A stretch of 64,000 nt of DNA, from NCBI GenBank assembly GCA_045617325.1, contig JAZLIJ010000066.1, forward strand, positions 1,787 through 65,786. The letters are read 5' to 3'. Within the stretch, counting starts at the first letter, position 1. The number at the start of each line of letters is the position of its first letter. This DNA is from Fibrobacter sp. (GTDB lineage: Bacteria; Fibrobacterota; Fibrobacteria; Fibrobacterales; Fibrobacteraceae). Position numbers and translations under genes: made by a program. The notes under the pieces were generated by a model. The model made no database searches and was not told where the DNA came from. It saw only the letters and a list, made by a program, of their open reading frames with translations. This document shows positions 1 to 64,000 of the stretch, piece after piece.

Positions 1-975
1 GCTGACCCATTGAGTTGTGTCCGCTGTTCTGAAATCCAAGTTGAGATGGATGTACTTGTTGCTGTCTGCATCGGCTGTGATGTAGGAAGCCGCAGTTGTT
101 ATGCCAACGTTGAAATCTGGCGTAAAGTCAATAACCGTGGAATCAAAAATCGAGGGGTATATATCCCAAATACCCTGACCTGCATTGGGGTCCGCCATGG
201 ACATGTATGGCGGCATGTAGGATGAATAGGGATTTGGTATCGGCTGGTACATCAGATGCACGTTGTCACCGTCTTCGAAGTCGTCGATGAGGAGCACCTT
301 GTCGCTGATGGTATCCTTGTCCGTTGTGTCGGTGGGTGTTTCCGGCTGCTTTTCTTCGGAGACGATTGTGTCTCCTGCATTTGCTGTAATGCTGAAGTCA
401 AGCGTGTCGATTGCCGCCGTTGACGGGATGAATACGAAATTCAGCTTGCCCGCCGGGAGGTTTCCGAAGACGAACTTGCCGTTTGTGACTTCTGCGGAAT
501 GGTTGAGGCCGCGCATCTTGATGATGCCGTTTGCCTGCTCGCATTTTGTGCAGCCGAAGTCGGCGAGATTCTTTTCGACGTAGACAGTCTTTTGCAAAGT
601 CTGTTTGCCAAGGTCAATCGCGTTTTCGCCGTCGTAATCGACGCTTAGCTGGATTGCCTGGCTGTCAAGGGCCGCTTCCATGGTGTAATTGCCCTTGGCC
701 ACATTTTCCATGGTGACGACGCCGTTGGAATCGGCATTGGCGCTGTAGCCGCTTGTTGCTCCGTCGATGCTTTCTCTGTCAATGAGCGTTACCCTTGCCA
801 TGGGGGCTGGGTTGCCTGCGACCAGAATCTGTGCTGTAATGGCATTGCCCGCTTCAGTACCGCTTGGTCCGCCGCCTGCTACATTGTTATCGGAACAGCC
901 ACACACGGCGAGACCGAATAAGAGGCTTGCCGATGCTGCGACTTGCGCGAAAGTGGTACGTTGTTCCTTGAGCAT
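1..975 (-). CDS. putative lipoprotein, N-terminal 325 codons only (gene runs off window start); carboxypeptidase-regulatory-like beta-sandwich repeats followed by a CBM-like region
   Basis: Absent from supplied ORF track (no stop inside window). My reverse-strand translation from ATG 975-973 stays open to position 1: MLKEQRTTFAQVAASASLLFGLAVCGCSDNN (signal + lipobox Cys) ... ADSNGVVTMENVAKGNYTMEA ... TNGKFVFGNLPAGKLNFVF ... LLIDDFEDGDN. Same architecture and same upstream partner as CDS 29271-30494. Plus-strand ORFs listed here have non-protein-like composition. Confidence 0.6.
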   Translation of the reverse strand, partial: MLKEQRTTFAQVAASASLLFGLAVCGCSDNNVAGGGPSGTEAGNAITAQILVAGNPAPMARVTLIDRESIDGATSGYSANADSNGVVTMENVAKGNYTMEAALDSQAIQLSVDYDGENAIDLGKQTLQKTVYVEKNLADFGCTKCEQANGIIKMRGLNHSAEVTNGKFVFGNLPAGKLNFVFIPSTAAIDTLDFSITANAGDTIVSEEKQPETPTDTTDKDTISDKVLLIDDFEDGDNVHLMYQPIPNPYSSYMPPYMSMADPNAGQGIWDIYPSIFDSTVIDFTPDFNVGITTAASYITADADSNKYIHLNLDFRTADTTQWVS

Positions 976-1007
976 ATTCTGAAAATATATAATTTTTGAT
1001 GTAAAAT

Positions 1008-1874
1008 TCATTTTGTTCCTCCCTTGTCGCCAGGCGCTGAAGGTCCCGTTGCCGGGTCGTCTACTTTGTCGGAGAGGGGGAACATGGAAATGTTCAGTGC
1101 ATAAACTCTATCGGCGTGTTCGCTGCGACGTGCGAATTGCAAGAGTCCGCGACGAAATTCCTCGATTTTGTGCTTGATTTCCGGTAAATCCGCTTCGTCA
1201 GCGGTAAAGACAACACTTGAAATGTCGCGGTCTTCCGTTTTATGACGGTCGAGCGATTCCTGTGCAAGCTCCAGGGTATGCCTGTGGAAGTCGCGGACGG
1301 CGCGACTTTTCACTTCGCCACCGGTACTCAGAATCTGGTCCGTGATGTTCCAGCCGCCGCATCCATCGGGAACGACAAGCCCGAGCTGCTTCAGGATGCC
1401 AAGCGCGTTTCTCGCTTCATCCTGCGAAATGGGCGGGTTCAGGTGCTTCCCGAGGGAGGTTATGCTGCTTGTGTCCTTCGTGATGCCGATGAGGGCGCGG
1501 AGCGCGGCGCAGGCCCAGCTGCCAAAGTAGGCCATTTCAGGCGCCGAGAGAATTCTCGTCTCGAGCGAGCGGAGTTCCAGAAGCTTGTAGTAGAGTTCGG
1601 AGAGGGTCTGCTTCGCCTTTGTCTTGTTGAAGCGGTATAAAGTCTTGAAATATTCCGCTCTGCGATCGTCCAGGCCGCAGATGCGAATGAATACGGGAAT
1701 TGTCCCTTCGTTTAAATGTCCTTCTTTCTGGAATACTCTCACGAGCCAGGCCGGGTCCACGCCGGTTTTCTGGCCGAGGTAGCGATATGAAGTGAACGGG
1801 TTATCCTTCTTGGATTCGATGAACCAGTCCTTCAAAAATTCGCGATATTCTAGATAGTCTAAAACTTCAGGCAT
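1008..1874 (-). CDS. TIGR02147 family protein (Fibrobacter paralogous family, HTH-like N-terminus)
   Basis: ORF 1008-1931; likely start at MPEVLDYLEYREFLKDWF (1874), which matches the family N-terminal D/EY-REFLKD motif. It is a paralog of 30494-31372. Family assignment is from memory of the TIGRFAM description, not a search. Confidence 0.65.
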   Translation of the reverse strand: MPEVLDYLEYREFLKDWFIESKKDNPFTSYRYLGQKTGVDPAWLVRVFQKEGHLNEGTIPVFIRICGLDDRRAEYFKTLYRFNKTKAKQTLSELYYKLLELRSLETRILSAPEMAYFGSWACAALRALIGITKDTSSITSLGKHLNPPISQDEARNALGILKQLGLVVPDGCGGWNITDQILSTGGEVKSRAVRDFHRHTLELAQESLDRHKTEDRDISSVVFTADEADLPEIKHKIEEFRRGLLQFARRSEHADRVYALNISMFPLSDKVDDPATGPSAPGDKGGTK

Positions 1875-1935
1875 ACTCTCAATATATATATGGAGGCTTT
1901 CTCCAATGTAAATTTTTTTATTCAGCCCCAAAGTT

Positions 1936-1956
1936 CTGTTGAAAATTTTTCAACAG
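1936..1956. promoter_or_regulatory. perfect 10-bp-arm palindrome CTGTTGAAAA-T-TTTTCAACAG upstream of the TIGR02147 gene (candidate operator or weak terminator of the upstream operon)
   Basis: Read directly from sequence. It lies 62-82 nt upstream of the preferred ATG at 1874. No U-run follows on the minus strand, so it is not a canonical terminator. Confidence 0.3.
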
Positions 1957-2038
1957 TTTACACCAAAACACATACAATTTTAGAAAAAGTGTTGATAAAA
2001 TGCACTATTGTAAAAAAAAATATGCAAATTGGAGCGCT

Positions 2039-2926
2039 TTAGCGGTTGCTTGGAAAGTTTTCCGCCTCCAGGAAATTGAAAAGCTCCGGAATGAGAGCCT
2101 TGGCGTCGTTCATGCCTAGATTGTAGAAATCCTCGAGCTTGGACCTGTCCTTTTCAAGTCGCGTCATCTGGAGGGATTTGCTTGGGCGGATGATGAACGC
2201 TTTTTTACAGGATATCCACTGTTTTAGCAGTTCCTGGTCATCGTTGTAGCGGATGTGACGCTCGGCAATCGCCTTGACGAAAAGCGGATATTTTCGGTAG
2301 GCGCATCTTATCAGGGGCAGGAATGCGTTACGCGGCTTGACGTAATTTGCAGGCCGTGTCAGTACAATCACCTGCTTGTGAAAACCGAAATTGTCCATCA
2401 TCTTGAAGGGGATGCAGTCGCTCATGCTTCCGTCAAGGTATTTTTTCCCTTGGATAGGCACTATTTGGCTGAAAAGCGGAAGGGAGGCCGATGCGCGAAC
2501 ATAATTCAAGTCGTCCTCGTTCCTGAGGTCGTGTATGGCTGGGTATTCCGTCTGGCCGGTTGCTACATTGGTGCAGGTAACGTAAAATTGGGAGTTGGCT
2601 GCATTTTTTCTGAATGTGTCGTAGTCAAATGGGTCTACTTCTTGCGGGAGAGTATAGTAGCTGTACTTGACATCGAAAAAGTTGCCTGTGCGAATCAGGT
2701 TTGCAAATCCCATGTAGCGCTTGTCATCGGAATGCAGCACGTCGATGCGGTAATTTCGCTTGCGCTGTTCCGAAAGGTAGTTGCAGAGATGTGTTGCTCC
2801 GATGGACGATCCTGCGTATGCCCCGAATTGGAGACCGTTGTCGTGAAGCACGTCCAGGACTCCTGCCGTGTACGCTCCGTGCGTCCCTCCGCCTTCAAGA
2901 ACTAGCGCTGTATCATCGTATCTCAT
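2039..2926 (-). CDS. patatin-like phospholipase family protein
   Basis: Has an LEGGGTHGAYTAGV oxyanion-hole glycine loop, a GSSIG (GxSxG) nucleophile elbow and a YLDGSMSD catalytic Asp motif. Only 7 nt separate it from the upstream Nudix gene. Confidence 0.85.
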   Translation of the reverse strand: MRYDDTALVLEGGGTHGAYTAGVLDVLHDNGLQFGAYAGSSIGATHLCNYLSEQRKRNYRIDVLHSDDKRYMGFANLIRTGNFFDVKYSYYTLPQEVDPFDYDTFRKNAANSQFYVTCTNVATGQTEYPAIHDLRNEDDLNYVRASASLPLFSQIVPIQGKKYLDGSMSDCIPFKMMDNFGFHKQVIVLTRPANYVKPRNAFLPLIRCAYRKYPLFVKAIAERHIRYNDDQELLKQWISCKKAFIIRPSKSLQMTRLEKDRSKLEDFYNLGMNDAKALIPELFNFLEAENFPSNR

Positions 2927-2933
2927 AGGCGGC

Positions 2934-3464
2934 CTACAGCAGGGCTATCCACTGATAGTCCTTGGGATGGTCTACGAATCTTTCAGGGTGCGCCTTGTGC
3001 ATGTCGAGAAATTCCTGCTTCGACATCCATACGAAATCATCGACTTCACCGGGTTGCGGCACGAGACTTGCCTTTTCGCTATCGTCCAGGAGAATGCGGT
3101 AGGTGTCGTAGTATTCGTTGTCGAGGTAGGCGCCGCCATTCAAAATGTTCTCGTGCGTAGCTTCGAACAGGTACACCAAATCCTCCGCCTGCTTCTTTAC
3201 GCCCAGTTCCTCGGAAAGTTCGCGGAGCCCTGCGGTGCGGCTGTCGTCTCCTGCGGTGATGTGGCCTGCGCAGCTTGTGTCCAGAAGATTCGGGTTGTTC
3301 TCCTTCTGCTTGCTGCGGAGCTGGAAAAGAATGTTGCCGTCCTTGTCGAAAGCCCAGATGTGTACTGTCCGGTGCCATAGCCCTTTGCTATGGACTTCGG
3401 TACGTTCGGCGCTGTAGCCTGCGTGTGTTCCGTCCTTGTTCAAGATGTCTATGAATTCCTTCAT
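2934..3464 (-). CDS. NUDIX hydrolase
   Basis: Nudix box GHITAGDDSRTAGLRELSEELGV (Gx5Ex7REUxEExGU). Only 10 nt downstream of the kinase stop. Confidence 0.85.
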   Translation of the reverse strand: MKEFIDILNKDGTHAGYSAERTEVHSKGLWHRTVHIWAFDKDGNILFQLRSKQKENNPNLLDTSCAGHITAGDDSRTAGLRELSEELGVKKQAEDLVYLFEATHENILNGGAYLDNEYYDTYRILLDDSEKASLVPQPGEVDDFVWMSKQEFLDMHKAHPERFVDHPKDYQWIALL

Positions 3465-3474
3465 GGGGTTTCTC

Positions 3475-6030
3475 TTAGGCGTTTCTTAGAATTTTTTCCA
3501 GTTTGGCGACGATGCTTTGATAATCGTACAATAGATTTGCGTGATGCGATTCAATATAATCAAAATTCTTTTCCGCGTACGCCGTCTCGAAGTGTTTTGC
3601 ATAGGCGGATAGATTGAGGCTTCCGATGGTGAGAGATGAACTCTTGATGTTGCGGATGACCTTGTTGTAGTTTTCCCAGTCCTTTTCCTCAAAGAGTTTT
3701 TGCAGTTCTCCGTCTTTTCGCTTGTTGACGTATTCCTCCAATACATCGATGAAAAACTCCCTGTCGTTCATGCAATGGCTGATTCCTATGCGCGTGTCGA
3801 TGAAGTTCAGGCTTGAGAGAATCTCGTTTATGTTTCTCCGCGGGGATGGAATTGGGAAATGACTTGCTGTTGTCTCCGGCCCAAGGCTTTCCTTTGATGT
3901 GGACTCGTTGCTCTCGATGAAATCTGACGGGAGGTAAAGTCGGAGAATGGTGTATAGGGCGTCTTCGCGGATGGGCTTTGAAAGATAGTCCGTGAATCCC
4001 ATCTGCAAGTAGTCCTCTTTGGCATCTGTCATGGAATTTGCAGAAAGCATGATGATGGGCGTATTCTTGTTGGAATGCTGGATGGTTCGCATTGTTCTCA
4101 GAACTTCGACCCCGCTCATGACGGGCATCATGTGGTCCATGAAGATGATTTCGTAATGTGTCTGCTGGATATATTCAAGGGCGGTTTTCCCGTTCGAGGC
4201 TGCGTCGATTTTAATTTGTGTGTCTTTCAAAAATTCCTGCATGATGTGGATGTTCATGGGAACGTCATCGACAATCAGAATGCGGGCGTTTGGAGCCTTG
4301 ATGTTTGTGCTTGCCAATTCTTCCTGGAAACTCTGTTCATCTTTGCGTCTTGCCTCGAATTCTCCGATGGGACGCGTCTGCTTGACAATTTGCGGAAAGG
4401 AAACTGTAAAGGTGGAACCCTTTTCGTAAACACTCTTGACTTGGATTTTGCCATGCATCATGTCCACCAGGTGCTGCGTCAGGTTCAATCCGAGACCGGA
4501 GCCTTCGATGTTCCGGTTCTTCTTTTCTTCAAGACGCTGGAACCTGTCGAACAGTTTCTGCGAATCCTCTTCCTTGATTCCGATTCCTGTATCGGATACG
4601 GAGATGATGAGCTGTATTGGCTTTTCGCGCTGGACGACGCTTTGGTCAGGACCCATGTTCTCAAAATCCACCTTGAGCTGGATTTCGCCCTTGAAAGTGT
4701 ACTTGACAGCATTGGAGAGGAGGTTGTTTATGACTTGGCGAATGCGGAATTCGTCGCCTTCCAATCGTGACGGAAGCTCTGGATTGACGCAGACTTTCAG
4801 TTGCAGCGACTTGTCCTTTGCCTGGGTGCTGATGAGGTTGTAGCAGTCGGTTATTAAAGAAAATACGCTGTATTCCGATGCGATAAGCTCCATCTTGCCG
4901 GATTCGATTTTGGATATGTCCAGGATGCCGTTGATGAGCGACAGGAGCATCTGCCCTGCGGTCTTGATGTTCTGCGAGTAGCCTCGTAGCTTAGGATCGT
5001 TACATTCCTTGTACAGCACCGAGTTCATGCCGAGAATGCCGTTGAGTGGCGTTCGCATCTCGTGGCTCATGGTGGCGAGAAATTGACTTTTGGCCTTGCT
5101 CGACTTTTCGGCGGCGAGTTTCGCCTCTCGGAGGCTCTTGGCTGCTCTGTAGGAACGCTCCGAAAGATAAAGGTAAATGAAGCCTATGATGAATAGCAGA
5201 AGTAGAAGGCTGAAAACCCAGAGGATGAGGAATACGATGTGGGATAGTCCTGTGGCGACCGTATCTTCCGACACCATGCCGATGAGCTTGTAGCCAGGAA
5301 CGTCCAGTTCTGTTTCGAAGAAGTAGTAGCGTTTGCCTTTGATGGTGCTTGCCACGGCGACGGACTTGGACCAGTATAGCAGCTGGCTTAGTTTTGCCCT
5401 TACGGGCTTTGTGATGTCGCTTGCCCAGAAATTGATGTTGATTGGGGATTGGGTGCGGGAGCCTATAATTTCCCTGTCATTGTCGTCGATGACGATGGCA
5501 TATCCCTGGCCATTGAAACTCTGGATGCCAAAATGCGAAGAGGCCCTTTGTTCGTTGAAAAACTTGAAGAGGACGTAGCGGACGTTCTTGTTGTTGAATA
5601 CGGGGGTCGTGAGAAGTAGCCCGTGCCCCTTGACGTAGCTGATGGCCTGGTGCCCTTGGAAAGAACGCCTGATTCCTGGAAAAGTTTTTGTATTGATGAA
5701 CTCTTCTCCGTTGGAATGAAAGTGCGTTCCGTCGAGTGCTATGAGCCCGTAGGATTCCTGCGGATTGCTTTTTTTGTGGGAGGCTATGATTTTTGAAGAT
5801 AGCTCGTCATCGCCCTTGATTTCATCGGCCATGTAGGAGAGTTCGCTCAGTTGAAATTGAATCTTTGAGGTGAGAAGATTGGACAATTCCGAGGAATGCA
5901 GCGAGACCTGCTTTGAAACATGGTCCTCGAACAAGAGGGTGAGGCGGTTTTTGAGAAGAACGCTTACAATGCAGAGTACCGACAGGATGGTAATTGTGCC
6001 GATGAGCATTCGAAGGCTAATTTTTTTCAT
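3475..6030 (-). CDS. hybrid sensor histidine kinase/response regulator with degenerate C-terminal Hpt domain
   Basis: N-terminal TM, extracytoplasmic domain and second TM. H-box FLATMSHEMRTPLNGILGM, ATPase G-boxes (DTGIGI, GSGLGL) and receiver ILIVDDVPMN...FMDHMMPVMSG. The Hpt-like tail reads VIRNIKSSSLTIGS, with Arg (codon 3652-3654) where the phospho-His is expected. Confidence 0.9.
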   Translation of the reverse strand: MKKISLRMLIGTITILSVLCIVSVLLKNRLTLLFEDHVSKQVSLHSSELSNLLTSKIQFQLSELSYMADEIKGDDELSSKIIASHKKSNPQESYGLIALDGTHFHSNGEEFINTKTFPGIRRSFQGHQAISYVKGHGLLLTTPVFNNKNVRYVLFKFFNEQRASSHFGIQSFNGQGYAIVIDDNDREIIGSRTQSPININFWASDITKPVRAKLSQLLYWSKSVAVASTIKGKRYYFFETELDVPGYKLIGMVSEDTVATGLSHIVFLILWVFSLLLLLFIIGFIYLYLSERSYRAAKSLREAKLAAEKSSKAKSQFLATMSHEMRTPLNGILGMNSVLYKECNDPKLRGYSQNIKTAGQMLLSLINGILDISKIESGKMELIASEYSVFSLITDCYNLISTQAKDKSLQLKVCVNPELPSRLEGDEFRIRQVINNLLSNAVKYTFKGEIQLKVDFENMGPDQSVVQREKPIQLIISVSDTGIGIKEEDSQKLFDRFQRLEEKKNRNIEGSGLGLNLTQHLVDMMHGKIQVKSVYEKGSTFTVSFPQIVKQTRPIGEFEARRKDEQSFQEELASTNIKAPNARILIVDDVPMNIHIMQEFLKDTQIKIDAASNGKTALEYIQQTHYEIIFMDHMMPVMSGVEVLRTMRTIQHSNKNTPIIMLSANSMTDAKEDYLQMGFTDYLSKPIREDALYTILRLYLPSDFIESNESTSKESLGPETTASHFPIPSPRRNINEILSSLNFIDTRIGISHCMNDREFFIDVLEEYVNKRKDGELQKLFEEKDWENYNKVIRNIKSSSLTIGSLNLSAYAKHFETAYAEKNFDYIESHHANLLYDYQSIVAKLEKILRNA

Positions 6031-7117
6031 CGACTTCTACTCCCTGGACGAACCAATTGAAGTTTTCCTGCATTTCGTAGTCTGTCATGCTTTCGCCGGA
6101 GTCAATTCTCACGACGCCTGCGTTGTCAACAATCTTTCCGTAGAAGACATCGAATGAGCCGTTTAAAAGATGCTGCCATTCTTTTGCAACAAAAGCCCTT
6201 GTTTCCGGGCTGACGCGTTTGGTGAAAGGGGCTAGCGAGATGATTCCGCTTTCGATTCCGAGCCAGTAATTCTTGTTTGAGTATTTTCCCTGGATAACCT
6301 CGAGGATGCGGGGCTTGTAGAATTGTTCCCAATTCCAAAGGGCTGCTGTCATGAAGTTCTTTGGATAAAGCTTGCTGTTGTCGAAGTTGTAACCGATGAT
6401 GCCGATATCATTTTTTTCTGCAATTTCGTAGGGGCTAAGCACGTCGGTATGGACCGTCAGAATGTCGATGTTATGATTTTGAATAAGTTTCTCGGTCGCC
6501 TTTGCTGCGATATCGGAGTCTGTCCAGGAACGAGTCCATGTCACGTGGACGGTTGCTTCGGGATTCACCTTTTTGACTCCCAAGGTGAACGCGTTGATTC
6601 CGCGGATGACTTCCGGGATGTCGAATGCGGCTACATAGCCGATGTGCCCGTTTTTTGTTTCCATACCGGCTACGATGCCGGACAGGTAGCGTATCTGGTA
6701 AATTCTTGCAAAGTAGGTCGAAAGGTTGCGGGAGCGCTTGGTCCCCGTGGCGTGGAAAAATTTGACTTCTGGGTGGAGCTGCGCTACAAGCAACTCGTAT
6801 GGACCGAAGCCGATGGAATTGCATACGATGATTCTTGCTCCATCGGCGATGGCTTTTTCCATGATGGGAATGCTGCTTGAATCCAGGGGGACGTTGTCGT
6901 AATAGGCTACGTCAAGGTTCAAGTCGCGAGCCGTCTTTTGCATGCTGATGTAATGCGACTCAGACCAGCTGTGATCGTCTTTCGGACCGTTCATGAGAAG
7001 GGCGACTTTCATTCCCTCCTTGGAAATCTCTGCATCGTAGTCATCGCTCCTTGTGAACCAAAGCCCGAGGGCGATGGTTAAGAGAATGGATACTATGATG
7101 ACAGAAAAAAACTTCAC
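6017..7117 (-). CDS. BMP-family (Med/PnrA-like) periplasmic ligand-binding protein, membrane-anchored
   Basis: N-terminal TM anchor. BMP-like blocks include KVALLMNGPKDDHSWSESHY and GYVAAFDIPEVIRGINAFTLGVKKVNPEATVHVTWTRSWTD. It overlaps the downstream kinase start by 14 nt and is 7 nt from the upstream kinase stop. Confidence 0.7.
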   Translation of the reverse strand: MKFFSVIIVSILLTIALGLWFTRSDDYDAEISKEGMKVALLMNGPKDDHSWSESHYISMQKTARDLNLDVAYYDNVPLDSSSIPIMEKAIADGARIIVCNSIGFGPYELLVAQLHPEVKFFHATGTKRSRNLSTYFARIYQIRYLSGIVAGMETKNGHIGYVAAFDIPEVIRGINAFTLGVKKVNPEATVHVTWTRSWTDSDIAAKATEKLIQNHNIDILTVHTDVLSPYEIAEKNDIGIIGYNFDNSKLYPKNFMTAALWNWEQFYKPRILEVIQGKYSNKNYWLGIESGIISLAPFTKRVSPETRAFVAKEWQHLLNGSFDVFYGKIVDNAGVVRIDSGESMTDYEMQENFNWFVQGVEVDEKN

Positions 7118-7124
7118 GAGAGCC

Positions 7125-9833
7125 TCACATGCAGTTCTTTATCATGTCCAGCAGCGCTTTGTACTTGGCCATGACCATGGAGTGGTTTGACTTGATGTAG
7201 CTGTAGCGCTTGTCCTTGCATGCCTGTTCCAGGGCCTTTGCCGCTTCGGCTATATCCGTGGCGCCTATGGTTTGGCTTGAACTCTTGAGAGCGTGGATTG
7301 CGATTTGGTAGTTCTGCCAGTCCTCGGAACCGAAGTAGCTGGAAAGTTCGCCCGACTTGTCGCCTGTCTGGTATTCGGCAAGGATTTGGAGGTAGAAATT
7401 CTCGTCATTGATGCAGTAGCTTAGTCCCTGCTTTACATCAAGGATTTTTTCGAGATTTTCCATTTTCGAGTTGTTGTCGGAAATCTGCTCGGGTTCAGCG
7501 ATGGGCTGGGTTATCGTCTTGAATATGACTGTGGATGGCCGCTGCCTGCCTTCGATAGTGTGGCTGGTCTGTATCCTGTGGACTTTTGTCTTGGATGACA
7601 TGGTGGATGAATTTTCGCTTCCGTTCTGTTTTGTTGGCGATGTAAGCGTCTCGCTGTCCATGTCGTCGCTAGTTAGAATCAGATTCTTGGGCAGGTACCA
7701 CTTCAGCATTCGGATGAAGTCGTGCTCCTTGATAGGCTTGGAGAGGTAGTCTGCGAAACCTTCCTTGAGATAGTTCTCCTTTGCGCCGACGATAGCGTTT
7801 GCGGTGAGCATGATGACCGGGGTGTCCTTGTTGATGTATTCTCCCAAGTCCTTCATTTTCTGGAATGTCTCAAGACCATCCATGACAGGCATCATGTGGT
7901 CGAGGAAGATGAGGTCGTAGTGATTCTGCTGTACCATTTGCAGGCATTGCTTGCCGTTGGATACCAGGTCAACGTTTATCTTTGTATCCTTGAGGAGCCC
8001 CTGTACGACCTTCAAGTTGATTTCGACATCGTCAACGACGAGAACCTGGGCGCCCGGGGCGAACAGCTTGTCGTTTCCGACGGATTGCAAAATCATGGAA
8101 CTCTTGTACTTGTCGGAGAAGTTTCCCATGGGCTCGTCGCTCTTGACGATTTGCGGAATTTGAAGTGTGAATACGCTTCCCTTGCCGAGTTCGCTTTCCA
8201 CGTTGATGGAACCGTTCATCATTTGGACCAGCTGCTTTGTGATGCTAAGGCCGATTCCTGTACCTTCCAGGTAGTTGTTCGTCTTGTTGTCAACGCGGTC
8301 GTAATTTTCAAAAATCTTCTTGAGATTTTCAGGCTTGATTCCTATGCCTGTGTCCTTGACGACCACGTTCAGCATGACTTCTGTTTCAAGTCCAAGCCCG
8401 ATGTGTGCCGTTGGCCTGTTCTCGAATGAAACGCTTAACGATATGCTTCCTTCTTCAGTGTACTTGACGGCATTGGAAAGCAAGTTGTTGATAATTTGCC
8501 TGATTCTCACCTCGTCACCGTAGAGCTTGGATGGTAACATGGGGTCGGTATTGATGAAGAACTTGATGTTCTTGGCGTGTGTCCTTGCCGAGGTGATGTT
8601 GTAGCAGTCGTTCAATACAGAGAACAGCTCGTAGCTTGTGTTTTCGAGCTGCATCTTGCCAGCTTCGATTTTCGAAACATCCAGAATATCGCTGACGATG
8701 GATAGCAAAAAGTGCCCTGTACTCTGAATGTTGGTTGCGTATTCCCTGATGGATTCCTTGTCGGTTTCCTTCATTATCATTGCGTTCATGCCGAGGATGC
8801 CGTTGATTGGGGTGCGGATTTCGTGGCTCATCTTGGCGAGGAAGGATTTCTTCGCCCTTGTGGCGTTGAGGGTGCGGATCTGGTTCCTGTGATTTGCAGT
8901 GCAGAAGAATGCAATCAAGAGGAATAGAATCAGTGAAATGGCAATGTTTCTCTCGAATGTCTGGTGCACTTTGGCGAAAAGTTCGTCCTCGTTCATGATG
9001 ATGGACACGTACCAATTGTCGTAAATGGTGGTTGTGAACACCATGCGCTGCTTGCCGTCCATTTCAATGTGGAAGGGCTTGTCCTTGGAAGCCATGATGA
9101 GCCGTGCAAGTTTTTCCTTTTCTGTTCCCCAGTATTTGTCGCTAAGGTAGTTTTCGCCTATGTCGGAGTCGTTGGACTTTGCTATGACGATTCCTGTACG
9201 GTCCAGGAGAATGCTTGTGCCCATGTTGTTGATTTGGACTTGGCGAAGCAGTTCCTGGAGGTTTGTTGCGGTGAGATCCAGTGAAACGACGTTTTTTTTG
9301 TCGGCAAGCCTGCGACAGATGGAAATGATGATGGATTTTGTCTGGCTGTCCACGTATGCAGGGACCAGTGCAATTTCTCCCTTGGCTCGAGCGGCTTCTA
9401 TATACCAGGGACGCTCCATGGGGATGTAGTCCTCCTCCGGGACCCAGCCGACTCCATCTATATAAGTATCGTTGAAATAACCGTAAAAGCCGGTGAACGC
9501 TTCCCCAATTTGTCTGGAGTAGTTGTTTGTGAAGTGGATAAGAATATCCTTGATGTCTTCTGTGCTTTTTCCTTCTTTGAGCATGTGCTCAATGAGGTCT
9601 GCCGTGATATTGACTGTGGAAATGCTCTTTAGCAGATGGTTGCGGAGCTTTTCGGAACTTTCGTTTACGGATTTTTGCCCGATGGTGATGATATCTTCCT
9701 TGGCTAGGTCCGAAAATGACTTGAATGTGAAGCTTACGATACCTGCAATGGCGCCTATCGTCATGATAAGCGTAATGATATACTGGATCCAAAACTTTGT
9801 TTTTTCTTTTTTTGTTTCTGCGTCAAAATTCAT
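7125..9833 (-). CDS. hybrid sensor histidine kinase/response regulator with Cache-like sensor and intact Hpt domain
   Basis: TM, roughly 250 aa Cache-like extracytoplasmic domain, then TM. H-box FLAKMSHEIRTPINGILGM, ATPase DTGIGI/GTGIGL, receiver VLVVDDVEINL...FLDHMMPVMDG, and Hpt motif AIHALKSSSQTIGA (His codon 7293-7295). Confidence 0.9.
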   Translation of the reverse strand: MNFDAETKKEKTKFWIQYIITLIMTIGAIAGIVSFTFKSFSDLAKEDIITIGQKSVNESSEKLRNHLLKSISTVNITADLIEHMLKEGKSTEDIKDILIHFTNNYSRQIGEAFTGFYGYFNDTYIDGVGWVPEEDYIPMERPWYIEAARAKGEIALVPAYVDSQTKSIIISICRRLADKKNVVSLDLTATNLQELLRQVQINNMGTSILLDRTGIVIAKSNDSDIGENYLSDKYWGTEKEKLARLIMASKDKPFHIEMDGKQRMVFTTTIYDNWYVSIIMNEDELFAKVHQTFERNIAISLILFLLIAFFCTANHRNQIRTLNATRAKKSFLAKMSHEIRTPINGILGMNAMIMKETDKESIREYATNIQSTGHFLLSIVSDILDVSKIEAGKMQLENTSYELFSVLNDCYNITSARTHAKNIKFFINTDPMLPSKLYGDEVRIRQIINNLLSNAVKYTEEGSISLSVSFENRPTAHIGLGLETEVMLNVVVKDTGIGIKPENLKKIFENYDRVDNKTNNYLEGTGIGLSITKQLVQMMNGSINVESELGKGSVFTLQIPQIVKSDEPMGNFSDKYKSSMILQSVGNDKLFAPGAQVLVVDDVEINLKVVQGLLKDTKINVDLVSNGKQCLQMVQQNHYDLIFLDHMMPVMDGLETFQKMKDLGEYINKDTPVIMLTANAIVGAKENYLKEGFADYLSKPIKEHDFIRMLKWYLPKNLILTSDDMDSETLTSPTKQNGSENSSTMSSKTKVHRIQTSHTIEGRQRPSTVIFKTITQPIAEPEQISDNNSKMENLEKILDVKQGLSYCINDENFYLQILAEYQTGDKSGELSSYFGSEDWQNYQIAIHALKSSSQTIGATDIAEAAKALEQACKDKRYSYIKSNHSMVMAKYKALLDMIKNCM

Positions 9834-10025
9834 AATCGTTCTTGGTTGAATTTTAAAATTCGATGAAGATATACCTTTATAAATTTAACATGAATTGGGT
9901 GGGAAATTTTAGACAATCTTTTTTTTGTGTAATATTTTTTTAAGAAAATGGGGCTGTAGGCGTTTTTGTCTATTGCATGAATGTTTGCAAATTGTGAATA
10001 AAATGTGAGCATTTTACCGCGCCAT

Positions 10026-10950
10026 ATAATTAATTATGAGTTATAAATTACGAAGTATGAGATTTTTGCATCTGGAGATGCGGATTTAGGGAACAATGAA
10101 CAATGAACAATGAACAATGAACAATGAACAATTAACACAAATGCGTAAGGCGAGAGCAGCGCGAATGCTTGCATTCGCATTGCCGAGCCAAGCATTGAAC
10201 GCCGTAGGCGTTCGCAGCGGCGGTTATGAAATATCAAAATGCAAGCATTTTGCTGCTTCATAACCTTGCATGCTGTTGGCACGGGAGCGGAGCGACTGTG
10301 CAATGAACAATGAACAATGAACAATGAATAGGAAATTATGAGTTATGAGAGTAAATGTTGCCTTGGATCCTCCCCAAAGGGGATAAGAATTGATTCAAAT
10401 CAAAGATATGACTTTTTTAGTAGGAAGTAGACAGTAGGCAGTAAACAGGAGTAAGTGAGGCGCTTCGCGCGGGGCTGGCTTGAGTTATGAATTATGAGTT
10501 ATAAGTTATGAGATGAAAGTGAGGCGGCTTCGCCGCAGTTTTATTCCGAAACAAGATGCGTTAGGGATGCGCAAGTGGGATTCCGGCTCGGAGGCCGGGA
10601 TGACGGGGCCGAAAACGGTCATTCTGGAGGCTCGGAGAGAGAATCAAGGATGAAGGATGAAGGATGAAGGATGAAGGATGAAGGATGAAAGATGAAGGAT
10701 GAGTTATGAAGTATGAGTTATGAATTATGAGATTGGATGATTTGCTAGACGGTTTCGACATCTTTTTCGTTTCCGTATGCTCCATGGACCATGCGCTCCC
10801 TATCTGCCGACAGGCAGACTCGCGATGACATTCTTGTAAGTAAAACGAAAAAAGCACAAAACCCAAGCCCTGCGCATCTCCAGCAGCAATTCCTGTTTAC
10901 TAACCACCAACCACTAACCACTTGGAAATGAGCTTTCCAAACGGCAACCA
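10026..10950. repeat. mosaic intergenic element cluster A (heptamer arrays + GC hairpin modules)
   Basis: A gene-free gap of about 1.1 kb, of which 10026-10950 is this mosaic. Heptamer arrays at 10034-10061, 10091-10125 (GAACAAT x5), 10301-10328 (CAATGAA x4), 10418-10459, 10485-10519, 10646-10736 (13 units, mostly AAGGATG) and 10900-10922. Hairpins: gcgaatgc/gcattcgc 10161-10178, gaacgcc/ggcgttc 10197-10213, caaaatgc/gcattttg 10235-10252. Modules are shared with the other clusters (see findings). Confidence 0.9.
10646..10736. repeat. 13-unit heptanucleotide tandem array (AAGGATG x6, AAAGATG, AAGGATG, AGTTATG, AAGTATG, AGTTATG, AATTATG, AGATTGG)
   Basis: Counted directly; a single 7-nt register is kept over 91 nt while the unit sequence drifts. 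Confidence 0.9.
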
Positions 10951-10954
10951 TCAT

Positions 10955-11851
10955 CTACCGATGCCAGAATGTAGTCACTTTTTGGTAACGGGAGATATCT
11001 GCCATCGCAGCGGCGGCGGCGGCGGCTTTTTCATGCGACTCGAAAATGCCGAAGACGGAAGCTCCGGAGCCACTCATCAGTGCGCATTTCGCTCCGAGTT
11101 CCAGGAACTTCTGCTTCATTTCAGCGACAAGCGGATGCTTCGGGAAGACGGAAACTTCGAAAGCGTTGTAGAAAGAATCTGGATGCAGACAATAGGATGT
11201 TGCAGACAAATTGCCGGATGCCGGATGCTGAAGCGCAGAAGATGCATTTTCACAATTCGCCTTGTACTTTTCCCAGCGATCGGGGCCGGATTTTGGGACG
11301 CCCGCGTAGGCATCCTTCGTCGGAACGGCATCCAAAGGAGTCGCAATGAGGAGCGCCTCGCCCGCTGGCAAATCCAGCGGAGGAACGAAAGTCAAACGTT
11401 CACCGATACCTTCTGCAAAGGCGGTTCCGCCACGAACGAGGAACGGCACGTCGGCACCGAGTTTTGCACCGATTTGCTCCAGCGTTTCAAACGGAAGATT
11501 CAAATTCCAAAGCTTGTTCAGCAGACGAAGTGTCGCGGCAGCATCGGCACTGCCACCGCCAAGACCAGCCCCCAGCGGCATCACCTTCTCAAGATGAATG
11601 TCGGCTCCGAGCGAGACATTCGCAAAATTTTTCAGCGCAACCGCCGCCTTGTACACCAGGTCCGATTCCACGGGGTAATCCTGCGGCTTGTTATAAGTCA
11701 AGCAAATTTCGCCATCTTCACGAAGCGTCGCCTCGACGGTATCGCCTGCGTCAACGGTCTGGAAAACAGTGCCAAGGTCATGATAGCCATCTTCGCGTTT
11801 GCGGATGACATCGAGAAACAAGTTGATTTTTGCAGGAGCGTATTCGATCAT
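10955..11851 (-). CDS. ispE: 4-(cytidine 5'-diphospho)-2-C-methyl-D-erythritol kinase
   Basis: N-terminus APAKINLFLDV, GHMP-kinase ATP loop PLGAGLGGGSADAAATL, and 298 aa length are typical of IspE. Confidence 0.9.
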   Translation of the reverse strand: MIEYAPAKINLFLDVIRKREDGYHDLGTVFQTVDAGDTVEATLREDGEICLTYNKPQDYPVESDLVYKAAVALKNFANVSLGADIHLEKVMPLGAGLGGGSADAAATLRLLNKLWNLNLPFETLEQIGAKLGADVPFLVRGGTAFAEGIGERLTFVPPLDLPAGEALLIATPLDAVPTKDAYAGVPKSGPDRWEKYKANCENASSALQHPASGNLSATSYCLHPDSFYNAFEVSVFPKHPLVAEMKQKFLELGAKCALMSGSGASVFGIFESHEKAAAAAAAMADISRYQKVTTFWHR

Positions 11852-12039
11852 AGCGGTTGGTTTGTTAGTTTGTAGTTAGGTTTACAGCAGAAAGTCGCTA
11901 AACCTATCGTCTTTCATCTATACCCTATTAATTCTTTTGCGACGGGAAGTGCGCTGACGCTGAAAATTTAGCTTTTTGCGATTATTTTAGCGACAAGAAA
12001 TGCGAAAGTTCACCAAAACAAGCCTCAAAAGCGACAATG

Positions 12040-12274
12040 TACAGATAAATCTAGGGAAAAGACGGCATTTATCGGCCCACCTGCAAAGTTCCGTGTTTTA
12101 AGGCAAAAGTAAACGGCTTGCAGAGCGAGTTCCCGGCTCGTAGGCCGGGATGACGGTGAAGTGAATATGCTGGAAAATGCACAAGCAGCATTCCCTACAG
12201 CTTCTCGCCTCAGCAATTTTTCTGCTTACTAACCACCAACCACTAACCACTCCGCCGCAGATTTAACGCAGCAA
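12040..12274. repeat. mosaic intergenic element cluster B
   Basis: Contains module TCCCGGCTCGTAGGCCGGGATGACG (12131-12156), the 23-mer CTAACCACCAACCACTAACCACT (12229-12251, identical to 10900-10922) and CCGCAGATTTAA (12255-12266). It ends at the ftsK stop. Confidence 0.8.
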
Positions 12275-15200
12275 TCACCCGAATTTTCCGGAGCGTTCGA
12301 GATTCATGAGACCGTCCATATCGACGAGCATGGCGCGGGGCTTCGAATTGCCCTTGCTAGGTCCGCAGACGCCAAGGCCGTAAAGCTGATCCACAATTTT
12401 TCCGGCGCGGCTGTAGCCTACGCTGAAGTGGCGCTGCACCGCCGAAGTCGAGAGGCCGTTCACGCTAATCGCCCATTCGGCGACCTCGAACAGCAGCTTG
12501 TCCAGCTTCTCGTTTTTCAGATTGCCGCCTTCTTCCCCATCCTCGTCATCGCCGCCAGTAATGTCGAAGGATTCCACCTGCGGATAGCAGACGTTCTGGT
12601 TGGAGCAGGCATCGGCCAGCTTTTCCGCCTCCTCGTCGCTCAGGAATGCGCCATGGACGCGTTCCGGGTCAGGGGCGTTCACGGCCTTGAAAAGCATATC
12701 GCCGCGACCGAGCAGTTTTTCGGCGCCGGCGTGGTCCATCACCGTGCGGGCGTCAATCTGCGAAGCGACCTTGAAACTGATGCGGGTCGGCAAGTTCGCC
12801 TTGATGATGCCCGTGATAACCTTCACCGACGGACGCTGCGTCGCAAGCACCAGGTGAATTCCGACGGCACGCGCCTTTGCGGCTAGGCGGGCGACCGACT
12901 TTTCAATTTCCTTGCCGGCGACCATCATCAAGTCCGCCATTTCGTCGATGATGACGACGATGAACGCCATGCGGTGCCCGCGATCTTCTTCGGGGACTTC
13001 GTCCGGGAGCTCGTTGGCATCGAACTTCGCATTGAAACCGCCAATGTTTCTCACCTTCGCCATGGCAAGCACTTCCGTGCGGCGGTCCATTTCGTAGCAG
13101 AGCCACTGCAGCGCCTGGATGGCGATTTCGGGCTTCGTAATCACCGGGGCGAGCAAGTGCGGAATGTTCTCGTACATCTTGAGTTCCACGGCCTTCGGGT
13201 CCACAAGAATCATGCGGAGCTCATCGGGCGTCTTGCTGAAGAGAATGCTCGCCATGAGCGCATTGATGCAGACGGACTTACCGGAACCCGTCTGACCGGC
13301 GATGAGCAAGTGCGGAGCCTTCGCCAAGTCCATGGTGAAAGCCTCGCCCGTAATGTCCTTTCCGAGCGCCACGAGAATTTTTTCCGGGGACGGCTTGAAA
13401 TGTTCGCTCATGAACACGTCCCTGCAAAATACCGTCTGGAACTTGCGATTCGGAATTTCGATGCCCACGGCGGCCTTGCCAGGAATCGGAGCCAGGATGC
13501 GCACAGAACTCACGCGAAGCGGAAGCGCCAAGTCCTCCTGCAACGCAGAAAAGCGGCTTACCTTCACGCCCGGTCCCGGTTCCACTTCGAAGCGCGTAAT
13601 CATGGGGCCCGTCTCGCAGCCGATGACGCGACCGCGCACCTTGAAGTTCTCGAGTTTTTCTTCGAGCATCTTGCCGATATCGTTCAATTCCTCTTCGGTG
13701 TAATCGGCGGTCTGCACCTCATGCGTATCGAGGATATCCTCGATGCTTGGAATCTTGTACTTGTCGAAAGCGGCGGTTGAATCCGGATGCGGAATTGCAG
13801 CGGCACTCCCTTCGGGCATTCCGGAGCGTTCCAGAATCGGCTCGAAATCGTTTTCTTCCAGCGTATTTTCCGGTTCATCAACTTCTTCAGGAGCCTCGTA
13901 ATGGAAACTTGTCGGCGCATCGTCCTGTTCTGCTGTGGAAGCAGAGGCTGCAACCGAGGATGCAGCGGTTTTCGCAGATACCCTAACAGCAGACGCATCC
14001 GCCTTCCGGGATGCTGACTTCGGCTCCGCCTTGGCGCGGGACTTTTTGGCAGTAGCGGCACGGGTCGCAACCAACGTCTCATTTTGTTCGCCCTTATCCG
14101 CTTGCGTTTCTGACGATTCCGTCGGAACTTCCTGGACAGATTCTACCGCAGAAGATTCCGAGCGGCGCACGTCGCCCTTCACCTGCATTCTGCCGGGGCG
14201 TCCCTTTTCCCAGTCGATAAAGTCGCGTGCCCTGCGAAGCGCCGCAATCCGCTCCTTGATTTCAAGAATCTGAAGCGCATTCATACGATGCTCATTCAGG
14301 CGCAGTTCCTCTTCGAGACGGCGAATTTCAGGATCCCTGTCATCACCCACCTCGTTACCATAATCAAATTCAGGTACAGCTGGAACTGGAGCTTCGACAA
14401 TAGTCGGCGCATCAAAATCACGCCCCGAGTCCATCTCAGGAATATTTCGAGATTTTTCTATGCGAGGTTTTTCAATCACCTGCGTCGGAGCTTCATCAGG
14501 TTCAATGAAAACCTCCTGTTCATCAAGCCAGTTGCGACGTCCATTGAACGGCACAACCTTCCCTTTTCTACGCATTTTCGATTCATTCGGCACAAAAATC
14601 ATAGTTTCGTCGTCCATCATCACACCTTTACGACGACGGTTCGATTCCACAGAAAGTTCCACAGGTTCGGCGTCCACGACCTCGGCCGTTTTCTCCCTCG
14701 AAGAAATCAAATTTGACAAATAGTTCGCCGTCTGCCCGATAAAGCGGAAATGCCTCGGTCGAAGGCCAAACGATAGAACAAGAATCAAGCAGAACGCGAC
14801 TAGCGAAATAATCAGCGACGCGAACTTGGATTCCATTCCGAAAACAGGAATCGAAACATTCTGCACCAGGAACTGTCCAATGACGCCACCGTTCATGGAG
14901 AGAATTTCATCGGAAACATGCGCAACACCGTAATTTTTCAGTGCCATGAAAAAAGACACATTCAAAACCAAAAGCGAGAAACCAATTGCAAAACGCAGAA
15001 GTTTAACACGAAGCGAGGAGAGCGCAATTAAAAGCCCCCAAAGCACAAGGGCAATTGTAAAGAAAATAACCGAGACCTTGCCGAAAACAAGCGTCACGAC
15101 ATGGGGAAAAAGTCCGCCAAAATAAGGTCCAAGCCAATTATGCGAAGCCCCGCTGTAGACGCCAGTCACACATCCAAGCAGAAGCATGCAACCCACGGCA

Positions 15201-15316
15201 AAAAGGAACCAGCCACCGACAACAACTCCAAAACAGGAATCGTTATTTTCGGGAACAGAAGACTTACTTTTTGAGCTTGTAGCGCTCTTTGCACTCTTTT
15301 TCTTTTGCGCAGCCAA
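12275..15316 (-). CDS. ftsK: DNA translocase FtsK
   Basis: N-terminal multi-TM domain, long low-complexity linker, and a C-terminal motor with Walker A GQTGSGKSV, DEMADLMM and ATQRPS. Winged-helix gamma domain at the end (VSTSAVQRHFSVGYSRAGKIVDQL). Confidence 0.95.
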   Translation of the reverse strand: MAAQKKKSAKSATSSKSKSSVPENNDSCFGVVVGGWFLFAVGCMLLLGCVTGVYSGASHNWLGPYFGGLFPHVVTLVFGKVSVIFFTIALVLWGLLIALSSLRVKLLRFAIGFSLLVLNVSFFMALKNYGVAHVSDEILSMNGGVIGQFLVQNVSIPVFGMESKFASLIISLVAFCLILVLSFGLRPRHFRFIGQTANYLSNLISSREKTAEVVDAEPVELSVESNRRRKGVMMDDETMIFVPNESKMRRKGKVVPFNGRRNWLDEQEVFIEPDEAPTQVIEKPRIEKSRNIPEMDSGRDFDAPTIVEAPVPAVPEFDYGNEVGDDRDPEIRRLEEELRLNEHRMNALQILEIKERIAALRRARDFIDWEKGRPGRMQVKGDVRRSESSAVESVQEVPTESSETQADKGEQNETLVATRAATAKKSRAKAEPKSASRKADASAVRVSAKTAASSVAASASTAEQDDAPTSFHYEAPEEVDEPENTLEENDFEPILERSGMPEGSAAAIPHPDSTAAFDKYKIPSIEDILDTHEVQTADYTEEELNDIGKMLEEKLENFKVRGRVIGCETGPMITRFEVEPGPGVKVSRFSALQEDLALPLRVSSVRILAPIPGKAAVGIEIPNRKFQTVFCRDVFMSEHFKPSPEKILVALGKDITGEAFTMDLAKAPHLLIAGQTGSGKSVCINALMASILFSKTPDELRMILVDPKAVELKMYENIPHLLAPVITKPEIAIQALQWLCYEMDRRTEVLAMAKVRNIGGFNAKFDANELPDEVPEEDRGHRMAFIVVIIDEMADLMMVAGKEIEKSVARLAAKARAVGIHLVLATQRPSVKVITGIIKANLPTRISFKVASQIDARTVMDHAGAEKLLGRGDMLFKAVNAPDPERVHGAFLSDEEAEKLADACSNQNVCYPQVESFDITGGDDEDGEEGGNLKNEKLDKLLFEVAEWAISVNGLSTSAVQRHFSVGYSRAGKIVDQLYGLGVCGPSKGNSKPRAMLVDMDGLMNLERSGKFG

Positions 15317-15407
15317 TCAAAATCCTCCAAAAGTAGATTTCAAATATAGGTTTTATTTGTGACACATTCACTGACACGAATCTTACTTTTTTTATCTTTT
15401 CCGCGAC

Positions 15408-18400
15408 ATGGCGTTCAATATTCTAAAAAAAATAAAAATTCCTAAAAAATTAAAAAAACTAATTTACGGTATTCTCTCCACGACGATTACCGTAAGCTTG
15501 ATTCTTGTTTTCGGAAGCACTCAAAGCGACATTACAGACCGGGTTTCCACAGGCAAGGAATCCTTAATAGAGAATATTAAAATTGAAGCGAGTAGCGCCA
15601 TCAACAGATCCATCAAAGCAGCGCGTCCAGGTGCAGAATCATTAGAAAATATTTTCTACGACCTTTTCTTCAAAAAATTGACATACAGGGAACCCGTTGA
15701 GGGCGGAGCCGTCAAAAAAGTTTCCACAGCCACAAGCTACGACCCCAACATCCTTATTGTCGATGTTGACGAACCATCGCTAGACAAACTCGGAAGCTAC
15801 TATGAATGGGACCGCTCCATCCACGCCAACGTGGTCAAGAACTTGAGCAACGGAGGCGCCTCTGCCATCAGTTTCGATATTCTGTTCAAGAACGCGGACT
15901 TCGGAAAGCAAAAAACGAATCAGGTCGTAAACGTTCTAAAGAGCATCTATCCCGATTCTACCTGGGATACGCAAGCATCCACCATCCAGTCCGGCTTCAA
16001 CTACGACTCGCTCCTTGTGCAAGAAATCAAGGACGACGGAAACGTCATCGTATGCAGCATGTTCGATGATAGGAAATCCTACAAGCACGAATCCCAGTGG
16101 GCACCACTCAGTTCGGAAGAACGCGCCGATTCCATCGGTTACACCTCCACCTTTGAATATTCCCAGGCAGACAAGCCACAAAACATCGAGCCCAAGGACC
16201 TCCTCGACAACATCTTTCCGAAATTAGCCAATGCAGGACGCTTCATGGGTTCCGTCAACGCCTACCCCGACGATGACGGAGTCGTGCGCAATGTGGCAAT
16301 GCTCTACAGATTCCCCAATCCGGAACTCTACGAAAATATTCCAAGTAAAATTTACTCCACCATGTCGCTCATGACAGTACTTCACCTTTTCCACCAAAAG
16401 CCGTCAAACGTGCAAATCAAGATGGGCAAGTACATCGACATAGGAAAGCCCTTCGGCATCTACAGGGAAATGGACGGAAGCTACCACGTCACCTATCCGC
16501 AGTTCAGCTACCCGATGTTCCTTTCGCTCCGTGAAAAACTTATCAATATTCACAAAACCAAGAAGCTGAACGACGAGTTCGTTGACGTATCCACAAGCAT
16601 CATCGCCATCAACAGTAAAGACGACGGGCTCATTTTCGAAATAAAAGTCGGCGACGAATACCAGACGCTCACAAGCAAACTTTCAAACACACTTCTCAAA
16701 CTGGACACGACAATATTCCACAAAATCCCAAACGGGAAATCGCTGAAACTTGGCGAAGGAATTGAGCTTTCAAGCGACACGGAAATCGAGGGAGCCTATC
16801 TTCTGAGGGACGAAGAAGAAGACGAAGAAGCGAAAATCACGCCTTTCGCACTGAACACCATCAACTTTTTCAAAGATTCTCTTGAGAACATTCCTGTAGG
16901 CAAGCAAAAGCATCTTTCGCTGAACCTTGACCTCCGCTACGACAAGGAAAAGAAACAGTGGAATACACAGTTTATGGTCTTGACGAAGAAGGTTCTCGAC
17001 GACATCCGCCTAACCCCAGACAAGGCTATTGCGGACCTGAAACCAGGCGAAGAACTCCGCTTCGGTGAAAACAAAAGAATTCCTATCAACAAGTATGGGC
17101 GCTACCAGGTCAACTACAAGGGACGTTACAATACGGACGAAGTCAATCGAGTTTTCCAGCACATTTCTTATTATGACGTGACCAAGAACCGCATCGACCC
17201 CGCCTTTTATCAGGGTAAAATTTTCATTCTCGGATCGGCGGCGGCGGCCTTGTTCGATTTCAAGCCTGGTCCGCACGAAGAAAACAACCCCGCGGTGCTC
17301 ATCCACGCGACAATTATCAAGAACATTCTCGAAGATGACTACCTCACGACTCTAGAGGAAAATTACCAGCGCATCATTGTCATCATCCTGGCCATTATAT
17401 GCATGCTCCTAGGTCTCTATCTGAAAAGCTACCTGTCGCTTGGCATTTCGATGCTCCTGATCTCAATCTACGGCATTGTCGCCTACCACTACTTTGAAAT
17501 GGGCCTCTACATTGGCGTTTCAAAGCAAGTGCTCGCCATATTGCTTACAAATATCGTTGCACTCGTTGTCCAATTCTACTTTGAAAACAAGGAAAAACGC
17601 TTCCTCGACAACGCCTTCAAACAGTACATCTCCCCCGAACTGATCAACGAAATGGTCAAAAACGAAGTGATGCCAGAACTCGGTGGCAACAAGTCGAACA
17701 TCACGGCGTATTTCACCGACATCGCCAGTTTCTCCACATTCTCCGAAAAAATCGGTGACCCGACCAAGCTTGTCGAACTTTTGAATGAATACTTGACTGC
17801 AATGACAGACACTCTTCTAGAGAACAAGGGTACTCTGGACAAGTACGAAGGCGATGCCATTATCGCATTCTTCGGAGCACCGATGCCACTTAAAAACCAT
17901 GCGCAAAGCGCCTGCGATACAGCAATCGACATGCAGAACAAGCTCATGGGTTTGCGTCAAAAATGGGTTCATGAACAAGGCAAGTGGCCAACCGTTGTCC
18001 ACGACATGCACATGAGAATCGGAATCAACTCCGGAGACATCGTTACGGGCAACATGGGGTCTACCATGCGCAAGAACTATACGATGATGGGAGACGCTGT
18101 GAACCTCGCTGCGCGCCTTGAAAGTGCAGCAAAGCAGTACGGGGCATACATCCAAATTAGCGAAGACACGCAAAAGCATCTTGAAGAGGGCAAATACATC
18201 TACCGTTCTCTCGACACGATTCGCGTTATCGGAAAAAGCCTTCCAGTCAAGACATTCGAGCTTTTGCAGAGAGCCGACTGCGCAGACAAGGACAACTTGA
18301 ACAAACTTGTAGAGATTTGGGAATTGGCTCGTGAAGCCTATCTCGCCATGGAATGGAACAGGGCCATAGAACTCTTTACGCAATGCCTAGACTTTGAGCC

Positions 18401-18539
18401 TCATCTGCCCTCACGCGATCCAGGAAGCAAGACTTGTCCAAGTCTCATCTACATCAAGAGATGCGAAGCCTACAAGAAGAATCCGCCCGTTGAAGCCGGC
18501 GAAACCTGGGATGGTATCTTTACCGCTACGGAAAAATAA
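15408..18539 (+). CDS. CHASE2-domain membrane adenylate/guanylate cyclase (class III) with C-terminal TPR-like tail
   Basis: N-terminal TM, large extracytoplasmic domain, three or four TM helices (res ~655-725), then a class III cyclase core ITAYFTDIASFSTFSE...DKYEGDAIIAFFGAP...MGDAVNLAARLES. Confidence 0.85.
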   Translation: MAFNILKKIKIPKKLKKLIYGILSTTITVSLILVFGSTQSDITDRVSTGKESLIENIKIEASSAINRSIKAARPGAESLENIFYDLFFKKLTYREPVEGGAVKKVSTATSYDPNILIVDVDEPSLDKLGSYYEWDRSIHANVVKNLSNGGASAISFDILFKNADFGKQKTNQVVNVLKSIYPDSTWDTQASTIQSGFNYDSLLVQEIKDDGNVIVCSMFDDRKSYKHESQWAPLSSEERADSIGYTSTFEYSQADKPQNIEPKDLLDNIFPKLANAGRFMGSVNAYPDDDGVVRNVAMLYRFPNPELYENIPSKIYSTMSLMTVLHLFHQKPSNVQIKMGKYIDIGKPFGIYREMDGSYHVTYPQFSYPMFLSLREKLINIHKTKKLNDEFVDVSTSIIAINSKDDGLIFEIKVGDEYQTLTSKLSNTLLKLDTTIFHKIPNGKSLKLGEGIELSSDTEIEGAYLLRDEEEDEEAKITPFALNTINFFKDSLENIPVGKQKHLSLNLDLRYDKEKKQWNTQFMVLTKKVLDDIRLTPDKAIADLKPGEELRFGENKRIPINKYGRYQVNYKGRYNTDEVNRVFQHISYYDVTKNRIDPAFYQGKIFILGSAAAALFDFKPGPHEENNPAVLIHATIIKNILEDDYLTTLEENYQRIIVIILAIICMLLGLYLKSYLSLGISMLLISIYGIVAYHYFEMGLYIGVSKQVLAILLTNIVALVVQFYFENKEKRFLDNAFKQYISPELINEMVKNEVMPELGGNKSNITAYFTDIASFSTFSEKIGDPTKLVELLNEYLTAMTDTLLENKGTLDKYEGDAIIAFFGAPMPLKNHAQSACDTAIDMQNKLMGLRQKWVHEQGKWPTVVHDMHMRIGINSGDIVTGNMGSTMRKNYTMMGDAVNLAARLESAAKQYGAYIQISEDTQKHLEEGKYIYRSLDTIRVIGKSLPVKTFELLQRADCADKDNLNKLVEIWELAREAYLAMEWNRAIELFTQCLDFEPHLPSRDPGSKTCPSLIYIKRCEAYKKNPPVEAGETWDGIFTATEK

Positions 18540-18718
18540 AGGGAGAACCTGTTTCAAAACACCGAACAGGCAGTAAAAGACAAATGGTTTGATTTCACAG
18601 ATAAGATGCAGGAAGCATCCTCGCCCAATCGAGATGCTTTAGCAATGCAACGGCGGGATCCGGCTCGGAGGACGGAATGATTTTTTAGTAGACAGGGAGA
18701 AGTCTTGCAACCACAAAA

Positions 18719-18739
18719 AATCCCGCTTAACGCGGGATT
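18719..18739 (-). terminator. rho-independent terminator for the folK-dNK-panC transcript
   Basis: Stem AATCCCGC/GCGGGATT with loop TTAAC. An A-run on the plus strand (18715-18720) gives a U-tract on the minus-strand RNA. It lies 31 nt past the panC stop. Confidence 0.7.
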
Positions 18740-18769
18740 CCAACAAAGTAGCTTCGCCCAGACCGCTTA

Positions 18770-19621
18770 CTAGCCCAACTCAATATTATCAATGAGGCGA
18801 GTCTTTCCGAAGAATGCCGCAACAAGAATCACAGCCTTGTCTTCAGGTCCAAGGACACCGACGCACTTCTGCAAATTCTTCTGATTTGCAAGCTCGACAT
18901 ACTGCACCATACCGCGCTTCGAGATGATACTCTTAATCGCAATATCACGAATCTTCGATACGCAGCGTTCGCCCCCCTTGTATGCGGCCAAAGCCTTTTC
19001 AAGCCCTTCGTGAATGCCAAGCGCAAGCGTTTTTTCCTCTTCGCTCAAGTATTCGTTGCGGCTGGAACGTGCAAGACCGCTTGCCTCGCGAACAATATCC
19101 ACGCGGCGAATTTCTATGTCGAAGTTCAAGTCCTTCACCATGCGCTCGATAAGGAACACCTGCTGGTAATCCTTCTTGCCAAAGAAGGCCTTATGCGCAC
19201 CGGTGATTAAGAACAACTTAGAAACAACCGTCAAGACGCCACGGAAATGCCCCGGGCGGTAAGCGCCGCAATAGAGGCATTCCAAAGCTTCATCGCGAAC
19301 CAATGTCAGGGGGTCACCATCCGGATACATCTCCTGCACCGAGGGAGCAAAAACAAAATCCGCGCCGATAGATTCAGCAAGTTTTGCATCCGCTTCCAAG
19401 CGTTTCGGATACTTGTCAAGATCCTCATTTTTACCGAACTGGATGGGATTCAAAAATACACTCACCACAGTCACATCGCATTCTTTTACGGAAGCCGTAA
19501 TCAAAGCGCCATGTCCTTCGTGAAGCGCCCCCATGGTAGGAACAAGACCGATGGTCTTCCCCTGCGCTGCAAGGGGTTTCAAGACTTGACGCATTGCTTC
19601 GATTGACTTGATTATCTGCAT
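18770..19621 (-). CDS. panC: pantoate--beta-alanine ligase
   Basis: Contains VPTMGALHEGH (HIGH-like motif); 283 aa with typical PanC layout throughout. Confidence 0.9.
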   Translation of the reverse strand: MQIIKSIEAMRQVLKPLAAQGKTIGLVPTMGALHEGHGALITASVKECDVTVVSVFLNPIQFGKNEDLDKYPKRLEADAKLAESIGADFVFAPSVQEMYPDGDPLTLVRDEALECLYCGAYRPGHFRGVLTVVSKLFLITGAHKAFFGKKDYQQVFLIERMVKDLNFDIEIRRVDIVREASGLARSSRNEYLSEEEKTLALGIHEGLEKALAAYKGGERCVSKIRDIAIKSIISKRGMVQYVELANQKNLQKCVGVLGPEDKAVILVAAFFGKTRLIDNIELG

Positions 19622-19623
19622 AG

Positions 19624-20274
19624 TTAATTACCTTCTGGAACAAAATAAGTCGTCTGACCTGGGCATGCCGCAATAGCGTCCATGACCAATTTCAAATGAT
19701 TCTCGTTATGTGCAAAATCGATATTGTCCGTATTGATGATGAGTACAGGAGCATCGGCGTAATGCCAGAAATGATGGTCGTAACGGTCCTGCAAATCTTT
19801 TAAGTAATTCCCTTCGATGGATTTTTCCATGGAGCGACCGCGCCCCTTAATCCGATTCAAAAGCGTAGGCACGCTAGCCTGCAAATACACAATCATATCC
19901 GGCTTCGGCACCTCGTGAACCAGCGCGTGAGCCACCTGTTCGTACATAGTCAGTTCACTTTCCGAAAGGTTCTGGGCTGCAAAAATTCGATCTTTATCAA
20001 ATGTATAGTCGCAGACTAGAAGATTATGGAAGAGGTCACTCTGCAAGGCGGAATTCTGTAGTTGCTTATAACGATCGAGCAAAAAATAAAGCTGAGTCTG
20101 AAATGCGTAAGCTTCCTTATTCTCGTAAAACTTATTGAGAAAGGGATTCTCAGCAAAATTTTCTTCAACAAGCATGGCGCCCCATCGCTCGGCAAGAGCA
20201 TGCGCCAACGTGGTCTTTCCAACACCAATGACACCATCAATTGCCAAAAAATGAACGCCCTTATCGGTCAACAT
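19624..20274 (-). CDS. deoxynucleoside kinase
   Basis: P-loop IDGVIGVGKTTLA plus dNK family blocks ENPFLNKFY and FQTQLYFLLDRY. Confidence 0.8.
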   Translation of the reverse strand: MLTDKGVHFLAIDGVIGVGKTTLAHALAERWGAMLVEENFAENPFLNKFYENKEAYAFQTQLYFLLDRYKQLQNSALQSDLFHNLLVCDYTFDKDRIFAAQNLSESELTMYEQVAHALVHEVPKPDMIVYLQASVPTLLNRIKGRGRSMEKSIEGNYLKDLQDRYDHHFWHYADAPVLIINTDNIDFAHNENHLKLVMDAIAACPGQTTYFVPEGN

Positions 20275-20275
20275 C

Positions 20276-20788
20276 TCACGGTTCCTCTTCTTTTATGACA
20301 CGGAAAGGAATCTTTTTTTCTTTTTCCAAAAGATTCTTCAATAAATCAGCTACAGTCAAATGCGTTTTAGGATCAATCCAATCCGGAGCAATATCGTTCA
20401 AGGGGACAAGCACAAACTGCCTGTTGTAAATCTGCGGATGCGGTAAAGTCGGACGACCAGAAGTTTGCAATTCTGTTCCGTAAAAAAGCAAATCCAAATC
20501 AATTTCCCTCGAATTCCAGTGTCCACGAGCCTTACGTCCAAGGACCAATTCGGCCCCTTTCAAAAAATGCAAAAGACGCGTAGAATCGCCATTGTACCAA
20601 AAGCTCACCACTTGGTTGAAATAGGGACCCTGCCCCGCCGGTCCAACAGGCGGAGTTTCGTAAATAGGGCTTTCCAGCCAACCACCGGAAGAAACCTTTC
20701 GAAGCATATCCCTGCCAGCCGCCAAATTCGCCGACCGGTTTGGAAGATTGCTTCCTAAAGCCACAAAAACTCTTTCAAAAGAATTCAC
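20276..20788 (-). CDS. folK: 2-amino-4-hydroxy-6-hydroxymethyldihydropteridine diphosphokinase
   Basis: N-terminus VFVALGSNL, IDLDLLFYG and PHPQIYNRQFVLVPLNDIAP are typical of HPPK. Confidence 0.85.
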   Translation of the reverse strand: MNSFERVFVALGSNLPNRSANLAAGRDMLRKVSSGGWLESPIYETPPVGPAGQGPYFNQVVSFWYNGDSTRLLHFLKGAELVLGRKARGHWNSREIDLDLLFYGTELQTSGRPTLPHPQIYNRQFVLVPLNDIAPDWIDPKTHLTVADLLKNLLEKEKKIPFRVIKEEEP

Positions 20789-21078
20789 ATTTCAAATATA
20801 GCATTTTTTAAAAATTCATCCTTGAAAATACATTTAAGGTCTAAATATTTGACTTAGAACACATAAAAACGCAAAAAAAACATATTTTTCCTTAATTTTT
20901 ATAAAAAAAACATTAAAAATTATGACAATGCAAAAAATTTTATGTATTTTATGGGGCGTTCCGATTTAGGGATAAAAATTTCAATTTCATTTTGTGGCAA
21001 AATGCCCAAATTATTTTTTCAATAAAATTTTTCTAAACCATAAAATTATTTGTAGAAACATCTATACAGGACGCTATC

Positions 21079-23238
21079 GTGCCCAGAACAACTAAAAATC
21101 AAGATTCTGAACAAAATAACAAGCAACAATCTTTAGCCGACATTGTCTACCCTGAAAGCTCCGGAATACCGGTCCCGGAATACTTGGGTACAGCGGACCA
21201 GATTCCAAACGAAGCAGCCCCTACAGAACAGGCACAGCCCAAGCGCAAAATCAGAAAGCCCATGGTAAAGCCTGTTTCCAAAAGAAAGCCTCGTAGAGAC
21301 GCTGCATTTGCAGAACAGGAACAGGAGCAAATGCAGCCACGCGAGAACGACGGTTACAGAGTCGCCGATGGCATCGAAGCCGCCGAAAAAAGACTGGCAC
21401 AAGAACTTGGCGTTACCAATCTGAACGATGTTTCCGACACATTTATCGGTGGAATCCAGGCAAGTGCCGCCCCGCAGGCCGCACCATCTGCTGAAAATTT
21501 CGGCGGTAGCGAAGAAATCATTCCGCAGGCATCCTTCGCAAGCACACCGGACGAAGCCTCCGAGCCTCTTCCGTTCGCAGCAGCTCCGGCAGAACCGAGC
21601 GAAACAAGCGTCGAGACAAGCGCCGAAGCAAATGCAAATGGCGAAGCCGCCCCCGCCCCGCAGGCAGAAGCAAACGCTCAGCCCGCCGCCGAAAATGGTC
21701 AGGCACAGCCAAGCGAGAATCAGGAAGACCGCCGCTTCAACAACCAGAACGGTCGCTTCAACCAGAACGGAAGATTCAACAAGAACAACAAGTTCAACAA
21801 GAACAACCGCAGAAACTTCCAGCAGGAAGAATTCGTAGACGACTCCGCGACGCTTCCGCCTCCAGGCTCCGAGGCAATCCTCAAAGCAAAGCAGAACTGG
21901 CTCAAGTTCGGCAAGCTTTCCATGAGCGAACTCCAGGAACTAGCCTTGCAGAAGGAACTCGACTTCCGCAGAATGCGCAAGCAGTCGCTCAACTACATTT
22001 TGCAGAGCACCGAAAACGAAGGCAACATCATTTATACAGAGGGCGTCCTCGAAGTGACTCCGCAAGGCAACGGTTTCTTGCGCACTCCGGATTTGAACTA
22101 CCAGACGAGTTCCGACGACGTCTACGTAAGCCAGAACCTCATCCGCAAATTCAACCTCAAAATCGGCGACACCATCGAGGGCCTCGTCCGCACTCCGCGC
22201 GAAGGCGACAAGTACTTCTCCATGCGCCGTATCGACCGCGTAAACTTCGAGGAACCGGACAAGATGCGCCGTCGCGTCGCATTCGAATACCTGACGCCAA
22301 TTCACCCCGAAGAAAAGATTCATTTGGAATGGAACGAGGCGGAATACAGCACCCGCATCATGGACCTGTTCTCCCCCATCGGTAAAGGCCAGCGAAGCAT
22401 CATCCTCGCTCCTCCGCGTACCGGTAAGACAGTTCTCCTGCAGAACGTGACCCGCGCCATTGCGCAGAACCATCCCGAAATCATCCTCATTACGCTCCTC
22501 ATCGATGAACGTCCGGAAGAAGTCACCGAAATGCGCGACATCATCACGGACATCAAGGAACGCGCGGCAATCAAGGGCATCGACATCAGGGCCGAAGTGG
22601 TCGCCTCCACATTCGACGAACCGCCAGAACACCACACCCGCGTGGCGAACATGGTTCTCGAAAAGGCGAAGCGTCTCGTCGAAAGCCAGAAGGACGTGGT
22701 CATTTTGCTTGACTCCATCACCCGTTTTGCACGCGCGAACAACGTCGTCATTCCGCATTCCGGCAAGATTCTCTCCGGCGGTGTGGATGCAAACGCCATG
22801 CAGTTCCCGAAGAAGTTCTTCGGCGCAGCCCGCAAGATTCAGGACAAGATTCGCGTCATCAAGAACGAGGACGGAACCGAGACCGAGGAAATCCAGAAGA
22901 ACGGCTCCCTCACCATCATCGGCACGGCCCTTATCGAAACAGGCAGCCGCATGGACGAAGTGATTTTCGAAGAATTCAAGGGTACCGGCAACATGGAACT
23001 CGTGCTCGACCGCCGCATCGCAGAAAAGCGCATCTGGCCAGCCATTGACGTGTTCAAGTCCGGCACCCGAAAAGAGGAACGACTGCTCTCGCTTCTGGAA
23101 CAAAACGCCGCCTGGAACTTCAGACGCGGAAGCCAGAACGAGACAGAAACCGGCATCATGGAAAACCTTCTCAAGCTCATGGGCAAGCTCAAGACAAACG
23201 CGGAACTTTTGGCAGTTCTTTCAAAGCCGAAGGTTTAA
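21079..23238 (+). CDS. rho: transcription termination factor Rho with ~270 aa N-terminal low-complexity extension
   Basis: GTG start. The C-terminal ~450 aa are canonical Rho: Rho_N LSMSELQELALQ, RNA-binding GFLR...YVSQNLIRKFNLKIGD, Walker A APPRTGKT, and DSITRFARA. The N-terminal part is A/P/E/Q-rich and includes RRFNNQNGRFNQNGRFNKNNKFNKNNRRNF. Confidence 0.95.
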   Translation: MPRTTKNQDSEQNNKQQSLADIVYPESSGIPVPEYLGTADQIPNEAAPTEQAQPKRKIRKPMVKPVSKRKPRRDAAFAEQEQEQMQPRENDGYRVADGIEAAEKRLAQELGVTNLNDVSDTFIGGIQASAAPQAAPSAENFGGSEEIIPQASFASTPDEASEPLPFAAAPAEPSETSVETSAEANANGEAAPAPQAEANAQPAAENGQAQPSENQEDRRFNNQNGRFNQNGRFNKNNKFNKNNRRNFQQEEFVDDSATLPPPGSEAILKAKQNWLKFGKLSMSELQELALQKELDFRRMRKQSLNYILQSTENEGNIIYTEGVLEVTPQGNGFLRTPDLNYQTSSDDVYVSQNLIRKFNLKIGDTIEGLVRTPREGDKYFSMRRIDRVNFEEPDKMRRRVAFEYLTPIHPEEKIHLEWNEAEYSTRIMDLFSPIGKGQRSIILAPPRTGKTVLLQNVTRAIAQNHPEIILITLLIDERPEEVTEMRDIITDIKERAAIKGIDIRAEVVASTFDEPPEHHTRVANMVLEKAKRLVESQKDVVILLDSITRFARANNVVIPHSGKILSGGVDANAMQFPKKFFGAARKIQDKIRVIKNEDGTETEEIQKNGSLTIIGTALIETGSRMDEVIFEEFKGTGNMELVLDRRIAEKRIWPAIDVFKSGTRKEERLLSLLEQNAAWNFRRGSQNETETGIMENLLKLMGKLKTNAELLAVLSKPKV

Positions 23239-23248
23239 CGAACATTTG

Positions 23249-23285
23249 CGGCGGCAAGGCAACCAAAAGCCTTCCGCCTTTTTTA
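23249..23285 (+). terminator. rho-independent terminator after rho
   Basis: CGGCGGCAAGGC ... GCCTTCCGCC stem (one bulge) followed by TTTTTT. Confidence 0.6.
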
Positions 23286-23494
23286 CATTTTGCACGCTCC
23301 ACAAAGTCTCCCTGGACCCTATCAGTCACACAACGCCCTCCAGGGTGACTGAAGCGATAGAAGCCAAAACGATGTTCACCGCAACGTCATCTTGGAACCG
23401 GTCGTCCAGGAGCGAAGCGATAAGAGCCAAAAGAAGCATTTTTTATTATTATCAACACTTTGATAAACAGAGTCTATTTTTAAAGGATATAAAT

Positions 23495-24295
23495 ATGAAG
23501 ATTTTCTTTGCAGGTACAGGCAACATGGGCGGCGCGATTCTCCGCGGACTTTTGAACGCTGGAACACAAGCCCAGGATATTTACTTTCTCGACCCAAGCG
23601 ATAAGGCTGCAGAAGCTGTAACGGCACTCGGCTGCGTTCGCGTCAACACCTTTGCAGAAGGAGTCGGAAATGCCGACGTCACGTTCCTCTGCGTGAAGCC
23701 GCAGATTTTCAAGCTTGTTTCCGCCGAATGGAAAAAAGCGACTGCATCAATCGAAACGACGAAGACTTTCATCAGCATCATGGCGGGTGTTGCTCGCAAG
23801 AGCCTCGTCGAAGTCCTCGGAGACAAGAACCAGGTGCTCCGCGTAATGCCGAACCTCCCCCTCACCGTCGGCAAGGGTTCCGTCGGCCTCGCAACAGACG
23901 GAGTCTCCGAAGAAACGCTCAAGCTTGCTGAAAAAATCTTTGGCAACATCGGTGTCACCTGCCGCGTCGCAGAATCGCTCATCGATGCTGTCACGGGACT
24001 TTCCGGCAGCACTCCTGCTTACGTCTTTGAATTCATCGAAGGCCTCACTCGCGGCGGCGTAAAAGCTGGCCTCACCCGCGATGTCGCTCTCAAGCTCGCC
24101 CTCGGCACCATCGAAGGCAGCGTCGAACTCGTGAAGCAGACCGGTAAGAGTCCATGCGACTTGTGCGCCATGGTCTGCTCTCCGGCAGGTACGACAATTG
24201 CAGGTATCGACGCTCTCGAAGAAGGCGCATTCCGCAGCACGCTCATCAAGGCCGTTGTCGCCGGCACCGAACGCAGCAAGGAACTGGGGAAATAG
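23495..24295 (+). CDS. proC: pyrroline-5-carboxylate reductase
   Basis: Start at MKIFFAGTGNMGGAIL (Rossmann GxGxxG), inside the longer ORF 23045-24295. P5CR C-terminal block SPAGTTIAGIDALEEG. Confidence 0.9.
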   Translation: MKIFFAGTGNMGGAILRGLLNAGTQAQDIYFLDPSDKAAEAVTALGCVRVNTFAEGVGNADVTFLCVKPQIFKLVSAEWKKATASIETTKTFISIMAGVARKSLVEVLGDKNQVLRVMPNLPLTVGKGSVGLATDGVSEETLKLAEKIFGNIGVTCRVAESLIDAVTGLSGSTPAYVFEFIEGLTRGGVKAGLTRDVALKLALGTIEGSVELVKQTGKSPCDLCAMVCSPAGTTIAGIDALEEGAFRSTLIKAVVAGTERSKELGK

Positions 24296-25008
24296 GGGCT
24301 AGTGGTTGGTGGCTAGTGGTTCGTAAGCAGGATTAGTTTGGCGGCTGCGCCGCGTGGGTTGTTGCCGCGAGATGCATTTGCGATGCGGCGTTAAATCTGC
24401 GGATGTAGGGGCTAGTGGCTAGAGGCTAGGTTCTAGGGTGGAGAGTGGCGCCTTCGGCGCAGGTTTACTCAGCTGCGAGATGCAGTAGGGATGCAACTTG
24501 CGCATTTTCCTGCACACCCCCCTTCCACGTCATCGCGAGCCTGCCTGTCAGCGGGCAGGGAGCGAATGCGATTTACGCATCTTTCAGCATTCCCCCCCAT
24601 CCACGTCATTGCGAGCCTGCCTGTCGGCGGGCAGGGAGCGACGCGACGAAGCAATCTCTTGAGGCTGTTGTTTAATTATAAGTTATGAATTACGAGACGC
24701 TTTAGAGTCGCATCAATAAACTGCAAGACCCTCAATCAAGTCGAGGGAGACAAAGAGGAAAAAAAACTCAAACCCTAATCCGCGCATTTCTAGATGCAAC
24801 CATCCTTAAGCCCAAATTCTACGCCTACAGATTCATAGCGACATGCACAACCAATCTCATAATTTATAATTTATAGTTCATAATTGTTCATTGCACAATC
24901 GCTTCGCTCTTGTGCCAAATGCTGGCCTCGGTCATGTCCGTGCAAGCACGGCCGCGACACTCGACCTACGCATTTGTGTTAATTGTTCATTGTTAATTGT
25001 TAATTGTC
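24296..25008. repeat. mosaic intergenic element cluster D
   Basis: Starts at the proC stop and ends 1 nt before the ATG at 25010. Heptamer arrays at 24298-24322, 24411-24438, 24674-24696, 24856-24897 and 24974-25008. Two tandem copies of module CACGTCAT(C/T)GCGAGCCTGCCTGTC(A/G)GCGGGCAGGGAGCGA lie at about 24523-24570 and 24601-24650. Also carries TTAAATCTGCGG at 24391-24402. Confidence 0.85.
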
Positions 25009-25009
25009 C

Positions 25010-26323
<1,314 letters not shown>

Positions 26324-26333
26324 CAAACTTCTG

Positions 26334-27269
26334 CTATTTTCGCTTTTCTCGCGGATGGAACTGCCGATGTTCCAATTTTATAAAATCTTTATCGATATGC
26401 GTATAAATTTGTGTTGTACTGATATCGGCGTGCCCAAGCAATTCCTGCAATACACGAAGATCCATGCCTGCTTCTAGGCAATGCGTCGCGAAACTATGCC
26501 GAAACGTATGTGGTGAGACTTGCTTAGACAAGTGCTGCGTATGTTGCTGGACTATTTTCCATGCCCCCATGCGACTCATCGGCTTTCCGCGAGAATTTAG
26601 AATAACATTATCCGTACAAGGTTGCGTCAGCGGACGTCCTTCTTCAAGCCAAACCCGCAAATTATCTTTTGCCTTGCTTCCAAGCGGAACGAGACGCTGT
26701 TTGTTCCCCTTGCCAATCGGCAAAAGCCATTCATTTTCCAAATCCAGCTGAGAAACTTTGATATCAAGCGTTTCGGAAATACGAAGTCCGGCGCTGTACA
26801 TGAGCTCAAAAAGAGCGGTATCACGCAAAGGATTTTTTCCATTTGCAGCGCTTTCGAAAACACTGTCAACTTCCTCACACGTCAGAAATTCTGGGAGATA
26901 TCGACCTAGTTTCGGATTTGCAAGCATCGATTCGGTACTATAGTCATACTCGCCCTGATTTTGCATATACTTGAGAAATCCACGGAGGCTTGAAAAATGT
27001 CTAGCTACGCTTGTAGCCGCATAAAAGCCATCGTCATCAGCTCCCTTTTTAAATACAGTTTTTTTTTCAATAATACGCCCTGCCATCCAAGTTAAAAATT
27101 CATCCAATACAGGTGGCGTCAATTCTTTTAAATCTAATTTTCGATTATCAAGCCATGCTATAAAATGACGCAAATCTTCCTGGTAGCTTTGGATTGTCTT
27201 GGGTGAAAGACTACGTTCCACTCCTAAATGCGAAAGGTAAGCATCAAGTCGATTCGAATTAAGACTCAT
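26334..27269 (-). CDS. site-specific tyrosine recombinase, XerC/XerD family
   Basis: SAM-like N-domain (LSPKTIQSYQEDLRHF). Catalytic region RISE...HTFRHSFATHCLEAGMDLRVLQELLGHADISTTQIYTH, carrying the R..HxxR..Y signature. Confidence 0.85.
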   Translation of the reverse strand: MSLNSNRLDAYLSHLGVERSLSPKTIQSYQEDLRHFIAWLDNRKLDLKELTPPVLDEFLTWMAGRIIEKKTVFKKGADDDGFYAATSVARHFSSLRGFLKYMQNQGEYDYSTESMLANPKLGRYLPEFLTCEEVDSVFESAANGKNPLRDTALFELMYSAGLRISETLDIKVSQLDLENEWLLPIGKGNKQRLVPLGSKAKDNLRVWLEEGRPLTQPCTDNVILNSRGKPMSRMGAWKIVQQHTQHLSKQVSPHTFRHSFATHCLEAGMDLRVLQELLGHADISTTQIYTHIDKDFIKLEHRQFHPREKRK

Positions 27270-27286
27270 ACAACAAATTTACTTTA

Positions 27287-28039
27287 TCAAAAAGAAACCT
27301 TGTACATTTTCGGCCAAAGCTTCCCGGTAATCCAGAAATTCTTGCCGTCGTAGGCGATGCCGTTCAACACGTCAATTTCCGGATACTTCGCACGCAATTC
27401 GCGGGCCTTCTTCGAAAAATCAAGATACTTGATGACGTCGCCACTCGGAAGGCTGATGACAGCAATCAAATCAGTCTGCCACACATTCGCATACAAAGTA
27501 TCGCCGACCGTTTCCAATTCATTCAGCAATTTCAGCGGACGCCCCGCATCCTTGACGCGGATAATTCCCGTAACATAAAAGCCGCTCGGAGAAATGCGCA
27601 AAAGTTCATCGGAGCCGTTGCTCATCAGAAGTTCGTCGCGCCACAGCGAGAGCCCCCAGCCTTCCGTCGGAATGCGGAATTCGCCTTTCAGCTTGAACGG
27701 CCTGCGGTTATAGATGAAAGCCTTGTGCGATTTCCAGGTCAAGTAGAAAATATCGTCGCCAAGAATCACGGAACCTTCGCCAAAGTAACGTTCCTCAAGA
27801 CGCGCAGAATCAAGAACTTTCCCTTTCAACGTGCAGCGATACAGCCCCGATTTTCCATAAAGACCAGTCGTCTCAATCAAGTCGTTCCCGTCAAAGGTCA
27901 ACCCCTGCGTAAATCGAGAAGTCTCATGAGCCACAGAATCGAGAATCACAGGTTCCACACGCGGAGTCTGCGAAAACGCCTCCGGAGCAAGAACCAAGCA
28001 TGTAAAAAGCACAGCTAAAAAGGGAATTTTCTTAAACAT
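27287..28039 (-). CDS. glutaminyl-peptide cyclotransferase (plant/bacterial beta-propeller type), secreted
   Basis: Signal peptide; blocks FTQGLTFDGNDLIETTGLYGKSGL, EGWGL and LNGIAYDGKNFWITGKLWP. Confidence 0.75.
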   Translation of the reverse strand: MFKKIPFLAVLFTCLVLAPEAFSQTPRVEPVILDSVAHETSRFTQGLTFDGNDLIETTGLYGKSGLYRCTLKGKVLDSARLEERYFGEGSVILGDDIFYLTWKSHKAFIYNRRPFKLKGEFRIPTEGWGLSLWRDELLMSNGSDELLRISPSGFYVTGIIRVKDAGRPLKLLNELETVGDTLYANVWQTDLIAVISLPSGDVIKYLDFSKKARELRAKYPEIDVLNGIAYDGKNFWITGKLWPKMYKVSF

Positions 28040-28130
28040 GGATTAAAAATAGAATTAGTAGATAATAGACAGCAGAAAGTAAAAAGCATAGCGGCGGTAA
28101 AACGCCTGCAAATTTTCTACATTTGCGCGC

Positions 28131-28697
28131 ATGGGCGCAATCAAGGAACCTGCAAAGGTCAAAATTATTGTAGGCATCTTGGCAAAAGATGCCGCTGCCG
28201 TGGAAAACGTTCGAGCCACGCTTCGAGAAAAATTCGGCGAGGAAGACTTCAACCTCCCCCCGTTCCCGTTCACGTTCACAAACTATTACAAGGAAGAAAT
28301 CGGCGAAGCCCCCGTGCGCGCCTTTTTCAGCTACGAGCAGCTCGTGGACCGCACCGAAATCGTCGATATCAAACTTTGGACAAACGACGTGGAACTGCAA
28401 ATCGCCGAAGCCGCAGGAACTCCCGGATTACGTCCCGTGAACCTCGACCCCGGCTACATGACGCTAGGCCAGTTTTTCCTCGCGACAACCAAGGACCAGC
28501 GACAGCGCGTCTACATGCAGCGCGGCATTTTCGTCGAACCGACGCTCTACTTTCAGGACGGACATTTCCACCACTTCGACTGGACCTACCGCGACTATCA
28601 AAGCGAGTCCTACATCAAGTACTTGGAAGAAGTGCGCAAGCGCCTCGCCTACCAACACACCACAGGGAAACCGTACAATAAGAGAAATGAAGGATGA
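28131..28697 (+). CDS. DUF4416-like protein
   Basis: N-terminal KVKIIVGIL and PFPFTFTNYYKEEIG blocks recalled from the DUF4416 family; not verifiable here. Confidence 0.5.
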   Translation: MGAIKEPAKVKIIVGILAKDAAAVENVRATLREKFGEEDFNLPPFPFTFTNYYKEEIGEAPVRAFFSYEQLVDRTEIVDIKLWTNDVELQIAEAAGTPGLRPVNLDPGYMTLGQFFLATTKDQRQRVYMQRGIFVEPTLYFQDGHFHHFDWTYRDYQSESYIKYLEEVRKRLAYQHTTGKPYNKRNEG

Positions 28698-28839
28698 AGG
28701 ATGAAAAACGAATCTTTTGATTTTTCTCATTTTGTTTACTCTACGGCGTAGCCGTCATTATTTACATCTTTCATTTTTCACCTTTCACTTTTCATTTTCA
28801 AAAAAAAATACAACCTGCCCCCAGAAATCTCAAACCTAT

Positions 28840-29211
28840 ATGAAAGCTGGAATTTTTACAATTCTCCTTCTCTGCTGCTCCAACGTATTCATGACATTCG
28901 CCTGGTACGGCAACTTAAAGCTCAAGGAAATGCACATCAGCACCGACTGGCCGCTGATTCTCGTCATCCTCGCCTCATGGGGCGTCGCCCTTCTAGAATA
29001 CAGCTTCATGATTCCTGCGAACAACATCGGCAGCCGCATCAACGGCGGCCCTTTCAGCCTAATGCAGCTGAAAATCATCCAGGAAGCCATTTCGATTACC
29101 GTATTCACGACGATTGCAGTGACCGTTTTCCACACCGAGACGCTGCAATGGAATCACATTGTCGCATTTCTCTTCATCATCGGAGCGGTTTTCTTCGCCT
29201 TCTTGAAGTAA
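28840..29211 (+). CDS. small DMT-superfamily membrane protein (DUF486-like)
   Basis: Start at MKAGIFTILLLCCSNVFMTFAWYGNLK (codon 42 of ORF 28717-29211). Four hydrophobic helices in 123 aa. Confidence 0.6.
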   Translation: MKAGIFTILLLCCSNVFMTFAWYGNLKLKEMHISTDWPLILVILASWGVALLEYSFMIPANNIGSRINGGPFSLMQLKIIQEAISITVFTTIAVTVFHTETLQWNHIVAFLFIIGAVFFAFLK

Positions 29212-29244
29212 AAAAATGGCGGCACCCCACCACAGGATGCCGCC
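29210..29244 (-). terminator. rho-independent terminator after lipoprotein gene 29271-30494
   Basis: Stem GGCGGCA (29218-29224) / TGCCGCC (29238-29244). The plus-strand A-run 29211-29216 gives a U-tract on the minus RNA. Confidence 0.6.
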
Positions 29245-29270
29245 TCCCTATGCACCAATGCACCAAACTT

Positions 29271-30494
29271 TCATCGGCCTAAGTTCGGCCAATCCGTAGC
29301 GGAGATGCCGACGATTCCGATATTGTCCAAGTAGAACTCCACATCTTCGGTCGCGACGAAGTTGATCGAATTCACATGGTCGAATGTAGCGCCCGCATTT
29401 CTAGCTTCAAATTCCGCAGGCGTTACAGTAAACTTCTGCCACTCATCAGTCAATTCCACAGGCACGCTGTAGAAAGCCTGATTTCCATCTTCGTCCATGC
29501 AAGTCAATTGCAGATAAATGCTGTTATTTCCTTTCGCATAGAACGTGATTGCCTTCATCGCACTCAAGTCGTAGAACGAAGGTACCGTATCGTTCACATA
29601 GAAGAAGTCATTTCCTAGCGTAAATCCCGAGGAGATGTAGCGTGTATCGAACGTCTCGTCCATATCCAGAATCACATGGAAACTCGAGCCGCTGTACGCG
29701 CCGTCCTTCGTCAAGATTTCATCGTCCCACACGCCCGCATTGGAACGGCTCTTGCCACCTTGAGCTGAATCCGTGCTGAGGAACCACCAGCCCTCGCCAA
29801 AAGTCTGCCCGAGAATGGTACGGCGGCGGCTCCAGTTTTCAAAATTTTCCACCAGGATAAAATCTTCTTCGACAATCTCCAAGGTGTTGAATACACCCGC
29901 TTCCACCTGGAACGAATGAACTCCGGTAGCGGTTTCCACAAAGGCGTAATAGACACCAACAGGAACGTTCTCGAATTCAAAATTGCCAGAAGCATCCGTT
30001 TTCACGTCCCTATCAAGCAACTTGATATTCGTATTCTTCAACACCTTTCCAGATTTCGAAATGTGACCGGAAAGTTTCAGCGAGCTATCCAAAGTCACAT
30101 TCACTTTTTCAGCGATATGCCCAATCCATTTCAAGGCAGAAAGCGAATCACCCGCAGAAACTTCCAGAAATCGATTCTTCAACGCATTCGTATCAACAGC
30201 AATGCGTCCCTGTTCATCAGTGCTGCCGTTCCATTCGAGCGCTAACGAATCATGCTGCAAACTCCACAGACGAGCACCAGCGCGGGCATACGCCTTGCCG
30301 GCATTATCCTTCGCGAAAACGAACACCTCGTTCGAGGCGATTTCGCTTTCACCTGCATTGCTGCCCGTGCCATTCGCCACATCCGACGAAGAACACGCAA
30401 AGCAAGCGGCAGAAATTGCAGCCACGACAAGCGGTTTCGCCTTTGCAACAGCGAATTTCGAAAGAGCAAGGACACTAACACACCCCAAATGCAT
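29271..30494 (-). CDS. lipoprotein with carboxypeptidase-regulatory-like domains and C-terminal CBM-like module
   Basis: Preferred start is MHLGCVSVLA...ISAACFACSSS (lipobox), whose ATG overlaps the upstream TGA (TGATG, 30492-30496). Contains TDASGNFEFENVPVGVYYAFVE and FILVENFENW ... ITFYAKGN ... EFYLDNIGIV. Confidence 0.65.
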   Translation of the reverse strand: MHLGCVSVLALSKFAVAKAKPLVVAAISAACFACSSSDVANGTGSNAGESEIASNEVFVFAKDNAGKAYARAGARLWSLQHDSLALEWNGSTDEQGRIAVDTNALKNRFLEVSAGDSLSALKWIGHIAEKVNVTLDSSLKLSGHISKSGKVLKNTNIKLLDRDVKTDASGNFEFENVPVGVYYAFVETATGVHSFQVEAGVFNTLEIVEEDFILVENFENWSRRRTILGQTFGEGWWFLSTDSAQGGKSRSNAGVWDDEILTKDGAYSGSSFHVILDMDETFDTRYISSGFTLGNDFFYVNDTVPSFYDLSAMKAITFYAKGNNSIYLQLTCMDEDGNQAFYSVPVELTDEWQKFTVTPAEFEARNAGATFDHVNSINFVATEDVEFYLDNIGIVGISATDWPNLGR

Positions 30495-31372
30495 CACCTG
30501 CCCTCCTTCGCGCGTGGCACCAGCTGGAATCCCACATGGCACACGCGATCCGGTTCACGATCGTCACGAGCTATCGCCAAGATGCGGTCCCTGAACGACG
30601 CAATTTCCATACGCACCTTTTCAAAACCGGCCTTTGAAAGGCTGCAAGTCACACTCGAAAAACTGCGGTCGTCAATGCCGAATTCATCATAAACTTCGCG
30701 ATTGATTTCCAAGTTTTTCAAATGGTACTTGCGAAGCATCGTCGAACGCACTCGCGGCGGAGTCGAAACAATCGGATCCTTCACCTGATACACGCCAGAT
30801 TCGTCCTTGACAACGAAGCCGGCTTTCGTCAAATAGTCAATGCCGCTCTGCACTTGCGGCGCACGAAGCACCGGCGTGAACATGCGACCAATTTCGGCCG
30901 TAGAAACACCTGCAGGCAGCAGTGGCAGCAAATCCCTGAGCACCGGATAATACCACTTCGAGAAGAACTGCAACGCAGAATCCTGCAACGCAAATTCCTC
31001 CTTGCCGGCACGAACCGTCAAGAGCTTCCTCAAAAGAGATTCCCTTTCGTCCACATTTTTTTCGTTCCCAAACCGCACCATATCGAAGAAATATTCCGCC
31101 TCGTCCGAAGAGAGACCTAAGAAATCAGAAACAGACTTGGCGTTTTTCAGGGAAAGCGGGCGCGACCCATCCAAAATTCTCGAAAAAAATGCAGAGCCCT
31201 GAAGCCCCATGAGTTCCTGGAGCATGCGCAGAGAAGAGCCATTTTTCTGCAATATTTCCAAAACAGCCTTGACGTACTCGCGATAGTCGAAGTACATAAA
31301 GACATTGACTGCGCTAGAAACTTCGCTTTTCGCGGCATCATCTTTTGCAGTATTTTTGGAAACACTTTTCAT
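30494..31372 (-). CDS. TIGR02147 family protein
   Basis: Contains YFDYREYVKAVLE and LSLKNAKSVSDFLGLSSDEAEYFFDMV (HTH-like); paralog of 1008-1874. Confidence 0.65.
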   Translation of the reverse strand: MKSVSKNTAKDDAAKSEVSSAVNVFMYFDYREYVKAVLEILQKNGSSLRMLQELMGLQGSAFFSRILDGSRPLSLKNAKSVSDFLGLSSDEAEYFFDMVRFGNEKNVDERESLLRKLLTVRAGKEEFALQDSALQFFSKWYYPVLRDLLPLLPAGVSTAEIGRMFTPVLRAPQVQSGIDYLTKAGFVVKDESGVYQVKDPIVSTPPRVRSTMLRKYHLKNLEINREVYDEFGIDDRSFSSVTCSLSKAGFEKVRMEIASFRDRILAIARDDREPDRVCHVGFQLVPRAKEGR

Positions 31373-31461
31373 ATCATCAAATATATGTTTTTAGAGCAAA
31401 TAATCAATATAAGCAGTGAAAATTTTTTATTACTTTTTCATTATTTTTGGAAACAGATTTG

Positions 31462-31895
31462 GATGCAGCATTAAATCTGCGGAAGAGGGGCTAGGATTTA
31501 GTGGTTAGTGGTTGGTGGTTGACGCCTTTGGCGTCCGCTGCTTCGACTCGGATATAGAAATGAGCGAGCTCATTTCTGCATCTCTCGCCTTGCTCGCTCT
31601 TGGTAAGCAGTTGAATGTTTGGCGCTTCGCGCGAGAATTTTTCGGAAGCGAGATGCATTCGGGATGCGCAGGAAGATCCCGGCTCGGGGGCCGGGATGAC
31701 GTTGCTCCGCATAGTCACCCTGGAGCGAAGCGATAGGGCCGAGATGACGAGTCTAAGGTGACGAGGACAAGCACTACTCAAGCAGCAAATCCGCGCATCT
31801 CGCTTTCACAAAAAAAAGCTTCTCCAGATGTAAAACGAAATCCTAGATTCTAGCCACTAAATCCTAACCTGCGCATTTTCAGCAGCAAACCAGCC
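31462..31895. repeat. mosaic intergenic element cluster F with imperfect terminal inverted repeats
   Basis: Left end: GATGCAGCATTAAATCTGCGGAAGAGGGGCTAGGATTTAGTGGTTAG. Reverse complement of right end: GATGCGGCTGGTTTGCTGCTGAAAATGCGCAGGTTAGGATTTAGTGGCTAG. The interior carries the 71-nt module 31540-31610 and TCCCGGCTCGGGGGCCGGGATGACG at 31677-31701. Confidence 0.75.
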
Positions 31896-31899
31896 GCAT

Positions 31900-33879
31900 C
31901 TAGATTCGAATCATCATCGTCCTATTTTGAACGCGAATCAGGTAATTGCCCGTACGCACGCCGTTCAGGCGGGCTTCGCTGCCGTAGCCTTTGCGGACAA
32001 CGACGCCATTTGCATCCAGGAGCATCCAGTCCGCAGCCTTCGACATACGAACCACTTTCGCCCGCACATCGTAGCGGAACTGCACATCGAGTTCAGGCTT
32101 AGACACGAGAGCGGTCAAGGAGGAATCCGCTTTCGCGGGCTTGAATTGGATATTTCCGACAAACAGTTCTTCAGAATTTTCGGAAACAGTCATGTACAAA
32201 TCCTGAATGCCCTTGAAGTCCTTGAGGTCGGAGCAAGCGACATCCACCCAGCGAGTATCGCCGCAAGAAATCGGAAGCGAGCACTTAGAAACGACATCGC
32301 CTTTCTTACTTTCCTTGTGCAGTTCAAGCGTACCGCCGGAGCAGTTTTTCAGCTGAACGCTCACGCCGGATTCCTTGATGGAATCGGCAATCACGTTTTC
32401 GAAAATTGCATAGCCGCCATCCTTAATTGCAAGCTCATCCTTATCCGTGAGGCGGACGCGGATGCCGTTATCGAAGCCGTTTCCGGGAATCGTATCGCGA
32501 ATAATGCGCAAAAAGTCGAGACGATCGAGTTCAGCGTAGTTTTTACCTTTCGTAATTTCGACAAAGTTACTCCCGCGTTTGAGCTTTGTCGGAATGTAGA
32601 CAATGGACTTTTCCGGAAATTCGCTCCAGGCACCCGTCAGCGGCAACTGAACTTCCTGCGTCTTGCCGTTGATATCCACGAAATGCGAACTGCCATTCGC
32701 GCCATTGTCAGTCCAGTCGTTGTCGTAACGATAACGAATCAGGTAATCACCCGCCTGCGGAATGTTCATCGGCAAACGGATTTTGCTGTCGTCGTAGTTG
32801 ATGTAGGCGACGAATTCACCGCCCGAAGCCTTGGAGCTGCTGGAAATATCGACATGCGTCAAAATGCCGTGTTCCGCTTCGGCGCTCAAATAGCGTCCCA
32901 TGAACGGCTGCCCCATCTCGGGCCAGTTGTCTTCGGTAAACACGAGATCGCGCACCTGAATGTAGGACTTTCCACCCTCATCCTTATTGTAATAGTGATT
33001 CACAAAACGCAAGCGATTCACATCCTCGAACGCCTCGCCGCCGCCGGTGCCGTAATAACGACCATAACGCTGCATCATCAGCGTACCGCCGCCTTCCAGA
33101 AGCGCCTTGCCCGACTTGTCCACATAGCCGCCGTCAATTCTGTTCGAGCGGCCAACCATCGTCTTATAGGTATTGTTTTCAAGGTCGGCGTTGTACTTGC
33201 AACAGTTGTCCCAAGAAGTAAACAGGAAGTACTTGCCATTATGCTCCAAGAGGCTTGCAGCCTCGATGCCGGCACCACCGCGATTTGCAATGTTCACCAT
33301 CTTCGCGCCACTCTTCACCTTGCCCGTCGTTTCGTCCAGTTCGATGATATGGATACCCGTTCCCCACGAGCCAAAAGCCATCCAGACTTTTCCGTTGAGG
33401 TCCTTCAGCACAGCAGCGTCAATCGCATTGTACGAATCGCTCTTGACCGTATGAATTACCTCGCCCTGGTCCGTCCAGCCGTAGCCGGGTTTTGTCGGGT
33501 CGATTTCCTTGCTCGACATGAACCCCATTCCCGAAGAGCGGATGCCCATTTCGGAGCCGCAATAGTACATGCGGTATTCGCCGCCAATGTAGTGAATATC
33601 CGGCGCCCAGATGTCCTTCATGTTCGGAGCGTAGTTGTAAAGCCACTTTGAAAATTCAGGCATGGCGGGTTCGCCATTTTTCCAGTTCAGGGCATCCTCG
33701 GACGTCTGAATCAACATGTGATTGTCCGTATCGACAAGCACGTAGCCGTCATCGTAACGGATAATGTCGGGATCATGCCCCGCCCACTTGGTTTCCTTCG
33801 CATACCAGTCCGCAGCGAATGCAACAGAAAAAGACACACCCAGCGTAAAAGCAAAATATTTCGAGATTTGCATACCCAA
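31900..33879 (-). CDS. secreted glycoside hydrolase family 43 enzyme with CBM6-like modules and C-terminal sorting-type domain
   Basis: Signal peptide. GH43 blocks GHDPDIIRYDDGY, WAPDIHYIGGEYRMYY and GIEAASLLEHNGKYFLF. CBM6-like GGEFVAYINYDDSKIRLPMNIPQAGDYLIRYRYDN. The last ~75 aa (...GVRTGNYLIRVQNRTMMIRI) resemble a beta-sandwich secretion tail. Confidence 0.8.
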   Translation of the reverse strand: MGMQISKYFAFTLGVSFSVAFAADWYAKETKWAGHDPDIIRYDDGYVLVDTDNHMLIQTSEDALNWKNGEPAMPEFSKWLYNYAPNMKDIWAPDIHYIGGEYRMYYCGSEMGIRSSGMGFMSSKEIDPTKPGYGWTDQGEVIHTVKSDSYNAIDAAVLKDLNGKVWMAFGSWGTGIHIIELDETTGKVKSGAKMVNIANRGGAGIEAASLLEHNGKYFLFTSWDNCCKYNADLENNTYKTMVGRSNRIDGGYVDKSGKALLEGGGTLMMQRYGRYYGTGGGEAFEDVNRLRFVNHYYNKDEGGKSYIQVRDLVFTEDNWPEMGQPFMGRYLSAEAEHGILTHVDISSSSKASGGEFVAYINYDDSKIRLPMNIPQAGDYLIRYRYDNDWTDNGANGSSHFVDINGKTQEVQLPLTGAWSEFPEKSIVYIPTKLKRGSNFVEITKGKNYAELDRLDFLRIIRDTIPGNGFDNGIRVRLTDKDELAIKDGGYAIFENVIADSIKESGVSVQLKNCSGGTLELHKESKKGDVVSKCSLPISCGDTRWVDVACSDLKDFKGIQDLYMTVSENSEELFVGNIQFKPAKADSSLTALVSKPELDVQFRYDVRAKVVRMSKAADWMLLDANGVVVRKGYGSEARLNGVRTGNYLIRVQNRTMMIRI

Positions 33880-34291
33880 CCCTCTTTTTGCTCTAAATCT
33901 ATATTTTTGATATAGGAAACGTTCTAGTCAAAAACCTTTCTTATGGAAAAAATGTCAAGAGTTGCCATTTGCAGCGACCGATTCAATCACAAATTCAACA
34001 CGCCATTTAATTTTACACAATGTCCAAACTTTATTGATGACGATGTATCACTTTGCGGTATAGCGACGGAACAGTCAAATCCTTCCTTAAAAGTTTCTCA
34101 ATTAATTCACTATAACATAATTTTATTGATTAGGATTTACAAACCAAAATCAAATTTTGCAACACAAAAAAAAAGAATAATACCGAAATCACCACAATTC
34201 TCTTTCATTTTCATCAACACCCAGCCTTATTGTATATAAATTAAATTTACATTTAACAAATCGACGAAAACATTTTCAAACGTCAACAACA

Positions 34292-35649
<1,358 letters not shown>

Positions 35650-36036
35650 AAATCGTCCCTGTAAATGCGAAAATGGATAGAAGTTAAATCATTCAAACGT
35701 ATTATTTCAAGATAATACAATTCCCGGAAATGTCAACCAGACAATTCTACAGCAGCGGTGAATTTGCAGAAACATTTTCTACAATTAAGCGCATTCGTGA
35801 AATTCCAAATATTATCAACAACAAAACGCAGATCGAGTTCAAGCGAACAGCTGGTGACGGACGGAACAAATAAAGTCTTGGCTTCGGTTTTATATTTTTC
35901 ATACTTTACAAACTACTCCTTGTACAGGCAAAAAACAAGAGGCTTCATTTCTCTAAAAAAATTAAAATCTTAGAATGTCATATTTTGACAAAAGCCTATT
36001 TTTTCTCCTTTTGCCTCAATTTTTCAAAAATTTCTC

Positions 36037-36065
36037 TTGCCATTCCTACAGGAATTTCGTATATT
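36037..36065 (+). promoter_or_regulatory. sigma-70-type promoter for the trp leader (TTGCCA-17 nt-TATATT)
   Basis: -35 TTGCCA at 36037-36042, 17-nt spacer containing the palindrome TTCCT-AC-AGGAA, and -10 TATATT at 36060-36065. Only 7 nt separate the -10 from the leader ATG, implying a leaderless or near-leaderless transcript. Confidence 0.45.
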
Positions 36066-36072
36066 TTGGCAC

Positions 36073-36123
36073 ATGAAAAACGTAACAACAAGCATCAAGT
36101 TCTGGTGGTGGCAGACCCTATAG
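36073..36123 (+). CDS. tryptophan attenuator leader peptide MKNVTTSIKFWWWQTL
   Basis: 16 codons plus stop, read directly. There are three consecutive TGG codons at 36103-36111, immediately upstream of alternative hairpins and a terminator, and 129 nt upstream of trpB2. Confidence 0.75.
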   Translation: MKNVTTSIKFWWWQTL

Positions 36124-36164
36124 TTAGGAGTCTGGTATTTTTGTTTTAGTTTTCATAAAGAATC

Positions 36165-36191
36165 AGGCTCCTCGAAAGGAGCCTTTTTTTA
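36165..36191 (+). terminator. attenuator terminator of the trp leader
   Basis: AGGCTCCT (36165-36172), loop CGAA, AGGAGCCT (36177-36184), then TTTTTTT. The upstream AGGAG (36126-36130) can pair with CTCCT of the left arm (antiterminator). CAGAC (36112-36116) and GTCTG (36130-36134) form the anti-antiterminator next to the Trp codons. Confidence 0.75.
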
Positions 36192-36251
36192 TGACACTGG
36201 ACCGAACGAGGAGCCTGCAAGTTACACCCTACATTAACGAGGATAAATAAA

Positions 36252-37637
36252 ATGAGAAATTCTCTCAAGATTGACGGACAGTGCAAGACTTACCTTAAAG
36301 AAGACGAGCTTCCGAAGGCATGGTACAATGTACGTGCCGACATGAAGAAGAAGCCGGCTCCGCTCCTCAACCCGAAGACTTTGAAGCCGGTCACTTTCGA
36401 AGACCTGCAACCCGTTTTCTGCGACGAATGCATCAAGCAGGAACTGGACGAAACGACAGCCTACTTCCCGATTCCGGAAGATATCCTGACGTTCTACAAG
36501 ATGTACCGCCCGAGTCCGCTCGTGCGCGCCTACTTCCTGGAACAGGCCCTCGGCACGCCGGCCCACATCTACTACAAGTTCGAAGGTAACAACACGAGCG
36601 GCAGCCACAAGCTGAACTCCGCCATCGCCCAGGCCTACTACGCAAAGCAGCAGGGTTTGAAGGGCGTCACCACGGAAACGGGTGCCGGCCAGTGGGGCAC
36701 GGCGCTCAGCATGGCTTGCGCCTTCTTCGACTTGGATTGCCAGGTTTACATGGTCAAGTGCAGCTACGAACAGAAGCCGTTCCGCCGCGAAGTGATTCGC
36801 ACCTACGGCGGCAAGGTGACTCCGTCGCCTTCCATGACGACCGAAGTCGGCCGCAAGATCAACGCGGAATTTCCGGGTGCAACGGGCAGCCTCGGCTGCG
36901 CCATTTCCGAAGCTGTGGAAGCGGCTCAGGCCCAGGAAGGCTACCGCTACGTTCTTGGTTCCGTGCTGAACCAGGTGCTTTTGCACCAGACGGTGATTGG
37001 CCTCGAAACCCAGGCTGCCCTCAAGAAGCTTGGCGTCAAGGCCGATACCATCATCGGTTGCGCAGGCGGCGGCAGTAACCTCGGCGGCCTCATCAGCCCG
37101 TTCGTCGGTGAAAAGCTCCGTGGCGAAGCGGACTACAAGTTCATCGCCGTGGAACCGGCAAGCTGCCCGAGCCTCACTCGCGGCAAGTACGCCTACGACT
37201 TCTGCGACACGGGCTGTGTCTGCCCGATGGCCAAGATGTACACGCTCGGAAGCAAGTTCATGCCTTCCGCAAGCCACGCAGGCGGCCTCCGCTACCATGG
37301 CATGAGCACCATCCTTTCGGAACTTTACGACCAGAAGTTGATGGAAGCCCGCTCCGTGGAACAGACGAAGGTGTTCGAAGCAGCCGAAATATTCGCCCGT
37401 ACCGAAGGCATCCTCCCCGCTCCGGAAAGTAGCCACGCCATCCGCGTCGCCATGGACGAAGCCCTGGAATGCAAGAAGACGGGCGAAGCGAAGAACATCG
37501 TGTTCGGCCTCACCGGCACCGGTTACTTCGACATGATGAGCTACGCTCGCTTCAACGACGGGACGATGGGCGACTACATCCCGACCGACGAAGAAATCCA
37601 GGCCAGCTTCGCTAAGATGCCGAAAGTAGAGTTGTAA
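36252..37637 (+). CDS. TrpB2-type tryptophan synthase beta subunit (stand-alone TrpB-like PLP enzyme)
   Basis: 461 aa, the long TrpB2 form. Contains LPKAWYNVRADM, PLP-lysine region NTSGSHKLNSAIAQA, GCAGGGSNLGG and HAGGLRYHGM. No trpA is adjacent. Confidence 0.85.
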   Translation: MRNSLKIDGQCKTYLKEDELPKAWYNVRADMKKKPAPLLNPKTLKPVTFEDLQPVFCDECIKQELDETTAYFPIPEDILTFYKMYRPSPLVRAYFLEQALGTPAHIYYKFEGNNTSGSHKLNSAIAQAYYAKQQGLKGVTTETGAGQWGTALSMACAFFDLDCQVYMVKCSYEQKPFRREVIRTYGGKVTPSPSMTTEVGRKINAEFPGATGSLGCAISEAVEAAQAQEGYRYVLGSVLNQVLLHQTVIGLETQAALKKLGVKADTIIGCAGGGSNLGGLISPFVGEKLRGEADYKFIAVEPASCPSLTRGKYAYDFCDTGCVCPMAKMYTLGSKFMPSASHAGGLRYHGMSTILSELYDQKLMEARSVEQTKVFEAAEIFARTEGILPAPESSHAIRVAMDEALECKKTGEAKNIVFGLTGTGYFDMMSYARFNDGTMGDYIPTDEEIQASFAKMPKVEL

Positions 37638-37730
37638 AAAGGATACCTCGCCTGCGACGATCCGTCAATACGGGTCGCCAACGGCTCACTGTTAAACAAT
37701 AATCGATTCAAGCACAGCTAAAATTAAACG

Positions 37731-37771
37731 CACCAGCCAAATTCAAGAAAAAATTTTGGCTGGTGTTTTTT
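37731..37771 (+). terminator. rho-independent terminator after trpB2
   Basis: CACCAGCCAAA (37731-37741) / TTTGGCTGGTG (37755-37765) followed by TTTTTT. Confidence 0.7.
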
Positions 37772-38024
37772 ATATAACCTAGTCATGCATCGCAGGAGCT
37801 TTCATCGCGCTAGCCATCAGCATGAAGAGTTTCATCCACAGAAAGTTTTATGTTGCAAACGCGTCATTGCACAGGCAAAGGGATTTTTTGCAATTTTTCA
37901 AAACAAAATAATCACTATTTATGTTTTTCATTCAAACTATAAAAAAAAATAAAATCCCTTGACAGAGCACTTAATTCAGTATATATTTGAGCAGTAGCAC
38001 AAAAGTGCAACACACGGAGAACTT

Positions 38025-38633
38025 ATGATAGAGCGCATACACGGAATATTGGCAGAAAAAGCACCGACATTCGTTGTCGTGGATTGCAACGGAATCGGTT
38101 ACGGAGTCAATGTTTCAGCTTATACAGCGCAAAAACTTCCCGAAGAAGGCGTAGAAGTGACGCTTTACACGAATCTCGTTGTTCGAGAAGATTCCATGAC
38201 GCTGTTCGGATTCGCCGACAAAACGGAAAAAAAGCTTTTCCTGATGCTACTCGAAGTGAACGGAATCGGTCCGAAAATGGCACAGCGCATTCTGAGCGGA
38301 GTCTCCCCGACCGACCTTTTGAGCATGATAGCAAGCGACAACAAGGCCTCTCTTGGCAAAATCAAGGGTCTCGGCAAAAAGACCTGTGAACAGATGACGC
38401 TTGCGCTCAAAGATAAAGCAGGAACAATGCTACAATCCATGGACAATGTGGAAATCAGCGGACTTTCAAATGTGGCAGTACTGACAGGAGCAAGGCAGGA
38501 AGCAGTCCTTGCGCTGCACACGCTCGGAGTAAAGGATCCGGCAGCAGAAAAGGCCGTCTTGAAAGCCGCAGAAATCCTCGGCGACGCAGCAGACGCAACA
38601 GCGCTCATCCCAGAAGCACTGAAGTACCTGTAA
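38025..38633 (+). CDS. ruvA: Holliday junction branch migration complex subunit RuvA
   Basis: N-terminus MIERIHGIL...VVDCNGIGYGV, with HhH motifs VNGIGPKMAQRIL and IKGLGKKTCEQM. Confidence 0.9.
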   Translation: MIERIHGILAEKAPTFVVVDCNGIGYGVNVSAYTAQKLPEEGVEVTLYTNLVVREDSMTLFGFADKTEKKLFLMLLEVNGIGPKMAQRILSGVSPTDLLSMIASDNKASLGKIKGLGKKTCEQMTLALKDKAGTMLQSMDNVEISGLSNVAVLTGARQEAVLALHTLGVKDPAAEKAVLKAAEILGDAADATALIPEALKYL

Positions 38634-38689
38634 AATGAGGACTGAATATTCAAGATTAAATTTTGCAACAAGCAAAGCTATCAGCAAAA

Positions 38690-39187
38690 AAAAATGAAGG
38701 ATAAAAGATGAAGGATAAAAAAATCACAAATAAGAAAACAAATAATTAATTTTCCCCCTATACCCTATTCACAATTCCCTATTCACTGTTCAAGATTCTC
38801 AGCACCGATGCCCAAACAGATTGCTTCGTCCAGCCGGCTCGCCATGACGTACAAGGCGAGTGTTGCGAAAAAATGCTTGCATTTTTTCATTACCGAGCAG
38901 CAGGGTCATGCGCTCCGCGCAATGACATGGGAGCCGAGAGCAGCGGCCACGCTTGCGAGGACATTGCCGAGGCGAACCTGTCATGCGCTTGTGCCATGAC
39001 GCACAAGGTTATCAAACGCGGGAGCTTGCTCACGCATTTGACAATCGCAGAGTCATGCACAAAGTACAACGACGTAAAAAACAATCTCATAACCCATCCT
39101 TCATTCACTATTCACTATTCACTATTCACTATTCACTATTCATTGTTAATTGTTAATTGTTAATTGTTAATTGTTAATTGTTAATTT
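38690..39187. repeat. mosaic intergenic element cluster G separating ruvA from ruvB
   Basis: 14-mer duplications at 38693-38720 (ATGAAGGATAAAAG/A) and 38763-38790 (CCCTATTCACAATT/CCCTATTCACTGTT), a GC-rich hairpin-bearing core, then the 84-nt heptamer array 39104-39187. Confidence 0.85.
39104..39187. repeat. 12-unit heptamer array (TTCACTA x5, TTCATTG, TTAATTG x5, TTAATTT) ending 4 nt before the ruvB ATG
   Basis: Counted directly; one register throughout. Confidence 0.95.
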
Positions 39188-39191
39188 CCCC

Positions 39192-40229
39192 ATGGACGAC
39201 CAGCGCATTATTTCTCCACAAAAAGGCTATTTCGACGAAAGCGACGCAGAAAAGAATCTGCGACCGCCCAGCCTTACAGAATTTACCGGCCAGGACGATA
39301 TCAAGGAAAGCCTGTCCATCGCCATCGAAGCGGCGAAACACCGCGGCGATTCACTTGACCATTGCCTTTTCGCAGGGCCTCCGGGACTAGGCAAGACAAC
39401 TCTAGCAGGCATCATCGCGAAAGAGATGGGCGTGAACATCCACATCACAAGCGGTCCCGTCCTCGAAAAAGCGAGCGACTTGGCGGGCCTCCTCACCAGC
39501 CTACAGGAAAACGACGTTCTCTTCATCGATGAAATTCATCGGTTGAGCCGCGTCGTCGAGGAATACCTCTACCCCGCCATGGAAGATTTTAGGTTCGACA
39601 TCATGCTGGATTCGGGTCCTGCGGCACGCAGCGTGAACCTGCCGCTCAAGCATTTCACTCTCGTCGGCGCAACCACTCGAAGCGGACTTTTGACAGGTCC
39701 ACTCCGCGACCGCTTCGGCCTGCAGTACAGGCTTGAGCTTTACAACGAAAAAGACATCGTCAAGATTCTGATGCGAAGCGCAAAGATTCTCAACGTGAAG
39801 CTGACCGAAGAAGCTGCCGAAGTCCTCGGCGGACGCTGCCGTGGCACCCCGCGTATCGCAAACCGCGTGTTGCGCCGTTGCCGAGATGTAGCTCAAGTCC
39901 GCGGAACAGGCATCATCGATGTGCAGGCGGCTTCCAAGACACTCGACATGCTCGGTATCGACAGCGAAGGTCTCGACCCGATGGATAGGAAGATTCTCGC
40001 CATGACCATAGACAAGTTCGGAGGCGGTCCCGTGGGTCTCGGCACCATCAGTGCAGCTATGGGCGAAGAACCGGATACTTTGGAAGAAGTCTACGAACCG
40101 TACCTAATTCAAAAGGGGCTGCTTTCAAGGACCCCCCGCGGAAGAATCGCGACGCAGAATGCCTACAGGATGTTCCACAAGACACCACCTGTACACTTGC
40201 AAAGCGAGCAGACTGAACTGCCACTTTAA
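39192..40229 (+). CDS. ruvB: Holliday junction DNA helicase RuvB
   Basis: Start at [10 protein letters not shown]. Contains [13 protein letters not shown], Walker [12 protein letters not shown], Walker [10 protein letters not shown], and sensor residues. Confidence 0.95.
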
Positions 40230-40231
40230 CA

Positions 40232-41674
40232 TCACTTGAATTCAGGAGCAACGGTCAGCACAAGGCTCACCCCATGCAGCCCGTGGAAACCGAACTGCAC
40301 ACGAAACAGGTACAAATCCGGGGTGCGGACACGAACGCCAAACCCCCAGGAATTGTACAAGCGCTTGAAGGACCATCGATTCACTTCGTCAGAAATCATC
40401 GAATATTCGTTAAAGAAGACTCCATCCACATAACGATCTATAGGCCAGCGATATTCACCCGAAAGTCCCATGACAAAAGGCGCACTCCAGGAGTTCGTGT
40501 AACCACGCATCGGAAAACGCGTATTCAGATATGGATACGCAGAAAACGGAGTACCGCCCTTTTCAACCTCCCAGACACCAATAAACCGATATTGGAAAGC
40601 CAAGACTCGACGTTCAAACAAAGTCTCCAGGACATTTTCCGGACGCCAAACACGCAAAGCCTTATCCAACGAGAAATCGGTATAAAAGCGCCGCGTTACG
40701 CGAGCTTCCTTCGCAGACAAAATATACTTGTCGGTCTTGCCCAATAAAAAATAATGCTGCAAAATAATATCCATGCGAAGATAGTCATGATTCTTGCCAC
40801 CATCTTCGATAAAACCCCGCCTCATCGACCCGTCATAATTTCCGCTTTTCAAATCGACTCCATCATAATTGCCGACAACAACATAAGTACCCTCAAAGGT
40901 AAAACGAGTACCACGAGACGGAGCGAACGGACAATCAAGGTTGTCATAGACTAGGGCAAATTCCACAGGAATTTCAACAAAATTCTGATATAAGCCTCGA
41001 TCTTCAATCAAAAAACGACTATCGTCAAAAATGGTATCATTCATTGTCGTAGGCAGCCCCTCATCATGCAGCTTCACATCCATGCTGAAGGAGGCGTTTA
41101 AATTTCGCGATTCCGTCAAAGGGAACCCCAGCCGAAATCCAAAACTGATTGTCGAATCGGCCTGAATATACTGTTCCTTCGTCATGGGAACAATAAAGTA
41201 GTCGTCACGATTGAAGTCCAACCTGAAATTGAATGCGCCAAGAAGCGGCATTCCAAACAAGCCCTGCTTGGAATAACGGACCCTCAAGTCAAAGTCACTG
41301 TTTGCGAAGAAATGTCCCTCAGTTACAAAATAGTCCCTGTCAAAAATCATGTTTCTGTGGCGGTAGTCGGCACCAAGCATCGTAGACGTTCCCGGCTTCA
41401 GGTTCGTCACCGGATAAATCATGATATTCTTTTTTTCGCCAAAGGATATCATATCAACCATTTTTTCAATAACGCCATTACTGAAAGCGTAATGCAGAGG
41501 CTGCGATATTGGATAAATGACATAGCCAAAGAAAGGCTGAATAATATGGAAAAAGGGCCACGATAGAACGTCCATCACCGATGAAGACTTGGATGTGGAA
41601 TCAGACGAGGTCTCCGCAACCGCAGAAACCGCCATGACACAAACAAACGCCAATAAAACAAACAAGCGACTCAT
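40232..41674 (-). CDS. Omp85/BamA-superfamily outer-membrane beta-barrel protein without recognisable POTRA domains
   Basis: Signal peptide. Barrel signature FPMRGYTNSW...GLSGEYRWPI. Alternating beta-strand pattern through to the C-terminal ...VLTVAPEFK. Confidence 0.6.
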   Translation of the reverse strand: MSRLFVLLAFVCVMAVSAVAETSSDSTSKSSSVMDVLSWPFFHIIQPFFGYVIYPISQPLHYAFSNGVIEKMVDMISFGEKKNIMIYPVTNLKPGTSTMLGADYRHRNMIFDRDYFVTEGHFFANSDFDLRVRYSKQGLFGMPLLGAFNFRLDFNRDDYFIVPMTKEQYIQADSTISFGFRLGFPLTESRNLNASFSMDVKLHDEGLPTTMNDTIFDDSRFLIEDRGLYQNFVEIPVEFALVYDNLDCPFAPSRGTRFTFEGTYVVVGNYDGVDLKSGNYDGSMRRGFIEDGGKNHDYLRMDIILQHYFLLGKTDKYILSAKEARVTRRFYTDFSLDKALRVWRPENVLETLFERRVLAFQYRFIGVWEVEKGGTPFSAYPYLNTRFPMRGYTNSWSAPFVMGLSGEYRWPIDRYVDGVFFNEYSMISDEVNRWSFKRLYNSWGFGVRVRTPDLYLFRVQFGFHGLHGVSLVLTVAPEFK

Positions 41675-41706
41675 TCGCCACCAAAACTATAATTATATTA
41701 GAGTCA

Positions 41707-44136
41707 ATGTTTTCTCTTTTTGCAAAAATCATCAAAAGAGCGGCCAATTATTCAAAAGCCTCTCTACTTGTTATCTTCGCCTTGCTGCTATTGAGCATCA
41801 TTCCTATCAAAAATTTACATTGGGAATTGCAATTGCAGGATACTTTGAAAGGCAAGGACGCCGTCACCGAATTTCAGGAAATCGAAGCTGCCTTCGGTGG
41901 ACTGGGCAGTCTCATAGCCGTCATCCAATCTGAGGACAGTCTATACAATTACAACATCGCAAAGAAACTGACCAATGAGCTACGCAACAATGCCGCAGTT
42001 CATTTCACCGATTTTGACACCGACATCGAATTTTACAAGAAAAACAAATTCCTCTACGCCAGCGAAAACGACATCGATACACTGGTTAGCCGCATAGAGA
42101 TTCTGCGTCAGCAGTTCATCAAAAAGAACAACCCGCTTTTCGTCGATTTGAACAGCGAAAATTCCGAAGCAGCCCCATCCACTGATGAAGGCTCCCGAGA
42201 AGGCCTCCTCAACGACCTTGAAAAAAAATACTTCGACAAGCTAGCAATAAGCCACTCCAACAAATCAGGTACCATCCGCATCGTCGAAATATACCCGACC
42301 CATTCGCTATCGGATTTACAGGCAAATCGCAATTTGGTTTCACAAGTAAAGGATTTTTTTGAGCAGGAACGCACAAAAAAAGAGTTCAAGTTCTACTTCA
42401 CAGGAAAGGTTTTTGCATCAGTGCAAACAGGCAAAAAGCTTCTTCCCGAAGCAAAAATTGCGGGCGGAATCACGGCGTTGTTCATACTGATTCTCCTCAT
42501 CATCCATTTCTACAAGCAACCGCAGCTGATTCCCATAGCGGTGCTTCCCCTCACCACACCCATCGTCTTTACACTAGCACTTGCATCCCTCATCTATGGC
42601 CGCATCAACCTTTTCACGCTGATGCTAGCCATATTGCTTCCTGGGCAAGCCTGCCAGACGCTCAACCACGTATTGAACCGCTACTACGAGGAACGAGAAA
42701 GCAAATTGAGCCCGCACCTGTGCATCGAGAGCGCCATTCTCGGAATCGGCCCTTCGACCGCCGCAGCCAGTTTCATCTTTGCATCGCTATTCGCAAGTCT
42801 CACCCTCATACCATTACCCGGACTGCAGGAACTGGGCGTCATGGGCGCTATCGGCTGTATTTTGAACTGGGCACTCTGCATCCTCCTCGCCGCAGCACTT
42901 CTAAAATACAGTCAAAAAAAGTCACCATTCGCAGTTATTCACAGGCCCCGCCTCAACAATTGCAAAATGACGATGCTTCCCAATCGGCTCAACTGGGCGA
43001 TATTCACGACTATCATTGTAGCAAGTCTTTTCGGTTACTACTTCGGTGGCAAGGAACTCAATTTCAGTTACGACTTTAACACCACAGAACTCAAAAATTC
43101 CGACCCAACGGTGGATTCGCTCATTGCGCAAACTGGATTTTCGAATTTTTCACCAATCATTCTTCTTTTACCAAACGCACAGGAGGGCGAATTTCTTCTA
43201 AAGGATTACAGCACCCTCAAGGCAAAGGGTGAAATTTCATACATAGACAAGATTTTCACACTTGCGCAATTTTCACCGAATCTTCAAGAAGAAAAGATGG
43301 AAAAGCTCCGCAGGCTCCATAGCGTCATCAGCAAGGATTTTCTGAACTTTCTCTCACCCTCCGAGCGCGACAACCTCAAGATGATTTCGCAAGCCATCGA
43401 AATGGACGAGAGCGACGAAATCGAGCCTCCAGAAAATATCGCAAATAAATTCAGAGACAGACATGGAAAGCAAGGTGTTTTTGCATTCGTCTTTTCCGAC
43501 ATCAACCAGGACAACGGACTGGAATGTCGTCGGTTGAACCGAGACCTTCAAAAGCTGGAAGGAATCAGGAACGGAAAATACCTCATCGCAGGAACAGCCA
43601 TCACCCGCGCCCAGTTCCTCGACAAAATTCTATCCAACACAGGAAAAGCAATTGTTCTAGGTTCCATCCTTGTCTGGGTTCTGCTACTCGTATTTTACAA
43701 TCGTCTGAGCCGTGCAATTTTCACGCTGCTTCCGTCCATATTCGCAATGAGCTGGCTTCTCTTGACGCTAGCCCTCAAGGAAGTCGGCATCACGGCCTAC
43801 AGCGCCCTCGCCTTCCCGCTTCTCATCGGTGCAAGCGTAGACGGTTCGCTGCAATTCTGGGCGTCGTACTACGAAAAAATGCAAGGTACGGCACTCACGA
43901 TTCTCAGGCGCAAGTATTTTTCAATTATCGTATCGCAGCTTGCAGCCCTCATCGGAACCTACAGTTGCCTCATATCGTCGCATCCAGGACTTCGCAGCAT
44001 AGGCCAAGTCGTGTTGATAGGCTTAATTTGCATTTTTGCGGCACAATTCACGATTTTCCCGCTAATTGCCGGTTCCCTGGACCATCACCGACTTCGCAAA
44101 AGACTGAAAAAAGCGGAACAACGCAAACAAATTTAG
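41707..44136 (+). CDS. MMPL/RND-superfamily exporter (COG1033-like)
   Basis: Two blocks of 5-6 hydrophobic helices (res ~235-400 and ~640-790), each preceded by a soluble domain of about 200 aa. This is the 12-TM pseudo-repeat architecture of RND-type exporters. Confidence 0.6.
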   Translation: MFSLFAKIIKRAANYSKASLLVIFALLLLSIIPIKNLHWELQLQDTLKGKDAVTEFQEIEAAFGGLGSLIAVIQSEDSLYNYNIAKKLTNELRNNAAVHFTDFDTDIEFYKKNKFLYASENDIDTLVSRIEILRQQFIKKNNPLFVDLNSENSEAAPSTDEGSREGLLNDLEKKYFDKLAISHSNKSGTIRIVEIYPTHSLSDLQANRNLVSQVKDFFEQERTKKEFKFYFTGKVFASVQTGKKLLPEAKIAGGITALFILILLIIHFYKQPQLIPIAVLPLTTPIVFTLALASLIYGRINLFTLMLAILLPGQACQTLNHVLNRYYEERESKLSPHLCIESAILGIGPSTAAASFIFASLFASLTLIPLPGLQELGVMGAIGCILNWALCILLAAALLKYSQKKSPFAVIHRPRLNNCKMTMLPNRLNWAIFTTIIVASLFGYYFGGKELNFSYDFNTTELKNSDPTVDSLIAQTGFSNFSPIILLLPNAQEGEFLLKDYSTLKAKGEISYIDKIFTLAQFSPNLQEEKMEKLRRLHSVISKDFLNFLSPSERDNLKMISQAIEMDESDEIEPPENIANKFRDRHGKQGVFAFVFSDINQDNGLECRRLNRDLQKLEGIRNGKYLIAGTAITRAQFLDKILSNTGKAIVLGSILVWVLLLVFYNRLSRAIFTLLPSIFAMSWLLLTLALKEVGITAYSALAFPLLIGASVDGSLQFWASYYEKMQGTALTILRRKYFSIIVSQLAALIGTYSCLISSHPGLRSIGQVVLIGLICIFAAQFTIFPLIAGSLDHHRLRKRLKKAEQRKQI

Positions 44137-44324
44137 CCCCACCCTCGGACTCCCTTTTTAACCGACAAAAACAGGATATCCGTCGAGCCCTTTAAACTTG
44201 CCATTTCGCGAAACATATTTTCACAAGCTTGTTTAAATGAATTTCTTACATCATCCGTAATATTGTCTTTTTATCAAAAAGCTCTTTACCATAATGACTT
44301 ATTTTTTGAGCAATTTTGGAGAGT

Positions 44325-44924
44325 CTAATTTTCACAATAAGAACAAGTAACTCCATTATTTTCTCGTACAGAAATATTATACTCCATATTTGGCGGATCA
44401 TCCTTTCCAAAACAGGGGATTACAACCTTTAAACATTTCTGAGAGAATTTGTAAAACGGTTCCATCTTAGTTCCTTTTGGGAATAAATATTCCCCCTTAG
44501 TCATAGAAGAATCAACCCACTCAACAAACCATTTATAATTAGATTTTCTTAAATTCGTACGTTTCATCCGACCAAAGGAAAGAGGCGTTTTTTGTGGACA
44601 CCCGGCTTTTAAGCATGAATCCGAAACCATATTTGCCCATGGCGAAAATTCCTTTAGTAACAAGGTGTCATCAACAGTTTCTATCCAAACTGGAGTAAAA
44701 ACTCTCATTCCAGAGTTAAGTAAATCAACGTCATAACAATCTTTATCTAGGGACATATTGATATTAAACGTCATCCCGTCATAAAAACGTTCAACATTTT
44801 CAATTCGACAAAATACATCTTCTTCTTTCTCAGAGTTTTTTTGACAAGAAACAAAGGATCCAAGAAAAGCAAGCAATAACACATATCTTACGAAAAATTC
44901 TGCATAATATTTCATACAAACCAC
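44325..44924 (-). CDS. Cys-rich lipoprotein, unknown function (AT-rich islet)
   Basis: Lipobox LAFLGSFVSCQ and 11 further Cys residues. No recognisable domain. Confidence 0.5.
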   Translation of the reverse strand: MVCMKYYAEFFVRYVLLLAFLGSFVSCQKNSEKEEDVFCRIENVERFYDGMTFNINMSLDKDCYDVDLLNSGMRVFTPVWIETVDDTLLLKEFSPWANMVSDSCLKAGCPQKTPLSFGRMKRTNLRKSNYKWFVEWVDSSMTKGEYLFPKGTKMEPFYKFSQKCLKVVIPCFGKDDPPNMEYNISVRENNGVTCSYCEN

Positions 44925-45172
44925 CTATTTACTTTGATCAATAGGATGTTCAGGGCCTTTAAGTGGTGAAAAATATATAAAATTGGGAGTTTTCAAGAGT
45001 ACTTCCTTTTCTGCAGAAGAGCCTCCATCGTAATTTCAAGCGTGAGCCTCGTGGAGGTGAACTCGTCATTTTTGCGGATATCTTAACAAACAAGTTCAAC
45101 GAGCAAGTCTCTCCAATCATAGGAAATTATTTCGCAAGATTGGACTTTAGATTTGAAAACAATTAAACAAGA

Positions 45173-45532
45173 TTAGAAATAACAATAAATTCCAAAACCA
45201 AGCAGGAATAATGGCATCCACATACTTTTGTTGATTAAACCTATTTTTACATCAAGGAAATCAAGAAACAAAAGTATCGCGGCAAGCAAAAAGAAAACAT
45301 ACGAAAAAACATTTATCGTATCATTAATAGATGATTTTTCCAAATGGTAATAAAACATCACCCCCTTTAACGACATGAGAATCAAGGCAAAAGAGGTTGT
45401 TGCAGATAAAAAACGACTAATCACACGAGCTTCTTCAATCACGGGCAACTCCTTTTGCGCAAGCTTTACGAAGATTCGACAAATCACCTTTGCGTACAAA
45501 TAGGATCTTTTTAGAAAAAGGATTTTTTTCAA
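45173..45532 (-). CDS. small multi-TM membrane protein, unknown function (AT-rich islet)
   Basis: Hydrophobic helices FALILMSLKGVMFYY, VFSYVFFLLAAILLFLDFL and MPLFLLGFGIYCYF. The true start is possibly GTG at 45424, just after the upstream stop. Confidence 0.35.
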   Translation of the reverse strand: MKKILFLKRSYLYAKVICRIFVKLAQKELPVIEEARVISRFLSATTSFALILMSLKGVMFYYHLEKSSINDTINVFSYVFFLLAAILLFLDFLDVKIGLINKSMWMPLFLLGFGIYCYF

Positions 45533-45980
45533 TGGTGAAACTTTTCACAGGTTCATCAGTATAATAAATCTTTATTACATCATGCGAGGTTTCAGCAAAC
45601 AATTCCGTATCCTCATCAATAGCTCCAATTCCCAAAGTTAACGGAAATTCATAAGTCGCAATGTGAATCTTTTCTTCTTTTGAATTGACATAGAAAATTT
45701 TATACACACGATATATTCCATAAGGGCCATTTACAAACAACCTTAAAAAAGATGTCTTTACATCTTCCCCCAATACCGCCAACTTTTCATTTTGAGTTGT
45801 ACAGGATCCACCGTCATCAAAGGAATATATCGGCAAAATTTCTTCGCCCTTTCCTGGAAAATGTCCTCCTCGCCAAGCGATGAAACAAAAAAGTACAACA
45901 ACAGCAACCGATAAAGATATGAGCGCTTTTAAAATCAATTCGAAACAATCAAGTACTGTAGAAATATATTTCATATTCAT
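45435..45980 (-). CDS. membrane-anchored protein, unknown function (AT-rich islet)
   Basis: N-terminal TM ALISLSVAVVVLFCFIAW followed by a beta-rich ~140 aa domain. No motif recognised. Confidence 0.45.
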   Translation of the reverse strand: MNMKYISTVLDCFELILKALISLSVAVVVLFCFIAWRGGHFPGKGEEILPIYSFDDGGSCTTQNEKLAVLGEDVKTSFLRLFVNGPYGIYRVYKIFYVNSKEEKIHIATYEFPLTLGIGAIDEDTELFAETSHDVIKIYYTDEPVKSFTIEKNPFSKKILFVRKGDLSNLRKACAKGVARD

Positions 45981-46225
45981 TGTTTCTATGGTTTATAATT
46001 TTCTTTATATAGTTCGTGATGTTCGCATTGGCACGTACTTTCTTTTTTCGCTTCAATACGTATGCGCTCTTCGGAACATTCCCTATTTTCTTCACCGCAT
46101 CCCACTAGATTCAGCAAAGGGAACAGACAGGCTCATAAAAGACAATTTATTCTACCCACGAAGTCCCTTGTGCATTAGCTTTCAGAATTATTTCAAATAA
46201 ATTACAATATCACGGTCAATTAAAT

Positions 46226-46894
46226 TTACTTCTTGTCTTGTGGCACAAGGCGCTCGACGACGCGGAAAAGGTCGTTGTAGATTTCAAGAAAGTCCTCAAT
46301 CCAAATCGGGTCGTGCTCGCCAACAATGTGGAAAGTTTCTTCCAGGGTGTGCAGCGAATTGTAGAGGCCGACCATGGCACCAGCGGGCTGCACATACTGT
46401 CCCTTGTAAATGGAAGAGGCTGCAATTCGAGCGCGATAGCTGCGGCGAAGACGCGCAATGAGGGCTGCTCGCAAAGCCAAGAGTTCATCATGCGCCATCA
46501 GGAATTCCGACTTGTCAATCCACTGGTTCACCAGGTCGAGGCGATGCAAAATAGCGTCGCGTTCCGTAACAGGAACGAGCATCTTTTTTGCGTCCAGCAT
46601 GGTGCGGATTCGCTTCGAGATTTTTGTCAAAAGTTCAGCGTTCCAGAAAATCATCGGCGGGCGTTCATCAACAGCATTCTTGGAAACCATCGGGGCATGC
46701 GTCTTAAGCCAGCGTTCCAATTTGTCGCAGATGAGTTTCGCTTCCGGATAGCGATCAACGCAGACGTATTCCTGCGCGCGGTTCATCAGCGCATCCGCGT
46801 AAACCATCCGCCAATGCGGAAGCTTCCCGGATTTGCGGATGGCATCAATCCGTTGCTTGAGACCTGCGAGTATTTCTTCGAAATTCTGGACCAT
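46226..46894 (-). CDS. cytoplasmic helical protein, unknown function (last gene of stator operon)
   Basis: 222 aa with no signal peptide. Its start overlaps the MotB-like stop (TAATG). No catalytic motif recognised. Confidence 0.6.
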   Translation of the reverse strand: MVQNFEEILAGLKQRIDAIRKSGKLPHWRMVYADALMNRAQEYVCVDRYPEAKLICDKLERWLKTHAPMVSKNAVDERPPMIFWNAELLTKISKRIRTMLDAKKMLVPVTERDAILHRLDLVNQWIDKSEFLMAHDELLALRAALIARLRRSYRARIAASSIYKGQYVQPAGAMVGLYNSLHTLEETFHIVGEHDPIWIEDFLEIYNDLFRVVERLVPQDKK

Positions 46895-47556
46895 TACTTA
46901 CCGGCTCCAGCCTTAGCCATTTTCGGAGAGTCAATTTTTTGGAGCGGCGTGACGCCGATTTCCACACGGCGGTTCAGGCGGCGGTGCTCCTCGCTATCGT
47001 TCGGATACTTGGGCTGATGTTCAGCGAAGCCGGCGGCAAAAATTCTATCCGGCGGAAACCCTTGAGCCACCAGGGCGCGCACCACGTTGACGGCACGTTC
47101 CGAGGAAAGATGCCAGTTGGTGTAAGTGGAGGACTTCACCGGGGTATCGTCGGTAAAGCCGCTCACCATGATGACATCGCTTGTATCCAAGGCGTCGAGC
47201 AGGCCCTTGCTGATGCCTTCAATCACGCGGAAACCTTCCTGCGTGAGATTCGCACCATTCAGCGGGAAAAGGAAGCTCGCCTGGATTTGAATTTTACCGT
47301 CTTCCAAGGCGATAAGTCCCGCCTCGATGGAAGTCTGCAAGCTCTTGGAGAGGAGCGCGTTACGTTCCGCGGCGATTTTTCGCATCTGCTCCTGGCAGGT
47401 GAGCACTTCCTCTTCGGTTCGCGTCAAATCTTCCGCCTTCTGCTCCTTGAGGGTCGCCATCGCGACAAAAGCCAAAATGAACAGCGAGACGAGGGCGACG
47501 CCCAAGTCCGTATAAGCCATCCACGGATTGCTGTTTTCGTCCTTAATCCGACGCAT
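46894..47556 (-). CDS. MotB/ZorB-like stator subunit with OmpA-type peptidoglycan-binding domain
   Basis: NPWMAYTDLGVALVSLFILAF places the conserved Asp at the cytoplasmic end of a single TM. OmpA-like C-domain SGFTDDTP...LSSERAVNVVRAL...NRRVEIGV. Confidence 0.8.
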   Translation of the reverse strand: MRRIKDENSNPWMAYTDLGVALVSLFILAFVAMATLKEQKAEDLTRTEEEVLTCQEQMRKIAAERNALLSKSLQTSIEAGLIALEDGKIQIQASFLFPLNGANLTQEGFRVIEGISKGLLDALDTSDVIMVSGFTDDTPVKSSTYTNWHLSSERAVNVVRALVAQGFPPDRIFAAGFAEHQPKYPNDSEEHRRLNRRVEIGVTPLQKIDSPKMAKAGAGK

Positions 47557-47558
47557 AA

Positions 47559-49538
47559 TTAACCTTCGACCTTAGGCTGCGTTGAAGCGCCACCCAACGA
47601 GGAACGCTGCGTCTGTTCCAGCACTTCGAGGAGAATTTCCTGCGTCTTGACCGCATTTTCCATGAGCACTTCGCTGGCGCGTTCGTGGAAAGCTTCCAGG
47701 GACTGATTGAGGTGTTCGATGAACGTTTCCTCCTCGTCGCGTTCCGCGGTGTCGCCGGAAAGCTTTTCGAGAATTGTCTCGAGACCGCTGCGAAGCATTT
47801 CGAGGTTCGCGCTGAGTTCGGACTGGTTCACGCGCATGAGTTCCGCGGTTTCCACAATGTTTCCGCCGAGAGCGTCCGTTGCTTCCTTCTCCTTGACAAC
47901 GCGTTTGTCGATGCTTTCGGTGAGCGCCTTTTGCGCTTCGAGAAGCACGGCGGAAGTTTCGGAAAGTTTCTGGAAGGCGCCGAGAATATCGGAAGAAAGC
48001 GTGCCCAATTTTTCGGAAACGGACTGGCTGAGTTCGGCAGACCCCGCCTGCGCCTTTTCAGCCACCTGCAGGGCAACGTTCTTGAGCGTTTCAAGGCCGT
48101 CGCGCTGGGCATCCACATTGGCTGTCGCGCGTTCTTCGAGACGCTGCATGAAATCATTCCACTGTTCGTTCGACTGCTTGACCTGATCCGCGATGGATTC
48201 CGCAATGCTGCTGGAGGAATCTGCCATGGAATTCTGGGCGGATTCGCTCACCTTGTAAAGACCGTCGTAAACGCTACCGGACACATCGCTCAAGGCGGAC
48301 TTCACATCAGTCGCTACACCGTCAAGGCCGGACTTCACATCCACAGCCACTCCGGACAAAGCTTGCGCCACATCCCTGGAGACTGTTTCGAGGCCATTCT
48401 GAACACCGCCGGCAATATTTCCCACCTCACGTTCCAATTTGTCTGTAAAGACAGACATTTTTTCGTTCAGCATTTCCGGAATCGTTTGCACTGAGGCGGC
48501 TAGATTCTTGACACTCTCTTCCATCGGTGCAAATGCAGATGTAACAGAAGAGCTGACATCCGTCGCAAGGTTCGACATGGAATCGTTAAGCTTGCCAACA
48601 GACTGCGTCATATCGCCAGCCATCTTCTGAATAGAAGAATTCATCTTTTCGGAGAGTTCCAAGACAGAATCGTTGACATTCTTGGACATCGCTTGGACAG
48701 ATTCGTTAATCTTATCAGAAACGCTAGAAACAGAGCTCGAAATATTGCGGTCCATCTTTTCGGTGACAGAGGAAAGCTCCTCGCCCACCTTCGCAACAAT
48801 TCCGGAAAGTCCCACCTGCACGGAATCGGCAACCGCATTCAGCTTCTCGCCGACGATATCGAACAAGCGTTCCATTCCGCTCTTGTCGCTTTCTTCATCG
48901 ACTTCGACATCGCCCTGCATGTCCAAGGTGAGCGCATCAAGACGAGACATGAACTTTTCACGTTCAGAGACAAGCATGGAGCGGCAGGAACTCAAAATCA
49001 AGGCGGCGAACAAACCGCAAAGGCTCGTTCCGAAAATGCCCTTCATGTTCTGGAAAAGCACCTGGATGGTATCGAGCGTCCCTTGCGTCGTCGAGTTGTC
49101 GATGGCACCGCCGGCAGTCGCGACAGACTGCATCAAACCAAAGAACGTTCCCATAAGGCCAAGCAGAATGACCGTACTTCCGACACTGCGTGGCACAGAG
49201 ACAGACGCCGTCGAGGAAAGGACTTCAAAGGCAATCGGCGAATCCAGGCGAATCTTCTTTTGCAAAAGGCGCTTTGCCATTTCAATGCGCTTTGCGACAA
49301 TTCCGTCACCCTTAACAAAGAAGCTTCTCTTGCTTTCACAGGATTCGACAATTTTATTTTCATTTGCTATTTGTCTCATTTTTCTCAAAGTCGCAATCTG
49401 CTCAAATAGATACACGACAAAGATGGCAATCATGATTATCCAGCCAAACGCAGGAGCGCCAAAGTACATAGCGCCAGCCACAAGAGCCGAAAGACCGATA
49501 ATGGTCAAGAACAAAATCAAGTAGAATGTTTTTTTCAT
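47559..49538 (-). CDS. MotA/ExbB/ZorA-like proton-channel protein with ~460 aa C-terminal coiled-coil tail
   Basis: Four TM helices (about res 5-24, 29-46, 121-140, 166-186), with the MotA_ExbB-type LLGLMGTFFGLM and FGTSLCGLFAAL. The remainder is Pro-free, aromatic-poor and S/V/A/E/K/D/N-rich, with 11-residue periodicity. Confidence 0.8.
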   Translation of the reverse strand: MKKTFYLILFLTIIGLSALVAGAMYFGAPAFGWIIMIAIFVVYLFEQIATLRKMRQIANENKIVESCESKRSFFVKGDGIVAKRIEMAKRLLQKKIRLDSPIAFEVLSSTASVSVPRSVGSTVILLGLMGTFFGLMQSVATAGGAIDNSTTQGTLDTIQVLFQNMKGIFGTSLCGLFAALILSSCRSMLVSEREKFMSRLDALTLDMQGDVEVDEESDKSGMERLFDIVGEKLNAVADSVQVGLSGIVAKVGEELSSVTEKMDRNISSSVSSVSDKINESVQAMSKNVNDSVLELSEKMNSSIQKMAGDMTQSVGKLNDSMSNLATDVSSSVTSAFAPMEESVKNLAASVQTIPEMLNEKMSVFTDKLEREVGNIAGGVQNGLETVSRDVAQALSGVAVDVKSGLDGVATDVKSALSDVSGSVYDGLYKVSESAQNSMADSSSSIAESIADQVKQSNEQWNDFMQRLEERATANVDAQRDGLETLKNVALQVAEKAQAGSAELSQSVSEKLGTLSSDILGAFQKLSETSAVLLEAQKALTESIDKRVVKEKEATDALGGNIVETAELMRVNQSELSANLEMLRSGLETILEKLSGDTAERDEEETFIEHLNQSLEAFHERASEVLMENAVKTQEILLEVLEQTQRSSLGGASTQPKVEG

Positions 49539-49554
49539 TTTATACCTGCATCAA

Positions 49555-50463
49555 TTAAGCCTTGTACGAGGCCGTTGTTTCAAACAAATTCAATTGTCCT
49601 CTAGAAAATCCACGAAGGAACAGAGACCACTTGCTCTGGTACCATTCAATCACCTGGAGCGACAAACCTTTCGCATAGTCACAGAAATCATCTGTAAAAG
49701 CTAAAAATCCATTTTCATAAGCATAATGCGGATTCCAGTAACGACCGACATTTCGGGCACAGGAATTCGCAGTCAGGAAATACCTCGTCGGAGCCTTTGA
49801 CATAAAGGCGGCACTGAAACGTTTCTTCGCAAGCGCATTGAGCGACGTGCGAAGTGAAAGGACCATCGAATTTTCCTTTTCACGAAGCGAGGATTCCAGA
49901 CACGGAAGCAACTTGGATACCGGATCGACCGCACTTTCGGAATGCCAGTACTTGCACAACTTTTCTTGCAGCTGCATTACGCGACCATGGGTACGGACAA
50001 ACAGAGGTTCCGCATCGCTTACGAGCAAGTGAATCGTCGCCGAATAGAAGTTGTTGATGTCCTGCTTGTTGTTCTTGACGGTCAGTGCCCAGCCCTTTTC
50101 CTCGTCATGCGTCAAGAAGTTGCCCCCTTCCAGAAGCAAGCGCAGCACTTCGTCTGTCGAAAAACGCTGCATCCACTTGGTGCGGAATTCATCGTAGAGC
50201 TTGTTTGCATCCTTGATGATTTGCGGAAAGCCGGACTCACAAAGTTTCCAGGCGGATTCACTATACGAAATCTGTTCGGAACCGCCGACATTGGCAGACG
50301 GATTGTTGAGCATGGCATCCAGATGTTCGTAGAGCGCGATTGCCCACGTGACCATCATGGACTGAGATAACGTAGCAACCATCGTCGAACGGTTCGGGCG
50401 AACCGCCAATCGCACACTGGCACCAGTCATCTTGCGTATAGCTCGGCGAAAATACTCTTCCAC
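49555..50463 (-). CDS. cytoplasmic protein, unknown function (stator operon)
   Basis: 302 aa with no signal peptide or TM and no recognisable motif. It lies 16 nt upstream of the MotA-like gene. Confidence 0.6.
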   Translation of the reverse strand: MEEYFRRAIRKMTGASVRLAVRPNRSTMVATLSQSMMVTWAIALYEHLDAMLNNPSANVGGSEQISYSESAWKLCESGFPQIIKDANKLYDEFRTKWMQRFSTDEVLRLLLEGGNFLTHDEEKGWALTVKNNKQDINNFYSATIHLLVSDAEPLFVRTHGRVMQLQEKLCKYWHSESAVDPVSKLLPCLESSLREKENSMVLSLRTSLNALAKKRFSAAFMSKAPTRYFLTANSCARNVGRYWNPHYAYENGFLAFTDDFCDYAKGLSLQVIEWYQSKWSLFLRGFSRGQLNLFETTASYKA

Positions 50464-50472
50464 AGAAACTCC

Positions 50473-51195
50473 TTAGAAATCCGCTTCCAGGCGATGCCAA
50501 ATGCTTCGATTCACACGCTTCTTATTTGCCGAAAGTTCCTCGGCTTCGCTGCGAATATCCGCCTCATCGTTATCCTTGATCAGTTCACGAGGACCTTCGA
50601 ATTGCCCTTCCGCTTCGAGATACAAGCCGTAAACATTGTTGGATATTTTTGAATCCGTCGAAAAGACGGAACCGGCACGAATCGAAAGCGCATAGCGATT
50701 GTTCTTGAACTCGTTACGGATCAAAAAGACCTGCGGACATTCATCCACCCACAAGCCATAATAGTTATTCTCGAAATGAACATTTTCAAATACGCCACGC
50801 GAGCGGAAAAGAGAATTGCGGAAAGCATTTTTGACAACGAGATTCGAAACCTCAAATGGTTTTCTGTTTGAGATGAAATGGAAACCGTTCCAGCTTTTCG
50901 TAGAATCGACGCTCTGAAAAACGACAGGTTTAGCTTGGCTACCGGCAATTTTTACAGGACCACGCAAAACAAGCTTCGCATACTCCCCCATCAGCACCAT
51001 GACACCCGGTTCTACGACAAAGGAATCCGTCGCAGAAACAACAAGCCCTTCATCCAACTCATAGGGGCTGTCTTTCTCTTGCAAAAAAATCTTGGACTTC
51101 ATAGGAGACGGAATCGGCATCCCTGCCGCGTAAACCGAAATAGAAAGTCCCAAAGAGGCTAGAACAGACAAGGAATACTTCTTCAAGAAATTCAT
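50473..51195 (-). CDS. secreted protein with right-handed parallel beta-helix-like repeats (stator operon)
   Basis: Signal peptide ...SISVYA/AG. Repeated motifs: VVKNAFRNSLF, FENVHFENNYYGLWV, IRNEFKNNRYALSI, KISNNVYGLYL. Confidence 0.55.
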   Translation of the reverse strand: MNFLKKYSLSVLASLGLSISVYAAGMPIPSPMKSKIFLQEKDSPYELDEGLVVSATDSFVVEPGVMVLMGEYAKLVLRGPVKIAGSQAKPVVFQSVDSTKSWNGFHFISNRKPFEVSNLVVKNAFRNSLFRSRGVFENVHFENNYYGLWVDECPQVFLIRNEFKNNRYALSIRAGSVFSTDSKISNNVYGLYLEAEGQFEGPRELIKDNDEADIRSEAEELSANKKRVNRSIWHRLEADF

Positions 51196-52022
51196 TGTAA
51201 TTCACTCCTTAAAGAAATACTTTGAATAACATGGATATTGGGAATGGAATCATTTGCAACCAAATCACGGATGTTCAAGTCGCCATTGATTTCAAAATTT
51301 GCAGAAGACAATATACCATGAGTCACATCAAAAAGAATGGACCCCGACCCCACCACAAAATCGGAACTTTGAATCAGCACCTTGGATGTCGAATCAGCGT
51401 TTTCCTTGTACTTCAAGTTGACTTCGATTTTTGCAAAACGGACACCATCGCGAATGAACAGGTCTTGCAAAGTGTAATACTTGTAAACAGCCGTCTCACG
51501 CCCCTTGTCATGGATAATCACCTGACGTTCCCACGAATCCCCCAACTGAACAGAGCTTCCCGGAAAACTCGGCTGAACTTTCAGGAATAGAGGTATCAAG
51601 TTCAAATCATCGATACTTGGAAGATTGTGGGAATCTTTGATTACAGGATCCGACAGGGAACCGTCCTTCGCCAGCTTAAACTGGAAATTTTGAGTTGATA
51701 AATACTTTTCAACATTGCGAAATTCATCTACGGAACGCTTATCTGACTTGTAATCCACAGAATCAATAATCATCTCAAAGCGAGCGGTACCATCATCATA
51801 AGGCATCAGAAGATTCGACGACGCCTTCACCAGCAAATGCGTTTTCATGGATTCCGGATTCGGAGTCGAGGAATCAGACGGAAGCAGCGCATTCAGCGAA
51901 GCATCCAGCGTAAACTTCTGCGACGGAACATTCTGCGTATTGAAGGCCAGAAAAACATCGTCCTTGTCACAGGAGCTCAACAACAAAAAAATGGGTAAAA
52001 TCAAAAAACGATACAATTGCAT
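51192..52022 (-). CDS. lipoprotein, unknown function (first gene of stator operon)
   Basis: Lipobox FLLLSSCDK; beta-rich. Its stop overlaps the next start (ATGA at 51192-51195). Confidence 0.6.
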   Translation of the reverse strand: MQLYRFLILPIFLLLSSCDKDDVFLAFNTQNVPSQKFTLDASLNALLPSDSSTPNPESMKTHLLVKASSNLLMPYDDGTARFEMIIDSVDYKSDKRSVDEFRNVEKYLSTQNFQFKLAKDGSLSDPVIKDSHNLPSIDDLNLIPLFLKVQPSFPGSSVQLGDSWERQVIIHDKGRETAVYKYYTLQDLFIRDGVRFAKIEVNLKYKENADSTSKVLIQSSDFVVGSGSILFDVTHGILSSANFEINGDLNIRDLVANDSIPNIHVIQSISLRSELQ

Positions 52023-52138
52023 GGACCAAATTTAGTATTTGATACGCAAAACGACGGATGCAGCAGCATTAGCCAAAGCATTTACAAGCCAAATACACGA
52101 AAGACCGAGCGTTTCCGGTCAAAAAAGCTTCAACCGCA

Positions 52139-52687
52139 TCAAGGCATCTCTTTTTTCGCGGGCTTAGCACCTGTATCGCCCTTTTCAAGGCGCATCTGCT
52201 GGAAAAACGCTTTCAGCATTCCAAGGCATTCATCGGCAAAAACTCCTCCAGTCACCTGAACGGCCCTCTTAAGGGCGTTCCCCGTAATCACGTCGATAGT
52301 CGTGCCGCATCCGCCAAAGCGCGTATCCGGGGAACCGTAAACAACGCGACTGATGCGGCTGTTGAGGATTGCACCAGCGCACATCGGGCACGGCTCCAAG
52401 GTTACATACAAAGTACATCCATCCAGTCGCCAATTTTCAAGCGTCCCCGCCGCAGTCCCGATGGCTATGATTTCAGCATGCGCAGTGGCGTCCTTCATCG
52501 TTTCCACTTGATTGTAGCCTCTCCCAATCACGACTCCATCTTTTACAATGATGCAGCCAATGGGAATTTCCTTTTCGTCAAAAGCTTTCATCGCCTCGCG
52601 AATTGCCATTCGCATAAAGCGCTCGTCCACCAAGCGTTGGGAATCGACATCTGTCGTTGAATTTTGTATTTCGGAAATCGGTTGCAT
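52139..52687 (-). CDS. tadA: tRNA adenosine(34) deaminase
   Basis: Zinc motifs HAEIIAI and PCPMCAGA. The short basic C-terminal extension is unusual but in frame. Confidence 0.9.
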   Translation of the reverse strand: MQPISEIQNSTTDVDSQRLVDERFMRMAIREAMKAFDEKEIPIGCIIVKDGVVIGRGYNQVETMKDATAHAEIIAIGTAAGTLENWRLDGCTLYVTLEPCPMCAGAILNSRISRVVYGSPDTRFGGCGTTIDVITGNALKRAVQVTGGVFADECLGMLKAFFQQMRLEKGDTGAKPAKKEMP

Positions 52688-52757
52688 AATGAATTAACAA
52701 TTAACAATTAACAATGAACAGTGAATAGGGAATGATGGATGAATTATGAGATTGATT
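52688..52757. repeat. 10-unit heptamer array directly abutting the tadA start codon
   Basis: AATGAAT, TAACAAT x3, GAACAGT, GAATAGG, GAATGAT, GGATGAA, TTATGAG, ATTGATT. On the coding (minus) strand this reads ...TTCACTGTTCATTGTTAATTGTTAATTGTTAATTCATT-ATG, the same unit order as upstream of ruvB. Confidence 0.9.
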
Positions 52758-53029
52758 CGGCAGCGTTCTGAGACCAGTCTTCCAGGACCCCGAGCTGGGC
52801 TTTCACAGCAGCATCCCTAATACATCTCGCAGCCGCAAAAACTCGCGCCGGAGGCGCCAGGCATTCCTTTCATAACTTATAATTCGTAATTAATAACTTT
52901 CTCAGCCCGTGCCGCAGGCGCCTAACATCTCCTAGATTCCAGCCCCGAGCAGAAATTTCACTTGAACATTCTGCGAGAGAGAATTTTTGTACAATTCAAG
53001 CCCCTTTTCAACAAAAATAGGCTCCAAAA

Positions 53030-53232
53030 AAACATTTTCCCTCATTTGGAGTCTATTTTTACAAACAAACTAAACAACAAAAGATCATTCAACGAAAAAA
53101 AAACTCACCTTATGGACTCCATTTTTCATTTTTTCATCTTTTGGAGCCCATCTAGGATTCGATCCGAAACAATCATTCGCAAACAAAGTAAAAAAATAGA
53201 CTCCCAAAAAGCATTTTTACTCATTTGGAGCC
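53030..53232. repeat. pair of ~34-nt hairpin units with CATTTT-containing loops plus an inverted 13-mer
   Basis: GGCTCCAAAAAAACATTTTCCCTCATTTGGAGTC (53030-53063) and GACTCCCAAAAAGCATTTTTACTCATTTGGAGCC (53199-53232). GGAGTCTATTTTT (53058-53070) is the reverse complement of AAAAATAGACTCC (53192-53204). Confidence 0.7.
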
Positions 53233-53303
53233 CATTTTCAGCAAAAATCACACATTTCAGCGCCGAATTCCCACTTTCCCACGCCGAAAGCGCCAAACTG
53301 TCC

Positions 53304-53374
53304 CTGCTTGCCAAGAGCGAGCAAGGCGAGAGATGCAGAAATGAGTGCGCTCATTTCTATATCCGAGTCGAAGC
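53304..53374. repeat. 71-nt module, inverted copy of 31540-31610
   Basis: The reverse complement matches 31540-31610 at about 68 of 71 positions by hand alignment. It contains the internal palindrome AGAAATGAG..CTCATTTCT. Confidence 0.85.
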
Positions 53375-53440
53375 CGCGGCGCAGCCGCCTAACTTCACCC
53401 TGTTTACCAGCCACTATCACTGCTTACTTTCATCCGCATT

Positions 53441-54337
53441 TTAACGCAGCACCCCTCTCCTAATCGTAGGTACACTCGCAAGCAACTTCTTCGTGTATTC
53501 ATGCTGCGGATTCACGAGGACTTTACCCGCATCGCCGCGTTCCACGACATGTCCAAAATACATGACGATGACCTCATCGCTCAAGGCGCGAACCACCTGC
53601 ATATCGTGGCTGATAAAGAGGATGCTGAGCCCAAGTTCATGACGCAAGTCGTCCAGCAGATGCAGAATTTGCGCCTGCACAGACACATCCAAGGCGCTAG
53701 TCACTTCGTCGCAGAGGAGCACCTTCGGATTCACCATCAGGCTTCGAGCGATGCAAAGACGCTGGCGCTGTCCACCGGAAAACTCATGCGGAAACTTTTC
53801 GAGGGCGCCCGCCGGAATCGATACGCGGTCCAGCAACAGGCGCGCCTTGGCAACAGCTTCGTCAAAAGACATCCCACGGGCGACAACGGGAGCTGTCAAA
53901 ATTTCAGAGACGGTCTGACGCGGATTCAAGCTACTGAACGGATCCTGGAACACCATCTGCACCAAGTCGGAAACTCGGACTTTCACATGTTTTTCTGCAA
54001 CAGCGTTTTCCTTGTCGCCAATACAGAGCTTGCCACCGGCAACAGGCATTCCAAATAAATTAAATTCACCTTTCGCCATGGGCACAAGTCCAACCAACGA
54101 CTTCACAAGTGTTGACTTTCCACAGCCGGATTCCCCTACCACCGAAAGAATTTTCCCCTGCGGAAGCACAAACGAAACATCATCGACAGCGGTAAAGTAA
54201 TCCTTCACCTTGCCGAATACCCCTCCACGGACAGGAAACTTTACAGTAAGTCCCTTTACTTCTATTGCGGGAACATTTGAAGGAATGCTTGCGATTACTT
54301 TTTCAAAAAATTTCTCTGTCATCGAGCCGCCATGCAA
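53441..54337 (-). CDS. ABC transporter ATP-binding protein (oligopeptide/dipeptide OppF/DppF-like)
   Basis: Walker A GESGCGKST, signature FSGGQRQR, Walker B LLCDEVTSALD and H-loop. The ATG directly abuts the xseB stop. Confidence 0.85.
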   Translation of the reverse strand: MHGGSMTEKFFEKVIASIPSNVPAIEVKGLTVKFPVRGGVFGKVKDYFTAVDDVSFVLPQGKILSVVGESGCGKSTLVKSLVGLVPMAKGEFNLFGMPVAGGKLCIGDKENAVAEKHVKVRVSDLVQMVFQDPFSSLNPRQTVSEILTAPVVARGMSFDEAVAKARLLLDRVSIPAGALEKFPHEFSGGQRQRLCIARSLMVNPKVLLCDEVTSALDVSVQAQILHLLDDLRHELGLSILFISHDMQVVRALSDEVIVMYFGHVVERGDAGKVLVNPQHEYTKKLLASVPTIRRGVLR

Positions 54338-54547
54338 TTAAGCGTCTTCATCATCCAGGCTTTTCAACGCTTCCTGGACGTTTTTCTCGGTCGAAAGGAG
54401 GATTTGGCGGCACTTGCGCAAAAGTTCCGTGGCCTCCTGCACTTCACCAGCCAGTTCATCAATTTCCATTTCGGAGTTGTCTATCCGCTCCAAAATGGAT
54501 TCCAGGCGTTCCATGGCGTTTTTATAGTCGTTGTTTTCCGTACTCAT
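54338..54547 (-). CDS. xseB: exodeoxyribonuclease VII small subunit
   Basis: Start at MSTENNDYKNAMERLESILERID... 69 aa, with the helical hairpin typical of XseB. The longer ORF to 54712 is unlikely. Confidence 0.8.
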   Translation of the reverse strand: MSTENNDYKNAMERLESILERIDNSEMEIDELAGEVQEATELLRKCRQILLSTEKNVQEALKSLDDEDA

Positions 54548-54575
54548 GCCCTGAATATAGTTACATTTAAAATCG

Positions 54576-55292
54576 ATGAACTCATCTAAAATGCCAGTTG
54601 TCTCTTTTTTTGTCGGAATAGCGCTCCTTTTCGCAGGAGGGATGCTTTCGGGCTGCCTCGACCTTCCAAGCAGACCACATTCCATCAAGCCTATCGAAAA
54701 CGTAAGCATCACCTCTTTTCAACTAGAAAAAAACGATTCCACAGAGCTCAAAATATCACCTCTGTTCGAATCAACATTCCATGTCAACGTCACCCCAAAA
54801 TCATACAAGGACGAACTTGAGATTGAATGGTTCCGATCGGACAACGGCAAGGATTCGCTGCTCTGTAGCGGAGATTCCATTGTCATTTCACATTTGCCAA
54901 CTCCAAGCGAGATTCCAAACAAAGTCGTCCTAACAGACAAGGCGAACAACAAACTGGAAAAAGAATTCACAATTATAGTCAATACAGCGCCCACTATGGG
55001 AAGCATCGCCAAGCCGGACCAAGGCGACACCCTCTACGCAACCCCGACAACCGCAATTGAATTCTCATGGACATCCAGCGACTACGACCTATCAAATGGC
55101 GACAAGCTCAACCATACATTGGAAATAGACGGCGTGCAATACAACGTCGGACAGTTGAACAAGGTCGTACAATCCGGTTTCAAAAGCGGGGTACACCAAT
55201 TTCGCGTCATCGTCGAGGACAGATACGCCAGTGCGGACACGCTCTCCATGCATAAGTTTTTCGTCGTCGATACAACAGGAGGCGAACATTGA
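54576..55292 (+). CDS. lipoprotein with two Ig/PKD-like beta-sandwich domains
   Basis: Lipobox GMLSGCLD. Beta-sandwich-like repeats (ELEIEWFRSDNGKD..., AIEFSWTSSDYDLSNGD...). Confidence 0.6.
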   Translation: MNSSKMPVVSFFVGIALLFAGGMLSGCLDLPSRPHSIKPIENVSITSFQLEKNDSTELKISPLFESTFHVNVTPKSYKDELEIEWFRSDNGKDSLLCSGDSIVISHLPTPSEIPNKVVLTDKANNKLEKEFTIIVNTAPTMGSIAKPDQGDTLYATPTTAIEFSWTSSDYDLSNGDKLNHTLEIDGVQYNVGQLNKVVQSGFKSGVHQFRVIVEDRYASADTLSMHKFFVVDTTGGEH

Positions 55293-56857
55293 AACTTCGC
55301 ATTCTGATTCTTTTGGCAATATTTCTCTGTGCCATTTCCTGTACAAACTCAAGTGACGTATTCTTTGACGAAGCAGATTGCGTCGAGATTACCATGAACG
55401 TATCCGTTTCGCACACCTTCGACAAAAGCACAGAAATTGTCAAGGCTGACACTTTTGACATCAACGATTCCATCGTATTGCAAGTCAACATCCAGCCGAC
55501 AAAATCCATCAAGATGCAGTCGTACCGCTGGTTCCTGGACGGAAGCCCTTATAAGTCAGATTTTTCGTTCAAGGATAAAATAGCAAAGCCAGGCCACCAT
55601 ACGCTGACTTTCGAAATGAAGGACTACTACGGGGACATCCACCGCGATTCGCTTGAAATCTGGGTAGCGGCGCGCCCCGTGCTTGACGATAGCCTATATC
55701 TGCCGGCAGATGGAACGCAGGAAGTTTCAACGCTCGGCGGTCTCTCCTTTGCATGGAGCGCCCATACGGACTCCATCGACTTGCACCACTACTACCGCTT
55801 CATCCTCATGGAGCAGGGCTACTCGAACACAGAAATGAAGTTCAAGGCCATTGATACAATTCTCCAGGAGCCAACCTTTACGCTCTACGAGCGGCTTCCT
55901 CCACTTAGGGAATTTCTATGGACAGTGCAGGCCTGCAACGAATACAGTCTCTGTTCCGAGGAAAAAATTTCCAGCCACTTTTTCACAGGAAGCAACTACC
56001 AGGAAGGCGGCCTGCAAGGTTCCTTTACCACAAGCCAGGAACAAGCTCTGCCTATCATTTTCAAGCTGACACCGCTCAGCGACGACAATCATATACAAGC
56101 CGACATTTACAAGTTCAACATTTCCGAAATCCTTGGAAACTTCTCATTCAGCCCAGTTCCCGCAGGCAAATACAGAGTGGATTACGAATCCTCCTACAGC
56201 GACTTCGGCAAGGGTTCTTTTGAAGTAAAAATCAATCCAGGAACAGTCACTGAACTTGACCCCATTTTCATCAATGACACCATACCTCCTGTAATTTCAT
56301 CGATGGACGGAAGCGATACCGTTTTTTACGAGGACTCGCTCAAATTCATCATCAAGGACGGCGGCTTTCCTCTTTCGACACAAAAAATTTCTCTGCATAT
56401 CGAAGATCGAGCTCTCATCGGAAAAAGCCTAGAGGGCGACACGCTAACAGTTCATCTTTCAAACGAGGACAAATTCTGGAATTACCAACCGCTCGTCATC
56501 AAAGCTACAGACGCTAGCGGAAATACGGCGACCAAGACATTCTACTTGACACCGGGAGAACTTTGGTTTTCATCCAACAGCGACACCACTTTATACATGG
56601 GTGACAGTCTTCTCATTTTCTTTAGCAACCGGAATCCTTACGGGTTTGAAGTTGATTCCTTCTGGATTGACAATTTTACAGAATTCTATTCACTGATACT
56701 TATCAATGACAATTCACAGGAAAAGGAATCGACGTTTATTTTCGTGCCCCCCTGCGAAAAGCCTTCTACCCAGGAATTCATTTCGACAATCATCTACACG
56801 AACGGCATTCGCCAAACTAAAAAATGGAAAATCAAATTTCTGGAAAAAGAGGAATGA
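55289..56857 (+). CDS. lipoprotein with multiple Ig/PKD/FN3-like domains
   Basis: TTG start 5 nt after AGGAGG (55278-55283). Lipobox LCAISCTNSS. Contains YRWFLDGSPY...GHHTLTFEMKDYYGD. Confidence 0.6.
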   Translation: MKLRILILLAIFLCAISCTNSSDVFFDEADCVEITMNVSVSHTFDKSTEIVKADTFDINDSIVLQVNIQPTKSIKMQSYRWFLDGSPYKSDFSFKDKIAKPGHHTLTFEMKDYYGDIHRDSLEIWVAARPVLDDSLYLPADGTQEVSTLGGLSFAWSAHTDSIDLHHYYRFILMEQGYSNTEMKFKAIDTILQEPTFTLYERLPPLREFLWTVQACNEYSLCSEEKISSHFFTGSNYQEGGLQGSFTTSQEQALPIIFKLTPLSDDNHIQADIYKFNISEILGNFSFSPVPAGKYRVDYESSYSDFGKGSFEVKINPGTVTELDPIFINDTIPPVISSMDGSDTVFYEDSLKFIIKDGGFPLSTQKISLHIEDRALIGKSLEGDTLTVHLSNEDKFWNYQPLVIKATDASGNTATKTFYLTPGELWFSSNSDTTLYMGDSLLIFFSNRNPYGFEVDSFWIDNFTEFYSLILINDNSQEKESTFIFVPPCEKPSTQEFISTIIYTNGIRQTKKWKIKFLEKEE

Positions 56858-58230
56858 CCATGAATAAATTCTCATATACAGGTCTCCTTCTCATATTCCT
56901 CGCATTTTGCCTCGACGCCTGCGGCGATGATTATAGAGCGGAGGATTCTGATTTTCCGACAATCAAACAGAACATTTTTGTCGTGCCGGAGAATGCGTCA
57001 AGTAAAGTCTATCAGCATTACGTTCCCAAGACAAACAACATCGCAGAAGTGAACGTCAACGAAAAAATCAAGTTCGTCGCAGCCTATTCCATTGACGGAA
57101 GCTATACCGAGGCGACGGATTATGCCGCAGATAATTTCAAGCTCAAATGGACTTTAAAAAATGACGTGAGCCACAACATGGCCTTCCCCTATACATTTTC
57201 AGAAGCAGGCATCTACACCGCCTATTTGGAAACAACGGATTTGAACGGAGATTCCATGAAGGATTCCGTAGAGGTGTATGTCAACACTCATGTATCCATA
57301 GCCTTGAAAAACCCGCCCAACAAGTACAATCTCGTTGCCCCCAAAAATGATGACGGGCTAGAACTGCAATGGGAAGCAAACGGAATCGATCCCTGGGAAG
57401 ACTCCTATTGCACCTTGTACATTTCAGAAGACAGAAATTCCGTATGGGATACACCTCTGGGAAACCTGGCCTGCGACCAAGGCGCTACGCTCATGGGTTC
57501 CTTTATTCCGTCAACAACGAAAAGCACCGACACCTCCCTCACTTTTTATTGGGGAATGACGATAAACACCACTTCAAACGCTGGCGGATACGATCAGGAC
57601 ACTTCAAAAATTTTCACGTTTACAACCAAATTCACACGAGACTCCAATCCCATACTGACAATTCCCATCGTCCTCAAATCTTTTAACAACAAGTTCCCAA
57701 TAAAGACAGAAATCAAAATCATCAACAGCGCAGGGCGCGTCTTATCTACATTGTATAATTCTAATCCCCAGGCCGTATTCAGCCAAAGATTTCCGTCACA
57801 GTCCAAGTTGAAAATTGTCGCTTGCGAAATAAGCATGACAGAATACGGCTGCGACTCCACTACCATAGAGCTTCTTCCAAAGACAACGACGATTATCGAC
57901 ACTATTTATCTTCAAGATCGCACAAGACCGGGATTCACGCCATTCAAAACAAGAATTTCAAAGAAAGACTCCATCCAATTTTACGCCTTGGACAAAGGAT
58001 CGGGAATCAATCCTTCAACGGTTGCGGTCCAGTTGAACCAGGAGCAGCAAAAATTCATACAGGACAGTCTTTTAGTTTCCTTCAAGAACGCATGCAAGGG
58101 GACCTGCGAACTGGCTCTCTACGCAGAAGATTTCGCAAAGAATAAAAGTGCTGATATCTACTGGACTGTCACCACAGAAAAAGATTCCACATTCATCGAA
58201 GGGCCTTTTTCCAGATTGGGGGAACGCTAA
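56854..58230 (+). CDS. lipoprotein with PKD-like domain(s)
   Basis: ATGA start/stop overlap with the upstream gene. Lipobox FCLDACGDD. PKD-like block KFVAAYS...FKLKWTLKNDVSHNMAFPYTFSEAGIYTAYLETTDLNGDS. Confidence 0.6.
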   Translation: MTMNKFSYTGLLLIFLAFCLDACGDDYRAEDSDFPTIKQNIFVVPENASSKVYQHYVPKTNNIAEVNVNEKIKFVAAYSIDGSYTEATDYAADNFKLKWTLKNDVSHNMAFPYTFSEAGIYTAYLETTDLNGDSMKDSVEVYVNTHVSIALKNPPNKYNLVAPKNDDGLELQWEANGIDPWEDSYCTLYISEDRNSVWDTPLGNLACDQGATLMGSFIPSTTKSTDTSLTFYWGMTINTTSNAGGYDQDTSKIFTFTTKFTRDSNPILTIPIVLKSFNNKFPIKTEIKIINSAGRVLSTLYNSNPQAVFSQRFPSQSKLKIVACEISMTEYGCDSTTIELLPKTTTIIDTIYLQDRTRPGFTPFKTRISKKDSIQFYALDKGSGINPSTVAVQLNQEQQKFIQDSLLVSFKNACKGTCELALYAEDFAKNKSADIYWTVTTEKDSTFIEGPFSRLGER

Positions 58231-58851
58231 ATGAAAAAAATCGTATTCCTCATAGCGCTTTTCTGCAGCATTTCCATCGCAAAGGAATGCAGCACCAAGT
58301 ACCTGCACATGGCGACAAACCCGTCCGTGGTAGATATCTACATTGGCAACATCCAGTCTGATTTCGCGGACAAGCCGGCATATACATCGCCGTCATTCAT
58401 CCAAGTACCCTGCGAACAGAAGGAGATTCTCGTTTCCTTGTTCCACCCCGAATACGCAGACACGACAATAAGAGTCACCCTGTCCGACAACGACACCTCT
58501 TATTTGATTGTCGCCCTGCGGCAAATTTTCGACGAGGCGACGCTCCAGCAGAACAAGCAAATTCTCAAGCATCGAGCGCGCAAATCCGTAGGCAAGCACC
58601 TTATCAGGATTTCGATAGCGCCATTTGCCATCAGCGCCATATCGGCGGCAGTGACAGCCTACAATATAGGCAAGGCAGATGATCAGAAAAAAATTATCGA
58701 GAAAAGCCGCATCGTAGACGACAGCTACAGAAGTGCGAAAAAAGATTTTAAGGACCACAGGCATTACGCCAAAACGGCAAGAGTAAGCACAGGCATTTTC
58801 CTCGCGACAGGTCTCGCCGTTCTTGCGACAGGCATAGTACTTTCCTTCTAG
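58231..58851 (+). CDS. PEGA-like domain protein with C-terminal TM hairpin
   Basis: Signal peptide. PEGA-like LHMATNPSVVDIYIGN...VSLFHPEYADTTIRVTL. Two C-terminal TM helices, ending GIVLSF. The ATG immediately follows the upstream TAA. Confidence 0.55.
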   Translation: MKKIVFLIALFCSISIAKECSTKYLHMATNPSVVDIYIGNIQSDFADKPAYTSPSFIQVPCEQKEILVSLFHPEYADTTIRVTLSDNDTSYLIVALRQIFDEATLQQNKQILKHRARKSVGKHLIRISIAPFAISAISAAVTAYNIGKADDQKKIIEKSRIVDDSYRSAKKDFKDHRHYAKTARVSTGIFLATGLAVLATGIVLSF

Positions 58852-58858
58852 GTGCATC

Positions 58859-60520
58859 ATGAAGAAAATTATTCCATTGATTGTTTTTGCATTGGCAGCC
58901 ACAATTTGGGCAGAAGACCCCGGTGTACAGGCACAAGTCGAGCTTGTCTCGGGCACACGTCAAAAAGCGAGATTTCTCGGAATCCAGAACGATACCGTGA
59001 GTCTTGGCGGTTACATCCAGAACCAGTTCACCATCGTAAAAATTGCGAAGAACAAGTTCAAAAGAATCGTCGATGAAAAAGGAAACGACCTTCTCAACGG
59101 AAGCATCACCAATGCAGCGTCAAAAACGGAGCCGAAAATAGAGCCGCAGGCAAAAGCGGCAGAAGCGGTACCGGCACAAGCAAAGAATGCGGCATCCGAA
59201 GCTAAGGCATCTCCCGAAGTTCCTCTCAGAACTACGCAGAAGGAGGCTAGGACCGCAATGCAGGCGCCAACGACAACCGGGACATCCGCAAAGCAGGATG
59301 CCGCAACCGCAGCTGCATCGACAAACACAGAAGTCGAGGTCACGACGGCATTCATCGCCTACGATTTCAAAAACGGGGATTCGACAATCGCCACGCAGAT
59401 GTCGGCTCTCACAGCGCGTCTTCTGCGCGAAAACAGCGAAACACCGCAAGTTTTCCGCAGGGACAATTTCACCGACTGCGACGACAACATCTGCATTCAG
59501 AATAAACTTTACGCAAAAGGAATATCAACCATTTACTTTGGCAACATCCAGGCCATAGCAAAGACAGACAGCTTGAACGTGAGTCTCAAGCGCGTATTCT
59601 ACGAGGATTCGCTACCGACGATTCACATGTCACAAATGACGATATCGAGCGCCAACTTCCTCAGCGACGCCCTCACTGCAGAAAAGATGAAAAACTTCAT
59701 TCTGGACGCACAGGGACTTGACGCAAAAAACAAAAACACCAAGAGCTACATTCACATAGAAACAGACCCTGAAGGCGCCACTATCTCCCGCAGTGAAAAA
59801 AATTCCATCTGCAAATCGCCCTGCACCTTCGCGGTCCGCGATACGGGAAAATTTTCTCTACACGCCTTCTGGAAAGTGGACCAGCATCTCTGGGGAGCCT
59901 CGACGAACATTATTCCGATTCCCGGCGACACCGTCAAGACTTCGCTCAAGCTGAAAAAAATTGCACCGGAAATTCGCATCGTCACGCACCCGGATGACGC
60001 GGAAATTTACCAAGGCGGCACAGACATTACAAAGCACAGCAAGCCGCTCACGCGCTCTCCTGACAAAGTCTACGCCATGGACATGGGCTACGACAGTCTC
60101 CTCATCCGCAGGCCCGGTTTTCGCGATACGACCGTCAGTTTCTACATAGCACCCGTTCCGCAAATTGATTTGAATATCGATCTTGAGAAAGTAACAGACT
60201 ACGACGAAATCGAGCAGCAAAAGAAATGGATGCACGACAGAAAAATGCTGCATATCGGCCAGGGACTCATCGGAGGCGCTATCGGTTCTGCGATTGTCGG
60301 AGCCTTATTCCTGTACCTTGCGCACCAAGACTACAGCGATGCCGATGACATCAAGTCCGAGCTCAGCACTCCAGGTTCTCTCCAAGGCGAAAATTTCAAG
60401 AACAAACTCAAAAGAAATCACGACCTCGTTGACAACGGGGAGCAAAAAGTTATCATCGGCGGAACCTTAATCGGGGCCGGTGCAATCCTGTTCGGATTTG
60501 GTTTATACCTTACATTCTAG
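58859..60520 (+). CDS. PEGA-domain membrane protein with low-complexity linker and C-terminal TM hairpin
   Basis: Signal peptide, then an A/T/E/K-rich linker. Two PEGA units (IHIETDPEGATISRS...CTFAV; IRIVTHPDDAEIYQGG...GFRDTTVSFYI). Two C-terminal TM helices, ending GLYLTF. Confidence 0.6.
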   Translation: MKKIIPLIVFALAATIWAEDPGVQAQVELVSGTRQKARFLGIQNDTVSLGGYIQNQFTIVKIAKNKFKRIVDEKGNDLLNGSITNAASKTEPKIEPQAKAAEAVPAQAKNAASEAKASPEVPLRTTQKEARTAMQAPTTTGTSAKQDAATAAASTNTEVEVTTAFIAYDFKNGDSTIATQMSALTARLLRENSETPQVFRRDNFTDCDDNICIQNKLYAKGISTIYFGNIQAIAKTDSLNVSLKRVFYEDSLPTIHMSQMTISSANFLSDALTAEKMKNFILDAQGLDAKNKNTKSYIHIETDPEGATISRSEKNSICKSPCTFAVRDTGKFSLHAFWKVDQHLWGASTNIIPIPGDTVKTSLKLKKIAPEIRIVTHPDDAEIYQGGTDITKHSKPLTRSPDKVYAMDMGYDSLLIRRPGFRDTTVSFYIAPVPQIDLNIDLEKVTDYDEIEQQKKWMHDRKMLHIGQGLIGGAIGSAIVGALFLYLAHQDYSDADDIKSELSTPGSLQGENFKNKLKRNHDLVDNGEQKVIIGGTLIGAGAILFGFGLYLTF

Positions 60521-60563
60521 GATTTTGCAGAACAGGGAGTGGAAATTTTTCTAAATTTGGCCC

Positions 60564-61319
60564 ATGAAAAAAATCAAACTCTTTAAGATTATCTTCTCCC
60601 TGGTACTTATCCTCAGCTTCAGTTCCTTTGCTGCCGATGCAAATATTGCAGATTCAGTAAATTCCGTTCCTGTCGCCGTGGATTCCGCCAAGTCTGGTAT
60701 TTACACCCAGATTATCGACTGGTACAACGACAATCTGAATTACGGCACCATCACGCTCTTGATGGCTATCGAGAGCTCCTTCATTCCGTTCCCGTCGGAA
60801 CTGGTGGTGCCTCCAGCCGCATACAAGGCGCTCCAGCCGGAATCTGGCCTGAACATTGCCCTTATCATCCTGTTCGCAACTCTCGGCGCACTCATCGGTG
60901 CTTTCATCAACTATTACTTGGCAAAGTGGCTTGGCCGCCCCATCATCTACAAGTTCGCAGACAGCCGCCTCGGCCACTTCCTGCTTCTGGATGTAGACAA
61001 AGTCAAGAAAGCCGAGGATTACTTCCGCGAACACGGCGCCATTTCCACATTCGTCGGGCGCCTCATCACGGTCATCCGCCAGCTGATTTCCATTCCGGCA
61101 GGCCTTGCCAAGATGAAGCTTTTCCCGTTTACGTTATACACATTCCTCGGTGCAACCATCTGGAACTGCGTCCTTGCGCTTCTTGGTTACTTCGCCCACG
61201 GCCAGAAGGACATTATCGAAAAGTACAACTCGGAGCTTGCCATTGCGCTCCTCGGCTTTGGAGCGCTCTTTATCGGCTACATGGTCTGGAACGCAATCAA
61301 GCCGAAGAAGAAGATTTAA
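60564..61319 (+). CDS. DedA-family membrane protein
   Basis: DedA/SNARE-associated core: MAIESSFIPFPSELVVPPA..., GRLITVIRQLISIPAG. Confidence 0.8.
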   Translation: MKKIKLFKIIFSLVLILSFSSFAADANIADSVNSVPVAVDSAKSGIYTQIIDWYNDNLNYGTITLLMAIESSFIPFPSELVVPPAAYKALQPESGLNIALIILFATLGALIGAFINYYLAKWLGRPIIYKFADSRLGHFLLLDVDKVKKAEDYFREHGAISTFVGRLITVIRQLISIPAGLAKMKLFPFTLYTFLGATIWNCVLALLGYFAHGQKDIIEKYNSELAIALLGFGALFIGYMVWNAIKPKKKI

Positions 61320-61363
61320 ATTCTACAACTATTGCAACGACAACAGCAAAAGCAATCCATTTG

Positions 61364-61396
61364 AAAAGGCTAATACCCATGGTATTAGCCTTTTTT
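61364..61396. terminator. bidirectional rho-independent terminator between convergent DedA and MORN genes
   Basis: AAAA-GGCTAATACC-CAT-GGTATTAGCC-TTTTTT, a 10-bp stem flanked by an A-run and a T-run. Confidence 0.75.
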
Positions 61397-61435
61397 GTAA
61401 AGATTCCAAGGAATTTATTTCGACGCAATAAACGA

Positions 61436-62140
61436 TTAAAAATTGCAGTTCTTTACGCAGCGGTTGGAGACAAACACAGCTTCACTAACCACGGTTCCAT
61501 TCTTGTAAACGCGATACTTTCCGTGCAACATGCCTCGATCATAATCCAACTCGCGCTGAAGCGAACCAAACTCGTCATAGATTTTCACAGAGCCCTGCAT
61601 TTGTCCATGAAGATAGGGAATCTTGACACGCAACGTTCCATTTTCATCCCATTCCTCATGCAAGCCCTCCAAAATGCCCATGCTATAATTTTCTCGTATT
61701 TTCATCTTGCCATTGTCAAAATAGCTCAAGCTGATTCCGTTTTCGACGCCATTCACATAGCTCACGAGCTGCCACTGAAATCCATTTTCGTAATAACTCT
61801 TGAACAGCCCATTGAGCGTTCCATTTTTATACACGGCGTCAATGGCAAGCCTTCCATTCGGGTGGAATGTGCGTGATACGCCCTCGCGCGTTTCCGTACC
61901 CTTGAGAACGATATAGAATCTCGAAACTTTTCCATCAGGGAAAAACGCTCTGACGGTATCCAAGCCAGTCGCCCTTGGGGCGCTAGATGCACCAGAATAA
62001 TTTGCCGAAGGTGCAGAATAAGCGCGTTCATCGCGAGGAAGCGAGAAATCTTCGGCAATTGCGGTTCCACAGATGCAAATGGAGAAGAAAAATGAGGTTA
62101 AAAATGAGACTTTCATCACGCTAAATGTAGCTTTATTCAT
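61436..62140 (-). CDS. secreted MORN-variant repeat protein (YwqK-like)
   Basis: Signal peptide. Repeated F/Y-x-NG-x-L blocks of about 23 aa (FHPNGRLAIDAVYKNGTLNGLFKSYYENG..., YFDNGKMKIRENYSMGILEG...). Confidence 0.7.
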   Translation of the reverse strand: MNKATFSVMKVSFLTSFFFSICICGTAIAEDFSLPRDERAYSAPSANYSGASSAPRATGLDTVRAFFPDGKVSRFYIVLKGTETREGVSRTFHPNGRLAIDAVYKNGTLNGLFKSYYENGFQWQLVSYVNGVENGISLSYFDNGKMKIRENYSMGILEGLHEEWDENGTLRVKIPYLHGQMQGSVKIYDEFGSLQRELDYDRGMLHGKYRVYKNGTVVSEAVFVSNRCVKNCNF

Positions 62141-62165
62141 TCAGATTTAGTATTTTGTGGGCGTC

Positions 62166-63668
62166 ATGCATGTTACTTTTTTAAATCCTCCTTTCCACCC
62201 GATGTTCAGTCGGGAATCTCGTTCTCCTTGTGTCACTAAATCCAGCACGCTTTACTGGCCGATGTTCCTGAGCTATGCCGCAGGCGTATGCGAAGCCGAC
62301 GGCAACGAAATCCAGCTCATCGACAGTCCCGCCATGGAACTGGACCTTCCGCAGACGTTGGAAGGCATCAAGAAGTTTAATCCGGAACTGGTCATTTGCA
62401 GCACCAGCACCCCGAGCATTTTGAACGACCTCAAGGTCGTGAAGGCCATCAAGGAACAAATCGGCTGCAAAGTGGCCATCATGGGCACGCACGCCACGGC
62501 AGAGCCGCTTGAATCCATGGAAATGGAACCGTCGCTTGACTTCGTCGTCATCGGCGAAGCGGACTACACCTGCCGCAACTTGGTCCGTAGCCTCCGCGGT
62601 GATGGACAGCCGCTGAACCAGATTGCTGGTCTCGCCTTCCGCACAGAAGATGGCAAGGTGGATTTCCAGCCCGAAGGTCCGAAGATCGAGAACCTGGATG
62701 AAATCCCGTGGGTCTCCAAAGTTTACCGCAAGCATCTCTACAGCTGCTACAAGAAGTATTTCTACGGTGCAAACCTCAATCCGCTGATCGTGATTCTCTC
62801 CGGCCGCGGATGCCCGAACCACTGCAGCTACTGCGTGATTCCGCAGACTTTGAACGGTCACAAATTCCGCCGCCGCGACCCGAAGGACGTGGTTGACGAA
62901 TTGGAATACATCAAGAACAACTTCGAGGATTTGGGCGAAGTCTTCTTCGAGGACGACACCTTCACCGCAAGTCACGAACACGTGCGCACGATATGCAACT
63001 TGATTCTCGAACGCGGTTTAAAGATTACCTGGAGCTGCAACGCCCGCGCCGACGTGCCGCTTGATTTGCTCAAGCTCATGAAGAAAGCCGGCGGTCGCGA
63101 AATGTGCGTCGGCTTCGAAAGCGCCTCCCCGGAAGTTCTCGAGAAGATTCACAAGGGCGTCAAAAACACCGACAAGGCAATCGAGTTCACAAAGAATGCC
63201 CGTAAGGCAGGTCTTCTGGTCCACGGCTGCTTCATGGTCGGAAACCCTGGCGACACGCCGGAAACGCTCCGCATGACGCTCGACTACGCCAAGAAGTTGA
63301 ACCCGAACACAGCGCAATTCTACCCCATCATGGCATACCCCGGCACCGAGGCTTACAAGGAAGCTTTGGAGAGCGGCGCTTTGAAGACGAAGGATTACAG
63401 CCAGTGGCTCGACAAGGACGGCTTCCACCGCACGACGATTCAGCGCGGGGAACTCACAAGCCAGGCTCTTGTGGACTTCTGCGACCAGGCTCGCCGCGAA
63501 TTCTATCTGCGTCCGAGCTACATTTTGCGTCAGGGCATCATGGCCATCAAGAACCCGCGCGAACGCTACCGTGTATTCCGCGGCTTCAATACGCTTGTGA
63601 AGCACCTGTTCCGTAAGCATGGCGAGCTTGCGCCTGTCGCACGCCAGGCCCCGACCATCAAGCCGTAA
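62166..63668 (+). CDS. B12-binding-domain radical SAM protein
   Basis: N-terminal cobalamin-binding-like Rossmann region, then the radical SAM cluster motif GCPNHCSYCV (CxxxCxxC). ATG at 62166 (MHVTFLNPPF) preferred over GTG at 62157. Confidence 0.8.
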   Translation: MHVTFLNPPFHPMFSRESRSPCVTKSSTLYWPMFLSYAAGVCEADGNEIQLIDSPAMELDLPQTLEGIKKFNPELVICSTSTPSILNDLKVVKAIKEQIGCKVAIMGTHATAEPLESMEMEPSLDFVVIGEADYTCRNLVRSLRGDGQPLNQIAGLAFRTEDGKVDFQPEGPKIENLDEIPWVSKVYRKHLYSCYKKYFYGANLNPLIVILSGRGCPNHCSYCVIPQTLNGHKFRRRDPKDVVDELEYIKNNFEDLGEVFFEDDTFTASHEHVRTICNLILERGLKITWSCNARADVPLDLLKLMKKAGGREMCVGFESASPEVLEKIHKGVKNTDKAIEFTKNARKAGLLVHGCFMVGNPGDTPETLRMTLDYAKKLNPNTAQFYPIMAYPGTEAYKEALESGALKTKDYSQWLDKDGFHRTTIQRGELTSQALVDFCDQARREFYLRPSYILRQGIMAIKNPRERYRVFRGFNTLVKHLFRKHGELAPVARQAPTIKP

Positions 63669-63709
63669 CCGCGCGCCCGCGCACCTCCGCGACAGCTTTT
63701 TCGGAAATT

Positions 63710-63752
63710 AGCGGGATTTTCAAGCATTTTCGCTCGAAAATCCCGCTTTTTC
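63710..63752 (+). terminator. rho-independent terminator after the radical SAM gene
   Basis: AGCGGGATTTTC (63710-63721) / GAAAATCCCGCT (63736-63747) with a 14-nt loop AAGCATTTTCGCTC, followed by TTTT. A similar imperfect hairpin lies at 63889-63930. Confidence 0.65.
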
Positions 63753-64000
63753 GTTACTTTATTCACAACAACTTAGCAACAAACTCGTAAAAACAGCGCA
63801 TTTTCGCCTATCAGCGCGAACAAAAGCAGCTTTTCGCCCCGAAATCCCCGCAGAAACAAGCATTGAGCCACATACAACGTAATTTTTAGCGGGATTTTTC
63901 GCCATTTTCGGCAAAAAACCCCGCCTTTTTCGCCTATTTCGGTTTTCTTACAACAAAAACTGATTGACCTGCCGTTCCACATCTCTACTGCTAAGGGGCT

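Follow-up and report, generated by a model that had tools for sequence, protein, structure and literature searches.

The repeat-rich intergenic gaps of the stretch analysed here, 64,000 nt of Fibrobacter sp. DNA referred to as the window, are probably intergenic repeat mosaics of the Fibrobacter chromosome, made of three kinds of element, each of which is already known. The first kind would be heptanucleotide SSR arrays that change by whole units, whose sense strand carries purine-rich, stop-codon-rich units behind stop codons and G-poor units just ahead of start codons; the two would usually form an inverted pair, able to fold around small GC hairpins. [quoted passage not shown] In combination, these elements may have expanded gaps of 55–150 nt, as in sister species, to the 420–1100 nt found here. 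We infer that the mosaics ride passively in transcripts, and that their main effects are inter-cistron RNA/DNA secondary structure and an unstructured, Shine-Dalgarno-free leader before some genes. The initial annotation had described them as non-coding, transposase-free assemblies of recurring modules, resembling BIMEs in principle, and this description is supported. None of the 43 ORFs in the window encodes a transposase, the ORFs crossing mosaics contain no Pfam domains, and those across arrays translate into the HPSSFIL-type repeats that had been noticed. The features are collected in Table 1.

Table 1. Mosaics and their component elements in the window
Feature	Position	Strand	Remarks
Mosaic A	10026–10950		between ispE (10955–11851, -) and a hybrid histidine kinase gene (7125–9833, -); on + strand six purine-rich heptamer arrays, then one G-poor array
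(GAACAAT)x6.7 array	10091–10137	+	resumes at 10301–10328 as (CAATGAA)x4; module 3 between
Module 3 copy, 163 nt	10138–10300	-	within TTCATTG array; ends CACAGTCGC...GCATTTGTG
CAGTAGG/AAGTAGA array	10415–10456	+	followed by GC hairpin GCGCTTCGCGC (10459–10472)
TTATGAG-type array and GC triloop hairpin GAGGCGGCTTCGCCGCAG	10477–10545	+	
GCGAGATGCAnnnGGGATGCG box	10551–10571	+	also 24367, 24475, 31648, 52810 (-); weaker at 18629
Module 1, candidate CGTC-tagged REP / NTS-like hairpin	10576–10606	-	CGTCATCCCGGCCTCCGAGCCGGAATCCCA on - strand
(GGATGAA)x8, then TTATGAG-type array ending ...TATGAGATTG	10646–10733	+	on - strand a leader-type element starting CAATCTCATAA
Module 2, inverted copy	10790–10832	-	CGTCAT-tagged composite hairpin
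Terminator-like hairpin and T-run	10854–10875	-	downstream of ispE
TTCCTGTTTACTAACCACCAACCACTAACCACT	10890–10922	+	on - strand a GGTTAGT array right after ispE stop codon; 94% identity to 12219–12251
Mosaic D	12124–12272	-	after ftsK stop codon; module 4 (12255–12272), GGTTAGT array (12228–12251), module 1 (12130–12154)
Degenerate box and degenerate module 1	18624–18680	+	without CGTC tag
Mosaic B	24296–25009	+	between proC and a sigma-54 activator gene (ATG at 25010); two units of GGCTAGT array, GC hairpin and box; tandem module 2 (24526–24565, 24602–24641); purine-rich array 24671–24698; G-poor array 24848–24893; module 3 24894–24980; TTAATTG array 24977–25007
ATGAAGG array, GC hairpin ACGGCGTAGCCGT, CTTTCAC array	28687–28794	+	
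Mosaic C	31462–31895	+	module 4, GGYTAGT array, GC hairpin, 76-nt element (31535–31610), GC hairpin, box, module 1 (31676–31700), complementary array (31840–31868)
Mosaic E	38634–39191	+	between ruvA and ruvB; ATGAAGG array 38689–38722; CCCTATTCAC array 38756–38798; GTCAT...ATGAC hairpins 38800–39070; leader 39079–39186 with CAATCTCATAA, TTCATCC, ATTCACT x5.7 and ATTGTTA x6.4, stopping 5 nt before ruvB ATG
Mosaic G	52688–52960	-	upstream of tadA-like deaminase gene; leader 52757–52688 adjoining ATG 52687; box 52810–52830; GC hairpin GGCGCCGGAGGCGCC; partner array 52869–52898
76-nt element, inverted	53288–53447	-	with GC hairpin, degenerate array and module-4-like end

Period-7 arrays were detected with Tandem Repeats Finder (TRF) at every site listed in the initial annotation. 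When exact tandem repeats of at least three copies with periods of 4–12 nt were counted in the window, period 7 alone was represented, with six arrays. The array density per 100 kb was 25 in the window, 9 in Fibrobacter sp. UWB5 and 36 in UWH1, against 1.3 in a control set of 873 kb of unrelated bacterial DNA. At least seven families of heptamer units occur within the 64 kb. The claim that nearly every long gap combines the same parts was overstated, as arrays or modules are contained in about nine of the 17 gaps of at least 150 nt, but the sharing itself is real and far exceeds chance. A comparison of strains for copy number had been proposed, and a proC-anchored strain contig was found to depart from the window by whole 7-nt units, 7 nt being missing at 24309 and GGCTAGA being inserted at 24416. 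Fibrobacter heptamer arrays lengthen and shorten by whole units.

The arrays obey a rule of polarity. Wherever both kinds of array are present in one gap, the purine-rich array is on the left and the G-poor array on the right, with no exception among six gaps read by TRF and, once by-eye readings are added, in 11 of 11 gaps, an order that fits all gene orientations. An antisense orientation of mosaic C relative to its genes was considered and discarded, since an inverted array pair reads as purine-rich and then G-poor on either strand. Intergenic heptamer SSRs have been reported with the unit GGGAATC in Xanthomonas and GGGGAYT in Nostoc (Rehm et al. 2015, PMC4692102). They share with the Fibrobacter arrays the strict 7-nt period, the intergenic location and the inverted pairs, and in both systems the purine- or G-rich strand is the non-coding one immediately before ORFs and the coding one after them (PMC4692102). 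The units are quite different: those of Fibrobacter are A/T-rich, whereas those of Xanthomonas and Nostoc form G-quadruplexes, and the latter genomes use one or few units where Fibrobacter has many. Finding this strand rule in a phylum unrelated to theirs suggests that some general constraint or mechanism underlies heptamer repeats. TAACTGA direct repeats are known from Beggiatoaceae, Cyanobacteria and Bacteroidetes (MacGregor 2015, PMC4679880), and where that article cites Mrazek 2007, heptamers are given as the class that predominates among long prokaryotic SSRs. As in Fibrobacter, TAACTGA arrays precede start codons by a few nucleotides, contain stop codons and accompany few canonical RBS; those genomes, however, use a single unit, and no hairpin lexicon was described for them. 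With heptamer SSRs published from Xanthomonas, Nostoc, Calothrix and Beggiatoaceae (PMC4679880, PMC4692102), the strict heptamer periodicity is not undescribed, as had been supposed.

What appears to be new is the ordered cassette in which the arrays are placed: purine-rich arrays after the stop codon, GC hairpins, a conserved TCTCATAA anchor, G-poor arrays and the start codon. Such a composite leader behind a conserved anchor distinguishes the Fibrobacter arrays from those of Xanthomonas and Nostoc, and Fibrobacterota also seems to be a new taxon for mosaics of this type. The CAATCTCATAA anchor is invariant among the leader copies, and the leader element is present in UWH1 as well. Arrays stop 0–5 nt before the start codons at 25010, 39192 and 52687, and likewise in two related loci, L128 and L129. 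In the window, SD-like motifs precede 13 of 43 genes by a lenient test. The conserved start-abutting leader and the small number of such motifs suggest that translation may be initiated without Shine-Dalgarno pairing.

It is possible, albeit doubtful, that the cassette is a selected expression device. The G-poor array would then be an SD-independent landing pad for ribosomes (through S1) or a Rho-loading site, the purine-rich array would give stops in three frames, the paired arms would join stop and start or mask the leader, and unit number would tune expression. A comparable idea was put forward for the TAACTGA repeats (MacGregor 2015, PMC4679880). In favour of it, arrays adjoin seven start codons in three species, the polarity rule and the scarcity of SD-like motifs would be expected, the leader element is kept between species at different genes, and ruvA-ruvB and proC-activator remain co-directional across their mosaics. 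However, a gap of 55–87 nt suffices at the position orthologous to mosaic B in other Fibrobacter, and many arrays are distant from start codons (258 nt in mosaic A, for example). Neither strand was consistently preferred when sense and antisense folding energies were compared, a result that speaks against one RNA strand being under strong selection. The depth of mosaic sequences in metatranscriptome contigs (unstranded) also follows DNA copy number. The stronger version is unlikely, namely that the cassette is a genus-wide, selected intercistronic device whose heptamer leader replaces Shine-Dalgarno as a ribosome or Rho platform and whose unit-number slippage tunes housekeeping expression.

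Whole-unit indels between strains, and the location of arrays between putative promoters and start codons, could also be explained if the arrays were phase-variation (contingency) switches that control adjacent genes through slippage. This is quite unlikely. The neighbouring genes have housekeeping roles (ruvB, proC, ispE, tadA-like, tsaE) rather than surface or virulence functions, arrays follow stop codons too, and in non-coding DNA it is not obvious how a change of 7 nt would switch a gene on or off.

The second kind of element is represented by module 1, of which four copies were found (10583, 12133, 31679 and a degenerate copy at 18660) against 0.05 expected by chance, and by module 2, with two exact copies (24529 and 24605) against none expected and an inverted copy at 10790–10829 that is 85–86% identical. 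An unpaired CGTC tag is carried by the module 1 copies at 10604–10580, 12154–12130 and 31700–31676 and by the module 2 copies at 24526 and 24602; it has been lost at 18660. The module 1 stem of 8 bp starts with A-T and then T-A (ATCCCGGC/GCCGGGAT). The module 1 consensus tGGATCCCGGCTCGGrGGCCGGGATGACG recurs in at least 119 stretches of DNA spread over many phyla and agrees with the published definition of CGTC-tagged REPs (CGTC tag, AT-initiated stem of 8–9 bp, CCA tail) and with the NTS motif CGTCATTCCCGCG..CGGGAATC. The CCA tail of this cross-phylum consensus is present in one of three window copies, and a C after the palindrome in all three.

CGTC-tagged REPs (Di Nocera et al. 2013, PMC3733652) share with module 1 the tag, the 8-bp A-T/T-A stem and the C after the palindrome, and in both cases the hairpins follow genes and have their tag in the sense strand. 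Module 1 differs in its 6-nt loop, the loops of published families being 4–5 nt, and in having only four copies in 64 kb. In Neisseria, NTS-like motifs are ssDNA targets of the small GIY-YIG nucleases SsnA (Nat Commun 2025, PMC11893778). Among the loci retrieved from other phyla, such hairpins within 250 nt of small GIY-YIG genes average 3.9, against 0.55 at 557 other genes. Neither the window nor any of the three related loci, L127–L129, contains an Ssn-like small GIY-YIG gene (Ssn, cd10448). Judged by their sequences, module 1 and, with its CGTCAT tag, module 2 would fit the CGTC-tagged REPs, or NTS-like Ssn-related motifs, and novelty of the module 1 hairpin is not supported, as this class is published (PMC3733652, PMC11893778). 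In the main text of the published account, the phylum Fibrobacterota goes unmentioned. Both heptamer SSRs and these hairpins are poorly understood classes of repeat, and both are here extended to the phylum Fibrobacterota.

An identity as BIMEs or RAYT-associated GTAG REPs was rejected: no GTAG-tagged palindrome family occurs among the window repeats, whose tagged hairpins have either CGTC or, at the base of the stem, GTCAT. BIMEs are composed of GTAG REPs, paired in alternating orientation, and defined linkers, Neisseria intergenic mosaic elements (NIMEs) consist of repeat units between dRS3 sequences, and neither is known to contain heptamer arrays. The Fibrobacter mosaics resemble E. coli BIMEs and NIMEs, the latter cited in PMC3733652, in being large, transposase-free intergenic mosaics with REP-type hairpins amid other families.

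The smaller parts of the mosaics also recur. The GCGAGATGCAnnnGGGATGCG box has five copies against 0.10 expected by chance and takes in what had earlier been noted as 'GGGATGCGCA', and module 4 has three copies against 0.07. All six GC triloop hairpins that had been pointed out are present, each preceded by a heptamer array. For module 6 (TGCGCATYTY) five copies do exist; as a module it is weak, because 1.5 are expected and two of the five are inside genes.

Module 3 and the 76-nt element look like high-copy, MITE-like elements. The module 3 region at 10103–10311 matches 24883–25011 in inverted orientation, as had been proposed, with an indel of 79–80 nt. This corresponds to a nested insert at about 10196–10275, which is absent from the other copy and from some metagenome contigs. 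Contig joints at 10195>10276, without the nested insert, and at 10137>10304, an empty site, were found in metagenomes. The ends of module 3, CACAATCGC and GCATTTGTG, match at seven of nine positions when inverted (two copies are readable). TTCATTG-type heptamers flank both copies and could be either a duplication or the target array itself. The possibility that heptamer arrays were born of 7-bp target duplications of module 3 was set aside; most arrays are without an insertion, and only two copies of module 3 are readable. Mazel in 1990 and Elhai in 2008 are said to have described cyanobacterial STRR heptamers with small dispersed repeats inserted in them. They likewise have heptamer arrays broken by small hairpin-forming repeats and nested insertions; the inserts are 21–27 nt long, with other sequences and in another phylum, compared with 87–163 nt for module 3.

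In gut metagenomes, module 3 with its arrays reaches contig depths of 1600–10700x against 25–35x, and the 76-nt element 1600–2000x against 32–35x, roughly 50–400 times single-copy for the two. A strong enrichment beyond the window, on which the initial proposal depended, is thus evident, several modules being at about 40–400 times the single-copy contig depth; these copy numbers are summed metagenome contig depths, in which several Fibrobacter species may be pooled. The inverted copy of the 76-nt element is 91–95% identical to 31535–31627. Two raw-read runs that were examined contained almost nothing from this Fibrobacter, and no match was obtained when the translated ORF that spans module 3 was searched against proteins.

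It is highly unlikely that the mosaics are a genome-specific, previously undescribed family, as the initial annotation held. Such a family would agree with the absence of module 3 from JGI metagenome contigs, where its 5' end had no exact matches and its 3' end eight, all due to chance and without the element, and with the literature searched, in which no paper on Fibrobacter intergenic repeats was found. Literature searches with sequence strings returned primer coincidences and nothing else. However, the arrays and composite modules occur also in Fibrobacter sp. UWH1, UWB5 and one metagenomic Fibrobacter. The array at 10415–10456 has 93% identity to UWH1 (L129 19178–19204), and the composite at 10477–10545 is common to UWH1 (L129 1349–1416 and 19368–19308). 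Since the arrays, hairpins and leader are common to other Fibrobacter species and module 1 is spread over many phyla and published, as are heptamer SSRs, this reading is largely refuted.

Folding was compared with that of shuffled sequences. For inverted array pairs, z-scores of -8, -3.9 and -3.2 were obtained, a value of -3.9 applying to the pair at 28687–28794. It is very improbable that structured small RNAs, or RNAs that regulate in cis, are encoded in the mosaics: regions A and C do fold better than shuffled (z = -4.2 and -4.4), the inner hairpin of module 3 stays paired despite different stem sequences in its two copies, and mosaic sequences occur in metatranscriptome contigs, but region B (z = -0.8) and the isolated module 3 (z = -0.9) and 76-nt element (z = -0.6) do not stand out, the two strands fold about equally, there is no match in Rfam 15 at the gathering score or even at E<=1, and the high copy number and nested insertions are better suited to mobile DNA.

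These repeats also have a practical consequence, as short-read Fibrobacter assemblies are broken by them and ispE contigs end there. In a strain variant, 31725–31877 is replaced by 44 nt. The gene order of the window agrees with that of the related Fibrobacter loci L127–L129, and the homologues of its Rho carry the name Fibrobacter. A scan for sigma-70 promoters and terminators gave no significant enrichment (23 vs 15.3; 30 vs 26.1). No E. coli-type dif site was found near the GC-skew switch; the sole recombinase encoded in the window is XerC/D-like (26334–27269).

The intergenic repeat mosaics of the window, which include A (10026-10950), B (24296-25009), C (31462-31895) and D (12124-12272), are real and tidy structures whose parts are of known kinds. 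What is new is the phylum, the diversity of the units and an ordered cassette with a conserved anchor. All parts listed in the initial annotation were located where it had placed them or a few bases off. They were indeed present in long gaps, but in about nine of the 17 gaps of at least 150 nt, so that "nearly every long gap" was an overstatement. For module 6, five matches were found against 1.5 expected, two of them within genes, which makes this part weak. The view that the mosaics are non-coding holds; the ORFs crossing them have no Pfam domain, and one gives HPSSFIL repeats on translation. The reported absence of a transposase was borne out among the 43 ORFs of the window, and no Rfam family was matched by the window, even at E ≤ 1.

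The window derives from the chromosome of a Fibrobacter species; its G+C content is about 48%, and the sequence is present in public runs from gut and horse metagenomes. The encoded Rho is 719 aa in length, including a long N-terminal insertion, and the closest relatives with a name come from Fibrobacter sp. UWB4, UWB5 and UWH1 and from F. succinogenes. The order ftsK/CHASE2-cyclase/panC/dNK/HPPK/rho/proC/sigma-54 activator is conserved in three related Fibrobacter loci, L127, L128 (UWB5) and L129 (UWH1). The proC-activator gap measures 709 nt in the window versus 55–87 nt in these loci, the ispE-ftsK gap 424 nt versus 150 nt in other Fibrobacter, and a 558-nt mosaic separates ruvA from ruvB (38025-40229), which are normally adjacent. 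The ruvA-mosaic-ruvB arrangement was also seen in one metagenome strain at >99% identity. The elements had been called genome-specific, which cannot be maintained: the same kinds of parts occur in UWH1, UWB5 and L127. In UWH1, four gaps contain period-7 arrays, at a density of 36 per 100 kb. In UWB5, (TTCTAAG)3 adjoins the ATG of the same sigma-54 activator gene as in the window, and complementary AGAACTTAG units upstream of it form a hairpin (z = -8); such inverted arms are able to fold. L127 carries CGTCATCCTCGAcctgaTCGAGGATCC in its proC-activator gap. It is the amount of repeat material, as in the enlarged gaps, that is peculiar to the lineage of the window.

Features and loci of the repeat mosaics (window positions unless a locus is named; matches to L127 and L129 by direct BLAST; depth is word depth in gut-metagenome contigs, where single-copy genes of the organism have 25–35, and gives upper estimates of copies per genome, since related species may be pooled)
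Feature	Position	Observation
Arrays at start codons	25010; 39192; 52687	sigma-54 activator; ruvB; tadA-like deaminase
Arrays at start codons, relatives		activator in UWB5; ispE, activator, tsaE in UWH1
Module 1	10583; 12133; 31679; 18660 (degenerate)	4 copies, 0.05 expected by chance
Module 2		2 copies (+1 inverted), 0 expected by chance
Module 4		3 copies, 0.07 expected by chance
GCGAGATGCAnnnGGGATGCG box		5 copies, 0.10 expected by chance
Module 3	24894-24980	87 nt
Module 3	10138-10300 (-)	163 nt
Bins with CAATGAA/TTAATTG arrays and module 3		depth 1600–10700
76-nt element	31535-31610	depth 1600–2000
Bin with 12130 copy of module 1	12066-12156	depth ~1250
Mosaic B, most other parts		2–3 times single-copy depth
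Array + hairpin GAGGCGGCTTCGCCGCAG	10477-10545	L129 1349-1416 and 19368-19308
Match in L129	10421-10447	L129 19178-19204, 93%
Leader	39083-39140	L129 19348-19404
Match in L127	38844-38926	L127 12201-12119
Small GIY-YIG genes	L012 6399-6698; L031 6555-6824; L038 3101-3373	
Small GIY-YIG genes	L062 2261-2521; L067 3980-4255; L070 5549-5818	
Small GIY-YIG genes	L071 3494-3766; L073 4104-4373; L120 4055-4327	

Tandem Repeats Finder (TRF) returned about 19 period-7 rows in the window, every one intergenic, and seven was the sole period among exact tandem repeats (at least three copies, periods 4–12). The window holds 25 arrays per 100 kb; for unrelated bacterial DNA (873 kb) the figure is 1.3 per 100 kb. 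Array length varies in steps of full units: a proC-anchored metagenome contig is 7 nt shorter at 24309 and carries an additional GGCTAGA at 24416. Replication slippage may be how they arise and resize.

The arrays obey a polarity rule. In every gap containing both kinds, purine-rich, C-poor arrays (e.g., CAATGAA, GGATGAA, TTATGAG, GGCTAGT, ATGAAGG) lie on the left of the + strand and G-poor arrays (e.g., ACTAACC, TTCATTG, TTAATTG, ATTCACT, CTTTCAC) on the right. TRF alone gave six such gaps; with gaps read by eye the rule held in 11/11 from the window, L128 and L129, with no counter-example. Since the arrangement is identical when read from either strand, the sense-strand rule holds for any gene orientation: purine-rich, stop-codon-bearing units follow the stop codon, and G-poor units precede the start codon. 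The same strand rule was reported for the heptamers GGGAATC in Xanthomonas and GGGGAYT in Nostoc (Rehm et al. 2015, PMC4692102), which the Fibrobacter arrays resemble in this respect.

The G-poor arrays stop 0–5 nt short of start codons, a placement shared with the TAACTGA repeats (MacGregor 2015, PMC4679880). When five copies of the leader, the G-poor element before start codons, were aligned, CAATCTCATAA was invariant and the units after it drifted in constant order (CTCATAA, TTCATCC, ATTCACT, TTCATTG/TTAATTG). Shine-Dalgarno-like tetramers are rare, being found upstream of 13 of 43 window genes in a lenient test. The gene leaders of the window are A/T-rich and G-poor, a likeness to Bacteroidota. 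As the G-poor leader might be a platform for the ribosome or Rho, it is attractive to suppose that the mosaics have a selected role in translation or termination. Against such a role, both strands fold about equally well and sister species manage without the expansions. Metatranscriptome contigs cover the mosaics with depth ratios that mirror DNA copy number, DNA carry-over being possible, and the mosaics may simply be transcribed passively.

Enrichment extends beyond the window: several parts lie far above single-copy depth in gut-metagenome contigs, and ispE-bearing contigs break off at the repeats. Module 3 and the 76-nt element are MITE-like and may spread as non-autonomous elements. Both window copies of module 3 are located inside a TTCATTG/TTAATTG array and share the termini CACAATCGC and GCATTTGTG; in the inner hairpin, pairing is kept while the stems differ (GCGAATGCAAGCATTCGC in one copy, CCGTGCAAGCACGG in the other). 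One copy holds a nested insert of 79–80 nt, which is missing from some metagenome contigs (joint 10195>10276), and metagenome loose ends show module 3 in tandem with a single heptamer between copies. Module 3 was not found in the JGI metagenome contigs searched and therefore seems limited to a narrow lineage. The 76-nt element has two inverted window copies, 91–95% identical; one strain variant has 44 nt in place of 31725-31877. A distinct repeat family is formed by 56-nt palindromic repeats, AAAAATAGGCTCCAAA...TTTGGAGTCTATTTTT, at 53013-53068 and 53192-53247 (80% identical), within an ORF (52962-53444) without a Pfam match.

Module 1 appears to be a hairpin that is already known and spans many phyla. 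Its pattern, CCGGCTCGNNGGCCGGGATGACG, matched at least 119 DNA stretches, with Alpha- and Gammaproteobacteria, Dehalococcoidia, Acidimicrobiia, Flavobacteriales, Patescibacteria and others among the matches listed. The consensus, tGGATCCCGGCTCGGrGGCCGGGATGACG, has unrelated flanks and often lies directly behind terminators. On the opposite strand it reads CGTC-ATCCCGGC-loop-GCCGGGAT-CCA, which by its sequence fits the CGTC-tagged REP superfamily, defined by a CGTC tag, an 8–9 bp stem beginning AT and a CCA tail; these REPs are mostly alphaproteobacterial and "apparently lack a dedicated transposase" (Di Nocera et al. 2013, PMC3733652). It also fits the Neisseria NTS motif CGTCATTCCCGCGMAVGCGGGAATCYRG. 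The small GIY-YIG nuclease SsnA binds and cleaves this motif only when it is single-stranded DNA, and the genes for SsnA homologues in many bacteria have NTS-type hairpins on their flanks (PMC11893778). A GIY-YIG protein of about 95 aa is encoded in nine of the loci analysed, from nine unrelated genomes, with 2–7 CGTC-class hairpins (mean 3.9) within 250 nt of the gene versus a mean of 0.55 around 557 other genes. The Ssn/NTS association already in the literature (PMC11893778) is thereby recovered. No Ssn-like gene was found in the window or L127–L129. CGTC hairpins might spread, or be maintained, via Ssn-type single-strand DNA transactions. In 7/7 tagged copies (window and L127) the tag is carried by the sense strand of the flanking co-directional genes. 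In module 2, the loop of a CGTCAT-tagged hairpin encloses a second GC hairpin. The sequence GCGTCATTGCACAGGCAAAGGGATTTTTTGCAATTTTT at 37863-37894, downstream of a PALP enzyme gene, combines a CGTCAT-tagged hairpin with a T-run behind it and resembles a terminator built on this tag. In Pseudoalteromonas (L027, L071, L092, L110) longer tandem repeats, with periods of ~103 and 136 nt and as many as 10 copies in 8 kb, incorporate the CGTC hairpin; the period in Alteromonas L023 is 48 nt.

Within 10000-13000 the GC skew switches sign (about +0.1 to -0.1) and the AT skew flips at ~11-12 kb, at the site of mosaics A and D; left of ispE/ftsK, synteny with other Fibrobacter is lost. The switch could mark an inversion breakpoint, or else the terminus or origin of replication; an E. 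coli-type dif site was looked for near it and not found. The sigma-54 activator is followed immediately downstream by an XerC/XerD-like tyrosine recombinase gene (26334-27269, -), and other genes occupy the syntenic position in L127–L129. A low-G+C (35%) stretch at 44000-46200, with ORFs 44325-44924 and 45435-45980 lacking Pfam matches, is possibly foreign DNA. Hybrid histidine kinase paralogues (3475-6030 and 7125-9833) share DNA stretches 75–84% identical at a constant offset of ~3761 nt, and DUF4423 paralogues lie at 1008-1931 and 30494-31372, with mosaic C upstream of the start of the second.

Follow-up and report, generated by a model that had tools for sequence, protein, structure and literature searches.

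A predicted ribosome-mediated tryptophan attenuator upstream of a stand-alone trpB2 gene in Fibrobacter

Organisation of the trpB2 locus

The window, i.e. the whole 64-kb stretch of DNA that was analysed, carries a stand-alone trpB2 gene preceded by a promoter, a short open reading frame (ORF) rich in Trp codons and an intrinsic terminator. The TrpB2 protein matches the profiles NF009057 (668.2 bits, cut-off 366, E = 4.5e-201) and TIGR01415 (567.7 bits, cut-off 518.85), and its score against the canonical trpB profile TIGR00263 (144.6 bits) is below the cut-off of 392.45. Judged by these profiles, the downstream gene is a TrpB2-type, or TrpB-like, enzyme and not a canonical TrpB. It is flanked by tgt on the reverse strand and ruvA on the forward strand, and no trp gene was found among the trpB2 neighbours across the loci examined. 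The profile matches and the neighbourhood agree with the sequence-only reading, which had described a lone TrpB2-type beta subunit outside a trp operon. The genome had also been taken for a putative Fibrobacter, and the TrpB2 of the window is indeed 98% identical to proteins from metagenome-assembled genomes (MAGs) of Fibrobacter sp. An exact protein look-up returned no recorded sequence identical to it, and a genome scan with the full-length protein gave, among the matches listed, only non-Fibrobacter orthologs with 77-83% identity. The product is predicted to make tryptophan from indole and serine; a role of TrpB2 in indole salvage, reported for Thermococcus, is cited in PMC11085991. A 47-aa ORF at 35730-35873 had no Pfam match. 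The features between the promoter and trpB2 are as follows:

36037..36065, + strand: sigma-70-type promoter (-35 TTGCCA at 36037-36042, 17-nt spacer, -10 TATATT at 36060-36065)
36073..36123, + strand: leader ORF MKNVTTSIKFWWWQTL with TAG stop, 16 codons, read from the sequence and kept in 17/17 leader variants
36103..36111, + strand: Trp codon run TGG TGG TGG, the proposed sensor, read from the sequence
36112..36120, + strand: segment 1, CAGACCCUA, predicted 5' arm of hairpin 1:2, directly after the Trp codons (fold)
36125..36136, + strand: segment 2, UAGGAGUCUGGU, predicted partner of segment 1 or segment 3 (fold, footprint masking)
36137..36161, + strand: U-rich, then A-rich spacer, predicted inner A-U helix of the antiterminator (fold of 36124-36174)
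36162..36172, + strand: segment 3, AUCAGGCUCCU, predicted to be shared by the antiterminator (as 3' arm) and the terminator (as 5' arm) (fold)
36177..36191, + strand: segment 4, AGGAGCCU (36177-36184), and T7 (36185-36191), intrinsic terminator with segment 3 (terminator scan)
36239..36243, + strand: Shine-Dalgarno-like GAGGA of trpB2, outside all leader helices, read from the sequence
36252..37637, + strand: trpB2, stand-alone TrpB-like PLP enzyme of 461 aa (profile matches)

The promoter scan gave 10/12 consensus matches for TTGCCA-17-TATATT, and 7 nt (TTGGCAC) separate the -10 box from the leader ATG at 36073; the sequence and the scan thus confirm the promoter and the short distance that had been noted earlier. 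The 16-codon ORF with its three consecutive TGG codons was likewise borne out by reading the sequence. It is a short ORF with a codon run for the amino acid made by the regulated gene, and the 9-mer TGGTGGTGG occurs once in the 64-kb window with both strands counted (128 kb of sequence).

Two further elements downstream of the terminator were considered and rejected. A second short ORF at 36191-36250, which ends 1 nt before trpB2, is not conserved (it stops after 9 codons in L088 and lacks an ATG in L110). A third copy of segment 4, AGGAGCCTG at 36210-36218, occurs in the window but not in its relatives, which have AGGAACCTG or other sequences at this place.

Structure of the leader RNA

The four RNA segments lie exactly where the sequence-only reading had placed them. 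CAGAC is found at 36112-36116, AGGAG at 36126-36130 and GTCTG at 36130-36134, and the terminator is formed by the arms AGGCTCCT (36165-36172) and AGGAGCCT (36177-36184) around the loop CGAA, followed by T7 (36185-36191). The terminator scan assigns this element (36165-36191) a stem of 8 pairs, 5 of them G-C, in addition to the T7, so that the leader ORF is separated from the structural gene by an intrinsic terminator. The core of segment 2, AGGAGUCU, mimics segment 4, AGGAGCCU.

The predicted antiterminator 2:3 consists of 11 contiguous bp between AGGAGUCUGGU (36126-36136) and AUCAGGCUCCU (36162-36172) with an energy of -17.8 kcal/mol, to which the inner A-U helix adds. The pairing of AGGAG/GTCTG with segment 3 as an antiterminator had been recognised correctly, but at 11 bp the helix is longer than described. 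Hairpin 1:2 (36108-36138) has a predicted energy of -13.9 kcal/mol and terminator 3:4 one of -13.4 kcal/mol. The antiterminator shares a strand with the terminator, and hairpin 1:2, which abuts the Trp codons, shares a strand with the antiterminator. The antiterminator is therefore mutually exclusive with both hairpins at comparable energies, in agreement with the earlier proposal of mutually exclusive structures. The 130-nt leader folds with -41.2 kcal/mol, compared to -26.0 +/- 3.4 for shuffles (z = -4.5). The window matches a composite pattern of W-run, AGGAG, CTCCT-NNNN-AGGAG and T-run once, and 100 dinucleotide shuffles yielded no match.

The footprint used for masking has the size generally seen for ribosomes, which cover about 12-13 nt downstream of the P site. 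With the Trp codons under the masked footprint, the nascent RNA has the antiterminator as its minimum-energy fold in 15/15 variants; with the footprint at the stop codon, segment 2 is blocked and no antiterminator forms in the 15 variants folded. The geometry thus frees segment 2 on a Trp-codon stall and blocks it at the stop codon. Masked folding had been suggested as a check of the proposed switch, and with the Trp codons masked the nascent RNA adopts the antiterminator. The full-length RNA at equilibrium favours the terminator even with segment 1 masked. Antitermination would therefore depend on co-transcriptional kinetics, a dependence common to all attenuators. Helix 2:3 is predicted in 15/15 variants (-14.3 to -20.0 kcal/mol), as is 1:2 (-7.6 to -14.5 kcal/mol). 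A U-rich tract follows segment 2 in 14/15 aligned variants, and several variants have two A residues between the terminator stem and the T-run.

RNAalifold applied to 15 variants predicts 1:2 and 3:4 independently. In the alignment, 88.8% of cells are paired for 1:2 and 90.8% for 3:4. For the complete termination and antitermination structures, the paired cells amount to 89.7% and 84.8%, respectively, vs 37-62% with the partners slid. Compensatory covariation is sparse, with one pair changed on both sides per alternative structure, and the covariation score was reached by 16/500 shuffles for the termination and 67/500 for the antitermination structure. As these statistics are not strong for 1:2, 2:3 and 3:4, conservation, geometry and energetics were relied on instead. 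In addition, positions 36075-36080 can pair with the terminator U-tract at 36185-36190, with both-side changes at two positions between clades. Here, 97.8% of the cells are paired compared to 83.6% in shuffles, and 0/500 shuffles reached this. This covariation may be a single event between two clades. With its ends joined by the modelled pairing, the terminated RNA would take the form of a panhandle.

Conservation and loss of the leader

In total, 17 distinct leader variants were collected, six distinct sequences via the protein alone and 11 more via a DNA pattern. All of them lie directly upstream of a Fibrobacter trpB2 in the same orientation, whereas the other neighbours differ, and in these 17 variants the leader was never upstream of another gene. 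Loci found via the TrpB2 protein alone that carry homologous WWW leaders are L087, L088, L097, L100 and L103. A relaxed metagenome pattern, which required TGGTGGTGG, GGAGTCT and AGGCTCC, gave 13 true matches, all directly upstream of a trpB2 starting with MRNSLK; the other 10 matches were chance hits inside coding DNA. A stricter metagenome pattern requiring CTCCT-NNNN-AGGAG gave 0 matches. Since the pattern required these three motifs, their invariance in the 13 loci is by construction, and only the six protein-anchored sequences test it independently. The WWW run is found in 17/17 variants, with TGGTGGTGG required in the pattern-found ones; all six distinct leaders that were reached only via the protein have it, even that of L103 with a TrpB2 of just 84% identity. 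The TrpB2 proteins of the variant loci are 84-99% identical, and the conservation is partly due to shared ancestry because the variants are close relatives.

All 17 variants keep the -35 and -10 boxes, the WWW ORF, the three helices and the T-run. Conservation of the ORF and its Trp codons in orthologous leaders had been named as a point to check, and every leader-bearing Fibrobacter trpB2 locus has the ORF, the WWW run and the terminator. The ORF has 15-16 codons in the variants and 22 codons in L107. The stop codon (TAG or TAA) keeps its frame and place while the surrounding loop bases vary, and the peptide outside WWW varies freely (MKNVTTSIKF, MKFVASINY, MKSAMSIKF). Divergence is seen in the N-terminal codons and downstream of the terminator, whereas hardly any position changes from the W-run through to the terminator. 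The distances are also kept, with 14-17 nt between the W-run and the core of segment 2, 25-32 nt from segment 2 to segment 3 and, in 16/17 variants, 2-3 nt from the stop codon to the segment 2 core.

Upstream of the ORF, the -35 box is TTGCCA in 16/17 variants and TTGTCG in L107. TATATT and the 17-nt spacer length are invariant in the 17 variants, whereas the flanks and the spacer bases differ. The gap between the -10 box and the ATG is 6-7 nt in 17/17 variants despite differing bases in it, and this conserved gap suggests leaderless initiation. If the transcript start is placed according to the position of the -10 box, the leader ORF probably lacks a 5' UTR or is preceded by one of 1-2 nt. 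No Shine-Dalgarno sequence precedes the leader ATG in the sequence, and its predicted translation therefore depends on leaderless initiation.

Fibrobacter loci without WWW are those without the entire module. In three lineages, L083, L084 (Fibrobacter sp. UWCM) and L086, the promoter and the Shine-Dalgarno sequence are retained but the approximately 170 nt that separate them elsewhere are missing, and a fourth lineage (L101/L102) is also without the module and has no shared promoter. The upstream epimerase gene is the same in L122, where the leader is present, and in L084, where it is absent, and an AAAGGA/GAGGA motif is kept at both leader-bearing and leader-lacking loci.

Comparison with known systems

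The Fibrobacter leader resembles the enterobacterial trpL (RF00513 Trp_leader) in its short ORF with tandem Trp codons near the end, in four segments that pair as 1:2, 2:3 and 3:4 with the stop codon just before segment 2, in the intrinsic terminator and U-run before the structural gene, and in the logic by which a stall would lead to antitermination. It differs in having three Trp codons instead of two and in its predicted control of the single trpB2 instead of trpEDCBA. Furthermore, its ORF has no Shine-Dalgarno sequence, is probably leaderless and belongs to the phylum Fibrobacterota. A cmscan of 35500-36700 at E <= 10 gave no match to RF00513, to which no sequence similarity was detectable either, nor to RF01692 (Bacteroid-trp) or RF00230 (T-box). 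It returned only terminator-driven noise (FopS, isrD, mir-4000) far below the gathering scores. There is no Rfam model for the Fibrobacter trpB2 leader.

Another close known system is Bacteroid-trp (RF01692), the "Bacteroidete tryptophan peptide leader RNA" (Weinberg et al. 2010, PMC2864571), which also combines a WWW leader peptide with a terminator and lies within the FCB group. WWW leaders were found upstream of trpB2 in Bacteroidales MAGs and in one Kiritimatiellota MAG, and the trpB2 orthologs behind the Bacteroid-trp leader of the Bacteroidales are, in MAGs among the matches listed, about 80% identical to that of the window. The best non-self matches of R1, a covariance model of the Fibrobacter leader, are five Bacteroidales leaders, hit weakly (15-27 bits) but at the right place and strand, and RF01692 scores 36.5 bits on one Bacteroidales trpB2 leader (L047), below its gathering score of 49 bits. 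The terminator stems are alike (AGGUUCCU vs AGGCUCCU), but the peptides differ (M.FTCNNTWWWRLLQLNES vs MKNVTTSIKFWWWQTL), the Bacteroidales ORF runs 8 codons past WWW, and the helices are different. The Bacteroidales and Kiritimatiellota WWW leaders are unrelated or very distantly related to the Fibrobacter leader, and homology with Bacteroid-trp is possible.

Trp attenuators have also been predicted in Actinobacteria, with candidates in front of trpB2A of Corynebacterium diphtheriae (Seliverstov et al. 2005, PMC1262725). Like the Fibrobacter leader, the actinobacterial attenuators are a prediction from comparative genomics outside the Proteobacteria, among others for an operon starting with a gene named trpB2; the likeness is one of gene name, as the actinobacterial trpB2 is in an operon with trpA, in another phylum and with other sequences. 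In mycobacteria, pausing on the codon run of leaderless polycysteine short ORFs remodels the downstream RNA (Canestrari et al., bioRxiv 10.1101/834739), and the sensory ORF begins at a 5'-terminal AUG, as is predicted here. In contrast to these ORFs, the Fibrobacter leader has a canonical intrinsic terminator, which points to transcriptional control.

Discussion

The trpB2 leader of Fibrobacter is predicted to be a ribosome-mediated transcription attenuator that senses the supply of charged tRNA-Trp. We consider this very likely, with a probability of roughly 85%, because a Trp-codon ORF, switchable hairpins and a terminator precede trpB2 and recur in relatives. The attenuator reading is based on sequence elements, energies, geometry, conservation and the loss of the module as a unit, and from these we infer the response to tryptophan.

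Transcription would start on the first base of the leader AUG (36073), give or take 1-2 nt, and the 16-codon ORF would be translated from an RNA with little or no 5' leader. Hairpin 1:2 and the U-rich tract behind it could act as a pause site for RNA polymerase. If tryptophan is plentiful, the ribosome would pass WWW and reach the UAG at 36121-36123 in the loop of hairpin 1:2. There, it would cover segment 2, and after its release the re-formed hairpin 1:2 would hold this segment. Segment 3 would then pair with segment 4, and the resulting G+C-rich hairpin with U7 would terminate transcription near 36190, yielding an RNA of about 118 nt. If charged tRNA-Trp is scarce, the ribosome would stall with a Trp codon in the A site and its leading edge over segment 1 (36112-36120), leaving free segment 2, whose start is 15 nt downstream of the last Trp codon. 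The freed segment would pair with segment 3 on its emergence, the terminator would not form, and the polymerase would read into trpB2. Without translation, both 1:2 and 3:4 would form and lead to termination. This is the trpL-type logic that had been proposed for the locus, with a stall on WWW causing antitermination, and the geometry and the masked folds agree with it.

Alternatively, the promoter-to-terminator unit of about 118 nt could mainly be an independent gene for an sRNA or small peptide that acts in trans, its place before trpB2 being secondary. In favour of this, the unit comes with a promoter of its own and a terminator that looks efficient, and the panhandle pairing between the 5' end and the U-tract covaries. 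Trans functions of attenuator-derived sRNAs and leader peptides, e.g. rnTrpL/peTrpL of Sinorhizobium, are documented (PMC6614838, PMC7298713). However, the position and orientation relative to trpB2 are constant in 17/17 variants with otherwise differing neighbours, the module is lost whole while the promoter and trpB2 stay, and the 5'-3' covariation may reflect the single event mentioned above. A trans function would also supplement cis attenuation and not replace it. This explanation is improbable.

Slightly less probable still is that the hairpin and T-run are a constitutive, partly leaky terminator or an RNA-stability element, and that the WWW ORF is there by chance, is not translated and has merely been inherited among close relatives. 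The weak compensatory covariation, the ATG without a Shine-Dalgarno sequence and the close relationship of the variants would fit this. Nevertheless, every variant retains the start, frame, W-run and stop position amid changes in the surrounding bases, no second copy of TGGTGGTGG exists in the 128 kb, the WWW ORF precedes a gene for tryptophan synthesis, and trpB2 of Bacteroidales and of a Kiritimatiellota MAG also has a WWW leader in front of it.

In the tna operon, tnaC encodes a short leader peptide with Trp whose stop codon is close to the regulatory RNA, and the Fibrobacter leader resembles it in outline. A similar mechanism, in which the nascent WWW peptide and free L-tryptophan arrest the ribosome and high tryptophan induces trpB2, is very improbable. 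Induction by tryptophan would make no metabolic sense because the regulated gene synthesises it, and arrest peptides are usually conserved along their length, whereas this peptide varies freely outside WWW. Moreover, an intrinsic terminator and a competing antiterminator are present, and the attenuation model needs no Rho-utilisation features. Sensing of tryptophan without a ribosome, by a protein as with TRAP or by a tRNA as with a T-box, is just as improbable: TRAP and T-box are the usual solutions of Firmicutes, and a T-box (95.5 bits) occurs at one related locus, L018, as the only Rfam match at gathering thresholds among 17 trpB2 loci from other phyla, but the same model, which works as a test since it detects this T-box, finds none in 35500-36700 at E <= 10, the leader of about 118 nt is too short for one, and only irregular (G/U)AG triplets are present (36121, 36125, 36128, 36147, 36179), where TRAP needs 9-11 triplets separated by 2-3 nt.

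The predicted ribosome-mediated attenuator therefore seems to be a real, conserved instance of a well-known regulator type in a group for which apparently none has been reported, and no paper on leader-peptide attenuation or tryptophan in Fibrobacter was found by a literature search of the searchable library. It extends classical leader-peptide attenuation to the Fibrobacterota, which are major cellulose degraders of the rumen and hindgut. If TrpB2 salvages indole, salvage would be switched on only at low levels of charged tRNA-Trp, which would be relevant in indole-rich gut habitats. Because of the conserved 6-7 nt gap between the -10 box and the ATG, the leader is also a good case for a leaderless sensor ORF in a transcriptional attenuator.

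A more far-reaching scenario, which is doubtful, can be drawn for its evolution. The Fibrobacter and Bacteroid-trp leaders could be diverged branches of one WWW family that moves together with trpB2 between phyla of gut and rumen, as a cassette close to the promoter that is acquired or lost whole. The leaderless AUG would force the first ribosome to load once the 5' end emerges, and the RNA of about 118 nt, closed by the pairing of its 5' end with the U-tract, would persist as a stable sRNA or a source of peptide and would have its own function.

In Fibrobacter lineages with the promoter and the ribosome-binding site but without the module, expression of trpB2 should be constitutive, and these lineages are ready-made natural controls. 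The alignment A2 of the leaders and the model R1 can be used for annotating such leaders in genomes and MAGs.

Leader architecture and the downstream gene

The arrangement upstream of the stand-alone trpB2 gene is more than a product of chance. TGGTGGTGG occurs as a single copy when both strands of the 64-kb window are counted, and a pattern combining the W-run, segment 2, the terminator and the T-run gave 0 matches in 100 shuffles. Furthermore, the folding energy of the leader is 4.5 standard deviations below that of dinucleotide shuffles. The promoter and the terminator were both recovered by consensus scans. All coordinates of the sequence-only reading, which had proposed a tryptophan attenuator at this site, were correct when read against the sequence.

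Elements of the leader, as read from the sequence, and trpB2
36037-36042, +, -35 box TTGCCA
between the -35 and -10 boxes, +, promoter spacer of 17 nt
36060-36065, +, -10 box TATATT
-10 box to leader ATG at 36073, +, 7-nt gap TTGGCAC
36073-36123, +, leader ORF, product MKNVTTSIKFWWWQTL, TAG stop
36103-36111, +, Trp codons TGG TGG TGG
36112-36116, +, CAGAC
36126-36130, +, AGGAG
36130-36134, +, GTCTG
36165-36172, +, AGGCTCCT, 5' arm of the terminator
terminator loop, +, CGAA
36177-36184, +, AGGAGCCT, 3' arm of the terminator
36185-36191, +, T7 run
36239-36243, +, trpB2 Shine-Dalgarno, outside all helices
36252-37637, +, trpB2, TrpB-like PLP enzyme

Two further candidates, both unconserved in the closest relatives, were discarded: a 19-codon ORF, MTLDRTRSLQVTPYINEDK, that begins where the T-run ends and stops 1 nt short of the trpB2 ATG (36191-36250), and within it a third segment-4-like copy, AGGAGCCTG (36210-36218).

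The trpB2 product passed the TrpB-like models NF009057 and TIGR01415 and fell far under the cut-off for canonical TrpB in a profile search. Since the gene is flanked by tgt (minus strand) and ruvA, it lies outside any trp operon, and no trp genes were among the trpB2 neighbours in the loci examined, in agreement with the lone TrpB2-type gene proposed earlier. The suspected Fibrobacter host is likewise borne out, as the closest relatives of the protein are Fibrobacter proteins, with 86-87% identity to named F. succinogenes and Fibrobacter sp. sequences and 93-98% within a cluster including the Fibrobacter sp. MAG proteins MCQ2063143.1 and MCQ2122081.1. The contig of one such MAG (L087) has the same tgt-trpB2 arrangement. 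Among the matches listed, TrpB2 from gut and rumen MAGs (L001-L080; Lachnospiraceae, Ruminococcus, Treponema, Bacteroidales, Lentisphaerae, Kiritimatiellota) is 77-83% identical to that of the window, and this unusually high cross-phylum identity suggests horizontal transfer or very strong constraint.

Alternative folds and proposed mechanism

Predicted helices
36108-36138, helix 1:2, -13.9 kcal/mol, CAGAC:GUCUG plus CCUA:UAGG, stop codon in the loop
36126-36136 with 36162-36172, helix 2:3 (antiterminator), -17.8 kcal/mol, 11 contiguous pairs plus an inner A-U helix
36165-36184, helix 3:4 (terminator), -13.4 kcal/mol

The core of segment 2, AGGAGUCU, differs from segment 4, AGGAGCCU, by one base, and such a resemblance is the usual design of attenuators. 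Masked folding, which the sequence-only reading had put forward as a check, gave the predicted outcome for nascent RNA ending just past segment 3: with the ribosome footprint on the Trp codons the antiterminator was the minimum-energy fold, and with the footprint on the stop codon it was gone. In full-length RNA at equilibrium the terminator was preferred whether or not segment 1 was masked. Therefore, the switch must be kinetic, as it is in other attenuators.

The leader is predicted to work like the enterobacterial trpL attenuator. Transcription would start at the A of the AUG or right beside it, and the leader ORF would therefore be leaderless. When Trp-tRNA is ample, the ribosome at the stop codon would cover segment 2, or would release and allow 1:2 to re-form; with segment 2 occupied, 3:4 would form and transcription would end near 36190. 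When Trp-tRNA is scarce, a ribosome stalled on 36103-36111 would cover segment 1 and not segment 2, which would then be free to form 2:3, so that the polymerase would read into trpB2. By analogy with E. coli trpL, hairpin 1:2 and the U-rich tract at 36137-36153 may serve as a pause site synchronising ribosome and polymerase. Since the trpB2 Shine-Dalgarno lies outside all helices, transcriptional control is favoured over translational control.

Conservation in Fibrobacter

The WWW ORF, whose recurrence in related genomes the earlier reading had left to a search, is found 5' of Fibrobacter trpB2 in 17 distinct leader sequences. Using the TrpB2 protein, the leader was found in four loci of the window's own TrpB2 cluster (L087, L088, L097 and L100; that of L088 is identical in ten contigs) and in a more distant lineage (L103/L104, TrpB2 84% identical, peptide MKNVTRINLWWWQAL). 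A strict metagenome pattern had 0 matches. A second pattern, fitted to both clades, matched 23 contigs, 13 of which carry true leaders, all directly 5' of a trpB2 beginning MRNSLK; the other 10 are chance matches within G+C-rich coding DNA. As the W-run and the segment 2 and segment 3 cores were prescribed by this pattern, an independent test of these elements comes from the six protein-anchored sequences only.

Features of the 17 leader variants
-35 box: TTGCCA; TTGTCG in L107
promoter spacer: 17 nt
-10 box: TATATT
-10 box to ATG: 6-7 nt of varying bases (TTGGCAC, TGGGGGT, ATAGGCC, CTTTGC)
leader ORF: 15-16 codons; 22 in L107, in which the stop is 3' of segment 2
end of W-run to segment 2 core: 14-17 nt
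stop codon to segment 2 core: 2-3 nt, except in L107
segment 2 to segment 3: 25-32 nt

The peptide preceding WWW is variable (MKNVTTSIKF, MKSAMSIKF, MKFVASINF or -Y, MKIVTSINF, MKNVTRINL) and the stop codon is TAG or TAA, while frame and position are constant.

Unguided RNAalifold predicted hairpin 1:2 and the terminator. The termination structure is paired in 89.7% of cells and the antitermination structure in 84.8%, compared to 37-62% in slid controls, the sequences being close relatives. Most changes within pairs affect one side and are compatible with wobble pairing, as in A:U to G:U (helix 1:2) and U:A to U:G (helix 3:4); changes that strictly compensate on both sides are few, and not significant when compared with shuffles. 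In L122, L103 and L107, helix 1:2 persists despite shifts in register and several changes affecting both arms.

Just past the AUG, bases 36075-36080 can also pair with the terminator U-tract (36185-36190), a pairing that might join the ends of the terminated RNA in a panhandle. Here, 97.8% of cells are paired versus 83.6% in shuffles, a value reached by 0 of 500 shuffles. Two positions swap AA/UU to UU/AA between the clades, and this double change may be a single evolutionary or chance event.

Natural loss of the module

The leader is absent from three Fibrobacter loci fetched via TrpB2, namely L083 (F. succinogenes-type protein), L084 (Fibrobacter sp. UWCM) and L086, where about 30 nt separate a similar promoter from the trpB2 ATG.

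Leader-lacking stretches
L083, 1925-2009
L084, 1918-2009
L086, 1915-2009

In an alignment with leader-bearing loci, the promoter, TTG(T/C)CA-17/18-TATATT, and the Shine-Dalgarno, AAAGGA, with the ATG are retained and only the approximately 170 nt between them are missing. The upstream epimerase gene is common to L122, with leader, and L084, without. The module thus behaves as one unit, and these three loci are natural attenuator deletions. L101 and L102 also have no leader; they are alignable over the 3' UTR only and have a different promoter, which follows rplI.

Relation to known systems

The kind of system is textbook. New are the conserved Fibrobacter family, lone trpB2 as its predicted target, the natural deletions of the whole module and, probably, the leaderless leader ORF. 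The leader matched neither RF00513 (Trp_leader) nor any other Rfam family, and the conserved family is absent from Rfam and from the papers searched. Of the known systems, the Bacteroid-trp leader, RF01692 (PMC2864571), comes closest in both lineage and target gene. In Bacteroidales MAGs, trpB2 orthologs are preceded by WWW leaders (M.FTCNNTWWWRLLQLNES; for example MGFTCNNTWWWRLLQLNES) and terminators.

Bacteroidales trpB2 leaders
L046, 36-184
L047, 2787-2943
L048, 2668-2806
L057, 2792-2939
L064, 2783-2931

One of these scored 36.5 bits against RF01692, below the gathering score of 49, and the best non-self matches of the Fibrobacter covariance model were these five Bacteroidales leaders at 15-27 bits. 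The likeness points to distant homology or convergence and falls short of membership in RF01692. A Kiritimatiellota MAG (L056, about 2770-2960) has a different WWW leader, MKRSAFNFFWWWRRGSCVRGPVAV, with a GTG start, 5' of trpB2. WWW-leader control of lone trpB2 is thus predicted in at least three phyla. Candidate attenuators have been predicted upstream of the C. diphtheriae trpB2A operon (PMC1262725), and leaderless sensory short ORFs acting on translation are established for cysteine in mycobacteria (10.1101/834739).

Other elements near trpB2

Several Fibrobacter lineages have a small conserved gene (52-63 aa, MAID..L..GQ......EHSLSAT.KVMPLH.G...) divergent from trpB2, with or without a Trp leader at the locus.

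Copies of the small gene
window, 35470-35649, -
L084, 1678-1869, -
L110, 3872-4048, +
L117, 196-354, -
L127, 401-577, -

Over its first 37 codons, codon positions 1/2/3 carry 55/31/132 differences, a pattern indicative of coding sequence; it had 0 Pfam or NCBIfam matches at E <= 10. A promoter-like site of its own (35736-35709) and a conserved 5' UTR precede it, and the next gene downstream is tgt in the window and the epimerase gene in L084. The tgt-trpB2 intergenic region, in which 35474-36036 lies upstream of the trpB2 promoter, measures 778 nt in the window versus 258 nt in the syntenic L087; the extra DNA contains this gene and a 47-aa ORF (35730-35873) with no Pfam match.

Among 17 gut and rumen trpB2 loci scanned with Rfam, a T-box was found only in L018. 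Two Treponema/Spirochaetaceae loci (L036 and L040) share a near-identical block about 100-150 nt 5' of trpB2, TTGACAGAAATAA.TTCCTGTTATATATTACAA..TGTTATTTGTTTCT.TAAAAAGAAAC, which looks like a promoter with a small hairpin or operator and thus like a different kind of trpB2 control.

Follow-up and report, generated by a model that had tools for sequence, protein, structure and literature searches.

Hypermutable heptanucleotide repeat arrays at the start codons of ruvB, tadA and a sigma-54 activator gene in Fibrobacter: probable recent insertions into intercistronic spacers

In a Fibrobacter sp. from gut metagenomes, ruvB, tadA and a sigma-54-dependent activator gene were found to be preceded by tandem heptamer arrays that run up to their start codons. 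These arrays were best explained as hypermutable heptanucleotide repeat cassettes that would have been inserted in intercistronic spacers and would be tolerated there, and perhaps be useful, as unstructured leaders free of a Shine–Dalgarno (SD) sequence; a probability of about 60% was assigned to this reading. The analysis covered a stretch of 64,000 nucleotides, hereafter the window, and its features are listed in Table 1.

Table 1. Coding sequences, heptamer arrays and associated modules in the window
Feature	Position	Strand	Remarks
ruvB coding sequence	39192..40229	+	Pfam RuvB_N, AAA_lid_4, RuvB_C; 345-aa orthologues, 100% coverage
tadA coding sequence	52139..52687	-	Pfam deaminase domains; N-terminus common to P0122
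Sigma-54-dependent activator coding sequence	25010..26323	+	Pfam Sigma54_activat; orthologue N-termini
ruvB leader array, 12 units	39104..39187	+	TTCACTA x5 (39104-39138), TTCATTG (39139-39145), TTAATTG x5 (39146-39180), TTAATTT (39181-39187), then CCCC and ruvB ATG 39192
ruvB leader cassette head	39082..39103	+	CAATCTCATAA CCCATCC TTCA; collinear with tadA cassette head in alignment
Remaining ruvA-ruvB insertion	38634..39081	+	AT-rich repeats (ATGAAGGATAAAAG x2.4; CCCTATT-type heptamers) and multi-copy GC-rich modules
tadA leader cassette	52688..52757	-	AATCTCA TAATTCA TCCATCA TTCCCTA TTCACTG TTCATTG TTAATTG x2 TTAATTC ATT; directly adjoins ATG 52687
Activator cassette head	24852..24893	+	CAATCTCATAA TTTATAA TTTATAG TTCATAA TTGTTCATTG; broken by module
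GC-rich MITE-like module nested in heptamer array	24894..24976	+	Ends CACAATCGC...GCATTTGTG
Activator leader array	24977..25009	+	TTAATTG TTCATTG TTAATTG TTAATTG TCC; directly 5' of ATG 25010
Two ATTGTTC/TTCATTG arrays (10091-10137, 10301-10328) around larger copy of GC-rich module	10091..10328	-	Not adjacent to a start codon
Array with CAATCTCATAA head	10646..10735	-	Head, then TAAYTCA units, TCCTTCA x8
G-rich heptamers (GGCTAGT/GGTTGGT)	24293..24319	+	Beginning at proC stop codon
G-rich heptamers	10899..10922	-	After GHMP-kinase stop
G-rich heptamers	12228..12251	-	After ftsK stop
Degenerate C/A-rich heptamers	11852..11890	-	AAACCTA ACTACAA ACTAACA AACCAAC CGCT; adjoining GHMP-kinase ATG
ATGAAGG units paired with CTTTCAC/TTTTCAT units	28687..28794	+	ATGAAGG units over DUF4416 stop; partner units about 45 nt before next gene

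The arrays end 4 nt from the start codon at ruvB, 0–3 nt at tadA and 1–3 nt at the activator, and lie in forward orientation at all three. An exact 21-mer, TTCATTGTTAATTGTTAATTG, is common to the three leaders, an exact 11-mer, CAATCTCATAA, opens four arrays in the window, and the ruvB and tadA cassettes were collinear unit by unit when aligned. The 12 heptamers that a first-pass annotation had described 4 nt before the ruvB ATG were recovered exactly. Its five nATTGTT units at the activator, 1 nt from the ATG, were also present as described; they are the leader read in another register, at 24974–25008, followed by a single C, and in the TTAATTG register the first unit is preceded by GTG. At tadA, contact with the ATG and a unit order like that of ruvB held, but the array end had been given as TTAATTG x3 TTCATT and reads TTAATTG x2, TTAATTC and ATT.

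The arrays and their placement are not explained by chance. TRF assigned the focal arrays a period of 7 with 91–100% matches. When lags 4–12 were scanned, seven regions of the window showed strong periodicity at lag 7 and none at lags 4–6 or 8–12, and 50 dinucleotide shuffles of the window yielded no lag-7 region. Of the five TTAATTG/TTCATTG arrays, three lie in sense orientation with their ends no more than 4 nt from a start codon; under random intergenic placement, such proximity to starts was roughly estimated at P ~2e-5. No Rfam family reached its gathering score anywhere within the window.

The first-pass annotation had left room for true starts further downstream; on checking, all three ATGs were fixed by orthologue N-termini. 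RuvB begins with MDDQ here and MEDQ in relatives, with similarity ending at the ATG, all activator orthologues begin with M-x-(x)-IDFFTKET, and TadA begins with MQPISEIQNST against MQQIPEIQNST in the closest relative. An exact-protein look-up found a database record for TadA and none for the RuvB or activator of the window. In-frame TTG codons inside the arrays (39171, 25004) were rejected as upstream starts, as their frame varies with copy number and the orthologues begin at the ATG. The claim that none of the three genes has an SD sequence was true for all three. Nevertheless, this absence does not set them apart, since it is the genome norm: of the 44 gene starts located approximately in the window, just 12 carried a weak SD-like tetramer or better, and the translation regime of this genome is largely SD-free and often leaderless.

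The leaders had also been proposed to be AU-rich and unstructured, and this agreed with their composition and predicted folding. The G content in the sense orientation was 5–6% at ruvB and tadA and 15% at the activator. Predicted folds were no better than those of shuffles (z +0.6 to +1.2), with 0 kcal/mol for the TTCACTA block. No inverted partner for the focal arrays was found in the ruvA–ruvB or proC–activator spacer. A 5'-UTR hairpin arm, absent from the focal leaders, was present at 28687–28794, where a hairpin is predicted (fold −26 kcal/mol, z −4.4), and in the relatives L124 and L129, where pyrimidine-rich heptamer tails are predicted to be unpaired just before the start, 3' of the hairpin. 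Judging by geometry only, the arrays would form the last 30–110 nt of a long transcribed leader, intercistronic or 5', since they reach the start codon and contain no promoter box. Metatranscriptome contigs (X6, X16) covered ruvB from 39411 onward and reached neither the leaders nor the 5' end of tadA. The array-to-flank depth ratio in RNA was close to that in DNA and thus says nothing on transcription of the arrays.

Copy number was compared between near-identical strains. Alleles were read from k=31 unitigs of short-read metagenome assemblies with exact-word support, and the full array length was resolved in some but not all samples. Across four gut metagenomes, the ruvB leader carried 0, 2 or 5 TTAATTG units, together with a TTAAATG variant, while the tadA leader carried 2 or 3 units, the 3-unit alleles being in L122 and L123. 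In all, four ruvB leader alleles and two tadA alleles were present among samples with >99% identical coding flanks. Counting heptamers across the 5' regions of strains, as had been suggested, showed that copy number is not invariant, and the proposal that it changes by slippage was borne out. The arrays are slippage-type tandem repeats, with copy numbers differing in one-unit steps between close genomes.

Comparison with relatives pointed to insertion. The ruvA–ruvB spacer measures 558 nt here versus 16–38 nt in the closest relatives, whose RuvB proteins are 89–91% identical. Likewise, the proC–activator spacer measures 714 nt versus 3 nt in an isolate and 66 and 255 nt in other relatives. No array was present at the tadA orthologues L130 and L131, and the tadA orthologue carries TAATTTTG-GGAC-ATG at the position of the array. 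As judged from these orthologous junctions, the arrays appear to be insertions specific to this lineage, made at co-directional junctions that were once tight; in two of the three cases these had been operon spacers of 3–38 nt. As close relatives lack them, the arrays are recent, probably tolerated repeat DNA, and neither ancestral leaders nor a conserved control element. At the ruvB locus, the array may instead have grown in place, because three imperfect heptamers are already present at the ruvB start of the relatives L117–L121.

In this Fibrobacter, the arrays form part of an intergenic repeat system that is lineage-specific and present in very high copy number. Summed word depth over the arrays was 5,000–17,000, compared with 15–30 at single-copy flanks. 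It reached 17,000 at the activator array and 4,000–8,900 at the tadA array (flank 23–31; runs X1 and X2). Over the GC-rich module it was approximately 1,100–6,700 in X1 against 15.5 at the flank, with 1,100–1,600 over 24884–24949 and an increase towards the array. The ruvA–ruvB insertion showed word depths of up to about 400 versus 18–25 at its flanks, with many partial contigs, and the activator spacer, modules and array included, was matched by 143–190 distinct contigs per DNA sample.

Other members of the system were found in the window. The GC-rich module at 24894–24976 has conserved ends common to the copy at 10138–10300 (minus strand). These ends, CACAATCGC and GCATTTGTG, form an imperfect inverted repeat as judged by eye. 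Other copies of the family link a GC-rich module to CAATCTCGTAATTCA. The modules are bordered by array units on either side; the flanks, TTCATTG and TTAATTG, fit both a duplication and a target preference. The arrays after stop codons contain 32–46% G in the sense orientation. The spacer that holds the C/A-rich heptamers before the GHMP-kinase gene also holds the G-rich array that follows the ftsK stop, of which these heptamers are roughly the inverse complement. The first-pass annotation had missed both the lineage-specific insertion and the membership in this huge dispersed repeat family.

The exact 21-mer was also found at >113 loci in many phyla, often adjoining coding-sequence boundaries. 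The word TTCATTG-TTAATTG-TTAATTG occurs at gene boundaries in cyanobacteria, Bacteroidota, Clostridia, Chloroflexota, CPR bacteria and Fibrobacter, and in another Fibrobacter MAG (L074) the 21-mer lies 7 nt before a 530-aa ORF. By crude ORF calls, which make the result suggestive at most, 14 arrays upstream of starts were in sense and 9 in antisense orientation, and beside stops the counts were 20 versus 3; the counts upstream of starts do not point to a strong strand requirement. In viral contigs, the same word gave 7 matches versus 0 and 1 for permuted arrays of the same composition. A metagenome scan with the short pattern CAATCTCATAATTNAT returned at least 120 loci, and period-7 context was seen in none of the matches listed. 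The cross-phylum occurrence at gene boundaries and the excess in viral contigs prompted the idea that the ordered cassette is a portable SD-independent initiation leader, spread across phyla by a sequence-specific mechanism or mobile agent. This idea was considered highly improbable; were it true, there would have to be a dedicated system that generates or binds the repeats, as opposed to generic polymerase slippage.

In the preferred reading, that of inserted hypermutable cassettes, a three-part system would operate, comprising pyrimidine-rich, G-poor cassettes before starts, G-rich heptamers after stops, and GC-rich MITE/REP-like modules nested in the arrays. A cassette of fixed order (AATCTCA, TAAyyCA, TCCwTCA, TTCmCTA, TTCACTr, TTCATTG, TTAATTG) would have been dispersed to co-directional junctions, here ruvA–ruvB, proC–activator and ABC-ATPase–tadA. 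Slipped-strand mispairing would then have grown or shrunk each unit type, and the GC-rich modules would have entered the arrays afterwards. An A/U-rich, G-poor, unstructured stretch could provide a workable ribosome landing site, and such arrays would persist at the start codon because the organism initiates mostly without an SD sequence. The stretch would also hold the hairpin-forming modules off the start codon. A selection filter of this kind is a plausible account of cassettes lying 0–4 nt from starts.

Selection for a translational function would offer a different account, in which S1 or another RNA-binding protein binds the U/A-rich heptamers and recruits the 30S subunit to SD-less internal cistrons, the array serving as an enhancer or standby platform. 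The AU-rich, G-poor sequence and predicted lack of structure agree with such a role, and ruvB, tadA and the activator are all downstream cistrons without a −7 box of their own. Moreover, L124 and L129 keep the unpaired heptamer tails before the start, and S1 or Csp binding has been proposed for TAACTGA repeats at the same position (MacGregor 2015, PMC4679880). However, in close relatives the same essential genes are expressed either without an array or behind quite different heptamers, and near-identical strains drift between 0 and 5 units, which argues against strong constraint; a selected platform was thus judged unlikely. The arrays could also act as contingency or tuning loci, where slippage would set downstream expression stepwise, on the model of hmw1A (ATCTTTC)n in H. 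influenzae. The copy-number polymorphism is real, the arrays lie in the leader beside the start codon, and the transcribed heptamer repeat of H. influenzae is known to modulate expression by way of a hairpin that RNase III cleaves (PMC12721329); heptamer-built hairpins are likewise predicted at other junctions. Yet ruvB and tadA are housekeeping genes with no obvious gain from stochastic switching, the three focal arrays, which are predicted to be single-stranded, have no complementary arm to pair with, and occurrence at hundreds of loci is more in keeping with a burst of repeats across the genome than with dedicated switches. Tuning was considered quite unlikely on these grounds.

It had further been suggested that the arrays may carry promoter elements resembling a TAnnTTTG-type −7 box; in a reading of this kind, transcription would start within the repeat from repeated weak −7/−33-like or sigma-70-like boxes. 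TAnnTTTG boxes are indeed in use in this genome, ending 4–7 nt before 7 of 46 start codons, the tadA orthologue mentioned above carries TAATTTTG in place of the array, and alleles in other samples end in TAATTTTC-CC-ATG, one mismatch off the box. Nevertheless, TAnnTTTG had no match in the arrays on either strand, and no sense-strand sigma-70-like −35/−10 pair (16–18 nt spacing) lay near the arrays in the three spacers, where only weak antisense TTAACA-17-AACAAT matches (9/12), facing away from the genes, were found. The near-match leaves a gap of 2 nt against the 4–7 nt at the seven exact-box genes, so that transcription would start inside the start codon. Both the sigma-70-type and the TAnnTTTG-type readings were dropped on sequence, and promoter activity was regarded as very unlikely. 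As for mis-assembled repeats or mis-called start codons, short-read assemblies do break within the arrays (L122, L123) and gene callers extend ORFs through them (P0122, P0139). Orthologue N-termini fix the start codons, however, and the same array-to-ATG junctions occur in independent assemblies from at least five samples, by which an artefact was refuted and is scarcely credible.

Heptamer repeats at start codons have been noted in uncultivated giant sulfur bacteria and in cyanobacteria, and this case places the same architecture in Fibrobacter, some members of which can be cultivated. Orthologue comparison marks the arrays as recent insertions at tight co-directional junctions, and natural alleles of 0, 2 and 5 units precede ruvB, an essential DNA-repair gene. 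With the largely SD-free regime, these circumstances make the effect of the arrays on translation directly testable. In practical terms, the arrays break short-read assemblies and lead gene callers to extend ORFs through them.

REP/BIME, Correia and ERIC elements and MITEs are mosaic intergenic repeats that are co-transcribed in operons. The present system resembles them in being high-copy, hairpin-forming, nested, lineage-variable and located at gene junctions; unlike it, they do not consist of tandem heptamers and are not characteristically at start codons. In the 5' UTR of H. influenzae hmw1A/hmw2A, (ATCTTTC)n lies between the promoter and the start (PMC12721329). The likeness is a heptanucleotide repeat before the start with copy number variable in populations, although for the arrays here we infer transcription. 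The hmw1A locus is a dedicated phase-variable adhesin locus where 10 or more repeats base-pair with a G-rich arm, RNase III processing occurs and longer arrays lower expression (PMC12721329), whereas the present arrays precede housekeeping genes, lack a pairing partner at the focal loci and occur at hundreds of loci.

Long simple sequence repeats in which heptanucleotide units are over-represented have also been described (Mrazek et al. 2007, as cited in PMC4679880 and PMC4692102), as have cyanobacterial STRR and the GGGAATC and GGGGAyT repeats of Xanthomonas and Nostoc (Rehm 2015, PMC4692102). Like the arrays here, they are intergenic, have a period of 7 and are very variable between close relatives at one junction; inverted arrangements can fold to stem-loops, and polymerase slippage is the presumed driver. 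They are, however, G-rich and G-quadruplex-capable, whereas the focal arrays are G-poor, AU-rich and at the start codon. TAACTGA heptamer direct repeats upstream of starts are known from marine Beggiatoaceae, cyanobacteria and some Bacteroidetes (MacGregor 2015, PMC4679880). As in the present case, these are forward tandem 7-nt units a few nucleotides from starts, sit over the expected ribosome-binding site without an SD sequence, precede unrelated and partly essential genes, vary in 7-nt steps between strains, mix with other heptamers and show a patchy cross-phylum distribution. The units here (TTAATTG, TTCATTG, TTCACTA) form a different sequence family of the same kind of feature; unlike the TAACTGA repeats, they build an ordered dispersed cassette, invaded by GC-rich modules, and appear as insertions in formerly tight co-directional junctions. 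A literature search found no report of start-abutting heptamer arrays in Fibrobacter. Start-proximal heptamers are thus a known kind of feature, reported before from Beggiatoaceae, cyanobacteria and Bacteroidetes, to which the Fibrobacter case adds a new member.

The heptamer arrays adjoining start codons are real and belong to an already known, unexplained kind of repeat. The ruvB and sigma-54 activator arrays stood in the window sequence as the first-pass annotation had described them. For tadA, contact with the ATG and a unit order equal to that of ruvB were retained; however, the end once read as TTAATTG x3 TTCATT is actually TTAATTG x2, TTAATTC, ATT. Strong lag-7 identity was found in seven window regions, compared with none at lags 4-6 and 8-12, and 50 dinucleotide shuffles of the window yielded no lag-7 region. 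Among five arrays of the TTAATTG/TTCATTG type, three run in sense orientation to within 4 nt of a start codon (P ~2e-5, a rough estimate for random intergenic placement). The exact 21-mer TTCATTGTTAATTGTTAATTG is common to the three leaders, and the exact 11-mer CAATCTCATAA opens four arrays within the window. Moreover, after collapsing copy number, the ruvB and tadA leaders were collinear unit by unit (AATCTCA, TAAyyCA, TCCwTCA, TTCmCTA, TTCACTr, TTCATTG, TTAATTG, TTAATTy). This collinearity favors dispersal over independent growth and points to one dispersed cassette behind both leaders.

Positions and composition of repeats and signals in the window and in two loci of relatives (L129, L124)
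Feature	Position (strand)	Composition or remark
ruvB leader array	39104-39187 (+)	TTCACTA x5, TTCATTG, TTAATTG x5, TTAATTT; then CCCC, ATG 39192
Activator leader array	24974-25008 (+)	nATTGTT x5; ends 1 base 5' of ATG 25010
tadA leader array	(-)	TTCACTG TTCATTG TTAATTG TTAATTG TTAATTC ATT ATG; contiguous with ATG 52687
GC-rich MITE-like modules nested in arrays	24894-24976 (+); 10138-10300 (-)	conserved ends; second copy carries a further ~80-nt insertion
G-rich heptamers at or just after stop codons	24293-24319 (+); 10899-10922 (-); 12228-12251 (-)	second heptamer class, GGTTAGT/GGCTAGT
G-rich heptamers, inverted pair	31489-31508 / 31850-31869	90% complementary; enclose a 341-nt block of modules
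Predicted intercistronic heptamer hairpins	28687-28794 (+); L129:70-175; L124:115-189
Starts preceded by TAnnTTTG	20788 (-), 27269 (-), 28131 (+), 31372 (-), 41674 (-), 52022 (-), 60564 (+)
ruvA promoter region	37959-37989	TTGACA-17-TATATT, overlapping TATATTTG
Hairpin repeats between ABC-ATPase gene and tadA	53010-53210 (-)	three, ~45 nt each, GGGCTCCAAA ... TTTGGAGyCTATTTTT; the last overlaps the TATTTTTG box (53019-53012)
D3, GC-rich hairpin repeat family	10579-10629, 12129-12179, 31675-31725	CGTCATCCCGGCC..GAGCCGGGA; same spacers as the arrays
D8, GC-rich hairpin repeat family, tandem pair	24517-24565, 24593-24641	GTCATCGCGAGCCTGCCTGTCrGCGGGCAGGGAGCGA
D10, terminator-like hairpins	63708-63751, 63886-63929 (+)	TTAGCGGGATTTT...AAAATCCCGCTTTTT; 178 nt apart, both 3' of the last gene

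The start codons themselves were fixed by orthologue N-termini, and true starts further downstream were not borne out. The best matches of RuvB, TadA and the activator came from Fibrobacter/Fibrobacteraceae genomes and MAGs (74-98% identity), and gut metagenomes contain the window DNA. RuvB orthologues have 345 aa at full coverage, beginning MEDQ versus MDDQ in the window, and their nucleotide similarity stops at the ATG. Every activator orthologue starts M-x-(x)-IDFFTKET, and TadA begins MQPISEIQNST in the window versus MQQIPEIQNST in its nearest relative. TTG codons lying in frame within the arrays were rejected as starts, being copy-number dependent and not conserved. Public gene calls appear to run ORFs through heptamer arrays: the database N-terminal extensions of two TadA relatives look like spuriously translated arrays, namely P0122 (MLIVHFLT, array origin judged from the protein alone) and P0139 (...SILHYPLSIINHQFSI, array confirmed in L129 DNA). 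Short-read contigs also terminate within such arrays.

Comparison of orthologous 5' regions revealed that heptamer content and spacer length differ at all three junctions. The ruvA-ruvB spacer, 558 nt in the window, is 16, 27 or 38 nt in relatives with 89-91% identical RuvB; some carry three imperfect heptamers (TCACTAT TGACCAT TGACTAA), and the closest relative has none at this junction. The proC-activator spacer, 714 nt in the window, measures 66 and 255 nt in two relatives and 3 nt in the genome of an isolate. Other heptamers make up the entire 66-nt spacer, which comes from an 88%-identical relative: TGGTTAG-type units follow the stop, and CTAACCT-type units continue as far as the ATG. At tadA, one relative has a different, ATTATCC-type array ending ATTCTCC ATT ATG, and another has no array and a TAATTTTG box 4 nt 5' of the ATG. 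Since the same junctions carry an absent, different or much larger array across lineages, the three arrays are, on this sequence comparison, recent insertions and not ancestral leaders.

The proposed copy-number change by slippage was seen among near-identical strains. Four gut metagenomes from a single study (X1-X4) have contigs >99% identical to the window over the ruvB coding flank. In their leaders, X2 and X3 read TTCACTA TTCACTA TTCATTG TTAATTTT CCC ATG with no TTAATTG unit, X1 reads TTCATTG TTAATTG x2 TTAATTTT, and X4 reads TTAATTG TTAATTG TTAAATG TTAATTTT; the TTAATTG count is thus 0, 2 or, in the window, 5. For tadA, two further assemblies with identical TadA have TTAATTG x3 plus TTAATTC, versus x2 in the window, and directly before one of these arrays stands GTG, with which a GC-rich module ends. 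The alleles were supported by exact 31-mers of short-read unitigs, which did not resolve full array length in every case.

The suggestion that the arrays carry promoter elements found no support in the sequence: no TAnnTTTG occurs on either strand of the three arrays and no sense-strand sigma-70-like site was found in them, the nearby matches being weak antisense TTAACA-17-AACAAT only. Elsewhere, 7 of 46 window genes (0.15 expected) have an exact TAnnTTTG box, the -7 promoter element of Bacteroidetes type, whose end lies 4-7 nt 5' of the start codon, which suggests that leaderless or near-leaderless mRNAs are common in this Fibrobacter. Since ruvB, tadA and the activator each lie 3' of a same-strand gene and have no TAnnTTTG box of their own, they would be transcribed from upstream, with a long intercistronic leader that ends in the array. 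The TATTTTTG box, about 320 nt upstream, could be the tadA promoter.

SD-like tetramers stood at a suitable distance from 12 of 44 approximate starts, and the genome is, as read from the window, mostly Shine-Dalgarno-free and often leaderless. Sense-strand G content was 5-6% in the ruvB and tadA leaders, 15% in the activator leader and 32-46% in after-stop arrays. The three leaders were predicted to fold no better than their shuffled counterparts (z +0.6 to +1.2); predicted energy was 0 kcal/mol for the TTCACTA block, and the TTAATTG block alone gave only a weak AU hairpin (-5.3 kcal/mol). Low G and weak predicted folding fit a permissive unstructured landing region, which may keep the structured GC-rich modules at a distance from the start codon.

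The arrays are part of a repeat system spread across the genome. Over TTAATTG/TTCATTG arrays, summed word depth reached 5,000-17,000 versus 15-30 on single-copy flanks, and each DNA sample had 143-190 distinct contigs matching the activator spacer, counting its modules along with the array. In X1, the module nested at 24894-24976 showed about 1,100-6,700 versus 15.5 on the single-copy flank. Depth over this module climbs from about 1,100-2,400 at 24884-24949 to several thousand beside the array. Module ends and flanking units read TTCATTG|CACArTCGC ... CGCATTTGTG|TTAATTG, and loose contig ends join other module copies to CAATCTCGTAATTCA. Because modules are bordered by array units on both sides and relatives have arrays without modules, the arrays probably came first and were invaded later. 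At some junctions, strong hairpins are predicted between genes, in which purine-rich heptamers at the stop form one arm and pyrimidine-rich heptamers ahead of the next start form the other (window 28685-28800, z -4.4; L129, z -4.9; L124, z -2.4); a heptamer tail is left unpaired 5' of the ATG.

Apart from these repeats, neighboring genes 3475-6030 (-) and 7125-9833 (-) have DNA segments in common that are 75-84% identical and always lie 3761-3764 nt apart (D5, D7, D9, D12), and the two are probably paralogues; the latter, the one covered by the Pfam scan, is a hybrid histidine kinase.

Exact TTCATTGTTAATTGTTAATTG occurs in >113 loci on genome contigs of many phyla (L001-L113); hosts include cyanobacteria, Bacteroidota, Oscillospiraceae, Chloroflexota, CPR bacteria, Treponema and Fibrobacter. 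It also lies within six viral contigs (L253-L258), and many copies stand directly at start or stop codons. In viral contigs the 21-mer matched 7 times, whereas two permuted arrays of equal composition matched 0 times and once. With coding boundaries taken from crude ORF calls, 46 of 114 arrays fall no more than 10 nt from one: 14 sense and 9 antisense arrays precede starts, and beside stops the split is 20 versus 3. No account of such arrays in Fibrobacter turned up in the literature searches. TAACTGA heptamer repeats a few nt from start codons are known from Beggiatoaceae, cyanobacteria and five Bacteroidetes; they lack a Shine-Dalgarno site, differ between strains by 7-nt indels and precede mutually unrelated genes, with no function assigned (MacGregor 2015, PMC4679880). 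Among the long simple-sequence repeats of bacteria, those with heptanucleotide units are the most strongly over-represented (Mrazek 2007, as cited in PMC4679880 and PMC4692102), and Xanthomonas and Nostoc have G-rich intergenic heptamers of widely varying length (PMC4692102). To this kind of repeat, the present analysis adds natural alleles at essential genes, insertions whose history is clear, modules nested in the arrays, and a genomic background that mostly lacks Shine-Dalgarno sites and is often leaderless. The one mechanistically solved heptamer-repeat case is the H. influenzae hmw1A 5' UTR, in which the transcribed (ATCTTTC)n folds into a hairpin that RNase III cleaves, and longer repeats give lower expression (PMC12721329).
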